From assembly GCA_964016885.1 (NCBI GenBank), contig OZ024741.1, forward strand, positions 69,192,001-69,256,000: DNA of 64,000 nucleotides, given 5' to 3'. The DNA is from Eledone cirrhosa (lineage: Eukaryota). Positions 1 to 64,000 of the stretch are shown here, in pieces. Within the stretch, counting starts at the first letter, position 1; every line of letters begins with the position of its first letter. A model generated the notes under the pieces. It had not been told where the DNA came from. It saw only the letters and a program-made list of their open reading frames with translations, and did no database searches. The position numbers were made by a program, and so were the translations under genes.

Positions 1-252
1 TTGTTTCCTTGAGCAAGGCACTTTATTTCACATTGCTCCAGTTTACTCAGCTGTAGAAATGAGATGATAGGGACGAGGGTCCCTATCATTCCACTGCAAA
101 GTGGTCGTGGAGGTGCCACAGCAAAAAAAGCACCCAGCACTCACTGAAAATGAGGTTGGTGTTAGGAAGGGCATCCAGCTGTAGAAATCAAGCCAGAATC
201 AGTTCCCGTCCCACCCTTGCAAGCAGGGAAAAGGCGGACGTAAAATGATGAT
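1..252 (+). mobile_element. CORE-like tRNA-derived SINE with RTE-derived 3' tail (5' end outside window)
   Basis: CCTTGAGCAAGGCACTTTATTTCACATTGCTCCAGTTTACTCAGCTGTAGAAATGAG central domain is followed by sequence shared with the RTE 3' UTR at 18559-18814 and a (GAT)n tail. Near-identical to the full copy at 29748-30091. Confidence 0.85.
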
Positions 253-344
253 ATATATATAAAATAAAGTACCAATAATGCACTGGGTAATTGCCTTGTG
301 CCAAAAGTAGAAACAATTATATATATATATATATATATATAATG

Positions 345-1000
345 TCATCATCATCCTTTTTATGTTCATTTTTCCATGCTTGCATGAGTTAGATGTGTTT
401 TTACCAGAACAGTGTCCAACCCCTTGTTGCATTCCTTCATCTCGTCTGTGAGGTTCATGCTGTTGAGATCTGCTCTCACTTTTTCTGTCCAGCTCTTCTT
501 AGGGTGTTCCTCTACTGCAGCCCCTTTTCAGTGGAAACTCTTGACATTTCTTCACCCAACAATCATTATCCATACAAATCACATGACCATACCAGTGTCG
601 TTTTCTCTCTTGCACACTTTGTATGATTCCTGTTAGATCCAATTTCTTTTTCAGTTCATCCATCAGAGCATGTTCACTTCCCTTCTCTCCAACCATTGCA
701 TAACCTCTGTATTTTCTGCCTATATTTCACTCCCATGCCAAATTGCATTTTGCATGCAGGTGTCATGCAGCTGGCCTTCTGTTCATAGAGAGAAACCATT
801 TGTTGTCAACAGAGGTAGTAGCTCCCCTAAACCTTTTCCACCTTGTTCTTATTTTAGCCCTCTATGTTTTCAGAGTAAACCCCTCTAGTGCTAATTAGTT
901 CACCTAGGTAACTATCAATTACTGCTATAGCGCCTTCTCAGGATTGGGAAAAATATATTTCACTGGGGCTCTTACTACTAACTCTTCTGTTAGTCTGCCT
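345..1000 (-). mobile_element. Degenerate RTE LINE 3' fragment
   Basis: Minus-strand remnants read VQERKRHWYGHV and WKRFRELLPLLTTNGFSL, matching the C-terminus of the RTE ORFs in this window; (CAT)n tail near 345. Confidence 0.8.
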
Positions 1001-1408
1001 GCAATTCCACTACACACACAAACACACGTGCATGTGTGTGTGTTAATGTATGAGTTTGTGTGTATGTTTGAATTTCTGTGTGTGTATATGTATGTGCATT
1101 TCTGTGTGTGTATATATATGTGAGTTTCTGTGTGTGTGTATACGTATGTGAGTTTCTGCCTCTGTGCATGTGTGAGCGAGTGAGTGAGGACAGCTCCCCT
1201 ACACCTCCATGAAGAATGATGGGGTCCTCTTTACCTATTATCTGAATAAATCAGTAGAATTAATCATTCTTGTGTACTTTGTTTTCTACACTCTAACAGG
1301 TTGTACACGTGCTTTCCTCTGTAACATTACTTGCTACTTTTTTAAAATATGCTTCTCTTACACTCATTCAATGACTAAATATATCTATACGTGTGTATTT
1401 TGTGTGAG

Positions 1409-1975
1409 CAAAGGCATGTGGCCTGCTAGTTAGTCTGATGAACTCACAATCTTGAGGTTGTGGGTTCAAAATTCTTGACCAGGTAGTGTATTGTATTCTT
1501 GAGCAAGACATTTCATTTCAAATTGCTTTTCATGATAGGATTGAGGTCCCTATTGTTAAAACACAGGAAAATCCTCCTATGAAATACAACCTTGTGGGAG
1601 GTTAGCTAGTAGATGGGAGGTGCAATTTTCATTTTGTCTGCGTGTAAAGACACTTGTAACAGAAGTGTGAGTTTCTGTGTGTGTGTCAGAACGACTCCTC
1701 TACAACTCCATCAAGAGTGAAGAGGTCCCTAATCTAACTAAGTCAATAGGATTAATCACTTTTAATCATGAGGTCATGGGTCGAATTCTTGAGCAAGACA
1801 TTTCATTTCACATTGCTTTTCATGATAAGATTGAGCCCCCCCCCCCCATTATTAAAACACAGGAGAAACCTCTTATGAGATATAACCTTGTGGAAAGACA
1901 GCTTGTAGATGTGAGTTGTAATTTTCATTTTGTGTATGTTTTTGTGTGTAAAGACACTTATAATGGAAGTATGTT
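1409..1975 (+). mobile_element. Two diverged CORE-like SINE remnants in an old tandem duplication
   Basis: TTCTTGAGCAAGACATTTCATTTCA(A/C)ATTGCTTTTCATGATA and about 150 bp downstream recur at about 1496-1670 and 1786-1975. Confidence 0.6.
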
Positions 1976-2427
1976 TGAGATAACAGATAAAATGTATCTA
2001 AGGATGCATGTTGTTGTTATCTATATGCTATGATAACTGCAATTACCGTATATGATAGTTGATGTATGAATTCTATCAAGATATATTCCTCTGAACATTG
2101 GTGCTTTTGGGAGGGGGGGGGGCTTTATTTAAATGAGTAGTTAGAAACAATTTATAGCTTAAATTTTACAATCTAGTTTCTTATAAACCCAATTGCATTC
2201 AGAAACAGGAAGTCTTTAATGTCTTTAAATTCATTCAGTGCATTCTAGAATTAACCTCAGAGATTGTGTCAAGTGTGCATTGACATGTGCATGTTCAAAG
2301 CTGGTTAATGAGAATGGTTCAGCCTTGCGACTGTTAAACATCTCATGTTTTCTCATATATCTTAGGGTGAATAACATTTTTTTTTCACAGCATGAATAAA
2401 ATTATTTAAGAATATGCTTTTATATTT

Positions 2428-2760
2428 GTCATCATCACCACATTTATCATCACTACTACTACCACCACCACCACCATAGTCATCATCATCACCATTATTA
2501 TTATCATCACCACCACCACTATCACTGTTTTCATCACCTCCACCATTACCATTATCACTGCCACCACCATCATCATCATCGTCAGCAGCACCACCACCAT
2601 CATCATCATCACTACCACTACCATCCTCATCATCATAATCATTACTATCACCACCATCACCATTACCATCACTATCACCATTACCACCACTATCACCATT
2701 ATCATCACCACTACTACCATCCTCATCATCATTACTATCACGACTACCATTACCATCATC
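2428..2760. repeat. (CAC/CAT)n trinucleotide low-complexity tract
   Basis: Visible directly; explains the M/V-rich ORF 2406..2759. Confidence 0.95.
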
Positions 2761-3012
2761 CTGCCTACTTTTCTAAGTGGATATGGGTTAGCTGGAACTT
2801 TTTATTGCAATATTTCATCAGCAGATATACTTTTAGATGCCAACCCATTTAATTGCTTCTTACTACATGTCGTGTATCTATAAACTGGGATGCTCACAAT
2901 AAGGAAATACAAATGAGACATTTGACGCTTCTTACTTGCAATGAATGACTCCAGCATTAAATGAAAACAGCAACAATAACAAACATATTTTTACTGTATG
3001 ATCAGGTATAAT

Positions 3013-3226
3013 GGTTTCTGATTTAGGCACAAGGCCAGGAATTTTGGGGGAGGGAAAATCGATTAAATCAACTCAGTACGTGACTGGTACTTTATTTTAT
3101 TGACCCCGTAAGGATGAAAGGCAAAGCTAACCTCGGTGGGATTTGAACTCAGAACGTAAAGAGCCGTAACTCTATGCCATGAAGAGGGTGTCCGACGTTC
3201 TACCAATACTGCCAATCCACCGCCCC
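3013..3226 (-). mobile_element. tRNA-derived SINE, family S1 (most abundant family here), full length with TSD
   Basis: Minus strand has head GGGCGGTGGATTGGCAG, B-box GAGTTCAAATCC, central GCCTTTCATCCTTACGGGGTC.ATAAAATAAAGTACCAG and an ATT tail. TSD TCAGGTATAAT at 3002-3012 and 3230-3240. Confidence 0.9.
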
Positions 3227-3349
3227 TGGTCAGGTATAATAGTAAATAAAGGTGGTTAAGCTTGAAAGTGTTATTTTCAGGAAGTCATCACAAAACATTT
3301 CCATACAGTACATGCAAAAAAATTAGATAGGACAACATTAGTCAATAAT

Positions 3350-3455
3350 TGTTTCTACTTTTGGCACAAGGTCAGCAATTATCCCAGTGTATTACTACTG
3401 GTATTTTATTTTATCGACCCCCTAAGGATGAAAAGCAAAGTTAACCTCGGCGGGA
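3350..3455 (-). mobile_element. 5'-truncated S1 SINE inserted in the PLE remnant
   Basis: S1 3' half; TSD TAGTCAATAAT at 3339-3349 and 3456-3466. Confidence 0.85.
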
Positions 3456-3583
3456 TAGTCAATAATACTATAATTTTATATAGAATTCCACACAAAACAA
3501 AGCAGTCAACTATAGAGGCTCTACTAATATCAGAATATAAACCAAAAATTAACACACAGATACAACATACTGACATCAGTTAT

Positions 3584-3928
3584 TTTTTCCAGCCTGTGAC
3601 GTTCCCGACGTTTGGTGGAGTTGGGCCACTGACAGCGAAGTTTTTATCATCGCCCTTGAGGGTGCCTGGTTGTTTCAGCCTCGCCATCACCCGTGGCAAT
3701 GCTGCGAGCATATTGGCTTACCTCAAAGTGTTTAGTTAACTCTTATGATGTGATGATGTGCGATCGATTGTTGCACCTTATTTTTCTTCTTTTTCTGTCG
3801 TTTATGCGTTTATATTTGTGTTTATCAATGCCATTATATTTGTAATATTCTTCTGAACGAATTGCGAGCAATTTACAATGTTATTTACGCATTTGTAATG
3901 TTATTTATACAACTATGAATAAAAACAG
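3584..3928 (+). mobile_element. CRE-type (restriction-like endonuclease) non-LTR retrotransposon 3' fragment
   Basis: FFQPVTFPTFGGVGPLTAKFL...SLAITRGNAASILAYL matches the RLE C-terminal pattern F.P...ET.G..G....FL...LS.A..RGNA; T-rich UTR ends AATAAAAA. Possible TSD CAGTTAT at 3577-3583 and 3929-3935. Confidence 0.7.
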
Positions 3929-4001
3929 CAGTTATCCGTGTATTACACATTTTATCCTATGTCTTTACTGTTAATTTTAAATCAGACATCCACGATCCCC
4001 C

Positions 4002-4032
<31 letters not shown>

Positions 4033-4093
4033 ACTTTGTCTATTCTTTGTCTACTACTAAGTACGTGACCAATACACCACTAGTTTGACTATT

Positions 4094-4140
4094 TTGATTC
4101 TGAAGATGGAGCTTTGAAGGCGGTTCTGAAACGTTAATAC
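4094..4140 (+). ncRNA. Minimal type-I hammerhead ribozyme motif (PLE-associated, degenerate)
   Basis: CTGAAGA (4100-4106), helix II GGAGC/GTTCT, GAAA (4128-4131), palindromic ACGT helix III; helix I is weak. Confidence 0.5.
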
Positions 4141-4295
4141 ACACATGGATTCAGAACGTTATTGTTCCAATCTAAGAATAAAAACTAATAAGGAAATACG
4201 ACAAATCCTTAATACAAATGATCAACTGGGAACACATTCGGGTTTTCAATATAATGTATTTGAAAGAAAAACTGTTTCCTACTTATACATAGATA

Positions 4296-4837
4296 TATTT
4301 CTTTATTTGCCACAAGGGCGCACAAGAAAAGAGGACAATACAAAGACATGCCGGGGATTTTACATACAGTCATGTAAAAAATATAAAAACAAACAATTAC
4401 AACAATCGAAACCCCCACTAGGGAAGAGGCGCCACAAATGGATTGTTTAATACCCCGTCGATAGAACAACCCTCAACTCCAGGAGCGTGTTGTGCAAGTG
4501 CTCTTTTCTTCCCTTTGCTCTCTTCTTCAACCTACAGGCTTATAAACAAAGAAGGCCCAATCACTCGGGCCATTTTCGCTTCATTCCCCCACCTTTCAGT
4601 AAATTTACTGGGGTGCAGTGCCTCTCTCTCGACTCTGATTCTCCTTCTAAAGTAATACTTAAAGAAGGGAATCAATTGTTGTCCGGAGAGAAAGGCATCT
4701 GTCCCCAGTCCTCTCAATCTCATCCACCATATAACATCTTTCACCATAGCCACCGTACAGAGGAAAACCGCTTCTCTTTCGTTTTTGAAAGAGGCTGGTG
4801 GTTTGATCCTTACTATGGACTCGGCAGTCAACTGGAT
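4296..4837 (-). mobile_element. L1/Tx1-type LINE, 5'-truncated, with 14-bp TSD
   Basis: C-terminal ORF (stop at 4532) AMVKDVIWWMR...FKYYFRRRIRVERE...KFTERW fits the L1/Tx1 ORF2 tail pattern. Exact TSD CTTATACATAGATA at 4282-4295 and 4838-4851. Confidence 0.8.
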
Positions 4838-5653
4838 CTTATACATAGATAGATAGATTAACAGATAACAGTTTGAGACACTTTCCTGGGTGAAATGAAT
4901 GAACCACGACACTACAGGATTTCGGCACGAAGTTACGATAAAATTCGATGCCTAATCACATGAGCTTTCTCAACCTATCAAATTGCACTTCAAAATTTTG
5001 CGTAAAACTGAAAAAAATTCCCCAACAGATGAATATTATAAGTCGGCATAACCACACATATCTCCATCTGTCTTATCTTTTGAAAATTAAGAAACTTGTG
5101 AAACCACTAACGTTATAAATTATTGTAAATAAGCCTTCTTAAAGACTCCAATTGCATTTTCAACATATTTTTACCCGTGTGGGATATATAAAAAAACAAA
5201 ACTTACCTTCGATATATATATATATATGAGTTAAGATTCTATTGGTTTTTTCCCAGGATTACACAAAATCTGTGGATAAAATTTGTGGTTTTGACTTGTT
5301 TTGAATTGGGATTAAATTATTTTCCCATATCTTACGTTAAATATTTTTCATCTTGAAGTAATAGTCACTTATATGTCTGAATTACTGTTGGCTTCTTGCT
5401 TACATTAATTTCTCTATTTTGATATATATATATAGGAAAAGAGTCAGGACTCTTTTCGTTGCCACACTTTCTTTGTTATATAAGGTTATGCAAGAAATGC
5501 TTAGGATTATCCTGAATGCAGTAATGGTTAATTACTACACTGGATAGAGTTGACGTACGGTGAGGGGTTACTCAACGAGTTATGGAAGAATAGTTGAAGA
5601 AACTCAGTTCCTGATCCTTCTGTATTCCGGAGTGTAGATAAGGAATGAATAAT

Positions 5654-5827
5654 TGTTTCTACTATTGGCACAAGGCCAGCAATTACCCAGTACATTACTG
5701 GTACTTTATTTTATCGACCCCGTAAGGATGAAAGGTAAAGTTAACCTTGGCGGGATTTGAACTCAGAATGGCAAGGGCCGTAACTCTATGCGTCCGATCC
5801 TCTACCGATACTGCCAATCCACCGCCC
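5654..5827 (-). mobile_element. S1 SINE with TSD
   Basis: S1 sequence; TSD GATAA(G/A)GAATGAATAAT at 5637-5653 and 5835-5851. Confidence 0.9.
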
Positions 5828-5835
5828 TTGATAAG

Positions 5836-5944
5836 ATAAAGAATGAATAATAACAGGTAGACATCATAAAAAGGTAATTTATTCTGTGTCACCGTTTTTG
5901 ATAATAAATTACCTTTTTATGATGTCTGCCTGTTATTATTCATT

Positions 5945-5950
<6 letters not shown>
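5836..5950. repeat. Near-perfect inverted repeat (48-bp arms, 19-nt loop) abutting (TA)n
   Basis: Arms 5836-5883 and 5903-5950 are reverse complements with one mismatch. Confidence 0.95.
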
Positions 5951-5991
<41 letters not shown>

Positions 5992-6985
5992 AAGTTTTAT
6001 TTAAATTGTTGGGTTAACAACGAGTAAATATTTATAACTGATATAAAAGCACTCAACAAGTATTTTTTTTATTTGTTTTATTTTTTTGTTTTTTATTTAC
6101 TTTTTGTTTCTGATATTTTTATTGATATATTGATATCTGTTCTCTATTTATGCTTGAACGATAATCATGTAGAGTAAAGACATGAATAGTATTGTTAAAA
6201 TTAATGTAGACTCTATATATATTTGTGTGTATGTACACATATATGTATACTTAAATTTTTATAGCACAATGAGAATGTTTTCGTGTGAAATAGGAATTTG
6301 CAGAGCTGATCACGTAAATTCACATGGATGTGTATAGTATAAAATCTGGGATAACCTTCTATTTTATCTCAACTCTAATATAAACCTAGGATTTTTAGAC
6401 TAGACATATGATCATTATTTTTCACACATTATTGATACGTGTCTCATTCATGAATACTGATATTTACATTATAATGCCTGGTTTATACGAATTGATATGT
6501 TTTACATTGATGATACATAGTGTTTTAAATCTGCCTCGTTTTTGTCTGGATATTTTTCTTTTTCTTTTCTCTCTATGTAACGGCTGTTTTCTCTCTTAAC
6601 CACATATATCTCTCTCTACATTAATACTAGAGCTAAATAAATAAATAAATAAATAAATATAACATTGATACATCATTCAACTGGTGCCCAACTACCTAGT
6701 TTCTTTCTCTCTATCTCTATCTATATCTATCTCTCTATATTTTCTCTCTATCTCTCTCTCCTCTCTTCTCTCTCTCTATATATATCTATCTCCCTCTGTG
6801 TTTTTTCCTCTCTCTCTCTATATCTCTCTCTGTTTCTTTACATGAATTTCTTCTCTCTATCTATCTCTCTATATCTATCTCTCTCTATTTAGTTGCATGC
6901 ATTTCTTCTTTTTCTTCGTTTTTCTTTCTTTCTTTTTATAACTGTCCCTAATATTTTTTCACTACCAAATCAACTTTTCAAATAG

Positions 6986-7001
6986 AAGTCGAAGTTGAAA
7001 G
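6986..7001 (+). other. Candidate 16-nt microexon
   Basis: Long pyrimidine tract 6901-6960, branch-like CTAAT 6948-6952, acceptor TTTTCAAATAG, exon AAGTCGAAGTTGAAAG, donor AG|GTATGT. Confidence 0.45.
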
Positions 7002-7029
7002 GTATGTCGAATCTATCTATTTATATTGT

Positions 7030-7093
7030 ATTTTGTCTGAAGAAGGCATAACATATTTTTAATATGATATCCCTGAAATATATATAATGAAAT
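7030..7093 (+). ncRNA. Complete minimal type-I hammerhead ribozyme motif
   Basis: Helix I ATTTTGT/ATGAAAT, CTGAAGA 7037-7043, helix II AGG-ATA-CATATT/AATATG-TAT-CCT, GAAA 7075-7078, palindromic ATATATAT helix III, predicted cleavage after UA at 7086. Confidence 0.7.
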
Positions 7094-7134
7094 AAATATG
7101 GTTTTATAAATATAGTTTCCATTTATTTAATATC

Positions 7135-7173
<39 letters not shown>

Positions 7174-7207
7174 CAGCGAGATCGTATTTCGGCATATATA
7201 TATACAT

Positions 7208-7282
7208 AGGGTGTCCCCCAAATGTATACCCCCCTTTTTTACAATACTGTTGAAGTGTGAATATATATTTTTGGGACATCCT
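7208..7282. mobile_element. Tc1/mariner-type MITE (about 75 bp)
   Basis: TIRs AGGGTGTCCCCCAAATGTATA / TATATTTTTGGGACATCCT; same family as 31598-31698 and the half copy at about 8540-8590. Confidence 0.65.
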
Positions 7283-7572
7283 CTCTCACTTTCCCTCTCT
7301 CTCTCAAATGCGTGCATAAAGTTTACTTAATATGGAGTATTGTGAGATACATTTGAAAAGATAGTTTTAACCCTGAAATATTGTTGAAATATAACTGGGT
7401 AAAAACATTGTTTTGTTTTATTTGACATTCTTTGATCTTTTTATATTTCTATTGAAATCTTAGACTAGCAACTATGTCACCTTTTTTGAGCAAGCATCTT
7501 AAATTTAAAAATTATTTTCTTTTATAACAATAGGTGTAAAAGCCGAATAGAATATATATATATATATATATC

Positions 7573-7601
<29 letters not shown>

Positions 7602-7608
<7 letters not shown>

Positions 7609-7790
7609 AAGGAATTGTGGTAAGGAACCAAATGGACCATATCGCACCAGAGTACTCAATATTTAGGGTAGTAGAGTGGGAAATAGGAAAAAGTATGACC
7701 CCGACGGCAGAGCTCAAGCCGTTTCGACGGCTATTTCTGGACTCCAGAAACGGCTTGAGCTCTGCCGTCGGGGTCATACTTTTTCCTATA
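7602..7790. mobile_element. Fold-back element in (TA)n, carrying the 3' half of a hammerhead (family F, copy 1)
   Basis: Arms of about 43 bp, ATAGGAAAAAGTATGACCCCGACGGCAGAGCTCAAGCCGTTTC and its reverse complement; homologous to 16687-16822 and 33716-33808. Confidence 0.75.
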
Positions 7791-7821
7791 TATATATATA
7801 TATATATATATAAATATATAT

Positions 7822-8535
7822 TATAAATATAGAGTTATAAACTCAAACAGTCTTTTACAATTAAATAACTCAAAGAAAGAAATATTTCTGAGCCGTGAAA
7901 TACAAGTTAATATAAATTAATATATATGATAAACACTAATACAATTATATATGTGTTTGTATTGTAAATGACCAAGTTAGCTAGATTGAAAAATACTAAT
8001 TATATTAATACAGTTTGCCTGTCTCGATTTAAAATAATAAATCAATAAAAACAAACCCATATTGGCAATAGCCGTGGTACTTGGACAAATTTAAATTTCA
8101 AAATCCAAACCTGTTCCGTAGATAAGTTTAAACTTCAAAATCCAAATAAGTTTCGATAATTGAAAAAGGGAAAAAATACCATCTTCAGTTCTCATCAGCA
8201 AGTACCCAGAAAATTGGTATGTTTCACCTCAAAATATTTAAGAAGACTGATCGACGCACATGGTTTCTCAGTGTCTAGCTACCGCATACTCGTGCTGCTA
8301 GAAATAACAGCCGTTTTTATGGGACTAAAACTTGTATTTCACGGCTCAGAAATATTTCTTTCTTTGAGCTATTTAATTGTAAAAGACTGTTTGAGTTTAT
8401 AACTCTATATTTATAGTATTACGGCTCCTTTTGTTGAGCTAATTTTAGTCCCATAAAAGCGGCTGTTATTTCTAGCAGCACGAGTATGCGGTAGCTAAAC
8501 ACTGAGAAACCATGTGCGTCGATCAGTCTTCTTAA
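7822..8535 (-). mobile_element. PLE-like remnant with interleaved inverted repeats
   Basis: 7822-7908 is the inverse of about 8329-8415; 8238-8330 is the inverse of 8442-8535. Minus-strand CTGAAGATGGTA...TATCGAAA motif at 8188-8151. Confidence 0.6.
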
Positions 8536-8699
8536 AACAACATTTTAACAGCATTTTAATAAAAGTGTATACATTTTTGGGGGACACCCTATATATATAT
8601 ATATATATAGACAGTCGATCGACTTTCGTCAAATCGGACCGAGGATCCAATGTTTCCATTGGTCTTTCCACTTGCTAATACTATCTATCGGTCGCAACT

Positions 8700-8823
8700 C
8701 CAGGTAGAAGGAGCAACGTGAAATAAAGGGTCTTGCTCAAGGACATAACGCATCACCCGGTCCACACAACCTCACGTTTGTGAATCCAATTCTCTAACCA
8801 CTTAGCCACGTACACACGCCTCC
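8700..8823 (-). mobile_element. CORE-like SINE 5' part
   Basis: Minus strand reads GTGGCTAAGTGGTTAGAG (A-box) ... CCTTGAGCAAGACCCTTTATTTCACGTTGCTCC. Confidence 0.7.
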
Positions 8824-9259
8824 ACACACACACTAGGGTAAAATGATAGGAGGCCGGACCGGTTGTATTCCTTTAGATTTTATTACTGAAAACACTATGC
8901 ACATTTCAGTGGCCAGGTGACGTATGAACTCAGGGACATCATGAGGTGAATAACTGCATAATAGTTAAGAAAAAACGAGAATATAGACATATATTGTATG
9001 AACCTAGAGTCATCAGTTACATGCTTTAGTGCTCTCTTTTAATATCACCTCCATCTTGCGGTTTTAAGAGTATAAACATTACCATGTGATGATTAAAATA
9101 TTGATAGAGAATCTTAAGGCTTAGTGTTAAAGTACTGCGTGTGTCCCCCCCCCCCAACGTGCGCATATACACACACACGCACACACTCTCCCTCTCTGTA
9201 GATGTTTTATTACCTATAGTTGTTAGCTATCTGTGAGGTACAGCTAATTAACTCCTTAG

Positions 9260-12200
9260 TTGGTGGTGGTTGGTTATGGTCGTAGTAACGGTGGGTGTGA
9301 TGTTGGTGGTGGGTTATGGTCGTAGTAGTGATGGTGTTAGTGGTGGTGGTGGGTTATGGTCTTAGTGGTGGTGGGTTATGGTCGTAGTAGAGATAGTAGT
9401 TGTGGTAGAATTGGTAGTGGTTGTTGTAGTAGTAGCAATGTTGTTGGTGGTGATGGTAATAGTGGTAGTAGCACTGGTGGTGGTGAAGTGAAGGTAGTAG
9501 TATTAGTTGTGGTGGTGAAGGTAGTAGTATTAGTTGTGGTGGTGATGGTAATAGTAGTAGTAGCACTGGTGGTGGTGAAGGTAGTAGTATTAGTTGTGGT
9601 GGTGAAGGTAGTAGTATTAGTTGTGGTGGTGATGGTAATAGTAGTAGTAGCACTGGTGGTGGTGGTGAAGGTAGTAGTATTAGTTGTGGTGGTGAAGGTA
9701 GTAGTATTAGTTGTGGTGGTGAAGGTAGTAGTAGTAGTTGTGGTGGTGATGGTAATAGTAGTAGTAGTAGCACTGGTGGTGGTGAAGGTAGTAGTATTAG
9801 TTGTGGTGGTGAAGGTAGTAGTAGTAGTAGCACTGGTGGTGGTGGTGAAGGTAGTAGTATTAGTTGTGGTGGTGAAGGTAGTAGTATTAGTTGTGGTGGT
9901 GAAGGTAGTAGTAGTAGTTGTGGTGGTGATGGTAATAGTAGTAGTAGTAGCACTGGTGGTGGTGAAGGTAGTAGTATTAGTTGTGGTGGTGAAGGTAGTA
10001 GTAGTAGTAGCACTGGTGGTGGTGGTGAAGGTAGTAGTATTAGTTGTGGTGGTGAAGGTAGTAGTATTAGTTGTGGTGGTGAAGGTAGTAGTAGTAGTTG
10101 TGGTGGTGATGGTAATAGTAGTAGTAGCACTGGTGGTGGTGAAGGTAGTAGTAGTAGTTGTGGTGGTGATGGTAATAGTAGTAGTAGCACTGGTGGTGGT
10201 GAAGGTAGTAGTATTAGTTGTGGTGGTGAAGGTAGTAGTAGTAGTTGTGGTGGTGATGGTAATAGTAGTAGTAGTTGTGGTGGTGAAGGTAGTAGTAGTA
10301 GTAGCACTGGTGGTGGTGAAGGTAGTAGTAGTAGTTGTGGTGGTGATGGTAATAGTAGTAGTAGTAGCACTGGTGGTGGTGAAGGTAGTAGTATTAGTTG
10401 TGGTGGTGAAGGTAGTAGTAGTAGTTGTGGTGGTGATGGTAATAGTAGTAGTAGCACTGGTGGTGGTGAAGGTAGTAGTAGTAGTTGTGGTGGTGATGGT
10501 AATAGTAGTAGTAGCACTGGTGGTGGTGAAGGTAGTAGTATTAGTTGTGGTGGTGAAGGTAGTAGTAGTAGTTGTGGTGGTGATGGTAATAGTAGTAGTA
10601 GTTGTGGTGGTGAAGGTAGTAGTAGTAGTAGCACTGGTGGTGGTGAAGGTAGTAGTAGTAGTTGTGGTGGTGATGGTAATAGTAGTAGTAGTAGCACTGG
10701 TGGTGGTGAAGGTAGTAGTATTAGTTGTGGTGGTGAAGGTAGTAGTAGTAGTTGTGGTGGTGATGGTAATAGTAGTAGTAGCACTGGTGGTGGTGAAGGT
10801 AGTAGTAGTAGTTGTGGTGGTGATGGTAATAGTAGTAGTAGCACTGGTGGTGGTGAAGGTAGTAGTAGTAGTTGTGGTGGTGAAGGTAGTAGTATTAGTT
10901 GTGGTGGTGAAGGTAGTAGTATTAGTTGTGGTGGTGAAGGTAGTAGTAGTAGTTGTGGTGGTGATGGTAATAGTAGTAGTAGCACTGGTGGTGGTGGTGA
11001 AGGTAGTAGTAGTAGTTGTGGTGGTGATGGTAATAGTAGTAGTAGCACTGGTAGTGGTGAAGGTAGTAGTATTAGTTGTGGTGGTGAAGGTAGTAGTATT
11101 AGTTGTGGTGGTGAAGGTAATAGTAGTAGTAGCACTGGTGGTGGTGAAGGTAGTAGTAGTAGTTGTGGTGGTGAAGGTAGTAGTAGTAGTTGTGGTGGTG
11201 ATGGTAATAGTAGTAGTAGCACTGGTGGTGGTGAAGGTAGTAGTAGTAGTTGTGGTGGTGATGGTAATAGTAGTAGTAGCACTGGTGGTGGTGAAGGTAG
11301 TAGTAGTAGCACTGGTGGTGGTGAAGGTAGTAGTAGTAGCACTGGTGGTGGTGATGGTAATAGTAGTAGTAGTTGTGGTGGTGAAGGTAGTAGTAGTAGT
11401 AGCACTGGTGGTGGTGAAGGTAGTAGTAGTAGTTGTGGTGGTGAAGGTAATAGTAGTAGTTGTGGTGGTGAAGGTAGTAGTAGTAGTTGTGGTGGTGAAG
11501 GTAGTAGTAGTAGTTGTGGTGGTGATGGTAATAGTAGTAGTAGCACTGGTGGTGGTGGTGAAGGTAGTAGTAGTAGTTGTGGTGGTGAAGGTAATAGTAG
11601 TAGTAGCACTGGTGGTGGTGAAGGTAGTAGTAGTAGTTGTGGTGGTGAAGGTAATAGTAGTAGTAGCACTGGTGGTGGTGAAGGTAGTAGTAGTAGTTGT
11701 GGTGGTGAAGGTAGTAGTATTAGTTGTGGTGGTGATGGTAATAGTAGTAGTAGCACTGGTGGTGGTGAAGGTAGTAGTAGTAGTTGTGGTGGTGAAGGTA
11801 ATAGTAGTAGTAGCACTGGTGGTGGTGAAGGTAGTAGTAGTAGTTGTGGTGGTGAAGGTAGTAGTAGCACTGGTGGTGGTGAAGGTAGTATTAGTTGTGG
11901 TGGTGAAGGTAATAGTAGTAGTAGCACTGGTGGTGGTGAAGGTAGTAGTAGTAGCACTGGTGGTGGTGAAGGTAGTAGTAGTAGCACTGGTGGTGGTGAA
12001 GGTAATAGTAGTAGTTGTGGTGGTGAAGGTAGTAGTAGTAGTAGCACTGGTGGTGGTGAAGGTAATAGTAGTAGTTGTGGTGGTGATGGTAATAGTAGTA
12101 GTAGCACTGGTGGTGGTGAAGGTAGTAGTAGTAGTTGTGGTGGTGATGGTAATAGTAGTAGTAGCACTGGTGGTGGTGAAGGTAGTAGTAGTAGCACTGG

Positions 12201-12366
12201 TGGTGGTGATGGTAATAGTAGTAGTAGTTGTGGTGGTGAAGGTAGTAGTAGCACTGGTGGTGGTGAAGGTAGTAGTAGTAGTTGTGGTGGTGAAGGTAGT
12301 AGTAGTAGTAGTAGTTGTGGTGGTGATGGTAGTAGTATTAGTTGTGGTGGTGATGGTAGTAGTGGC
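9260..12366. repeat. Complex GGT/AGT triplet-derived minisatellite (about 3.1 kb)
   Basis: Shuffled modules GTGGTGGTGAAGGTAGTAGT(A/ATT)AGTT, GATGGTAAT and AGCACTG; indels are multiples of 3, hence the long pseudo-ORFs. Confidence 0.97.
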
Positions 12367-12477
12367 TTGAGTCTCATTGATAATGGATGTAGTGGAATAC
12401 GGAATTTATAGAAAATATTTAGCATTTTCCTTCTACTTTTCCACCAATCAACCGCAAAGTTCTCCTCATCCCTCCCT

Positions 12478-13060
12478 CTGTCTCACTCTATCTCTCACAC
12501 TCTCACTCTATCTCTCACACTCTCACTCTATCTCTCACACTCTCACTCTATCTCTCACACTCTCACTCTATCTCTCACACTCTCACTCTATCTCTCACAC
12601 TCTCACTCTATCTCTCACACTCTCACTCTATCTCTCACACTCTCACACTCTCACACTCTCACTCTCACACTCTCACACTCTCACTCTCACACTCTCACAC
12701 TCTCTCACTCTATCTCTCACACTCTCACTCTCACACTCTCACTCTATCTCTCTCACTCTATCTCTCTCACTCTATCTCTCTCACTCTATCTCTCTCACTT
12801 TATCTCTCTCACTCTATCTCTCACACTCTCACTCTCTCTCTCTCACTCACACTCTCACTCTATCTCTCACACTCTCACTCTATCTCTCACACTCTCACTC
12901 TATCTCTCACACTCTCACTCTATCTCTCACACTCTCACTCTATCTCTCACACTCTCACTCTATCTCTCACACTCACACTCTATCTCTCACACTCACACTC
13001 TCACTCTATCTCTCACACTCTCACTCTATCTCTCACACTCTCACTCTATCTCTCACACTC

Positions 13061-13122
<62 letters not shown>
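12478..13122. repeat. 20-bp TCTCACTCTATCTCTCACAC minisatellite grading into (CT)n
   Basis: Visible directly. Confidence 0.97.
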
Positions 13123-13125
<3 letters not shown>

Positions 13126-13611
13126 CATACACACAACAGCTTCATAGAGGGAGTGGTGGTGATGGTTTCCTTTGCACCTGTTGACCTCTGTCACTTCTAA
13201 CTCCAAAATGTGAATTGTATAGTCTTTGCTTAGCTACCTTACCTTGAAATGAGGGGTACTTGCACTTGGGTGTGGATGTGTGACTAAGATAAAGTTGCTG
13301 TTGTTGGATCTCTGTCAAGGTCCTTTGTCAAGCTTTTGTGCTGGGGGACTTCAGAACATTCTGGAATAAGCGTATCACCATAAAGTTTTCTAAATCTGAT
13401 GGATGACCATTGAAAAGTTGGAGGGCACCCCAATACTGCATTGTACCAGTCCTAGCTAGTCTTTGTTGCTTGCAATAATAAGTGTCCCAGTTGATTGAAC
13501 AACAAAGTACCTTGATGAAGGATACAGCATACTGCTGGGAATTGAACCATGCAATAAGCTGAACACCCTAACTACTAAGCGATGTTCCTTCACATATATG
13601 TACGTCTACCT

Positions 13612-13900
13612 CATCATCATCGTTTTACATTAACACGGCCTCCCTCTACCTGCTGAGTTCTTTTGTCATCTCTGTGAGGTTCTGTGATTTCATATCAGCT
13701 CTCATCACTTCCTCAGCCTTCCTCTACTGCAGTTACCTGCCACTGGCACTTCTTCACCCAGTGTCCATCATTCATATACATCATATGCCATACCAACAGT
13801 CTTCTCTCTTGCACACTACATCTGATTTCTCTTATACTAAACTTTTCTCTTAATTCATCCACAACCTGTTTTTCATGTACACTAACATTGTATGTACGGT
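13612..13900 (-). mobile_element. Degenerate RTE 3' fragment
   Basis: (CAT)n tail; minus-strand frame resembles VQERRLxWYGH of the RTE C-terminus. Confidence 0.65.
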
Positions 13901-13984
13901 CCTGTAACTCCTGATAGTCACAGGGGTGCTACAGACACAATGTATGTATGGTACTGTAACTCCTGATAGTCACAGGGGTGCTGT

Positions 13985-14272
13985 ATTGACATAGTGTTTC
14001 TTGGGTATTTTAAGCCTGGTGCAGCCCATCCCTCTCCAGGCCTGAGTTCAGCAGATTTCTTCCAGAGAAAGATAAAGTGAGAGAGAGGGAACGAGAAAGA
14101 AATATGGGGACAATCGATCCCAGTACTAGACTGCTACTTTCTTTTTTTTATTGACCTCAAAAGGATGAAAGGCAAAGTTGACCTTGGCAGGATTTGAACT
14201 CAGAGAGCTGGAACGAATGCCATAAAGCATTCTTATCTGACATTCTAACGACTCTGCAAATTCGCTGCCTTA
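13985..14272 (-). mobile_element. S1-headed SINE with alternative long 3' tail
   Basis: S1 head and centre are joined to a different tail (CCTGGTG.AGCCCATC.CTCTCCAG..CTGA.T.CAGCAGATTTCTTCC.GAGAAAGATA on +); second copy at about 28455-28736. Confidence 0.7.
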
Positions 14273-14656
14273 CACTAACATTACACTCCCAATAATATAT
14301 GTTCATATACAGACATACACACATACACATCTATGCATACATATCTACACGTACATACAAGGTGTTATGATGGAAATAATTAGGTCATAAAAATGGATAC
14401 AGTCTTGGTATGCTTTAGTTGCTACCTAAGAATTGCCCACTATTACACACTCACTCAAAACCATACACACAACTGTGCAAAATTCAGACATCTGTATATA
14501 CACATATACAGATGTACACATGTATTTGAATGTATACACATTCACATGTACATGTGCACGCACGCACGCACACACAGCTTGAGCTAATACCTTTTTTTTT
14601 TTTTGACCCAGCTGGATTGGATTAATATTAAGATCCCAATCTTGAGAAAGTTGTTG

Positions 14657-14698
<42 letters not shown>

Positions 14699-15247
14699 GC
14701 AGTAGTAGTAGTAGTAGTAGTGATAATATTGTTGTTGTTAATCTGTTAATTCTGGGCAACCTACATTTAAAGCTTAGAAGGATTAAAATGTTGCATTTTG
14801 TTTTTCCATCATGGTCATCATCATCATTATCAACACTATCACTACTACCGTCACTTCTACTACTACTACTTGACAGAATCAAACCACTACTACTAGCACT
14901 ACAGCTGCCAAAACCACCCATCATCACTACCAGCACCACTACAGCTGCCAGACCCACCCTCTCACCATCATCAATACCATCATCTTTCTTGTCAGTTGGA
15001 AGATGTTTCTGATAGCAATAATCTTTGTCAACTAGCAGTAACTATTGCTGTTGTCTTCATCTCCACCGATGCCATCAATCATTGTTACATTGATTAACTA
15101 GCAGTACTACAACCATCATCACCACCATTGTCATCTTCACCATTGGCAGCATGACTCATTGTGATCTTTTGGGTATAGCATTGTAATGTAGTTAGTACTG
15201 CAAGAAATGCCATATATAAACTAATTTTGATGAAGTATAGATAATGT

Positions 15248-15440
15248 AGTGGTTGCTTAGCCCCAAGTCAGCCCTTATTGAGCTAATCTATAATCAAAGG
15301 CATTCCAGTTATGACCATTATATCGTTTTGTATGTCTATGTCTACATTGTCCAGTGTGTCATTCCTTTCTTAAAATGGTTGAATGCAATTTGAGGGAGAT
15401 TTGGGTGCTATTTCTAACAGATTGAGTGACTGTATAGTGG
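15248..15440 (-). mobile_element. Dispersed repeat family S3 (GCTAGAAATAGCAGC...GGGGCTAAACAAC)
   Basis: Diverged copies also at about 18890-19075, 20680-20852, 32750-32870, 36455-36760 and 37600-37690. Confidence 0.65.
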
Positions 15441-15491
15441 TTTCCTAATTTACTTGTATAGGGCAGTGTAGAATTGTAGTGCTGCACAGTA

Positions 15492-15652
15492 TAAGGGCCA
15501 GGTGAAAAGTTCATAGGCTGACCAAGATACTCTCATGGAATGACCATTATGAGATTTATTTTTCAACATAGTCTCTGGAAAGAAACAATGCAGTTATTAA
15601 TAAGAGTTAAAGTTAATGCAATCAACCTATGAACCTTTTAGCCGACCCTTTT
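15492..15652. mobile_element. Mariner-derived MITE
   Basis: TIR-like ends AAGGG...TGAAAAGTTCATAGGCTGA / TCAACCTATGAACCTTTAGCCGACCCTT with flanking TA; second copy at 36509-36708. Confidence 0.75.
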
Positions 15653-15687
15653 ATAATGTTGGGTTTGATATAAAGATCAGATATTTT

Positions 15688-16082
15688 AGCTCTTTTAATA
15701 CCAACCTAATCAAAACTGTCTCTGGTTTTATGGAACAAAACCTTCCTTTTTGAAGGTTGCTATTAAAATCTTTCAACATAATTTTATATAAAAACCTTTT
15801 TTCTATAAACATGGTTGGTGTTAGGAAGGACACCCAGCTGTAAAAATTCCAGCCAAAATACAGTTCCGTTTGAGCAAGGTAAGGCGTGACCAATCTGACT
15901 AGACTTGCCTCATAATGTGGACGACCCGATTAACCCATGTAAGCATAGAAAATGGACATTAAATGATGATGATGATGAAATACCATCTTAATAATTAAAA
16001 TAATTTTATTAAATCCTTCTAAATTCTTTGTTGATTAATTCAAATACAGAGCGTTTTAGAAATATGCTAATAAAAGGGTTAA
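15688..16082. mobile_element. piggyBac-like MITE family B, interrupted by an RTE 3'-UTR stub (about 15811-15978)
   Basis: Ends CTCTTTTAATACCAACC ... AGAAATATGCTAATAAAAGGG|TTAA; other copies at 20090-20643, about 28150-28390 and 41055-41112. Confidence 0.65.
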
Positions 16083-16686
16083 AAGGAATTAGTTACAATA
16101 TACTTAAAAACTACAACCTATTCATGGAATATGACCTACAAAAGATTGTTATTTGGTACATTTGCCTCACAAAAGATGCAGATTAGGATGAAAAGGGAAC
16201 TGGTAGAATGGTAGTTATATAGTTCAACATCATCATGTTTGAGAGTGAAGAGCTTATCTAAAATTGTTTGACATTTATAGCCCACCATCTCTTTGATAGT
16301 TTATAATAAACATCTCTTATAATTTCTGTTACATTCTTTTAATTAAGATTATCAGCAAAAACTTAGACTTATAAATGCCAACCTTTTCGCAATAGTCTTT
16401 ATTGGAAACTTAAGTGGAACATCACTGGCCATTTTAGTTAGATATTTCAAACCAAGTTTTCCCATTGCTTACCTTTTTCTACAAATTATACAAACTTTTA
16501 GCTTTCACTTGATTGACGATCATCTTTATTAACACATTACCTCCAGCGTGATTGCTAAGAACAAAGTTTAATTTAAAAAATTAACATTTACCAGTTTCCA
16601 TATCATGCGATATGCTTGTATTTTTATGAAGCCTTCCAGGCATTTGAAAGTGTGTGTTGTGTGTGTGTTGTGTGTGTGTGTATAAA

Positions 16687-16822
16687 TATAAAACGAAGGA
16701 AGTGTGGTAAGGAACCAGGTGGACCATAATGCACCAGAGTACTTGATACTATGGGTAGTGGAGTGGGTAATAGGGCCCCGACGGCTGTCTATCGAAACGG
16801 CTGGAGTCCTGACTCTTTCACT
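16687..16822. mobile_element. Family F fold-back element, copy 2 (internally deleted)
   Basis: AAAACGAAGGAAGTGTGGTAAGGAACCAGGTGGACCATAATGCACCAGAGTAC...CCCCGACGGC...GAAACGGC. Confidence 0.7.
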
Positions 16823-17124
16823 ATGCACACCCACACACATACACAGAGACAGACAGAGAGAGTTGATGGAATCTATGGAGTAGGAATACCTGGGATGAGG
16901 TGATAAAAGTTGACCTTGCTCAATTGCACCTCTCAAAGGTGATGACAGAGGATTGAGCTCATTGCTGTTATGCAGTAATACAGAAGACTTGCCATCCCAT
17001 GCTTCCATTACTTTAGTTCAGGTTTTCCTTGGCCTTCCTCTGCTGCAGCTTCCTTCCATTTAGATCACTTGGTATTTCTTCACTCCAGTGGTGAACCAGC
17101 AACGTCTATGTATATATATATATA

Positions 17125-18814
17125 TAACAGAAAGAGTTATAGCACAGTTGATTAGGGACCGGGTGAAACTAGATGAGATGCAATTTGGGTTTGTACCAGG
17201 AAGAGGCACCACTGATGCCCTCTTCCTTGTGAGGCAGTTACAGGAAAAGTACCTAGCTAAAAGTAAGCCACTCTACCTGGCATTCATCGATCTTGAGAAA
17301 GCCTTTGACAGAGTTACACGTGCTGTAATCTGGTGGGCTCTTAGAAAACTAGGAGTAGATGAATGGCTTGTGAAAGCTGTACAAGCCATGTATAGGGGAG
17401 CAGTCAGCAAAGTTAGGATTAGCAATGAGTATAGCGAGGAATTTAGCGTACAGGTTGGGGTCCACCAGGGCTCTGTTCTTAGCCCTCTCCGGTTCATCAT
17501 AGTCCTGCAGGCAATAACGGAGGAGTTTAAGACCGGATGCCCATGGGAACTCCTGTATGCTGATGACCTCGCACTCATAGCTGAATCTATGGTAGAACTA
17601 GAGAATAAATTCCAAACTTGGAAGCAGGGACTAGAGAGAAAGGGTCTCAAAGTCAACATGACAAAGACTAAGGTCCTTATAAGTAGACGAGAAAACAGAA
17701 CTCAGATCCCCTCAGGGAAATGGCCTTGCTCAGTATGTAGGAAAGGTGTAGGTAGGAACTCCATGCTCTGTCCCAAATGCAAACAATGGGTACACAAGAG
17801 ATGTAGCGGGATCTCAGGAAGCTTAATTAAGAATGTAGGGTTCACATGCAGCAGCTGTGCTGAGACAGCAAGAGGCAAACAGCCACAGGAAACAAGTACC
17901 ACCAATCTCTGGGAGGGCCCTGTAGAAACAGTAGACAGCTTCTGCTACCTAGGTGACCGAATTAGCAACGGAGGTGGGTGTTCAGAAAGTACAATAACTA
18001 GGGTAAGAACGGGATGGAAGAAGTTTAGGGAACTACTACCACTGCTAGCTGCAAAAGGCTTCTCCCTCAAAATGAAAGGCAGACTGTATGATGTGTGTAT
18101 CCGAACAGCAATGTTACATGGTAGTGAGACCTGGGCGCTGAAGGTGGAAGACTTACGTAAATTAGAGAGAAACGAAGCCTGCATGCTCCAATGGATGTGT
18201 AACAGTAATATACGTGAACGACAAAGCATAAAGGAATTGAGAGAGACTGAGCATAAGAGGAATCAAATGCTGTGTGCAGGAGAGGCGGTTGCGTTGGTAT
18301 GGACATGTGATGCGTATGAAGGATGACAGCTGCATAAAAAGGTGCAGAGCACTAGAAGTCGATGGAAACCGCGGAGTGGGGAGACCCAAGATGACCTAGG
18401 ATGAGGTGATAAAAGCCGACCTTACCCAATTACACCTCTCAAAGGCGATGACACACGACCATGACTTCTGGCGTCACGCAGTAATACAGAGTACCTGACC
18501 TCCCATGGGTACAATCTGAAGCATATAGACAATATGCCCCCACACCCCCCACTGAAAGGTGGTCGTGGAGGTGCCACTGCAAAAAAGCACCCAGCCTACA
18601 CTGTAAAGTGGACGTGTAGGCCCCACGAAAAAGCACCCAACACTCACTGTAAATGAGGTTGGTGTTAGGAAGGGCATCCAGCTGTAGAAATCAAGCCAAA
18701 TCAGTTCCTGTATGAGCAAGGCATGGTCAGCCGACCAGACACTGCCCACAACAGGACAACCCGTCTAACCCATGTTAGCGTGGAAGAACGGACGTAAAAC
18801 GGTGATGATGATGA
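17125..18814 (+). mobile_element. RTE-clade LINE, 5'-truncated (RT C-half plus 3' UTR), frameshifted
   Basis: QFGF..GRGTTDA, FIDLEKAFD, GVHQGSVLSP and LLYADD RT motifs; Cys-rich insert; RLRWYGHV in a shifted frame; (GAT)n tail; 5' junction lies in (TA)n. Confidence 0.97.
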
Positions 18815-18849
18815 GTCTTTCATTAGAAATATGGTAATGAAAGGGTTAA
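18815..18849 (+). mobile_element. Right end of a family B MITE abutting the RTE tail
   Basis: GTCTTTCATTAGAAATATGGTAATGAAAGGG|TTAA matches the family B right terminus. Confidence 0.75.
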
Positions 18850-20300
18850 TGGGCACCATAGATTTGTACGAGATTACTATGTAAATAAGCAGGTCCATGA
18901 GACTGTGAGAAATAGCAACCAATCTCCCTCAATCTTAAAGAAAAGAAAGAAATATAGGATAATATATATATATATATATATCTAGGCACACTATGCCAGG
19001 TCATAGTTGGAACACTTTTGATCATAGGTGAACTTAATGAAAGCTCGCCAAGGGTTATACAACATTGACAACAAACAGATCATGTTAAAAAACACCACTC
19101 GTATGAATTTAGCATATCTGATGTTCATCTTCACTGAACAATTTTTAAATTAACAAACTAAAAAGCACTTCAGCCATTCCATTTCTGAATTGTGAAGGAA
19201 GTTGGCTTGGTGTGAGAAGGGGTAGGGAGCCAGGAAGATAGCAAGAGAAAAGGGGGAGAGGAGAAAGACAGAGAGGGAAAGAGAGAGAGAAAATAGAGAG
19301 AGAGAATAGAGAGAGAGAGAGAGAAAGACATGCCATGTTTCTATGCGTACATACATCATCATCGTTTAATGTCTGATGATGTATGTACGCATAGAAACAT
19401 GTGCACTCATGTATGCGTGTGTGTGTCCATGTGTGCTTACCCATGAAAATGTCTGTGCACATGCATAGATACATGCGCTAAAATGCATGTAAAGTTGTGC
19501 ATACATGAGTGTCTTTATGCATGTTGCATACACACATGGTAAAAATGCCTCTGTGTATATGCACATTTGTCAATACATATGTTTGTGTATGTGTGTATGC
19601 ACATGTACAAGAACATGTGTCAGTTTGTATGTATTTGTGCATGAATGTCTATGTTCATTAATTCATGAATCTACATGACAGCATGTATGCACATATGCAT
19701 AAAGTAGAAATCCTACTTGAATTTGTGTTCTTTGAAATGAATGAAAAAAATTATTCATTAAAAAAATTTTTTTTAATTGTAAATGACAATGAAATTAAAT
19801 TTTGAAAAAAACTTTTTAATAGAAGTCAAAAGAAAAAAAAATTGTTTTTTAAAAAAGAAATTTAACAAACAAAAATAAAATTTACAGTAAACAGGATTTA
19901 CAACGAAAAATTATTGTTCCTCTAATTGGAACACTAATCAAAAATAATAAAAACAAAAAATAAACTATATAAAAAATAGTTTTTAATTGTTTTCCAAGTA
20001 ACAGATGATGATGATGGGGCAGTGAAGCTACAGTACAATGAGATGTATTCTTAACATGACAGTTTAGTGTGCTATTACAGAATCTAGCATTAACCCTTTT
20101 GATACCAAACTGTCTGAAAGTGGCCTAGTTTCTATGATACAAAACAGGATTTTATGTAAGAACCTTTGCTAAGTTATGTTCCAAACACCAACTTAATCTA
20201 CTGTCGGCAACAAATTGCAACAAAAGAGTAATCTCCCCTTAATACATAATGCAGGTGTCAAGGGAAACAATTCATAAAAACACTTCAGCGCCCTAAAGAT

Positions 20301-20520
20301 TAATAATGGTTTCTACTTTAGACACAAGGCCCAACATTTAGGGGAAAGAAAAGTCAATTAAATTAACCCCAGTGTGTAATTGGTACTTTCTTTTATCAAC
20401 CTTGTAAGGATAAAAGGCAAAGCTAACTTTGGTGTGATTTGAACTCAGAACGTAAAGAGCCGTAACTATGCCACAAAGCAGGGTGTCCAACGTTCTATCA
20501 ATACTGCCAACCCCACCACC
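20301..20520 (-). mobile_element. S1 SINE nested in a family B MITE (20090-20643)
   Basis: S1 sequence flanked by MITE B left (TTAACCCTTTTGATACC) and right (AGAAATATGGCAACAAAAGGATTAA) parts. Confidence 0.8.
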
Positions 20521-21154
20521 TTAAACCCTAACTTAATGAAAAAGTCCTATCATTAAATCTCACAAAATTCTTAAGTATTTTCAAAATCATTCAAAATTCA
20601 TAAACAGGGTCTTTTATTAGAAATATGGCAACAAAAGGATTAAAAGAGTCAACTAGGCAGCCTTTACATGGTAACACTAGTTGTTAGAAATAGCAGGAAA
20701 ATCTTCCTCAAATCTCACTCTAATGTCCTTAAAAAGGAAGGACATGTTGAACCCTGTAGCTTTAGATATAAAGATAGACAGGATGGTCATGACAGGAATA
20801 CTTTTGATCATAGGTCTGTCATACCAGGGTTAATCTGGGGCTAATCAACAACACTAAAGTTACATGATACGTTCAATCTGTTCAGTAAAAAATGATAATC
20901 AAAAAGACATGTAGTCAACCTTGACCATCTTTTATTCAAACATGGCATATCTAGGACTACATTATCTAATATGTCCTTCCTTTTTAAAGATAGTCAGGTA
21001 TAATTTACTGAAATCAGCTTTGTTCCGACTTGCAAAGGAGTGAACTCTGCCAGGTTTAAAATGCCAAGGATAGCGCCCTACAACTCCATCAAAAGTTATG
21101 ACCCCTTTACCTATTATTTTAAACAATAGATGTTTCTGTCAACCAAATTTCTTT

Positions 21155-21385
21155 CCCAAAGCATTAAGCAAGATTGTCAAATACTGGGGCCTGACCAACT
21201 GCTTCCTCTTTTCACTGGTCTCTGTCGAGACCTCTGGCATCCTTAGTCCTCACACTGCTGATTTCCTCTGTAAAGTTGGAAAACAATGGCCCACTTGAGG
21301 AGGGAAGCCTATGAGGTGGCTGTTGCAGTGGGTGTCTTTGGCTATTCTCCATGGTTAATGCTTTTGCTGTTTTGTCCATGCAGCA
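21155..21385 (+). mobile_element. Degenerate CRE-type RLE retrotransposon fragment
   Basis: ALSKIVKYWGLTNCFLFSLVSVETSGILSPHTADFLCKVG...WLLQWVSLAILHG matches the K..KY..L...F.P..VET.G...FL...WL.Q..SLAI.RGNA pattern. Confidence 0.7.
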
Positions 21386-21630
21386 TGGTTGAAGCTCAGA
21401 ATAAGGTGTAGTATCTGCCCCTCCCTCTCTCTATTTCTTTTACCACTTGATCCTTCTTTTATTTTTCTCCTTTTCATTTTCTTTTTTCTTTTTTCTTCTT
21501 CCTTTTCTGTTCCCTTTAGTATTATTTTATTCTTATCAGTTACTGCTCAATTATTTTTATATAATGACAATGGCCTTTCATGACATTGTGAGATCTTGTA
21601 TATTGAATAAACTCTGAAGTAAAGCATTAA

Positions 21631-21842
21631 CCCTTTAGCATTTAAACTGGCTGTATCCAGCCATAATTCTGTCACATTTTTCTGTTCAAACCGGCTGTAA
21701 CTGGCTTCTCATACTTATGTTAAAGTATTGTTCTCAAAATAAATAATATCAAAATCTTATAGCTTTGATATTGTGTGAGATAGTTATGTAAGATAAAGCC
21801 TTTACCACAAAAATAAAATAGTATATATAAATGCAAAAAGGT
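21631..21842. mobile_element. piggyBac-like MITE family A
   Basis: TTAA|CCCTTTAGCATT left end, decayed right end; homologous to 37804-38017. Confidence 0.75.
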
Positions 21843-21849
21843 AAAGTCA

Positions 21850-21960
21850 ATTTGAGGCCATAGTAGGAGGCACTTGCCCAATGTTCCATGCAGTAGTGTT
21901 GAACCCTAAACCATACAGTTGCAAAGTAAACTCCTTAACTATACAGCCATGTCTGTGCCT
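21850..21960 (-). mobile_element. tRNA-derived SINE 5' part (family S4)
   Basis: Minus strand reads AGGCACAGACATGGCTGTATAGTTAAGGAGTTTACTTTGCAACTGTATGG...TTGGGCAAGTGCC; same family as the host of the MITE at 37804. Confidence 0.65.
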
Positions 21961-22807
21961 ATATAATTATGTATCAAACAATATATTAGATAAATAAATA
22001 AATATAATTCTTTTCGCAACAAAAAATTCTGAATCCACAAAATAAAAATACAAATTACAAATTAGATAATCGTAAAAGAAGTGACTTTACAAAAAAATAA
22101 TGTTTACATATATTTTATTTCTTCAATCTCTTTCATCTTATAATCATTCAGAGATTTTTTTCCCAATTTCTTTTGTAAAAAATTAGATTTACATTATATA
22201 TGTGTGTGTCTTGTGTGTGTGTTTTGTGTGTGCTTATGTGTATGTGTGTATATGTGCATGTATGTGTGTGTGCATGTTTGTTTTACGTATTATATTTTTT
22301 TAATTATTATTTATCTTATTGTTTTGCTACAAATTCTCATGGATCACTTCAGCTTAAAAATCCAAGATCTGTGGATTGGCAGCTTGACTGAGATAGTTTT
22401 TGGCAGTACCAGAACCAGTCAAACAAATAAGCAAGATAATAAATAAAAATAAAAAACAAAACTAGTCAAGCCTTTACATTTCAGAGTTGAGTGAAAAGTG
22501 GAGGTGGAATAGTGGGTGGATTGGAGGTGTTGGGGTAGGGAGAGTGATTTTCAAACTTAAAACATGAAGCACTGCTTTTATCCAAAATCTGACAAGCAAA
22601 AGAGCTAGAAGAGGTTCATGGTAAAGTAGGTTGGTTGGAATTATCTTAACCCTTTTGATACCAACCCACCGAAACAACAATTCAATGATGAAAAACCTCT
22701 TGTTTTAAAGTATTCATATTTAACCCTTTAATGTTCAAACCGGTCAGAATTCTCTACCTCTTTTTGTTGAAACTAGCTGTAACTGGTTGCTCAAACTGAT
22801 GTTAAGG

Positions 22808-22921
22808 TATTGTTTGGGAGTGAAGGAAGCACCAATCACAACAGTGTTGCCAACAGCCATACAAACAGTTTCTCTGCGTCCCCATCGCTTTGGAGACCTT
22901 ACTTTTGGGATTGCCCTTGTA
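22808..22921 (-). mobile_element. Mariner 5' TIR plus leader fragment
   Basis: Minus strand starts TA|CAAGGGCAATCCCAAAAGTAAGGTCTCC; shares about 55 bp with 23449-23504, upstream of the transposase. Confidence 0.65.
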
Positions 22922-23059
22922 CTATTATATTTTCATGGTAAAAGCTTTACCTCGCATAATTATCTCACATAATATCGAATCTATGAGATTTTGAAAGTAT
23001 TTATTTTGAGAACAATACCGGGAGACTGTCAATTTCCAATGAGACAATCGCAATTTTTC

Positions 23060-23504
23060 CGTTAAAATCCTGTGGATGGTGCTTTGGGAAACCTCAGGAA
23101 CCAAATGCAGAGAGCATCCAGAGTGATCTGCCGATCTTTACGCATGTTTTCCTCAACCTTTCCGACTGTCTCATCGGAAATTGACGGTCTCCCGCTCCTT
23201 TGTTCGTCGTGAATTTCAGTATAATCGGCTGTAAACTCTACACCACTTGCGAACGTTTTTGACATCCATGCATGACTGTCCATACACTTCCATCAATTGG
23301 CGATGCATTTCAATCGGTTCAACGGCTTTTACGTTGAAAAACCGAATAACTGCGCGAACTTCGCACTTGGTGGTAGCGTTCAACGGGAGCTCCATTCTCA
23401 ATGGCTGCCAAGCCAAGATTGAGCATCCCAGTGAAGCGCGCGCATGCTTGTTTGGGAGTGAAGGATGCACCAATCACAACAGTGTTGCCAACAGCTGTAC
23501 GAAC
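23060..23504 (-). pseudogene. Mariner transposase N-terminal (HTH) fragment, frameshifted
   Basis: MELPLNATTKCEVRAVIRFF...IEMHRQLMEVYGQSCMDVKNVRKWCR / EF...IHDEQRSGRPS...VEENMRKDRQIT; ATG at 23395. Confidence 0.9.
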
Positions 23505-24216
23505 TGAGTTGGACCACAGACGTGATAGGGAGAAAAGAGCAAAGGGAGAAAATGAACGAGACAAGATCACACAAACATTATTTCACCTCATCAGCTCTCA
23601 GACCAGCTGTAGTTTCACAAAATTTAATGTTATGGAAGAATATCTTTTTTAAGCTATGTACTAAACTCCACCTTAAGAATGTAGTTAGTTATTTTACTAA
23701 AACTCTTCAAATTGTCCATTATTTTTTAAATCATTAGAAATATGGTTATAAAATAGTTAAATAATATTATATATAAGCTGCTAGTTCTATTTTTAAAATG
23801 TTCAACTGCCACCATATCCTAATTTACACGTGCTTTCATATTTACTATTAACTTTATAACTTCTAAATTTAATGGAAAAACTGTGTGTGTGTGTGGGGGG
23901 GGGGGGGGGGTGTTAATGGACCTAGCACACCTATCATGAAAATGAGAGGTGTGGTTTCAAATCCCATGCATGGTAATGCCCATTTCTTTGATTATGGGGA
24001 TTCATATGCCCTAATAGACAATTTTCTATAGTCAATTTACAGTGAAGGCTTCTAATTATATATACATACATATATATATATATAATTGTTCTGAATTTCT
24101 CTATATGCCAGTGTTTTGTACTTTGGATTTGTTAGCAATAAATAATGCTTATTATAGAAATGCGGTACTCTTGCCTTGGCCTATAAACAAATGTTTCTCT
24201 TCCTCCTTGTTGATTT

Positions 24217-24325
24217 CTTTCTGATGAAGTACTATAATTGTGACAGAAAGCATACAATTGAGCATTGGACTATGCAGTCAGCACGTGTAGACGGCTATGT
24301 AATTGTACTGAAACATATGTTAAAG
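24217..24325 (+). ncRNA. Type-I hammerhead ribozyme motif with long helix-II insert
   Basis: CTTT/AAAG helix I, CTGATGA 24221-24227, AGTAC/GTACT helix II base, GAAA 24310-24313, palindromic ACATATGT helix III, then U. Confidence 0.6.
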
Positions 24326-25799
24326 CTTGAACAGTCAATAAATTTCTCCTTCTGATCACTTCTTTTTACCTAGTTTTACCTGATTTACCTGGTACCATAT
24401 ATATCTGAATGTGTGTGTACATGTATATATATTTTTTTTCCATTATTTTAACTCAGCTTCACTTTCATTTTTAATAAATATTAATTTCAAATCATATATC
24501 CAAAACACAACTATTTCATCCAATGAGCGAACTGGACATTTCCATTAGGGTCGTCTAGTTTCCTGAAACCATTGGTAATGGAATAATTATATTGTGTTGT
24601 TTATTATGTAATTAAATAGCTCTACACAATACATAGAGCACTGTTCTTTCCTTTACCTTTTCTACAGAAATACTTAACATAAAATGTGTGTGCGTGTGTT
24701 ACCTTCACTTTTCCATACTGCATGAGTTTGATATGATGTTTTGAGACAATGTTTTACAACCAGATGCCCTAAATGATGCCAATACTTTTAGTCATCTCAT
24801 CATACATGTAGAGATACAGTATACCTATTTTAAAAAAAACACACACACAATATATGTGTGTACACATGTGTAAACACATACCAGTACATTTCTATATTAA
24901 AAATGCTTGTTTCTTAGTATTTATGGTATACAGAAAAATATGGTTGTATATGTATGCATGCACACATGCATTATACACATACTGGATTAACCTTCACTCC
25001 ATTACAACTAATAGTTGCACCATAATCTACTAAAAGATAATCTACCAACAGCATAAGATTGTTAGATCTTATATTTAAGTCAGTATGCCTTCTTAGATAT
25101 ATTTTTGTAAGAGTATCATAGCAATCATGTGTACAACTATATTTGCATGTGTATATGTGTGCATATATATTTATGTGCATATAATTCTACATACATAATT
25201 GTATATCATTGCATATACAAGCATATCGCTATAATTGTGTGTGTGTATGATTGCATATATATGTTTGTCAGTATAGTTGTATATATATATATATATATAT
25301 ATATATGTGCAAGTGTAACTTGGAGTACATATTTTCTCTGTATTTACATATATGCTTGCAATATGCAAATAGGCATGTAGTTATGCTAAAATGTACATAC
25401 ATTTGTGGATACACCGATATGTGTGTCTGATTTATGTCCATGACATTAAATACTGCTGATGATGGTGATGATGGTGACTGTGTGTTACGCAATTAAGTAT
25501 TACCCGCACAAAATAAAAACTTCACACACAAATTTATGTACATGATGTGTTATGCAAGAAAATATCACCCTCACAAAATAAAGACTATATACACACACAC
25601 ACACATTCATATACATGACATTAAATGATGATGATGATCATCATCATGATCATCATCATGATTCAACGTGTTATGCAAGTATCCACCTCACAAAATAAAG
25701 ACTATATATTTATATATACACCCACATGTATGTTTTTATATATATTATGTGTTGTAATGTATGCGTATGCAATCAAAAAGCACCTTCACAAAGCTAAAA

Positions 25800-25868
<69 letters not shown>

Positions 25869-26099
25869 TTCCAGTGAATGTGAGAACCCTTTGTATAAGT
25901 GAAAATATACCTTAGTAAGGTTACTTTGATCACACTTCCGTTGATCTTCTTCAAAGAACTTGCCTCTTATTCAGCTGTAAATTTAGTGTGAATATATATA
26001 TATAGTATACATGAGTATGTGCATATATGTGTGTGTGTCTGTATATCATCATCATCATCACCATCATTTAACGTCCATTTTCCACGCTACATATATACA

Positions 26100-26560
26100 T
26101 GTGTGTGTGTGTGTGTGTAAATATAGATATAATGTCTGTGTGTGGTGATATGTGTGTGTGGTGATGTGTGTGTGTGGTGATGTGCGTGTGTGGTGATGTG
26201 CGTGTGTGTGTGTGGTGCGTGTGCCTGGTGATGTGTATATGTGGTGATGTGTGTCTGTGGTGATGTGTGTGTGTGTGTGTGTGGTGATGTGTGTCTGTGG
26301 TGATGTGTGTCTGTGGTGGTGTGTGTGTGATGTGTGTGTGGTGATGTGCGTGTGTGTGGTGATGTGCGTGTGTGTGGTGATGTGTGTGTGTGTGGTGATG
26401 TGCGTGTGTGTGTGGTGATTATGTGTGTTGTGATGTGTGTGTGTGTGGTGATTATGTGTGTTGTGATGTGTGTGGTGGTGGTGGTGTGTGTGTGTGGTGA
26501 TGTGTGTGTGTGTGGTGGTGGTGTGTGTGTGTGTGGTGATGTGTGGTGACGTGGTGATGC
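26100..26560. repeat. (GT)n / GGTGAT compound microsatellite
   Basis: Visible directly. Confidence 0.95.
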
Positions 26561-29237
26561 AAGCATGCATATCTTAACATTTAATTTCAAAGAAAATATA
26601 GTGGAAATTTATTGAACTATTCATGTCAATGAGATAGCTTTGAAAAATCAAAATACATTGGAATGTCAGGTGGTAAGTATTTAGTGGGCCAAGGTCAAGA
26701 CTTAGTCTTGGTCTCAATACTAGTTTCTGTTCTTAGTTGAAACCAATTCACAAGAATGCTTTACTTGAAACACCATACATGTTATGGAGGTCACACATGC
26801 ATTCATGATCATAGAGAAGCTCAAACATTTTATGCTGTTCCTTTCAGAGTGTTTGCTTGACTGACATTCTTTTGAAATCTGGTGAATAAAGACAGTTGCC
26901 ATAGCTTTTGCAGAATCTTCTAGAATTTTCAGTTTAAAAAAGAGAAATCATTAGTCTATGTATCATTGAAGGTTAGCCCTATTGATAAATGACCCCCATG
27001 AGGCTGCTTCTGATTCTATGATAGAAAACTTCCAGGTTTTAATTATTTTCTTCTTTACCTTTACAACCCTCTCAGGAATAAATGGACAGAGTTCTCAGAC
27101 TCACCTTCCAGAGAGTTCTATCAGAAGTAACTGTCTTCAAGACCATCTGAACTTAGGGATGTTATTCAACCACCTAGTTCATGGTCTACTGCTGGATCTT
27201 CTGTTGGTTGGCTTTGCCTATAAAATCTGTCCAGTGATTCTTTCCTCAGAAATGTTAACATTATGTTCATAGTACTGAAGCTGTAATCTCTCAATTCAGA
27301 AATGTAGCAGCTCTACCTGGAACAACTCCTTGATTTCCAAGCTATGCACCCTATCAAGTAACATTACTCCAAAGACTCTTTGGAGGACCCTCATTTTGGT
27401 CATTTGTATTCTTTCAGTCATGTCCATAGGCAAAGGTATTTAAATTAAAGCCTTCTACCATAATTTTATGTAAGAAACCTTTGTTCAGTTGTGCCTGAAA
27501 CAATAATTTAGTAATGGTTTTTATTTTATGCACAAGACAAGGGAGGGTTACTGGCGAAGAGGAGATATTGCCAGTTTGGAATAAACTGTAGTTTTGGAAT
27601 GCCATGTAGGAGAGGAACATAAAAATTATTAACACTCTCATTCAGTGCCTGAGCATTCTTGACATAAGGAACCATTTTAGGTACAAGGCAAGAGAGTGCT
27701 ACCAGAGGGGAGGGGACATTACCAATTTGGAATAAAGTCTATAGGCATGTTATGTAAGTAGGGCCAGCTAGAGATGCAAGGAGAGTGACGTAAATATTAT
27801 TAAAGCTCTTGTTCAGTGTCTGAGCATTCCTGAGATACAGAGCCATATCAAACAGCTATTATCGCATAATGGATGGAACTAGCTGTCAGCCAAGTCCCTG
27901 CAATTTGAGAAAAGTGATTAAATTGACTCCACTGGTTGGCTGATACTTTCATGAACCTGAGAAGGATAAGTAAATGAGAGAGGATTTGAGCTCAGAACAT
28001 AAGCTAGAACAAATATCAAAAAGTATGTCTGACACTAAAAATTCTGCCAATCCACCATCATGAAACATTAGCTTATGAACAAAAAGATTAGTTTGTTTCA
28101 CTAACTTGATAAAAATGTTTGCTTAATTTTAGAATTAACTGAAAGACATAGCTTATTCAAACCACCCGAAACCATCCTTGGTTATATGAGCTGTTTGTTT
28201 TAAAGTATTTTATATTTACCTAAAAAAACCTATTGTTTTATGTAAGAACGTTCAAGTTATGTTCCAAACATCAGCTTAATAATGACAAATTTAGTTATAA
28301 TATTAATTCCTTCCAAAATCTTGATATTTTCAAAATTAATTGAAAAAACATAGGCAGTGTTCCATTAGAAATATGGCAATAAAATGGTTAGAGGCTGCAA
28401 ATTAAAGAGTTATTAGATCTATATGCATGCATGGTCCCATAACTCCCGGGGGAGACATAGTGGTGTCATGTTAACATACAATATTTCTAGGTCATTTTTA
28501 AAACCTGGTGGAGCCCATCTCCTCTCCAGATCTGAATACAGCAGATTTCTTCCTGAGAAAGATAGAGAGTGAGAAAGAGATATAGAGGAAGAAGCAACCC
28601 CAGTACTAGACTGGTACTTTTTTATCAACTTCAAATAGCAAAGTTAACCCTGGAGGGATGTGAAAGAGGGCAGATAACTGAAACACATACTACCATGCAT
28701 TCTATCCAATTTTCTAATGACTGCCAATTTGCCCCCATAGATCGATATAAAAACTGTTAAACAAAGGGTTAGGAAGACTGTTCAGCTATGTGACACTTCC
28801 CAAGTGTTGGTGCCATGATAAAATGGACTCGGTGGAGCATGAGATCGTATGTTAGACCCCTGGCCCATCTGGCAAGCAGAGGCTCTGCTTGAGTACTGAT
28901 TAGTCTGTGACAATACATCCAGCTCTTGCTAGCAAGCAAAACAGACGTTAAACAACAATGATAATGATGACATTTCTGCAAATCCACATACATCTGCACA
29001 CACATGCACAAACACACACACAATGATGTGTACTGTTACAAATTTGAATATATATATTCATGATTGTATGGTACTACAAAGCTCGATACATCCACACACC
29101 CTGACAAATCCTTACATACACACATATATACTTGCATATACATATCTTTTGAAATTCCAACATCTGCATGTGCACACCTAAATGCACAACTCTAAAAATG
29201 CATACATTCTCTCACATTCACACATATACACACATAT

Positions 29238-29637
29238 ATCATCATCATCATCAACGTTTAGCGTCCGTGTTCCACGCTTGCATGGGTTTGGACGGGGGTT
29301 TTCCCACTTGAGGCAAGAGTGGTTGTCTTGCTCGCATAGGACTGTCTGGCGGGTTTTCTACAGCTGGATGCCCTTCCTAACACCAACCACATTTACAGTG
29401 TGGGGCTGGGAGGTTTTTACCGTGTTGCCTACACGGCCACATTACAGCGTGGAGTCTGGCGGGTTTTCTACAGCTGGATGCCCTTCCTAACACCAACCAC
29501 ATTTACAGTGTGGGCCTGGGAGGTTTTTACCGTGTTGCCTACACGGCCACATTTACAGCGTGGACTGTGTGTTTTTTTGTTGAGACACCTACACGATCTC
29601 ATTTGTTTAGGCCTGGATGTTGTGGCACCAACATAAC
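29238..29637 (-). mobile_element. RTE-3'UTR-derived short element with internal 110-bp tandem duplication
   Basis: (CAT)n tail and CAGCTGGATGCCCTTCCTAACACCAACC motif; 29345-29454 is duplicated at about 29455-29565; sister copy at 31121-31408. Confidence 0.8.
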
Positions 29638-29747
29638 TATATACATATGTATATATATATACATATGTATATATATATATATATACATATGTATATATAT
29701 ATATACATATACATATGTATATATATATATACATATACATATGTATA

Positions 29748-30091
29748 TCATCATTTCATCATCATTTCATTTTACGTCCGCTTTTCCCTGCTAGCAAGGG
29801 TGGGACGGGAACTGATTCTGGCTTGATTTCTACAGCTGGATGCCCTTCCTAACACCAACCTCATTTACAGTGAGTGCTGGGTGCTTTTTTGCCGTGGCAC
29901 CTCCACGACCACTTTGCAGTGGAATGATATGGACCCCAGTCCTATCATCTCATTTCTACAGCTGAGTAAACTGGAGCAATGTGAAATAAAGTGTCTTGCT
30001 CAAGGAAACAACACATCACCCGGTCTGAGAATTGAACTCACAACCTTTCGATTGCAAGGCCAATGCTCTAACCACTAAGCCATGTGCCTCC
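29748..30091 (-). mobile_element. Full-length CORE-like tRNA SINE with RTE tail (family S2)
   Basis: Minus strand has A-box TGGCTTAGTGG, B-box GAGTTCAATTC, CORE-like domain, RTE 3' UTR and ATG-repeat tail; sits in a TA/TACATA microsatellite. Confidence 0.9.
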
Positions 30092-30381
30092 ATATATATA
30101 TATACATATACATATACATATGTATATATACATATACATATGTATATATACATATACATATGTATATATACATATACATATGTATATACATATACATATG
30201 TATATATATATACATATACATATGTATATGTATATACATATACATATGTATATATATATACATATACATATGTATATATATATACATATACATATGTATA
30301 TATATATACATATACATATGTATATATACATATACATATGTATATATATATATACATATACATATGTATATATACATATAC

Positions 30382-30410
<29 letters not shown>
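30092..30410. repeat. TA/TACATA compound microsatellite
   Basis: Visible directly; a similar tract occurs at 29638-29747. Confidence 0.95.
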
Positions 30411-30414
<4 letters not shown>

Positions 30415-31120
30415 CACACACAAATTGTTACACCATATAACACAACTCTTAATAAAATGCAGTCATGCATTCATTGAAAGCAAAACCATAAAAAATAAAT
30501 AAGGAAAATAATAATAATAATATCAATGATGATGATGATGATAACTGCTAAATGATAAATATAAAACATGAAAAATAGAAATAATTGTAAAATTGAATAA
30601 CCATATTTATGCACAAAATTGTACATGGTATGAATACACCCGCCCACCATCACCACCATCACCATCACCATCATCAAACACAGTAGGACTAACTCACCAC
30701 AATGAAATACATGCATGATTTTACATGAGAAAAAAAGAGTGAAACAGTGGTAATCATTGTGATGATGATGATGTTGGTGGCAAAAAAACTGCATGTCTAT
30801 GCATTTATATAATATGAATGCATGATCATTTTTCAGATGCATTCATTAATATGCATGCACCTGCATGAGACCCCACATGCTATTCACACACACTCACACA
30901 TACATACACATGCATGCACACACACATGCTTCCTAGATTGTGACCATCTACCTAACTAGCCAACTAACGCTATAATCAAATGTACATATACATGCACATA
31001 CATGAATACACATGCACACAAACATGTACAAATACATGCACACATTTTGATTACATGCTGATCAATAAACACACAGACTTATGAAATTTCAGAAAAAAAA
31101 AAAAAAAATATATATATATA

Positions 31121-31408
31121 TCATCATCATCATCATCGTTTAACGTCCATCTTCCACGCTTGCATGGGTTTGGACAGGAATTTTCCCACTTGAGGCAAGA
31201 TTGGTTGTCTTGCTCGTATAGGACTGTCTGGTGGGTTTTCTACGGCTGGATGCCCTTCTTAACACCAACCACGTTTACAGTGTGGACTGGGAGGTTTTTA
31301 CCGTGTTACCTACATGGCCACATTACAGTGTGGACTGTGTGTTTTTTTGTCGTGACACCTACACGACCTCATCTATTTCGGACTGGATGTTGTGGTACCA
31401 ACATAACT
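31121..31408 (-). mobile_element. RTE-3'UTR-derived short element, copy 2
   Basis: Colinear with 29238-29637 without the duplication; same outer boundary. Confidence 0.8.
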
Positions 31409-31468
31409 TTACATCGAAATATATATATATGTATGTATACATATGTACAGTCACAGATGCTCAAATAT

Positions 31469-31555
<87 letters not shown>

Positions 31556-31597
31556 CACAAATGTTAAAATATGCACACATAAATATATATACATATA

Positions 31598-31698
31598 GAG
31601 GGTGTCTCCAAAAAATGTATACACACTTCAACAGCATTCTAATAAATATTGACTGTACAGGTAAGCAAATGGTGTATACATTTTTGGGGGACACCCTG
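31598..31698. mobile_element. Tc1/mariner-type MITE, 101 bp
   Basis: TA|GAGGGTGTCTCCAAAAAATGTATACAC ... GTGTATACATTTTTGGGGGACACCCTG|TA. Confidence 0.85.
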
Positions 31699-31757
<59 letters not shown>

Positions 31758-33254
31758 ACAGATGCTCAAACATGCACACATGAATAAATGTGCAGTCACT
31801 GATGCTCAACACAAGTACACTTTCATTCACATATACACATATATGACACATAGAAACACACATGCACACACACATGCACATGTATACGCACATGTGCACA
31901 CACACACAAATGCATACACACACACACAAATGCATACACACAAAGGCAAAAGCAGAAAACGGTAACAAACGGGAGTTACCATTAAAAGGAACAATATTTC
32001 TAAAAGTCATACCCTTCCCAACAATTCCATTCCAGCCTCCACCATTCCTTTCCCACCTTCATATCCACATAAGAGGACTGCCACCATTCCATTCCCACCT
32101 GCTAGACTCACATGCATATACCCCACCCTCCTCTCCATCCTCACACAGACACATGTATGCAACTCCAAGCATCAGCCAGTTACACAATGTGCAGCTTAAT
32201 GCTTGCTGCCAGTTGATTCCTACCATACAACATAATCCCAAACATGCAACGTGTTAATCTGACTCCCTGCAACAATACAATAAGCCTTATTAAATGATTT
32301 AAGGTTTCGGATTAAGGGGAGTATAGTGGAGGGGTGAAATAAAAAGATAGCAGCAACGGCAACAACAACAACAGCAACGGCAACAAAACAATTAACAACA
32401 ACAGGCGCAACAGCAACAAAACAGTAACAGCAACAATGGAAATAACAAAACAACAAAAATAGCAACAATAGACACAACTACAACAAACACAAAAACAAAA
32501 AATAGCAACAACACACAAAATAACATCAACACACAACAAAAATAGCAACAACAACAGATACAACCAAAATAGTAATAACAGCAACATTGCAATAACAGAT
32601 ACAACACCAAAGCAATAACAAAAACGAACAGTTCCAACAACAACAACAAGAGCAGCAGTAAAAAACAGAAGCACAGCTATAAGAACAACACAATGAAGCA
32701 ACAAGAGAGCCTCAATGTAGTGACTCAGTCCACTATAATTAGCATTGACACCTCTCTCAAATTACTCCCCTCTTAAGAAAGAACACCTTGGCCAGTGTAG
32801 GTTTAAATAGAAGCTGCAATATTCCTAGAGTACCTTTCATTGTAGGTACAATCATGGTTGATGATCTGGAGCAACAGCAACAACAGTAGCAGCAGCAATA
32901 ACAGTAGCAGCAGCAACAACAGTAGCAGCAGCAATAACAGTAGCAGCAGCAATAACAAAGACAAAATTATGTACAAGAACAGACACAGCTATAAACTAGG
33001 AACTACAACAACAACAACAGCAGCAGCAATAACATACAAACTGATTTACAAGAACAGCCATAACTATAAACTAAGAACAAACAGCAGCAACAGCAGTAAT
33101 AATAAGTAAATAAACAAGAGGAGTAGTCACTGCCACAACAACAACATAAACAGTAACAAAAGCAATAATTCCAATTATAGAAACAAAAATAAAAAAAAAA
33201 ACACCAAAAACAACAACCACAGCAACAATACAGCAGAAATCATAATCTAATAAT

Positions 33255-33342
33255 TGTTTCTACTTTTGGCACAAGGCCAGCAATTACCCAGTGTATTACT
33301 GGTACTTTATTTTATTGACCCCGTAGGATGAAAGGCAAAGTT
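33255..33342 (-). mobile_element. 5'-truncated S1 SINE with 18-bp TSD
   Basis: TSD AAATCATAATCTAATAAT at 33237-33254 and 33343-33360. Confidence 0.9.
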
Positions 33343-33715
33343 AAATCATAATCTAATAATGTTCTTCTTAGTGTTAATGTAGTACCATATACAGATATGA
33401 AATTAGCCAAAAAAGAATGGTTATTGGACTATACTTAGAACTACCAGCATACCATGTATTAGGAACAAGTATATAAGTAGCAGGAATGGAGTATCAATAT
33501 AATATGTTTATTCACATGTGATGTGTGTTCTGTGATCAAATCAACTCAAGCTATGATCAGTAGTGATCGGGCTCAACTCTGAAATCGATAGCTCATCAGA
33601 CTTGTGGAGTCTCACATAGATAGCCAGATCCCCATATTAGCATTGAGTGCTCAAACTGGTGAACCAACAGTAACCAAACATACTCTATAACATATATATA
33701 TATATGTATATATAT

Positions 33716-33808
33716 ATAACAAAGAAAGTGTGGTAAGGAACCAGGTGGACAATAACACACCAGAGTACGGCCAGAGCTCAGCCGTTGGGGGTCCTGGCGC
33801 TTTTCCTA
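33716..33808. mobile_element. Family F fold-back element, copy 3
   Basis: The family F left part is joined directly to the inverted arm GAGCTCAGCCGTTGGGGGTC...TTTTCC; lies between (TA)n tracts. Confidence 0.7.
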
Positions 33809-33818
33809 TATATATATA

Positions 33819-36165
33819 TCATCATCCTCATCACCGTTTTATGTCCGTTCTTTCACGCTAGCATGGGTTAGACGGGTTGTCCTGTTGTGGGCAGTGTCTG
33901 GTCGGCTGACCATGCCTTGCTCATACAGGAGCTGATTTGGCTTGATTTCTACAGCTGGATGCCCTTCCTAACACCAACCTCATTTACAGTGAGTGCTGGG
34001 TGCTTTTTCGTGGTGCCTACACGCCCACTTTACAGTGTGGGCTGGGTGCTTTTTTGCAGTGGCACCTCCACGACCACCTTTCAGTGGAGGGTGTGGGGGC
34101 ATATTGTCTATATGCTTCAGATTGTACCCATGGGAGGTCAGGTACTCTGTATTACTGCGTGACGCCAGAGGTCATGGTCGTGTGTCATCGCCTTTGAGAG
34201 GTGTAATTGGGTAAGGTCGGCTTTTATCACCTCATCCAAGGTCATCTTGGGTTTCCCCACTCCGCGGTTTCCATCGACTTCTAGTGCTCTTTATGCAGCT
34301 GTCATCCTTCATACGCATCACATGTCCATACCAACGCTACCGCCTCTCCTGCACACACCATTTGATTCCTCTTATTCTCAGTCTCTCTCAATTCATTTAT
34401 GCTTTGTCGTTCGCGTATATTACTACGTGTACACATCCACTGGAGCATGCAGGCTTCGTTTCTCTCTAATCTACGTAAGTCTTCCACCTTCAGTGCCCAG
34501 GTCTCATTACCATGCAACATCGCTGTTCGGATACACACATCATACAGTCTGCCTTTCATTTTGAGGGAGAAGCCTTTTGCAGCTAGCAGTGGTAGTAGTT
34601 CCCTAAACTTCTTCCATCCCGTTCTTACCCTAGTTATTGTACTTTCTGAACACCCACCTCCGCTGCTAATTCGGTCACCTAGGTAGCAGAAGCTGTCTAC
34701 TGTTTCTACAGGGCCCTCCCAGAGATTGGTGGTACTTGTTTCCTGTGGCTGTTTGCTGCTCGCTGTCTCAGCACAGCTGCTGCATGTGAATCCTACATTC
34801 TTAATTAAGCTTCCTAAGATCCCGCTACATCTCTTGTGTATCCATTGTTTGCATTTGGGGCAGAGAATGGAGTTCCTACCTACACCTTTCCTACATACTG
34901 AGCAAGGCCATTTCCCTGAGGGGATCTGGGTTCTGTCTTCTCGTCTACTTATAAGGACCTTAGTCTTTGTCATGTTGACTTTGAGACCCTTTCTTTCTAG
35001 TCCCTGCTTCCAAGTTTGGAATTTATTCTCTAGTTCTACCATAGATTCAGCTATGAGTGCGAGGTCATCAGCATACAGGAGTTCCCATGGGTATCCGGTC
35101 TTAAACTCCTCTGTTATTGCCTGCAGGACTATGATGAACAGGAGAGGGCTAAGAACAGAGCCCTGGTGGAACCCAACCTGTACGCTAAATTCCTCGCTAT
35201 ACTCATTGCTAATCCTAACTTTGCTGACTGCTCCCCTATACATGGCTTGTACCGCTTTCACAAGCCATTCATCTACTAGTTTTCTAAGAGCCCACCAGAT
35301 TACAGCACGTGGAACTCTGTCAAAGGCTTTCTCAAGATCGATGAATGCCAGGTAGAGTGGCTTACTTTTAGCCAGGTACTTTTCCTGTAACTGCCTCACA
35401 AGGAAGAGGGCATCAGTGGTGCCTCTTCCTGGTACAAACCCAAATTGCATCTCGTCTATTTTCACCCGGTCCCTAATCAGCTGTGCTATAACTCTTTCTG
35501 TTACTTTCATGACCTGGTCCATCAACTTTATACCTCTATAGTTTCCTCTATCTTGTGCATCGCCTTTACCTTTGTAGCAGTTGACAATGATGCTACTGCA
35601 CCAATCTTTTGGTATGGCACCTTCTAGTATTACCTGGTTAACGATACGTGTGGTTATAGTATGACCTACAGACCCAGATGCCTTCAACATCTCGGCAGCT
35701 ATACCTGATGGACCGGTTGCCTTCCCCATCTTCATATCTTTGATTGCCTTACTTACTACGCTGCTGCTGACTTGTACTGCTGGTCCCTCTATAGGGTCTA
35801 TTTGGGGTAGGGTCTCTTCTTCCCATGCATTCTCCTCATTTAGTAATCTATCATAATGACTCTTCCATGCATCTTTCTTCTCAGCACTTGTGAGGATACA
35901 CTTCTCTCCAATGACATCACAACTATCTCTGACACACTGCCTCGCAATCTTGAATACCTCCTGTTTCTGGTCCTCACGTTGCAAAACATGCTTGAATTTT
36001 CTATCCTCTGCTTCCCTCCTAGCTAAGTATACTTGTCGCCTAGCTTCCCTCTTGGTCTCTATGTAATTATACCCTGCTCCCCCCGTTCTTCCATTCTTTC
36101 CATGCCTGTCTCTTGGCCTTAACTGCTTCATCTACCTTATTGTTCCACCACCAAGTCACTCTGCC
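33819..36165 (-). mobile_element. RTE-clade LINE, 5'-truncated (linker, RT, 3' UTR); ORF remnant 34302-36131
   Basis: KATGPSGI, YKGKGD...NYRGIKL, QFGF, DLEKAFD, QGSVLSP, YADD; no endonuclease domain; nearly identical to 17125-18814 over 33819-35503. Confidence 0.97.
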
Positions 36166-36363
36166 TATGATTTTCAATTAATTTTGAAAATAATCAATTT
36201 GTAGGAATTTAGTAAAATAACTTTCTTGTTATCAAGCTGATGCTTGGAACATTACATAAAATCATAATTGTTTCTACAATGAAAGGTTTATAGATAAATA
36301 CGAACACTTAAAATAAGCAGCTTTTTAACATAGACAGTTCAGGGGCCTTGGTATCAAAAGAGC
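36166..36363 (-). mobile_element. Left part of a family B MITE abutting the RTE 5' end
   Basis: Minus strand reads CTCTTTTGATACCAAG...CAAAATTAATTGAAAATCATAGGCA, then RTE sequence begins. Confidence 0.75.
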
Positions 36364-36508
36364 TGTGATTCATGTGTAGTACATAATACATTGGGAATAT
36401 GCTGATACAAGAGGAAACAAACAAACAAATCACTAAAGGAACCTGTATGTGGTTGCTTGATATGCTAGAAATAACAGCAAATTTCTGTCAAATAACAACC
36501 TAACTATA

Positions 36509-36708
36509 TGAGAGTTGGCTGAAAAGTTTATAGACTGACCAAGATACTCTCATGGAATGACCAAATGAGCTTTATTTTTCAACACTGTCCCTGGAAATGG
36601 AAAGAAACAATGCAGTTATTAATAAGAGTTGAAATTAATGCATGCAAGATTTCATAGCTCTAGCATCACTCCTTCATAGTTAGCCTATGAATTTTTCAGC
36701 ACACCCAT
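36509..36708. mobile_element. Mariner-derived MITE nested in a family S3 repeat
   Basis: TA|TGAGAGTTGGCTGAAAAGTTTATAGACT ... AGCCTATGAATTTTTCAGCACACCCATG|TA; S3 continues on both sides. Confidence 0.8.
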
Positions 36709-36815
36709 GTATTAAAAAGGCGATGGGCACATTGGATACTGTAGTCTTAGATAAATAGTGTATGGCTAAAGACTGATGAAAAATTGACGAAGCCTTATCT
36801 CCCAATCAGAGGAGT

Positions 36816-37582
36816 AATAATAATTGTTTCTACTTTTGGCACAAGGCCAGCAATTACCCAGTACATTACTGATACTTTATTTTATCGACCCCGTAAGGAT
36901 GGAAGGCAAAGTTAACCTCGGCGGGATTTGAACTTAGGTCGTAACTATGCTGGAAAGCATGTCCAACCCTCTACCGATACTGCCAATTCACCAACCATGG
37001 CATAATTTGGAAGGAGAGGAAAGTCGATTAAATCGACCCCAGTACTTAACTGCTACTTTATTTTATCGACCCCAGAAGGATAATAGGCAGTATGTTGATC
37101 TCAACAGAATTTGAACTCAGAATGTAAAAATTTGACTAAATACCACAAAGAATTTTGTCTTCTAACAATCCATGATAATGGTTTCTGATATAGGCACAAA
37201 TCCAACAATTTTATTGGAGAGGAAAGCCAATTAAATCGACCCCAGTGCATTACTGGTGCTTTATTTTATCAACCTCATAAGGATGAAAGGCAAAGCTAAC
37301 CTTGGCAGGATTTGAGCTAAGAACGTAAAGGGACATAACTATGCTGCAAAGCATGGTGTCCGATGCTCTACTAATATTGCCAATCCACTTCCATAATAAT
37401 AATTGTTTCTACTTTTGGCACAAGGCCAGCAATTACCCAGTGCATTACTGGTACTTTATTTTATCGACCCCGTAAGGATGAAAGGCAAAGTTAACCTCGG
37501 CGAGATTTGAACTCAGAATGGAAAGGGCCGTAACTCTATGCGTCAAAGCATGGCGTCCGACCCTCCACCGATACTACCAATT
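36816..37582 (-). mobile_element. Cluster of four head-to-tail S1 SINEs
   Basis: S1 centres at about 36890, 37070, 37275 and 37470, all on the minus strand. Confidence 0.9.
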
Positions 37583-37803
37583 AATAATGATAGATACGAT
37601 GTCTAGAAAAAGAAGACAGGATGATCATGACTAGAGTGCCATTGATCATAGGTCTGCTCACTGAGGGTTTATTTAGAGCTAAACAAGAACAGATCACTTT
37701 ATTCCAGTTATACGTTTGTGATATGACACAGGGTCATAATTACAAATGGCTACCATGAAGGTAACAACATTATACATAAACACAGGCATAGCTGTGTGGT
37801 TAA

Positions 37804-38017
37804 CCCTTTAGCATTTAAACCAGCCATATCCGGCCATAATTCTCTCATTCTCACCTCTTTCTGTTCAAACGAGCCATAGCTGGCCATTTATGCAGACGTT
37901 AAGGTATTGTCCTCAAATTAAATAATATTAAAATCTCATAGATTCATTATGATGTAAGGTAAAACCTTAACCGCGAAAATACAATAGTATATATGGAGTA
38001 ATGTAAATGCTAAAGGG
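37804..38017. mobile_element. piggyBac-like MITE family A, complete, inserted in an S4 SINE A-box
   Basis: TTAA|CCCTTTAGCATT ... AATGCTAAAGGG|TTAA; removing it restores GGCATAGCTGTGTGGTTAAGGAGTTT, the SINE head (about 37784-38160). Confidence 0.9.
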
Positions 38018-38657
38018 TTAAGGAGTTTATATTGCAACTGTATGGCTCTGGACTCAGTCTGGCTACACAGTACCTTGGGTAAGGGTCAACTACTATAGCA
38101 TTGGGTTGACCGATGCTTTGGGAATGGAATTTGGTTAACAGAAACTGCTGAAGCCTGCCATATATGTGTATCTGTGTGGTTTTTTCATAATGTAGCAGTT
38201 CAGCAAGAAATGTTCCAGACTGGGGTCGATATGATCAACTAAATCAAGATGGTGACCCAGTGTGTCTGCTGTCAAATGACTGAAATGAAAAAAGAAAAAA
38301 ATAGAATATTACATTAACCTTATAACAGCCACTATAATTAATTCTTGTTTCAAAAACTACACTCTTATGGGAATAAAACAACAAAATTAAAAGCTTGGAC
38401 AGTCTCTTAGGAGTCTTTGTTTGATACAAGAACAACAGTATTGCTACCAAGCAATCATGGCTGCTGTAAATTTTTCAGTCATACTTTTAGGCACGCATGC
38501 ACAGACACAAACAGACAGAGATGTATATTAATAATTTAGATATTACAGGTTTATAATAGCAATGCAGCTAGTCATTGTACTTTTTTTTAAACATTTATTT
38601 TAATCATGAATAAATTATGTGATAATAATAAGAATGTAGTCAAAATGCTGTGTGTGA

Positions 38658-38719
<62 letters not shown>

Positions 38720-39026
38720 TCACACACACACAGAGAAAGAATTTTTGTCTAAAAAATTCAAGTAATGAAAATATTACAAGGGAACTCTTGGAGCCAGTTC
38801 TTGGCTCTAATTTTATGACAGTAAATGGATAATTGATGACTCACTCCTGGGATAGGTTACTACATTAAACCTACGGTCAGCCATATTGGAAGGGGGCATC
38901 GTACCCATGTAAATTATTTAATCCAGTACTGTACCATGTTTGTTATTCTATAATGTTAAAAATAGAAAAAATTCCTATCTATTTTGTCAAATTATAAATT
39001 GTCATAATTAAAAATTTGAAATTAAA

Positions 39027-39096
39027 TATTAACTTGTTTGTTTCTTTTTTTTTTTTATAGGTAAGTTACTCTGAGTTTCATACTTCATGGGTAAGA
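39027..39096 (+). other. Candidate recursive splice site (AG|GTAAGT at 39060/39061) with 30-nt RS-exon or microexon 39061-39090
   Basis: Branch-like TTAAC 39029-39033, T-rich tract, TAG at 39058-39060 immediately followed by GTAAGT, second donor GG|GTAAGA at 39091. Confidence 0.6.
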
Positions 39097-39126
39097 AAAC
39101 CTTTTCATTTAAGTATTGTTGACATA

Positions 39127-39338
39127 CCATATATACTTTAATATAATATAAGCTGGGACCCCCCCCCCCCCCCCCCCCCCATTTTATGTCTGAGAAATGG
39201 GCAAAAATCCAAAACCCATTTATAATCTGAGGCAGCTAATCAACACATTTAGATGGCAAATATAAGCTTCCCTCCCATTTTACCATAAATTTTTTGGGGG
39301 GGTTACATATTCTCCACCTTATATTCAAGTATATATGG
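39127..39338. mobile_element. pogo/Tc2-like MITE
   Basis: TA|CCATATATACTT..AATATAAG ... CTTATATTCAAGTATATATGG|TA; partial second copy at about 47365-47510. Confidence 0.7.
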
Positions 39339-39404
39339 TACTTTTTTTATTTCTTTCAAGTTGGTTTCGATTTAGTGTAAGTGAATTGGAAGAGTCTTTT
39401 TTTC

Positions 39405-39620
39405 TTCTTTGTCTCAGTTTTCACAACACCGATTTTCATTCCAGCCATGCAGTAGCAATCGACATCAAACCTATTGAGTGTAAGCCGGAGATCACTTTTT
39501 GTTGAGTTAAGTAACACCATGTCGTCTGTAAATTCCAGCTGACTGATTTTATACCGGTCAGTCGTGATACCACTTCCAACCCAGTTGCACATGTCAATAA
39601 TTGAACAGGAGACATGGCAG
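39405..39620 (-). mobile_element. Old LINE RT fragment
   Basis: ISQLEFTDDMVLL...LNRF...GMKIGVVKTE resembles RT motifs (F/Y)ADD and GMKI..KT. Confidence 0.65.
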
Positions 39621-39790
39621 TATGCACCCTTGGTGGAGTCTGATTCCCACATTGAATGGTTTTGATTTAACACCATTTATCAGAATACAAATACTTCTCT
39701 TGCAGTTGCCTCGCAAGAAGAGAGCATCTGTAGTATTTTTTCCTGGTAGAAATCCAAACTACATCTCATCTAGGTTAATTCAATCCTTAA

Positions 39791-40011
39791 CTCTTTAGCA
39801 TTTACATTACTCTATATATACTATTATATTTTCATGGTAAAGGCTTTACCTAACATAATTATCTCACATAATATCGGATCTATGAGATTTTGATTTTATT
39901 TATTTTGAGAACAATACCTTAATGTTAGTATGAGTGACTGGTTATAGCCAGTTTGAACAGAAAGAGGTGAGAGAATTCTGGCCTGATATAGCCGGTTTAA
40001 ATGCTAAAGGT
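39791..40011. mobile_element. piggyBac-like MITE family A (opposite orientation)
   Basis: TTAA|CTCTTTAGCATT ... AATGCTAAAGGT|TTAA. Confidence 0.85.
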
Positions 40012-40130
40012 TTAATCAGTTGTACAATGGTTCATTTGTGTATATGAATATATATGCATATGTGTGTGTATATATGTGTGTGTATATGAGTATATATGTG
40101 TGTGTACATATGAGTGTATATATATGTGTA

Positions 40131-40179
<49 letters not shown>

Positions 40180-41199
40180 TCACATATAAATATTTATACA
40201 TAAACACACACACAGACACCTATATATATATATATATATATATATCAGTTATGGTGTAGGTATTTGAAGAACAAACACTGATGTTGTTAGTTTCCAGAAC
40301 TAAACAAAAGACTTTAGGAAAATTTTGAAGAGATTAAGTTGCCTTGAAGTATCCGCTGACTCTTCTGTTTTTACTCAGCTTTTATTCACCATCTATTATT
40401 ACAATCACCACGGCAACACTAACTACTACTACCACTAATGCTGCTGCTGCTACTACTACTATACTACTAGTACTGCTACCACTACTAGCACCACTACTAC
40501 TAGTACTACTACCAGCACCACCACCACTACTACCAGCACCACCACCACCACTGCTGCTGCTGCTAGCGTCTTTTGATATTCTCTCAATTTTTTCTTTTTT
40601 GCTTTGTTACATATCTTTTAAAATAAAATAAACTCTGCCTGTGATCCAGATGTATACATAACACACAACCCAAGGTTTGTTTTTACACACACACACACAC
40701 ATGTACACTTGGACAGTAACACACATTTACTAACCTTCAGTAACTCTTCAAAGACTGCATCAATGGTATGAATATCAGTCTTAACCTTTCATTCACAATC
40801 AAATATTCACTGCTTGGCCCTTTCCACCCATTCCAGTAATTCTAATATATTTTCATCTCCAATTTAAGCACAAGGCCAGCAAAACTGAGGGAAAGGCAAA
40901 GTTCATCACTGATTAACGTTAATTTTCCATGCTAGCTTGGTTAGATGAGTTGTCCTGATCTTGTGAGACAAGTCAGATCAGGTGACTGCATCTTATTCAT
41001 ACAGAACTGTTTCTGGCTTGGTTTCTGTGGCTTGATGCACCTCCTAACACCAACATTAATTGAAATGTATAAGCATTGTCTTTCATTAGAAATATGGAAA
41101 AGAAAGGGTTAATGCCATTGTTCGGCTATGTGTCTCTTTAGTATAACCATTAAACTGGCTAGCTAGAGGACAAGCAGTTAGGTACTATCATATAGCAGG

Positions 41200-41480
41200 T
41201 TGTGAAGGAACGTGACCTAGTGGTAAGGGTGTTGGACTTACGATCATTATGCCATGGGTTTGATTCTTCGACTGGGTTATGTTTTCTTGAGCAAAACACT
41301 TCATTTCACATTGCTCCAGTATACTCAGTTGAAAATGAGTACCAGCAATAGCTCGAGGTTTTACCCTGTGATGGACTGGAGTCCTGTCCAGGAGGGAGTC
41401 TTGTACTCTCAGTTGCTTCACACCATGAAACCGGGATAAGTATTGGACTGATGAGCTTCTGGGTTCAAAACAGACTTTAG
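41200..41480 (+). mobile_element. CORE-like tRNA SINE with a different 3' half
   Basis: A-box TGACCTAGTGG, B-box-like GGTTTGATTC, CTTGAGCAAAACACTTCATTTCACATTGCTCCAG, then CCCTGTGATGGACTGG...GAAACCGGG. Confidence 0.75.
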
Positions 41481-41834
41481 AGATATAGGAGGTTGGCTAG
41501 CTGGCTGGTTCTACTGCTAATCAGCTGGTGCCAGGCTTTTCTTGGTGCTCTTTCCAATTGCTGTTCTTCAAAACATCTGCCTTGTTTATATTAATCTTTA
41601 GCATATCAGACTTAAATATCAAACCCACTTGTTTATTTAACAGACAGAAATCTCTTCACTTCAAAGGAAGTAAAAATAACAAAAAACAAAAACAAAATAA
41701 AAATCTTCCAGGTGATCCCCCTCCTTATCTATTATCTCCTCCTTTGAAAGTGGGGTGGGGCTAGGTGCGGAGAGGGATGAAAGGAATTTGTTAATGATAA
41801 GGATGATAATAATACTAATAATAGTAATAATAAT

Positions 41835-42436
41835 AATGGTTTCTAAACCAGCAATTTGTGGAGAGGATAAAGTTGATTATATCGGCATCAGTAGGTGACT
41901 GGTATTTTATTTTATCGACTCCGTAAGGATGAAAGGCAAAACTAACCATGGCGGGATTTGAACTCAGAATGCAAAGGGCTGTAGCACTATGTCGCAAAGC
42001 ATTTGTCCGATGCTCTACAGATACTGCCAATCTTAATAATGATTTCTAGGCCAATAATAGGTGACTAGTATTTTTATGGAAAGTGAAAGTCAATTAAATC
42101 GAGCCCCAGTGCATTACTGGTACTTTATTTTATCGACCCCGTAAGGATGAATGGCAAAGCTAACCTCGATAGGATTTGAACTCAGAACGTAAAGGGTCGT
42201 CACTTTATGCCAAGAAGCAGGGTGTCTGATGCTCTACTGTTATTGCCAATCCACCATCCTAATAATAATTGTTTCTACTTTTGGCACAAGGCCAGCAATT
42301 ACCCAGTGCATTACCGGTACTTTATTTTATCGACCCCGTAAGGATGAAAGGCAAAATTAACCTCGGTGGGATTTGAACTCAGAATGGCAAGGGCTGTAAC
42401 TCTATACGTCAAAGCATGGCGTCCGACACTGCCAAT
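41835..42436 (-). mobile_element. Cluster of three head-to-tail S1 SINEs, followed by an L1/Tx1-like 3' stub (about 42437-42500)
   Basis: Three S1 centres; the stub ATTTCATTTATTGGCCACAATGTAGGGGACAATACAAAGACA resembles 4297-4348. Confidence 0.85.
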
Positions 42437-42793
42437 AATGATTTCATTTATTGGCCACAATGTAGGGGACAATACAAAGACACAGACAGTGGGGGTATAA
42501 TGAAATAGTAGAGGAGAGAATGTCTCTTCCCTAGAAAATAACTTAGTTTTTCACTCTCCCTCTATATCTGACTATTCATATCTTCCTCTCTTTCGCTCTC
42601 CCTCACCAGTTACGACTGTTAATATTTTTTTTTATCGACCTTGAAACTATGAAAAGCAAAGTTGACCTCAACAGGATTTTAACTCGGAGTGCTGAGAATG
42701 GGAACATATACCATAAAACATTTTAGCTGACATTCTAACAACTCTGCCAATTTGTTGTCCTAGTCAATATATTTATAGAAGTAGTAATGTTAA

Positions 42794-43162
42794 CCCTTTT
42801 GCATTTTTACATAATTATCTCACATGATATTGAATCTACGAGATTTTGATATTATTTATTTTGAGAACAATACCTTAACATCAGTATGAATAGATGGTTA
42901 TGGCCGGTTTGAACAGGAGGAAGTGAAAGAATTCTGGCTGGATACGGCTGGTTTAAATGCTAAAGAGTTAAACTGGCTGTATCCGGCCAGAATTCTCTCA
43001 CCTTTTTCTGTTCAAACTGGCCATGACTGGCCACTCATACTGATGTTAAGGTATTGTTCTCGAAATAAATATCAAAATCTCATAGATTTGATATTATGTG
43101 AGATAAAGCCTTTACCGTGAAAATACAATAATATATATGAGAGTAATGTAAATGCTAAAGGG
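42794..43162. mobile_element. Head-to-head dimer of family A MITEs (palindromic composite)
   Basis: Outer TTAA|CCCTTTTGCATT and AATGCTAAAGGG|TTAA; inverted arms of about 140 bp around 42957-42967. Confidence 0.85.
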
Positions 43163-43574
43163 TTAAAGAATCCACAGAATAAATGTAGATGGTTGTATAA
43201 TTGTTGTATATTTGATTAATTGTATATTCATCACTAGCTAACAAGAGTATGTTGCAGATTATTTTGAAACTAGGACTTGTCATAAACTGATTGTTCACCT
43301 ATCCAGGGGGACTAATTTATCTCATTCACTTATGGTCTCTGAGAATCAACTGGAGTTAAGCTGTGACCTTTTCAGAGACATAAATAGAAAGATAGATAGA
43401 TAGAAAGCTAGAGAGAGATAGAAATAAAGGTAGGTAGGTAGATAGATTGATAGCTAGATAGAAAGATAGGTTGGGAGAGAGATTCAGGATGTCTCTAAAA
43501 GACATTTCCTTTTTTTTCATCTCTGTTAGTGATGATGTTGCTAACAGTTGGATAATTCATGCTCTCTATCATAA

Positions 43575-44518
43575 TCACCAGTAATCATCACTATTATCAT
43601 CATCATCACCATCACCATCACCATCACCACCACCATCACCACCACCATCACCACCACCATCACCACCACCATCACCACCACCACCACCACCACCACCATC
43701 ACCACCACCACCATCGCCATCATCACCATCATCACGATCATCACCATCATCACCACCACCATCATCATCATCACCATCATCATCACCATCATCACCACCA
43801 CCACCACCACCACCACCACCACCACCACCATCACCACCATCACCAGAACCATCGCCAACATCGCCACCACCACCACCATCACCATCACCACCACCACCAC
43901 CACCACCACCACCGCCACCACCACCATCACCACCATCACCACCACCATCATCATCATAACAACCATCATCACCACCACCATCACCACCACCACCATCACC
44001 ACCATCACCACCACCATCACCATTGCCATCATCACCATCATCACCACCATCATCACCATCGCCATCATCACCATCACCACCACCATCATCACTACCATCG
44101 CCATCATCACCACCACCATCACCATCATCACCACCACCACCATCACCACCACCACCATCACCACCATCACCAGAACCATCGCCAACATCGCCACCACCAT
44201 CACCACCACCACCACCACCACCATCACCACCGCCACCACCACCACCACCATCACCATCACCACCATCATCATCATAACAACCATCATCACCACCACCATC
44301 ACCACCATCACCACCACCATTGCCATCATCACCATCACCACCACCATCACCACCACCATCATCACTACCATCGCCATCATCACCACCACCATCACCACCA
44401 CCACCACCACCACCACCACCACCACTATCACCACCATCACCATCACCACCACCACTATCACCACCACCACCATCACCATCACCACCACCACTATCATCAT
44501 CACTATCATCACCACAAC
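43575..44518. repeat. (CAC/CAT)n tract with internal duplication of about 300 bp
   Basis: Marker CCAGAACCATCGCCAACATCGCC occurs at about 43842 and 44170. Confidence 0.95.
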
Positions 44519-44524
44519 TCCTGA

Positions 44525-44635
44525 AACAAATATGTGAATAGTCCTGCTGTACAGGAGTACTATGTGGATACTCACTAAACAACCCGAGAAGAAACTAGAT
44601 GGCACATAGCCAAGAATGCTCAAAGCTGCTTTAAG
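44525..44635 (+). mobile_element. Old RTE-like C-terminal fragment
   Basis: LLYRSTMWILTKQPEKKLDGT*PRMLKAAL resembles LLYG.E.W.LT...EK.LDG.YTRMLR.AL. Confidence 0.6.
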
Positions 44636-44869
44636 TAAGGGAAAGGAGGAGGAGGAAGCAGCAGACTCTACACCCTATGGGGCTCCTTCCTCTGGTGGGA
44701 TGCAAACCTCCCAAACAGCTGTTTAGGAACCAAGGACACCTAAGATCTCGGCAGCGGCCGACATTAACAACAAATAGTCAGATTTACTCTCAGGTCTTGA
44801 ATAATCGTCCCCCACCACTTATTAATTTTAAGGATCCCCCCCACCGCCGCTGTTATACCAACACCCCTG

Positions 44870-45040
44870 CTTATCAAATTTTGCTAATCTATCTCCAGCA
44901 AAATTTTATTGATTCATATTGATACAGCAGCTGGAAAAACTAATAATAATGTTATTTTACTTTACAAACACATTATATATGACAAAAAGAGAACATTACT
45001 AGAAATCCCATATTTACAAACGTACACTTTACAATTACTG
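44870..45040 (+). mobile_element. Possible decayed PLE GIY-YIG tail
   Basis: YLQQNFIDS / NNNVILLYKHIIYDKKRTLLE resembles the PLE remnant at 3278-3580. Confidence 0.35.
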
Positions 45041-45269
45041 CCCCCTCCCCCCGTTTATTCCACCCTCCATAAGATTTTAAGCAAATGTCCAAAACCCCAC
45101 TTATTCCATCCACCACCAATATTTGGGACCCAAGAGTACTCATATGGTGGGTGGGTGAAAAAATGACGAGATGGCAATTCAAAATGGAAGGGGAGTTGAG
45201 CAAGCCTGGGATTGCATGGGGAGGAATATAACCTGGGTTTCTGACAACCATAGCTCTACCATCATTGTT

Positions 45270-46520
45270 CCTCTCTACTCAGACATACTCTTTCAGATCT
45301 ATCTGGCTTGTCACTCCTTCTCTCTCTCTTTACTCAGACATACTCTTTCAGGTCTATCTGGCTTGTCACTCCTTCTCTCTCTCTTTAATCAGACATACTC
45401 TTTTAGGTCTATCTGGCTTGTCACTCCTTCTCTCTCTATTCAGACATACTCTTTCAGGTCTATCTGGCTTGTCACTCCTTCTCTCTCTACTCAGACATAC
45501 TCTTTCAGATCTATCTGGCTTGTCACTCCTTCTTTCTCTCTCTACTCAGACATACTCTTTCAGGTCTATCTGGCTTGTCACTCCTTCTCTCTCTCTTTAA
45601 TCAGACATACTCTTTTAGGTCTATCTGGCTTGTCACTCCTTCTCTCTCTATTCAGACATACTCTTTCAGGTCTATCTGGCTTGTCACTCCTTCTCTCTCT
45701 ACTCAGACATACTCTTTCAGGTCTATCTGGCTTGTCACTCCTTCTTTCTCTCTCTACTCAGACATACTCTTTCAGGTCTATCTGGCTTGTCACTCCTTCT
45801 CTCTCTCTTTACTCAGACATACTCTTTCAGGTCTATCTGGCTTGTCACTCCTTCTCTCTCTCTTTACTCAGACATACTCTTTCAGGTCTATCTGGCTTGT
45901 CACTCCTTCTCTCTCTCTTTACTCAGACATACTCTTTTAGGTCTATCTGGCTTGTCACTCCTTCTCTCTCTCTTTACTCAGACATACTCTTTCAGATCTA
46001 TTTGGCTTGTCACTCCTTCTCTCTCTCTCTACTCAGACATACTCTTTCAGGTCTATCTGGCTTGTCACTCCTTCTCTCTCTCTTTACTCAGACATACTCT
46101 TTCAGGTCTATCTGGCTTGTCACTCCTTCTCTCTCTCTTTACTCAGACATACTCTTTCAGATCTATTTGGCTTGTCACTCCTTCTCTCTCTCTCTACTCA
46201 GACATACTCTTTCAGGTCTATCTGGCTTGTCACTCCTTCTCTCTCTCTTTACTCAGACATACTCTTTCAGATCTATCTGGCTTGGCACTCCTTCTCACTC
46301 TCTCTACTCAGACATACTCTTTCAGGTCTATTTGGCTTGTCACTCCTTCTCTCTCTCTCTACTCAGACATACTCTTTCAGATCTATCTGGCTTGTCACTC
46401 CTTCTCACTCTCTCTACTCAGACATACTCTTTCAGGTCTATTTGGCTTGTCACTCCTTCTCTCTCTCGCTACTCAGACATACTCTTTCAGATCTATCTGG
46501 CTTGTCACTCCTTCTCTCTT
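45270..46520. repeat. About 51-57-bp minisatellite (ACTCAGACATACTCTTTCAGGTCTATCTGGCTTGTCACTCCTT(CT)n), about 23 copies
   Basis: Visible directly; length variation is in the (CT)n linker. Confidence 0.97.
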
Positions 46521-46711
46521 TTTTCATTGTTGTTTTGTATTTTCACTAGACACAGACTGAGTTGTATGTGCATGTTTGTGTATTATATATATATATATAT
46601 ACACACATACATATGCATATATATATATATATATGAATGTATATGTATGTGTGTATATATGTCTGTGTATATATGTGTGTTTATGTGTGTATACACACAC
46701 ACACACATATA

Positions 46712-46784
<73 letters not shown>

Positions 46785-47692
46785 CGTGTGAGTTTAACAT
46801 AATGTCCGTCATTAGTGAGATAGATAAAAGCATTGAAAACTATGTTATAAATAAAGGTTTGTGGGTTCAATCCTAGCCCAAGGTTATATAGATGTTTGTG
46901 TGTATATGTTTGTGGGTTGTATTTACATGCATGGGTATGAGTATGCATGTATGTATATATGTATATTTGTGTATGAGTGCATGTGTATGTATGAGGATAT
47001 GTGTGTATGTATGTATGTATGTATGTATGCGTGTTTGTGTGTTTAGAAATTCAAGATCTGTAGATGAAAAGAATACACTGAATGAAATGAAATATAAGCT
47101 AGAATCACAAAAGACGAGGTTAATGGTCTAATGAAACCAACGATACCCTCAAAGAATACTTGTCTTTCTATAAAACCAGTCCTAATGACCGACACTGTAT
47201 TATCTTTTTTTATATACATTTTTCTGTTAGTTTTTTTTACTGTTGTATGTCTACTTTGATTTATGTTTACCTACATTGACACATACAACTCACTGGACCT
47301 CCGTTGGTTTAGACGATGAGTGTTCTAGTTGCTTGATCAATGGAACAGCTTACTTTTGACATTACTCTATATACTCGAATATAAGCCAATTTGAATATAA
47401 TCCACCACCCCACTTTATGTCTGAGAAATGGTCAAAAATCCAAACCTTGTTTATAAACTGAGGCAACTAACCAACACATATATATTGACCCTGAATATAA
47501 GATGATTCCTCTTTATAACATTGATATTTGTCACTGGGGTAGATTTAATTGACTTTCCCCTCCCCCAAAATTGTCGGTCTTGTGCCTAAATCAGAAACCA
47601 TTATTATTCTTTTGAACATAGTACATAGCAGTTAAGTACTGAGTTTGATATATTTGAACCTCTTCCACAAAATTACTAAATTAATAAATGTT

Positions 47693-47866
47693 TTTATTTT
47701 TGACACAAGGCCAGCAATTATCCCAGTGCATTAATGGTACTTTATTTTATCGACCCCGTAAGGATGAAAGGCAAAGTTAATCTCAGCAGGATCTGAACTC
47801 TGACCATACCGTAAAGGGCTGTAACCCATGCTACAATGTATGGTGTCCAACCCCCTACCGATACTA
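47693..47866 (-). mobile_element. S1 SINE whose head seeds the adjacent satellite
   Basis: S1 centre at 47735-47800. Confidence 0.85.
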
Positions 47867-49325
47867 GTCACAGTGGTATCCATATATAGTACAATCTACA
47901 AAGTATGGTGTCCAACCCTCTACCTATACTAGTCACAGTGGTATCCACGTATAGTACAATCTACAAAGTATGGTGTCCAACCCTCTACCTATACTAGTCA
48001 CAGTGGTATCCACATATAGTACAATCTACAAAGTATGGTGTCCAACCCTCTACCTATACTAGTCACAGTGGTATCCATATATAGTACAATCTACAAAGTA
48101 TGGTGTCCAACCCTCTACCTATACTAGTCACAGTGGTATCCACGTATAGTACAATCTACAAAGTATGGTGTCCAACCCTCTACCTATACTAGTCACAGTG
48201 GTATCCACATATAGTACAATCTACAAAGTATGGTGTCCAACCCTCTACCTATACTAGTCACAGTGGTATCCACGTATAGTACAATCTACAAAGTATGGTG
48301 TCCAACCCTCTACCTATACTAGTCACAGTGGTATCCACATATAGTACAATCTACAAAGTATGGTGTCCAACCCTCTACCTATACTAGTCACAGTGGTATC
48401 CACATACAGTACAATCTACAAAGTATGGTGTCCAACCCTCTACCTATACTAGTCACAGTGGTATCCACATACAGTACAATCTACAAAGTATGGTGTCCAA
48501 CCCTCTACCTATACTAGTCACAGTGGTATCCACGTATAGTACAATCTACAAAGTATGGTGTCCAACCCTCTACCTATACTAGTCACAGTGGTATCCACAT
48601 ATAGTACAATCTACAAAGTATGGTGTCCAACCCTCTACCTATACTAGTCATAGTGGTATCCACGTATAGTACAATCTACAAAGTATGGTGTCCAACCCTC
48701 TACCTATACTAGTCACAGTGGTATCCACGTATAGTACAATCTACAAAGTATGGTGTCCAACCCTCTACCTATACTAGTCACAGTGGTATCCATATATAGT
48801 ACAATCTACAAAGTATGGTGTCCAACCCTCTACCTATACTAGTCACAGTGGTATCCACGTATAGTACAATCTACAAAGTATGGTGTCCAACCCTCTACCT
48901 ATACTAGTCACAGTGGTATCCACATACAGTACAATCTACAAAGTATGGTGTCCAACCCTCTACCTATACTAGTCACAGTGGTATCCACGTATAGTACAAT
49001 CTACAAAGTATGGTGTCCAACCCTCTACCTATACTAGTCACAGTGGTATCCACATACAGTACAATCTACAAAGTATGGTGCCCAACCCCCTACCGATACT
49101 AGTCACAGTGGTATCCACATACAGTACAATCTACAAAGTATGGTGCCCAACCCCCTACCGATACTAGTCACAGTGGTATCCACATACAGTACAATCTACA
49201 AAGTATGGTGCCCAACCCCCTACCGATACTAGTCACAGTGGTATCCACATACAGTACAATCTACAAAGTATGGTGCCCAACCCCCTACCGATACTAGTCA
49301 CAGTGGTATCCACATATAGTACAAT
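47831..49325. repeat. 65-bp tandem array, about 23 copies
   Basis: AAGTATGGTG recurs at 47901, 47966, 48031 and so on; no unique spacers. Confidence 0.98.
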
Positions 49326-49527
49326 AAACATTATAGAAGTGGGTGTTACAATACAAGTGGAGCTGGAGAAAGTTACATAAAAATAAACATGAAATATAAT
49401 TTTATTTATAAAACAATAATCAACACAAGATATATAGAACTTGAAAAATATTTTTGGTCATCCACCCACACAGAGGTGAGAACCCACTAGTTGAACCAGA
49501 ACATTTCTGTTCTCACATCAAGCATTA

Positions 49528-50318
49528 TATCATTATCATCATCATTTTACGTCTGCTTTTCCCTGGGTGGGACGGGTCCTATTCAGCACAGCATCTCTCC
49601 ACTTGCACGGTCCTTCGTCATCTCCTCAGTGAGCTTCAGGGATCTGAGGTCTGCTCTCACGACCTCTGCCCATGTTTTTCGTGGTCTTCCTCTACTGCAT
49701 CTTCCTTCTACTGGGATTTCTTGGCACTTCTTTACCCATCGGTCATCCTCCATGCGCATCACATGTCCATACCATCTCAGTCTTACTCCTCCACACTACA
49801 ACTTATCCATCTTATACACAGTTTCTCTCTCAACTCATCTATGCTTGGTCATTCATGCACATTGACATTGCACATCCAACGGAGCATGCTTGATTCATTT
49901 CTATCCAGCCGTCACATATCCTCTGCAGTTGCTGCCCATGCTTCACTACCATGCAGCATCGCACATCTCACACAGGCATCATATAATCGTCCTTTTGTAT
50001 GCAGGGAGAAACCCTTCTTTGTCAACAGAGGAAGCAGCTCCCTAAACTTCTTCCAACCCGTCCTTATTCTAGATACTATGGCCTCGGAACATCACCCTCT
50101 CCCATGCTAATCTGATCACCTAGGTACCGGAAGCTATCAACCACTTCTTTAAAACCCACCTGCATTTGAAAAATGTGTCTATCACTGCGACTTCTACTAT
50201 CAAATTTCCCTGTACATCTACTGCATACATAGTTTTCCCTACCTGTTAGTTTGCCTTCTATCCCACTACATCTCTTGTGTACCCAAGATCTGCATTGTGT
50301 ACATTTTATAGAATTTCT
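49528..50318 (-). mobile_element. Older RTE LINE 3' fragment
   Basis: Minus-strand frame contains GWKKFRELLPLLTKKGFSL, MLHGSEAW, DELREKL and LRWYGHVMRM; (CAT)n tail; 5' end abuts a plus-strand S1 SINE (about 50320-50450). Confidence 0.9.
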
Positions 50319-50532
50319 GCTCAGTTCAACTTTGCCTTTAATTTTTCCGGGGTCAATAAAATAAAGTATCAGTAATGCTCTGGGGTTGATTTAATCGACT
50401 TTCCCCTCCCCTTCAAATTGCTGGCCTTGTGCCTAAAGTAGAGACAATCATCATCATCATTTGGGTGGTAGAGTGGCAGAACTATTATTATCATTAACAT
50501 CATATTTATAACTAATCTAATGTAATTATACC

Positions 50533-53500
50533 TACCACCACCACCACCACCACCACCATCATCGCCGCCAAAACCACCACCACCATCGCCGCCGCCACCA
50601 CCACCATCACCGCCACCATCATCATCACCGCCGCCACCACCTCCATCATCACCACCACCACCACCACCAACATCATCACCACCACTACCAACATCATCAC
50701 CACCACTACCAACATCACCACCAGCACCACTACCAACATCACCACCACCACCACCACTACCAACATCACCACCACCACCACCACTACCAACGTCACAACC
50801 ACCACCACTACCAACATCATCACCACCACCACCACTACCAACATCATCACAACCACCACCACCACTACCAACATCATCACAACCACCACCACTACCAACA
50901 TCACAACCACTACCACTACCAACATCATCACAACCACCACCACTACCAACATCACAACCACCACCACTACCAACATCACAACCACCACCACTACCAACAT
51001 CACCACAACCACCACCACTACCAACATCACCACAACCACCACCACTACCAACATCACAACCACCACCACCACCAACATCATCACAAGCACCACCACTACC
51101 AACATCACCACCACCACCACCACCACCACCACTACCAACATCACCACAACCACCACTACCAGCATCATCACAACCACCACTACCAACATCACAACCACCA
51201 CCACTACCAACATCACAACCACCACCACTACCATCACAACCACCACCACCACTACCAACATCACAACCACCACCACCACTACCAACATCACCACCACCAC
51301 CACCACTACCAACATCACCACCACCACTACCAACATCACCACCACCACCACCACTACCAACATCACAACCACCACCACCACTACCAACATCACAACCACC
51401 ACCACTACCAACATCACAACCACCACCACTACCATCACAACCACCACCACCACTACCAACATCACAACCACCACCACCACTACCAACATCACCACCACCA
51501 CCACCACTACCAACATCACCACCACCACTACCAACATCACCACAACCACCACCACTACCAACATCACAACCACCACCACCACTACCAACATCACAACCAC
51601 CACCACCACTACCAACATCACCACCACCACTACCAACATCACCACCACCACCAACATCACCACAACCACCACCACTACCAACATCACAACCACCACCACT
51701 ACCAACAACATCACCACCGCCACCACCACCAACATCACCACCACCACCACTACCAACATCATCAGCACCACTACCAACATCACAACCACCACCACTACCA
51801 ACATCATCACAACCACCACTACTACCATCATCATCACCACCACCACCACCACTACCAACATCACCACCACCACCACCACCACCACTACCAACATCACAAC
51901 CACCACCACTACCAACATCACAACCACCACCACTACCAACATCACCACCACCACCACTACCATCACAACCACCACCACCACTACCAACATCACCACCACC
52001 AGCACTACCAGCATCACCACCACCACTACCAACATCACCACCACCACCACTACCAACATCATCACCACCAGCACCACTACCAACATCACCACCACCACTA
52101 CCAACATCACCACCAGCACCACTACCAACATCACCACCACCACTACCAACATCACAACCACCACCACCACTACCAACATCACCACCACCACTACCAACAT
52201 CATCACCACCACCACCACTACCAACATCACCACCACCACTACCAAAATCACCACCACCACTACCAACATCACCACCACCACCACTACCAACATCACCACC
52301 ACCACCAACATCACCACCACCACTACCAACATCATCACCACCACCACTACCAACATCACAACCACCACCACTACCAACATCACAACCACCACCACCACTA
52401 CCAACATCACAACCACCACCACCACTACCAACATCACAACCACCACCACCACCAACATCATCACAACCACCACCACTACCAACATCACAACCATCACCAC
52501 TACCAACAGCACAACCACCACCACCACTACCAACATCACAACCACCACCACTACCAACATCACCACAACCACCACCACTACCAACATCACCACCACCACC
52601 ACTACCAACATCACCACCACCACTACCAACATCATCACCACCAGCACCACTACCAACATCACAACCATCACCACAACCACCACCACTACCAACATCACCA
52701 CCACCACTACCAACATCATCACCACCAGCACCACTACCAACATCACAACCACCACCACCACCAACATCACCACAACCACCACCACTACCAACATCACCAC
52801 CACCACCACTACCAACATCACCACCACCACTACCAACATCATCACCACCACCACCACTACCAACATCACCACCACCACTACCAAAATCACCACCACCACT
52901 ACCAACATCACCACCACCACCACTACCAACATCACCACCACCACTACCAACATCATCACCACCACCACTACCAACATCACAACCACCACCACTACCAACA
53001 TCACAACCACCACCACTACCAACATCACAACCACCACCACTACCAACATCACAACCACCACCACCACTACCAACATCACAACCACCACCACCACCAACAT
53101 CATCACAACCACCACCACTACCAACATCACAACCACCACCACTACCAACATCACAACCACCACCACCACTACCAACATCACAACCACCACCACTACCAAC
53201 ATCACCACAACCACCACCACTACCAACATCACCACCACCACTACCAACATCACCACCACCACTACCAACATCATCACCACCAGCATCACAACCACCACCA
53301 CCACCAACATCACCACAACCACCACCACTACCAACATCACCACCACCACCACCACTACCAACATCACCACCACCACCACTACCAACATCACCACCACCAC
53401 TACCAACATCATCACCACCACCACCACTACCAACATCACCACCACCACTACCAAAATCACCACCACCACTACCAACATCACCACCACCACCACTACCAAC

Positions 53501-55878
53501 ATCACCACCACCACTACCAACATCATCACCACCACCACTACCAACATCACAACCACCACCACTACCAACATCACAACCACCACCACCACTACCAACATCA
53601 CAACCACCACCACTACCAACATCACAACCACCACCACTACCAACATCACAACCACCACCACTACCAACATCACAACCACCACCACCACTAACAACATCAC
53701 AACCACCACCACCACCAACATCACCACAACCACCACCACTACCAACATCACAACCACCACCACTACCAACATCACCACCACCACTACCAACATCACCACC
53801 ACCACTACCAACATCATCACCACCAGCACCACTACCAACATCACAACCACCACCACTACCAACATCACCACAACCACCACCACTACCAACATCACCACCA
53901 CCAGCACCACTACCAACATCACAACCACCACCACCACCAACATCACCACAACCACCACCACTACCAACATCACCACCACCACCAACATCACCACCACCAC
54001 TACCAACATCATCACCACCAGCACCACTACCAACATCACAACCATCACCACAACCACCACCACTACCAACATCATCACCACCACTACCAACATCATCACC
54101 TCCACTACCAACATCATCACCACCAGCATCACTACCAACATCACAACCACCACCAACATCACCACAACCACCACCACTACCAACATCACAACCACCACCA
54201 CCACTACCAACATCACCACAACCACCACCACTACCAACATCACCACAACCACCACCACTACCAACATCACAACCACCACCACTACCAACAACATCACCAC
54301 CGCCACCACCACCAACATCACCACCACTACCAACATCATCACCACCAGCACCACTACCAACATCACAACCACCACCACTACCAACATCATCACAACCACC
54401 ACTACTACCATCATCACCACCAGCACCACTACCAACATCACCACCACCACCACTACCAACATCACCACCACCACCACTACCAACATCACAACCACCACCA
54501 CTACCAACATCACAACCACCACCACTACCAACATCACCACCACTACCATCACAACCACCACCACCACTACCATCACAACCACCACCACCACTACCAACAT
54601 CACCACCACCACCACTACCAACATCACCACCACCACTACCAACATCACCACCACCACTACCAACATCACCACCACCACCACTACCAACATCACCACCACC
54701 ACCACTACCAACATCACCACCACCACCACTACCAACATCATCACCAGCACCACTACCAACATCACCACCACCACCACTACCAACATCATCACCACCACCA
54801 CCACTACCAACATCACCACCACCACTACCAACATCATCACCACCAGCACCACTACCAACATCACCACCACCACCACTACCATCACAACCACCACCACCAC
54901 TACCAACATCACCACCACCACCACTACCAACATCACCACCACCACTACCAACATCACCACCACCACCACTACCAACATCACCACCACCACTACCAACATC
55001 ATCACCACCAGCACCACTACCAACATCACCACCACCACCACTACCAACATCATCACCACCACTACCAACATCATCACCACCACCACTACCAACATCACCA
55101 CCACCACTACCAACATCATCACCACCACCACCGCCACTACCAACATCACAACCACCACCACTACCAACATCATCACCACCACCACCACCACCACCACTAC
55201 CAACATCACAACCACCACCACTACCAACATCACCACCACCACCACCACTACCACCACCACTACCAACATCATCACCACCACCACCACTACCAACATCACC
55301 ACCACCACTACCAACATCATCACCACCAGCACCACTACCAACATCACCACCACCACTACCAACATCACAACCACCACCAGCACTACCAACATCACCACCA
55401 CCACCAGCACTACCAACATCACCACCACCACCACTACTACCAACATCATCACAACCACCACCACTACCACCACCACCACCACTACCAACAACATCACCAC
55501 CACCACCACTACCAACATCACCACCACCACCACTACTACCACCACCACCACTACCAACATCACCACCACCACCACCACTACCAACATCACCACCACCACC
55601 ACTACCAACATCACCACCACCACCACTACCAACATCACCACCACCACCACTACTACCACCACCACCACTACCAACATCACCACCACCACCACCACTACCA
55701 ACATCACCACCACCACCACTACCAACATCACCACCACCACCACCACCACTACCAACATCACCACCACCACCACTACTACCAACATCATCACAACCACCAG
55801 CACCACCAACATCATCACCATCACCATCACAACCACCACCACCACCAACATCATCACCACCACCACCCACCACCAACA
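50533..55878. repeat. Complex CAC-derived minisatellite (core CCACCACCACTACCAACATCA[CAA]), about 5.3 kb
   Basis: Visible directly; triplet-phase indels keep several frames open. Confidence 0.97.
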
Positions 55879-56296
55879 CGCCCATTAGCAATAATTTTCA
55901 TTATCATCTTCTATAGTCATCATCATCATCGTCAGGACCTCCATCAACATTGTCATTGGCAACTACATTCTTTTCAAGAACCACTCTCACTATTTATATT
56001 CATTAGCAGCATATTCCATCCTCTCCTCATTCTCCTCCTTCCTCCTCCTATACCACCACCACCACCACCCCCCCCCCCCCTATTTCACCACCACCATCCT
56101 CCTTCACCTCCCTCCTCACCATCCTGCCCCCCTCCTCCACCATCACCATCACTCCCTCTCCTCCCAACATGAACAACACTATTACTCTCCCTCCATATTA
56201 GCCAACACTCTATCATCATTATAATTACCAGTAGAGCCCTCATCATCTTAAATCACCACTCAACCATCCACATTCTAATTAGCAACAACCACACCA

Positions 56297-56965
56297 AGGT
56301 GGTGGTGGTGGTGGTTGTGTTGGTGGTGGTTGTTTTGGTGGTGGTGGTAGTGGTGGTGGTAGTAGTGGTGGTGGTGGTTGTGTTGGTAGTGATTGTGTTG
56401 GTGGCAGTTGTGTTGGTGGTTGTGTTGGTGGTGGTGGTAGTGATTGTGTTGGTGGCAGTTGTGATGGTGGTGGTGGTAGTGATTGTGTTGGCAGTTGTGT
56501 TGGTGGTAGTGATTGTGTTGGTGGCAGTTGTGTTGGTGGTGGTAGTGATTGTGTTGGTGGCAGTTGTGTTGGTGGTTGTGGTGGTGGTAGTGGTGGTAGT
56601 GGTAGTGATTGTGTTGGGGGCAGTTGTGTTGGTGGTGGTTGTGGTGGTGGTGGTAGTGATTGTGTTGGTGGTAGTTGTGGTAGTGGTAGTGGTGGTGGTG
56701 GTAGTGATTGTGTTGGTGGCAGTTGTGTTGGTGGTTGTGTTGTTGTTGTTGGTGGTGGTGGTGGGAGTGATTGTGTTGGTGGCAGTTGTGTTGGTGGTTG
56801 TGGTGGTGGTAGTGGTGGTAGTGATTGTGTTGGTGGCAGTTGTTTGTGGTTGTGGTGGTTGTGTTGGTGGCAGTTGTGTTGGTGGTGGTTGTGTTGGTGG
56901 TTGTGTTGGTGGTGGTTGTGTTGGCGGTGGTAGTGGTAGTGGTGATGGTGGTGGCCGTGGTGATT
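56297..56965. repeat. GGT/TGT-rich minisatellite (GTAGTGATTGTGTTGGTGGCAGTTGTGTTGGTG)
   Basis: Visible directly; strand polarity is opposite to its neighbours. Confidence 0.95.
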
Positions 56966-57116
56966 GTCAGCGTCATCACCACCACCATGAATATTGTAAT
57001 TAGCAACAACCACACTAACAGTTTTACTTTAATCAAATGATGATGTTGTTGTTGTTATGGTGGTGGTTGTGTTGGTGGTGGTTGTGGTTATTGTCAGTGT
57101 CATCATCATTACCTCC

Positions 57117-57548
57117 GTTACCACCACCAACACCACTACTACCACAATCATCACCACAACCACCACCACCATCACCACTACTACCACAACCACAACCACC
57201 ACCACTACAACCACCACCACTACAACCACCACCACCACCACCACTACTACAACCACCACCACCACTACTACCAGAACCACCACCACTACAACCACCATCA
57301 CCACTACTACCACAACCACCACCACCACCACTACTACCAGAACCACCACCACCACCACCACCACTACAACCACCATCACCACTACTACCACAACCACCAC
57401 CACCACTACTACTACAACCATCACCACCACTACAACCACCACCACCACTACTACCACAACCACCACCACTACAACCACCACCACTACTACCACAACCACC
57501 ACCACCACCACTACTACCACAGCCACCACCACCACCACTACTACCATA
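57117..57548. repeat. (ACC/ACT/ACA)n tract
   Basis: Visible directly. Confidence 0.95.
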
Positions 57549-57729
57549 AAAACCAAATTAGTAATAAAACCACCACCACTACAACATTAGCTCTTATCTT
57601 CATTATTGTTTTAATTATCATGAGCAGCATCATTGCGACCATACTCGTTAGCTACACCACTACCTCCACAACCACCACCACTACCACAACTACCACGACC
57701 ATCAATACCACTAACATCACGAACACAAT

Positions 57730-60700
57730 TACCACTACCATACCATTCTCAACCCCACCACTAACACCATCACCAATACCATACCATTCTCTACCTCACC
57801 ACTAACACCACCACTACCACACCATTCTCAACCCACCACTAACACCACCATCACTACTAACACCACCACCACTACCATACCATTCTCAACCCCACTACTA
57901 ACACCACCACCACTACTACCATACCATTCTCAACCCCACCACTAGCACTACTACTAACACCACCACAACTACCATACCATTCTCAACCCCACCACTAACA
58001 CTACCACCACCACCACAACTACCATACCATTCTCAACCCCACCACTAGCACTACTACTAACACCACCACAACTACCATACCATTCTCAACCCCACCACTA
58101 ACACTACCACCACCACCACAACTATCATACCATTCTCAACCCCACTACTAACACTACCACCACCACAACTACCATACCATTCTCAACCCCACCACTAACA
58201 CTACCACCACCACAACTACCATACCATTCTCAACCCCACCACTAACACTACCACCACCACCACAACTAACATACCATTCTCAACCCCACCACTAACACTA
58301 CTACCACCACCACAACTACCATACCATTCTCAACCCCACCACTAACACTACCACCACCACCACAACTACCACGCCATTCTCAACCCCACCACTAACACTA
58401 CCACCACCACCACAACTACCATACCATTCTCAACCCCACCACTAGCACTACTACCACAACTACCATACCATTCTCAACCCCACCACTAACACTACCACCA
58501 CAACTACCATACCATTCTCAACCCCACCACTAACACAACTACAACACCATTCTCAACCCCACCACTAGCACTACCACCACCACCACAACTACCATACCAT
58601 TCTCAACCCCACCACTAGCACTACTACCACCACCACAACTACCATACCATTCTCAACCCCACTACTAACACTACCACCACCACCACAACTACCACCACCA
58701 CCAGAACTACCATACCATTCTCAACCCCACCACCACAACTACCATGCCATTCTCAACCCCACCACTAACACTACCACCACCACCACAACTACCATTCTCA
58801 ACCCCACTACTAACACTACCACCACCACCACAACTATCATACCATTCTCAACCCCACTGCTAACACTACCACCACCACCATAACTACCATACCATTCTCA
58901 ACCCCACCACTAACACTATCACCACCACCACAACTACCATACCATTCTCAACACCACCACTAACACTACCACCACAACTACCATACCATTCTCAACCCCA
59001 CTACTAACACCACCACTACCATACCATTCTCAACCCCACCACTAGTACTACTACCACCACCACAACTACCATACCATTCTCAACCCCACCACTAACACTA
59101 CCACCACCACCACAACTACCATACCATTCTCAACCCCCACCACTAACACTACCACCACCACCACCACAACTACCATACCATTCTCAACCCACTACTAACA
59201 CCACCACCACTACCAACCCCACCACTAACACTACCACCACCACCACAACTACCATACCATTCTCAACCCCACCACTAACACTACCACCACCACCACAACT
59301 ACCATACCATTCTCAACCCCACCACTAACACTACCACCACCACCACAACTACCATACCATTCTCAACCCCACCACTAGCACTACCACCACCAGCACAACT
59401 ACCATACCATTCTCAACCCCACCACTAGCACTACCACCACCACCACAACTACCATACCATTCTCAACCCCACCACTAGCACTACCACCACCACCACAACT
59501 ACCATACCATTCTCAACCCCACCACTAGCACTACCACCACCACCACAACTACCATACCATTCTCAACCCCACCACTAGCACTACCGCCACCACCACAACT
59601 ACAACTACCATACCATTCTCAACCCCACCACTAGCACTACCACCACCACCACAACTACCATACCATTCTCAACCCCACCACTAGCACTACCACCACCACC
59701 ACAACTACCATACCATTCTCAACCCCACCACTAGCACTACCACCACCACCACAACTACAACTACCATACCATTCTCAACCCCACCACTAGCACTACCACC
59801 ACCACCACAACTACCATACCATTCTCAACCCCACCACTAACACTACCACCACCACCACAACTACCATACTATTCTCAACCTCACCACTAACACTACCACC
59901 ACCACCACAACTACCATACCATTCTCAACCCCACCACTACCACCACCACCACAACTACCATACCATTCTCAACCCCACCACTAACACCACCACCACAACT
60001 ACCATACCATTCTCAACCCCACCACTAACACCACCACCACAACTACCATACCATTCTCAACCCCACCACTAACACCACCACCACAACTACCATACCATTC
60101 TCAACCCCACCACTAACACCACCACCACAACTACCATGCCATTCTCAACCCCACTACTAACACTACCACCACCACCACCACAACTACCATACCATTCTCA
60201 ACCCCACCACTAGCACTACCACCACCACAACTACCATACCATTCTCAACCTCACCACTAACACTACCACCACCCCCACAACTACCATACCATTCTCAACC
60301 CCACTACTAGCACTACTACCACCACCACAACTACCATACCATTCTCAACCCCACCACTAGCACTACTACCACCACCACAACTAGCATACCATTCTCAACC
60401 CCACCACTAGCACTACTACCACCACCACAACTACCATACCATTCTCAACCTCACCACTAACACTACCACCACCCCCACAACTACCATACCATTCTCAACC
60501 CCACTACTAGCACTACTACCACCACCACAACTACCATACCATTCTCAACCCCACCACTAGCACTACCACCACCACAACTACCATACCATTCTCAACCTCA
60601 CCACTAACACTACCACCACCCCCACAACTACCATACCATTCTCAACCCCACTACTAGCACTACCACAACTACCATACCATTCTCAACCCCACCACTAGCA

Positions 60701-63700
60701 CTACTACCACCACCACAACTACCATACCATTCTCAACCCCACCACTAACACTACCACCACCACCACAACTACCATACCATTCTCAACCCCACCACTAGCA
60801 CTACTACCACCACCACAACTACCATACCATTCTCAACCTCACCACTAACACTACCACCACCCCCACAACTACCATACCATTCTCAACCCCACCACTAACA
60901 CTACCACCACCACCACAACTACCATACCATTCTCAACCCACTACTAACACCACCACCACCACAACTACCATACCATTCTCAACCCCACTACTAACACCAC
61001 CACCACAACTACCATACCATTCTCAACCCCACCACTAGCACTACTACCACCACCACAACTACCATACCATTCTCAACCCCACCACTAGCACTACTACCAC
61101 CACCACAACTACCATACCATTCTCAATCTCACCACTAGCACTACTACCACAACTACCATACCATTCTCAACCCCACTACTAACACCACCACCACAACTAC
61201 CATACCATTCTCAACCCCACCAATAGCACTACTACCACCACCACAACTACCATACCATTCTCAACCCCACCACTAGCACTACTACCACAACTACCATACC
61301 ATTCTCAACCCCACTACTAACACCACCACCACAACTACCATACCATTCTCAACCCCACCACTAGCACTACTACCACCACCACAACTACCATACCATTCTC
61401 AACCCCACCACTAGCACTACTACCACCACCACAACTACCATACCATTCTCAACCCCACTACTAACACCACCACCACAACTACCATACCATTCTCAACCCC
61501 ACCACTAGCACTACTACCACCACCACAACTACCATACCATTCTCAACCCCACTACTAACACCACCACCACAACTACCATACCATTCTCAACCCCACCACT
61601 AGCACTACTACCACCACCACAACTACCATACCATTCTCAACCCCACCACTAGCACTACTACCACCACCACAACTACCATACCATTCTCAACCCCACTACT
61701 AACACCACCACCACAACTACCATACCATTCTCAACCCCACTACTAACACTACCACCACCACCACAACTACCATACCATTCTCAACCCCACCACTAACACT
61801 ACCACCACCACCACAACTACCATACCATTCTCAACCCCACTACTAGCACTACTACCACCACCACAACTACCATACCATTCTCAACCCCACTACTAACACC
61901 ACCACCACAACTACCATACCATTCTCAACCCCACTACTAGCACTACTACCACCACCACAACTACCATACCATTCTCAACCCCACTACTAACACCACCACC
62001 ACAACTACCATACCATTCTCAACCCCACTACTAGCACTACTACCACCACCACAACTACCATACCATTCTCAACCTCACTACTAACACCACCACCACAACT
62101 ACCATACCATTCTCAACCCCACTACTAACACCACCACCACAACTACCATACCATTCTCAACCCCACTACTAACACCACCACCACAACTACCATACCATTC
62201 TCAACCCCACTACTAACACCACCACCACAACTACCATACCATTCTCAACCCCACCACTAACACCACCACCACAACTACCATACCATTCTCAACCCCACCA
62301 CTAGCACTACCACCACAACTACCATACCATTCTCAACCCCACTACTAACACCACCACCACAACTACCATACCATTCTCAACCCCACCACTAACACTACCA
62401 CCACCACCACCACAACTACCATACCATTCTCAACCCCACCACTAGCACTACCACCACCACCACAACTACCATACCATTCTCAACCTCACTACTAACACTA
62501 CCACCACCACCACAACTACCATACCATTCTCAACCCCACCACTAACACTACCACCACCACCACCACAACTACCATACCATTCTCAACCCCACCACTAGCA
62601 CTACCACCACCACCACAACTACCATACCATTCTCAACCTCACTACTAACACTACCACCACCACCACAACTACCATACCATTCTCAACCCCACTACTAACA
62701 CTACCACCACCACCACAACTACCATACCATTCTCAACCCCACCACTAACACTACCACCACCACCACCACAACTACCATACCATTCTCAACCCCACCACTA
62801 ACACTACCACCACCACCACAACTACTATACCATTCTCACCCCCACCACTAGCACTTCCACCACCACCACAACTACCATACCATTCTCAACCTCACTACTA
62901 ACACTACCACCACCACCACAACTACCATACCATTTTCAACCCCACCACTAACACTACCACCACCACCACCACAACTACCATACCATTCTCAACCCCACCA
63001 CTAACACTACCACCACCACCACAACTACTATACCATTCTCAACCCCACCACTAGCACTACCACCACCACCACAACTACCATACCATTCTCAACCCCACCA
63101 CTAACACTACCACCACCACCACAACTACCATACCATTCTCAACCTCACTACTAACACTACCACCACCACCACAACTACCATACCATTCTCAACCCCACTA
63201 CTAACACTACCACCACCACCACAACTACCATACCATTCTCAACCTCACTACTAACACTACCACCACCACCACAACTACCATACCATTCTCAACCCCACTA
63301 CTAACACTACCACCACCACCACAACTACCATACCATTCTCAACCCCACCACTAACACTACCACCACCACCACCACAACTACCATACCATTCTCAACCCCA
63401 CCACTAACACTACCACCACCACCACAACTACCATACCATTCTCAACCTCACTACTAACACTACCACCACCACCACAACTACCATACCATTCTCAACCCCA
63501 CTACTAACACTACCACCACCACCACAACTACCATACCATTCTCAACCCCACCACTAACACTACCACCACCACCACCACAACTACCATACCATTCTCAACC
63601 CCACTACTAACACTACCACCACCACCACAACTACCATACCATTCTCAACCCCACCACTAGCACTACCACCACCACCACAACTACTATACCATTCTCAACC

Positions 63701-64000
63701 TCACTACTAACACTACCACCACCACCACAACTACCATACCATTCTCAACCCCACTACTAACACTACCACCACCACCACAACTACCATACCATTCTCAACC
63801 CCACCACTAACACTACCACCACCACCACCACAACTACCATACCATTCTCAACCCCACTACTAACACTACCACCACCACAACTACCATACCATTCTCAACC
63901 CCACCACTAACACTACCACCACCACCACCACAACTACCATACCATTCTCAACCTCACTACTAACACTACCACCACCACCACAACTACCATACCATTCTCA
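57730..64000. repeat. 44-53-bp minisatellite (ACTACCATACCATTCTCAACCCCACCACTA(A/G)CACTACCACCACCACCACA), more than 6 kb, runs off the window
   Basis: Period is 50 at 59221-59400; units differ by CAC triplets. Confidence 0.98.

What the first reader, a model, noticed from the sequence alone, without database searches (positions are those of the whole stretch)
17125..36363. Swapped flanks indicate a 15-kb inversion between two inverted RTE LINEs
Seen: a single family B MITE appears split. Its left part (…AATTAATTGAAAATCATAGGCA, minus strand, 36166-36363) abuts the 5' end of RTE copy 2. Its right part (GTCTTTCATTAGAAATATGG…GGG|TTAA, plus strand, 18815-18849) abuts the 3' end of RTE copy 1. Joined through the shared GAGT they give CATAGGCAGAGTCTTTCATTAGAAATATGG, matching uninterrupted copies (28349 CATAGGCAGTGTTCCATTAGAAATATGG; 41068 TATAAGCATTGTCTTTCATTAGAAATATGG). 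Reciprocally, the 5' end of copy 1 and the 3' end of copy 2 both sit in (TA)n. Inference: recombination between the inverted copies flipped 18815-33818, or the assembler mis-oriented it. Caveat: older SINEs inside the segment show the same minus-strand bias as those outside.
Basis: partly seen in the sequence, partly recalled or inferred. Interest (0 to 1): 0.75.

Follow-up and report, generated by a model that had tools for sequence, protein, structure and literature searches.

The report
Inversion between two chimeric LINE copies
Two oppositely oriented copies of a jumping gene, 15 kb apart, have swapped their flanking DNA and are patchworks of each other, so the DNA between them was likely flipped long ago by recombination between the copies, a well-known kind of rearrangement with no gene found inside.

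Summary
Two 5'-truncated RTE-like LINE copies (+17126-18814, -33819-36162; 96.5% alike) face each other. One repeat (family B) is split between the 5' flank of copy 2 and the 3' flank of copy 1, joining within one base of the family sequence (1,489 intact genomic matches); the other two ends both sit in (TA)n. New evidence: the copies are reciprocal chimeras of two subfamilies (copy 2 is type I at its 5' end, type II at its 3' end; copy 1 starts as type II; switch p=0.017) and share variants that two exact genome-wide searches found nowhere else. So these two loci exchanged sequence. Each has since gathered about 1% own changes, about the age of the younger copy, so the exchange is old and not a polishing artefact. 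Best reading: a 15.0-kb inversion by ectopic crossover (likely at 17379-17967) with patchy gene conversion. The 'GAGT' duplication is not supported (the family has T there). An assembler flip is unlikely but untested: no read spans a copy. This is a new case of retrotransposon-recombination inversion, as described for Galileo and L1; no gene was found inside.

The parts
17111..17126 (.). (TA)n run, outer flank A; TA(A) microhomology with the 5' end of copy 1
   Evidence: sequence
17126..18814 (+). RTE-like LINE copy 1, 5'-truncated, RT + PHD, 399-aa open frame, (GAT)n tail; type II at its 5' end, then I/II mosaic
17379..17967 (+). likely crossover interval in copy 1 (35252-34664 in copy 2); holds a tract 17576-17919 where both copies are type I
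18070..18699 (+). zone where both copies carry mostly type II alleles and 7 shared rare variants (18094, 18190, 18461, 18496, 18515, 18555, 18578)
18815..18849 (+). right part of the split family B repeat, ending GGG|TTAA (inner flank B)
18815..33818 (.). inferred inverted interval, 15,004 bp; repeats and microsatellites, no Pfam hit in 57 open frames
   Evidence: inference from flanks
33719..33806 (+). short TA-flanked repeat related to the hairpin element at 7604-7787
33807..33819 (.). (TA)n run, inner flank C, next to the 3' tail of copy 2
   Evidence: sequence
33819..36162 (-). RTE-like LINE copy 2, 5'-truncated, 609-aa open frame; type I at the first 12 of 12 diagnostic sites, type II at the last 7 of 7
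36161..36363 (-). left part of the split family B repeat (outer flank D); 2-base AG overlap with the LINE 5' end; far terminus degenerate

Best explanation
Two inverted LINE copies with swapped flanks and reciprocal subfamily mosaics bound a 15-kb segment that was likely inverted in the germ line by a homologous crossover between them. Shown: the flank swap, the two-subfamily mosaic, the variants shared only by these copies. Inferred: an older type II copy sat in a (TA)n run (flanks A and C); a younger type I copy landed 15 kb away, in opposite orientation, inside a family B repeat (flanks D and B); the two paired, crossed over at about 17379-17967 and exchanged patches of sequence by gene conversion; the interval flipped; this happened early in the life of the younger copy and exchange then stopped.
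For: Split repeat rejoins within one base of the family sequence. Both copies break the family's 5'/3' flank concordance, reciprocally. Of 28 sites that separate subfamilies I and II, copy 2 is I at the first 12 and II at the last 7; copy 1 is II at its first 8; where they differ the pattern is (II,I) at 4 sites up to 17378 and (I,II) at 3 sites from 18203. With 13 informative sites the best single switch lies after 17378, 11 of 13 fit, permutation p=0.017; 17636 and 17968 in copy 1 are alleles of the type I lineage. The nearest of 82 other copies differs from copy 1 at 9 and from copy 2 at 6 of about 22 sites. Two exact patterns with shared rare variants match only these two places in 3.0 Gb. 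Unshared changes: 10 in 688 bp (1.45%) in the both-type-I tract, against 7 in 659 bp (1.06%) for the whole age of copy 2's unpaired 5' part; longest identical run 141 bp is what random scatter gives (median 138). No gap within 85 kb. Same three hallmarks as Galileo inversion 2z3 (PMC2775673) and L1-mediated inversions (PMC2603318).
Against: No read or contig spans a copy with both flanks, and no uninverted or empty allele was seen. Sites 18110 and 18116 go against the single switch; 18203 lies beside an insertion, 18215 is a CpG, and some type II copies carry copy 1's alleles there. Other copies are also partly mosaic (L026, L005, L019, L006, L003). The family sample is 89 of at least 7,605 candidates and missed a whole subfamily until (17679A, first counted as private, has 2,431 matches). 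Locally, family B copies inside (3 of 3 besides the split half) and SINE copies inside (3 of 3) point the same way as most neighbours outside; all 8 outside family B calls from -24 to +69 kb are + except flank D. The A-C join is only TA-to-TA and cannot be checked.
Confidence: 0.72

Rival explanations
1. Insertion-coupled exchange: the break and nascent cDNA made while the younger copy was inserting engaged the resident inverted copy 15 kb away, giving one long heteroduplex, patchy repair and the crossover in a single event.
For: Post-exchange divergence (0.9-1.5%) equals the age of the younger copy (1.06%) within error, and there is no sign of later conversion. Alleles of the two parents alternate within 5-13 bp (18461/18466, 18190/18203). 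cDNA pairing with nearby homologous DNA has been proposed for L1 (10.1101/2024.08.27.596794, passage).
Against: Confidence intervals are wide (0.7-2.7% against 0.4-2.2%), so an ordinary crossover some time after insertion fits as well; fine alternation may be homoplasy.
Confidence: 0.15
2. Assembly artefact: the two copies exchanged patches by conversion only, and the assembler flipped the interval at an identical stretch.
For: SNP patterns cannot tell a real crossover from a flip inside the repeat. Identical runs of 141, 96 and 93 bp exist. Lee et al. excluded one candidate locus as an assembly error (PMC2603318). Local repeat orientations look more uniform as if unflipped relative to the far flanks.
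Against: The overlap is only 1.7 kb at 96.5% identity, the sequence is gap-free for 85 kb to the left and 140 kb to the right and holds multi-kb satellite arrays, which points to long reads (inference). The mosaic itself is old, so the two loci did recombine in vivo.
Confidence: 0.08
3. Two synchronous insertions whose ends were joined crosswise (as for L1 in tumours), or a staggered-break inversion that duplicated one copy.
For: Both give inverted copies with swapped flanks (10.1101/2024.08.27.596794 and 10.1101/2024.12.14.628481, passages; staggered breaks as cited in PMC2775673). Shared rare variants would fit a common source.
Against: The 5' parts come from subfamilies of different age (median 0.97% and 2.26% from their majority), so they are neither one duplicated copy nor one source; end-joining would not give internal mosaics.
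Confidence: 0.03
4. Chance: two independent insertions, each next to a truncated family B repeat; no rearrangement.
For: Family B is abundant; one other copy (L003) has discordant flanks.
Against: Needs complementary halves to within one base, in the right orientation, at two copies that also share unique variants.
Confidence: 0.02

Closest known systems
Retrotransposon recombination-mediated inversion (L1-RMI), human/chimpanzee, PMC2603318 (passages read)
   Same: Two LINEs in opposite orientation, chimeric after the event, unmatched flanks; size typical (human L1-RMI mean 14,294 bp, over half above 10 kb).
   Different: RTE-like LINE without long target duplications, so the swap is read from a split repeat and TA runs; no sister genome; many internal switches instead of one.
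Galileo-generated inversion 2z3 of Drosophila buzzatii, PMC2775673 (passages read)
   Same: Opposite orientation, exchanged flanks, both copies chimeric, crossover placed by diagnostic sites.
   Different: Galileo is a DNA transposon, the inversion is chromosome-scale and has one clean switch within 141 bp; here 15 kb with a conversion patchwork.
Saccharomyces 24-kb flip/flop region, PMC9731477 (abstract read)
   Same: Short segment between inverted repeats that exchange sequence.
   Different: There the repeats are genes kept nearly identical and re-invert continually; here the copies are 3% apart with no sign of recent exchange.
Synchronous L1 insertions giving reciprocal inversions, 10.1101/2024.08.27.596794 (passages read)
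   Same: Retrotransposon copies at both breakpoints of a balanced inversion.
   Different: Somatic, end-joined, same-time insertions; here the parents differ in subfamily and age and are internally recombined.

Membership tests
Retrotransposon recombination-mediated inversion | Two homologous elements in opposite orientation at both breakpoints | tested here: met
Retrotransposon recombination-mediated inversion | Exchanged target-site flanks | tested here: met
   Split family B repeat and TA/TA pair; a true duplicated target sequence is not shown
Retrotransposon recombination-mediated inversion | Both elements chimeric, reciprocally | tested here: met
   (p=0.017; 11 of 13 sites); strong for copy 2, weaker for the 3' half of copy 1
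Retrotransposon recombination-mediated inversion | Ancestral orientation seen in an outgroup or second haplotype | tested here: inconclusive
   No bridging contig in 4 runs laid on the copy 2 junctions; no second haplotype of flank C or A in G000; copy 1 junctions not examined with reads
Retrotransposon recombination-mediated inversion | Orientation confirmed by spanning reads or PCR | not testable with these tools
   no long reads among the 9 runs listed
RTE-clade non-LTR retrotransposon | Reverse transcriptase preceded by an AP endonuclease in one frame | tested here: met
   RVT_1 in both copies; Exo_endo_phos_2 at E 1.4e-5, below the curated cut-off, plus RVT_1 and PHD in relative L020
RTE-clade non-LTR retrotransposon | Single open frame, no ORF1 (as stated in PMC9115989) | tested here: met
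   1,041-aa frame in L115 with no long frame just upstream, one 116-aa frame only; one copy examined
RTE-clade non-LTR retrotransposon | 3' end in a microsatellite-like repeat (PMC6007223) | tested here: met
   (GAT)n tails in the copies listed
RTE-clade non-LTR retrotransposon | RT phylogeny places it in the RTE clade | not tested
   No named references on hand; nearest Atlas clusters are unnamed RVT_1+PHD proteins. The label stays 'RTE-like'
TTAA-type MITE (family B) | TTAA|CCC...GGG|TTAA termini on the split copy | tested here: inconclusive
   Right end intact (18843-18849), left end at 36363 degenerate; other copies show TTAACCCTTTTGATACC at 20090 and 22646

The most novel reading that the evidence does not exclude
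The inversion was made by the insertion itself: the incoming LINE's break and cDNA recombined with a resident inverted copy 15 kb away, forming a heteroduplex over about 1.5 kb that was repaired in short patches on both products. The two copies would then be a fossil of one germ-line event, and discordant-flank, mosaic copies such as L003 would mark a countable class of such events across this genome.
Probability: 0.15. Interest if true: 0.6.

Novelty: new member of a known kind. Interest (0 to 1): 0.33.

Why it matters
Modestly. It shows that a small inversion can be called, placed and roughly dated from one assembly by combining a split host repeat with subfamily painting, in a LINE family that leaves no long target duplications. 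The same two tests could count LINE-driven rearrangements across this 3-Gb genome. No gene effect was found. If the exchange proved to be coupled to insertion, it would be a natural germ-line example of a route so far proposed from cell and tumour data.

Tried and rejected
Unmasked self-BLAST was swamped by satellites. GAGT as target duplication: rejected, family has T at the join and all four letters can come from LINE end, tail and host; non-TA copies show no long duplications apart from 9 bp in L019. 17286A as a private shared variant: rejected, 16 genomic matches, CpG decay in type II. 17679A as private: rejected, 2,431 matches, marker of young subfamily Ia; shared count cut from 8 to 7. 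Ia as parent of copy 2: rejected, 15 against 7 differences in 659 bp. Patchwork as a present-day polishing artefact: rejected, 8 of 51 rare variants shared where about 41-46% would be expected (crude binomial p about 1e-4). Strand bias as a test: no autocorrelation in 344 kb (e.g. SINE 141 of 283 pairs at 10-25 kb; family B 11 of 20). A second, larger inversion that would restore inner orientation: no split element or breakpoint found, dropped. Public contigs on the copy 2 junctions: swamped by paralogues; runs X4 and X5 (one sample) hold 36171-36546 with 0 differences but stop short of the junction; small-share runs X1 and X2 gave no orthologous bridge. Search for a second haplotype in G000: none. 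Genes inside: 0 of 57 open frames of 55 aa or more hit Pfam; short exons are not excluded. Earlier findings: none. Paper searches listed no report of such an event for an RTE family or of this locus; searches cover open-access text only.
Full report
Setting. The window is G000:C2:69192001-69256000 of a 3.0-Gb assembly in 1,796 contigs. It is repeat-rich; the only gap in 344 kb around it lies 85 kb to the left. That the repeat landscape looks octopus-like is recalled, comes from no call and was not tested.

The observation. Two copies of one LINE lie at +17126-18814 and -33819-36162, 96.5% alike over 1,693 bp. Both keep open frames (399 and 609 aa) with RVT_1 and PHD; longer relatives add a weak endonuclease match in a single 1,041-aa frame and end in (GAT)n. 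That is RTE-like architecture; the clade was not tested by tree. Copy 2's 5' end abuts the left part of a family B repeat with a two-base overlap; copy 1's tail abuts the right part. The uninterrupted junction occurs 1,489 times in the genome and 470 contigs of run X1 continue from the left part into the right part. The two remaining ends sit in (TA)n.

Chance. Family B lay within 120 bp of 2 of 53 other 5' flanks and 0 of 32 3' flanks, never at the junction. Among 21 other copies with both ends resolved (25 examined, 4 dropped), a TA run at the 5' end went with one at the 3' end in 9 of 11 (10 with a shorter run), and no TA run at the 5' end went with none in 10 of 10 (Fisher p 3.4e-5 for the 10/1 count). 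Both copies here break the rule, reciprocally.

Chimerism. Sixty-nine other copies (2 loci skipped for short or weak alignment; self-hits and one duplicate left out) define subfamilies I and II at 28 sites. Copy 2 is I at the first 12 sites and II at the last 7, the clearest mosaic of the 71. Copy 1 is II at its first 8. Of the 19 sites in the overlap, 4 are (copy 1 II, copy 2 I), all up to 17378; 3 are (I, II), from 18203; 8 are II in both; 3 are I in both; 1 is mutated. With 13 informative sites the best switch follows 17378, 11 fit, 2 do not (18110, 18116), permutation p=0.017. This is what the flanks predict: the 5' end beside D is type I and so is the last discriminating site before B; the 5' end beside A is type II and so is the 3' end beside C. 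After 20 copies of a third, young subfamily Ia were added, 17636 and 17968 in copy 1 proved to be alleles of the type I lineage, and both copies are type I from 17576 to 17919; the crossover is therefore placed at 17379-17967 with an adjoining conversion tract (inference). No sampled copy has either mosaic: the nearest of 82 differ at 9 and 6 of about 22 sites.

Direct exchange. Seven rare variants are shared. Two exact patterns that hold five of them match only these two places in the genome. Two other candidates failed: one pattern had 16 matches, another 2,431. The sample of 89 copies out of at least 7,605 candidates is biased, so further sub-lineages may exist.

Age. Median distance from the group majority is 0.30% for Ia, 0.97% for I and 2.26% for II. 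Copy 2's unpaired 5' part is 1.06% from type I (7 of 659; 95% interval 0.43-2.19). In the tract where both are type I they have since gathered 1.45% each (10 of 688; 0.70-2.67); copy 1 has 0.94% own changes in 18070-18814 (7 of 745). The longest identical run, 141 bp, is as expected from random scatter of 51 differences (median 138). So the exchange is about as old as the younger copy and did not continue. Mixing at assembly time would leave about 41-46% of rare variants shared; 8 of 51 were (before one was dropped).

The strand-bias caveat. SINE copies inside (3 of 3) and family B copies inside (3 of 3 besides the split half) do point as most neighbours do, and the 8 outside family B calls from -24 to +69 kb are all + except flank D. 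But across 344 kb same-family pairs agree in orientation 0.36-0.63 of the time in bins of 11 or more pairs (SINE 141 of 283 at 10-25 kb), so orientation is not a domain property here. It remains a modest point against.

What could not be shown. None of the 9 runs listed is long-read. Contigs of 4 runs laid on the copy 2 junctions gave no bridge and no empty allele; the copy 1 junctions were not examined with reads. G000 holds no second haplotype of flanks A or C. SNPs cannot separate a real crossover from an assembler flip inside the repeat; the short, 3.5%-diverged overlap in gap-free sequence makes a flip unlikely (inference). No Pfam family was hit by 57 of 57 open frames inside the interval.

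Mechanism. Most likely (0.72): an older type II copy in (TA)n and a younger type I copy in a family B repeat, inverted and 15 kb apart, paired and crossed over with patchy conversion, flipping 18815-33818. Rivals: exchange coupled to the insertion itself (0.15), assembler flip on top of old conversion (0.08), synchronous insertion or staggered-break duplication (0.03), chance (0.02).

Comparison. The three hallmarks are those given for Galileo inversion 2z3 (PMC2775673, passages) and for L1- and Alu-mediated inversions, where human L1 cases average 14,294 bp (PMC2603318, passages). It differs from the yeast flip/flop region (PMC9731477, abstract) in showing no ongoing homogenisation, and from synchronous L1 events (10.1101/2024.08.27.596794, passages; 10.1101/2024.12.14.628481, passages) in having parents of different age and internal mosaics. 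RTE features were taken from PMC9115989 and PMC6007223 (passages). Other papers were seen as search listings only; searches listed no RTE case. No supplements were read. The scan's earlier findings returned nothing.

Verdict. A real feature and a clean new member of a known kind, with an unusually legible conversion patchwork. Interest 0.33.

Noticed in passing
G000:C2:22.34-22.43 Mb, C1:40.30 Mb, C1:254.72 Mb: The inner motif of family B recurs at spacings of 48, about 95 and about 190 bp in long same-strand clusters: the dispersed repeat appears to seed satellite arrays.
   Followed up: no
L003, G000:C28:78254800-78256572: Another copy of the LINE with a TA 5' flank, non-TA 3' flank and a I/II mosaic; neighbours are an 85% copy 4 kb away on the other strand and a 97% 606-bp copy 16 kb away on the same strand. 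Possible second recombinant.
   Followed up: partly
L129-L148 and 2,431 genomic matches: Very young, large LINE subfamily Ia (median 0.30% from its majority, some 0.08%), probably the most recently active lineage.
   Followed up: partly
window 7604-7787, 16691-16774, 33719-33806: TA-flanked repeat family; the copy at 7604-7787 holds a near-perfect 77-bp inverted repeat at its right end.
   Followed up: no
window 43500-44520, 50640-55880, 56296-56967, 57100-64000: Related low-complexity satellite arrays; 56296-56967 is inverted relative to its neighbours.
   Followed up: no
window 29767-30090 (-) and -76..248 (+): Young SINE (96-99% between copies) that shares its 3' part with this LINE, a likely SINE/LINE pair.
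   Followed up: partly
window 7832-7908 and 8329-8405: 77-bp inverted repeat at 98.7% identity, 420 bp apart.
   Followed up: no
L008 and L009, G000:C25:5.41 Mb and 7.22 Mb: Near-identical loci including flanks, in opposite orientation 1.8 Mb apart: inverted segmental duplication or assembly duplicate.
   Followed up: no
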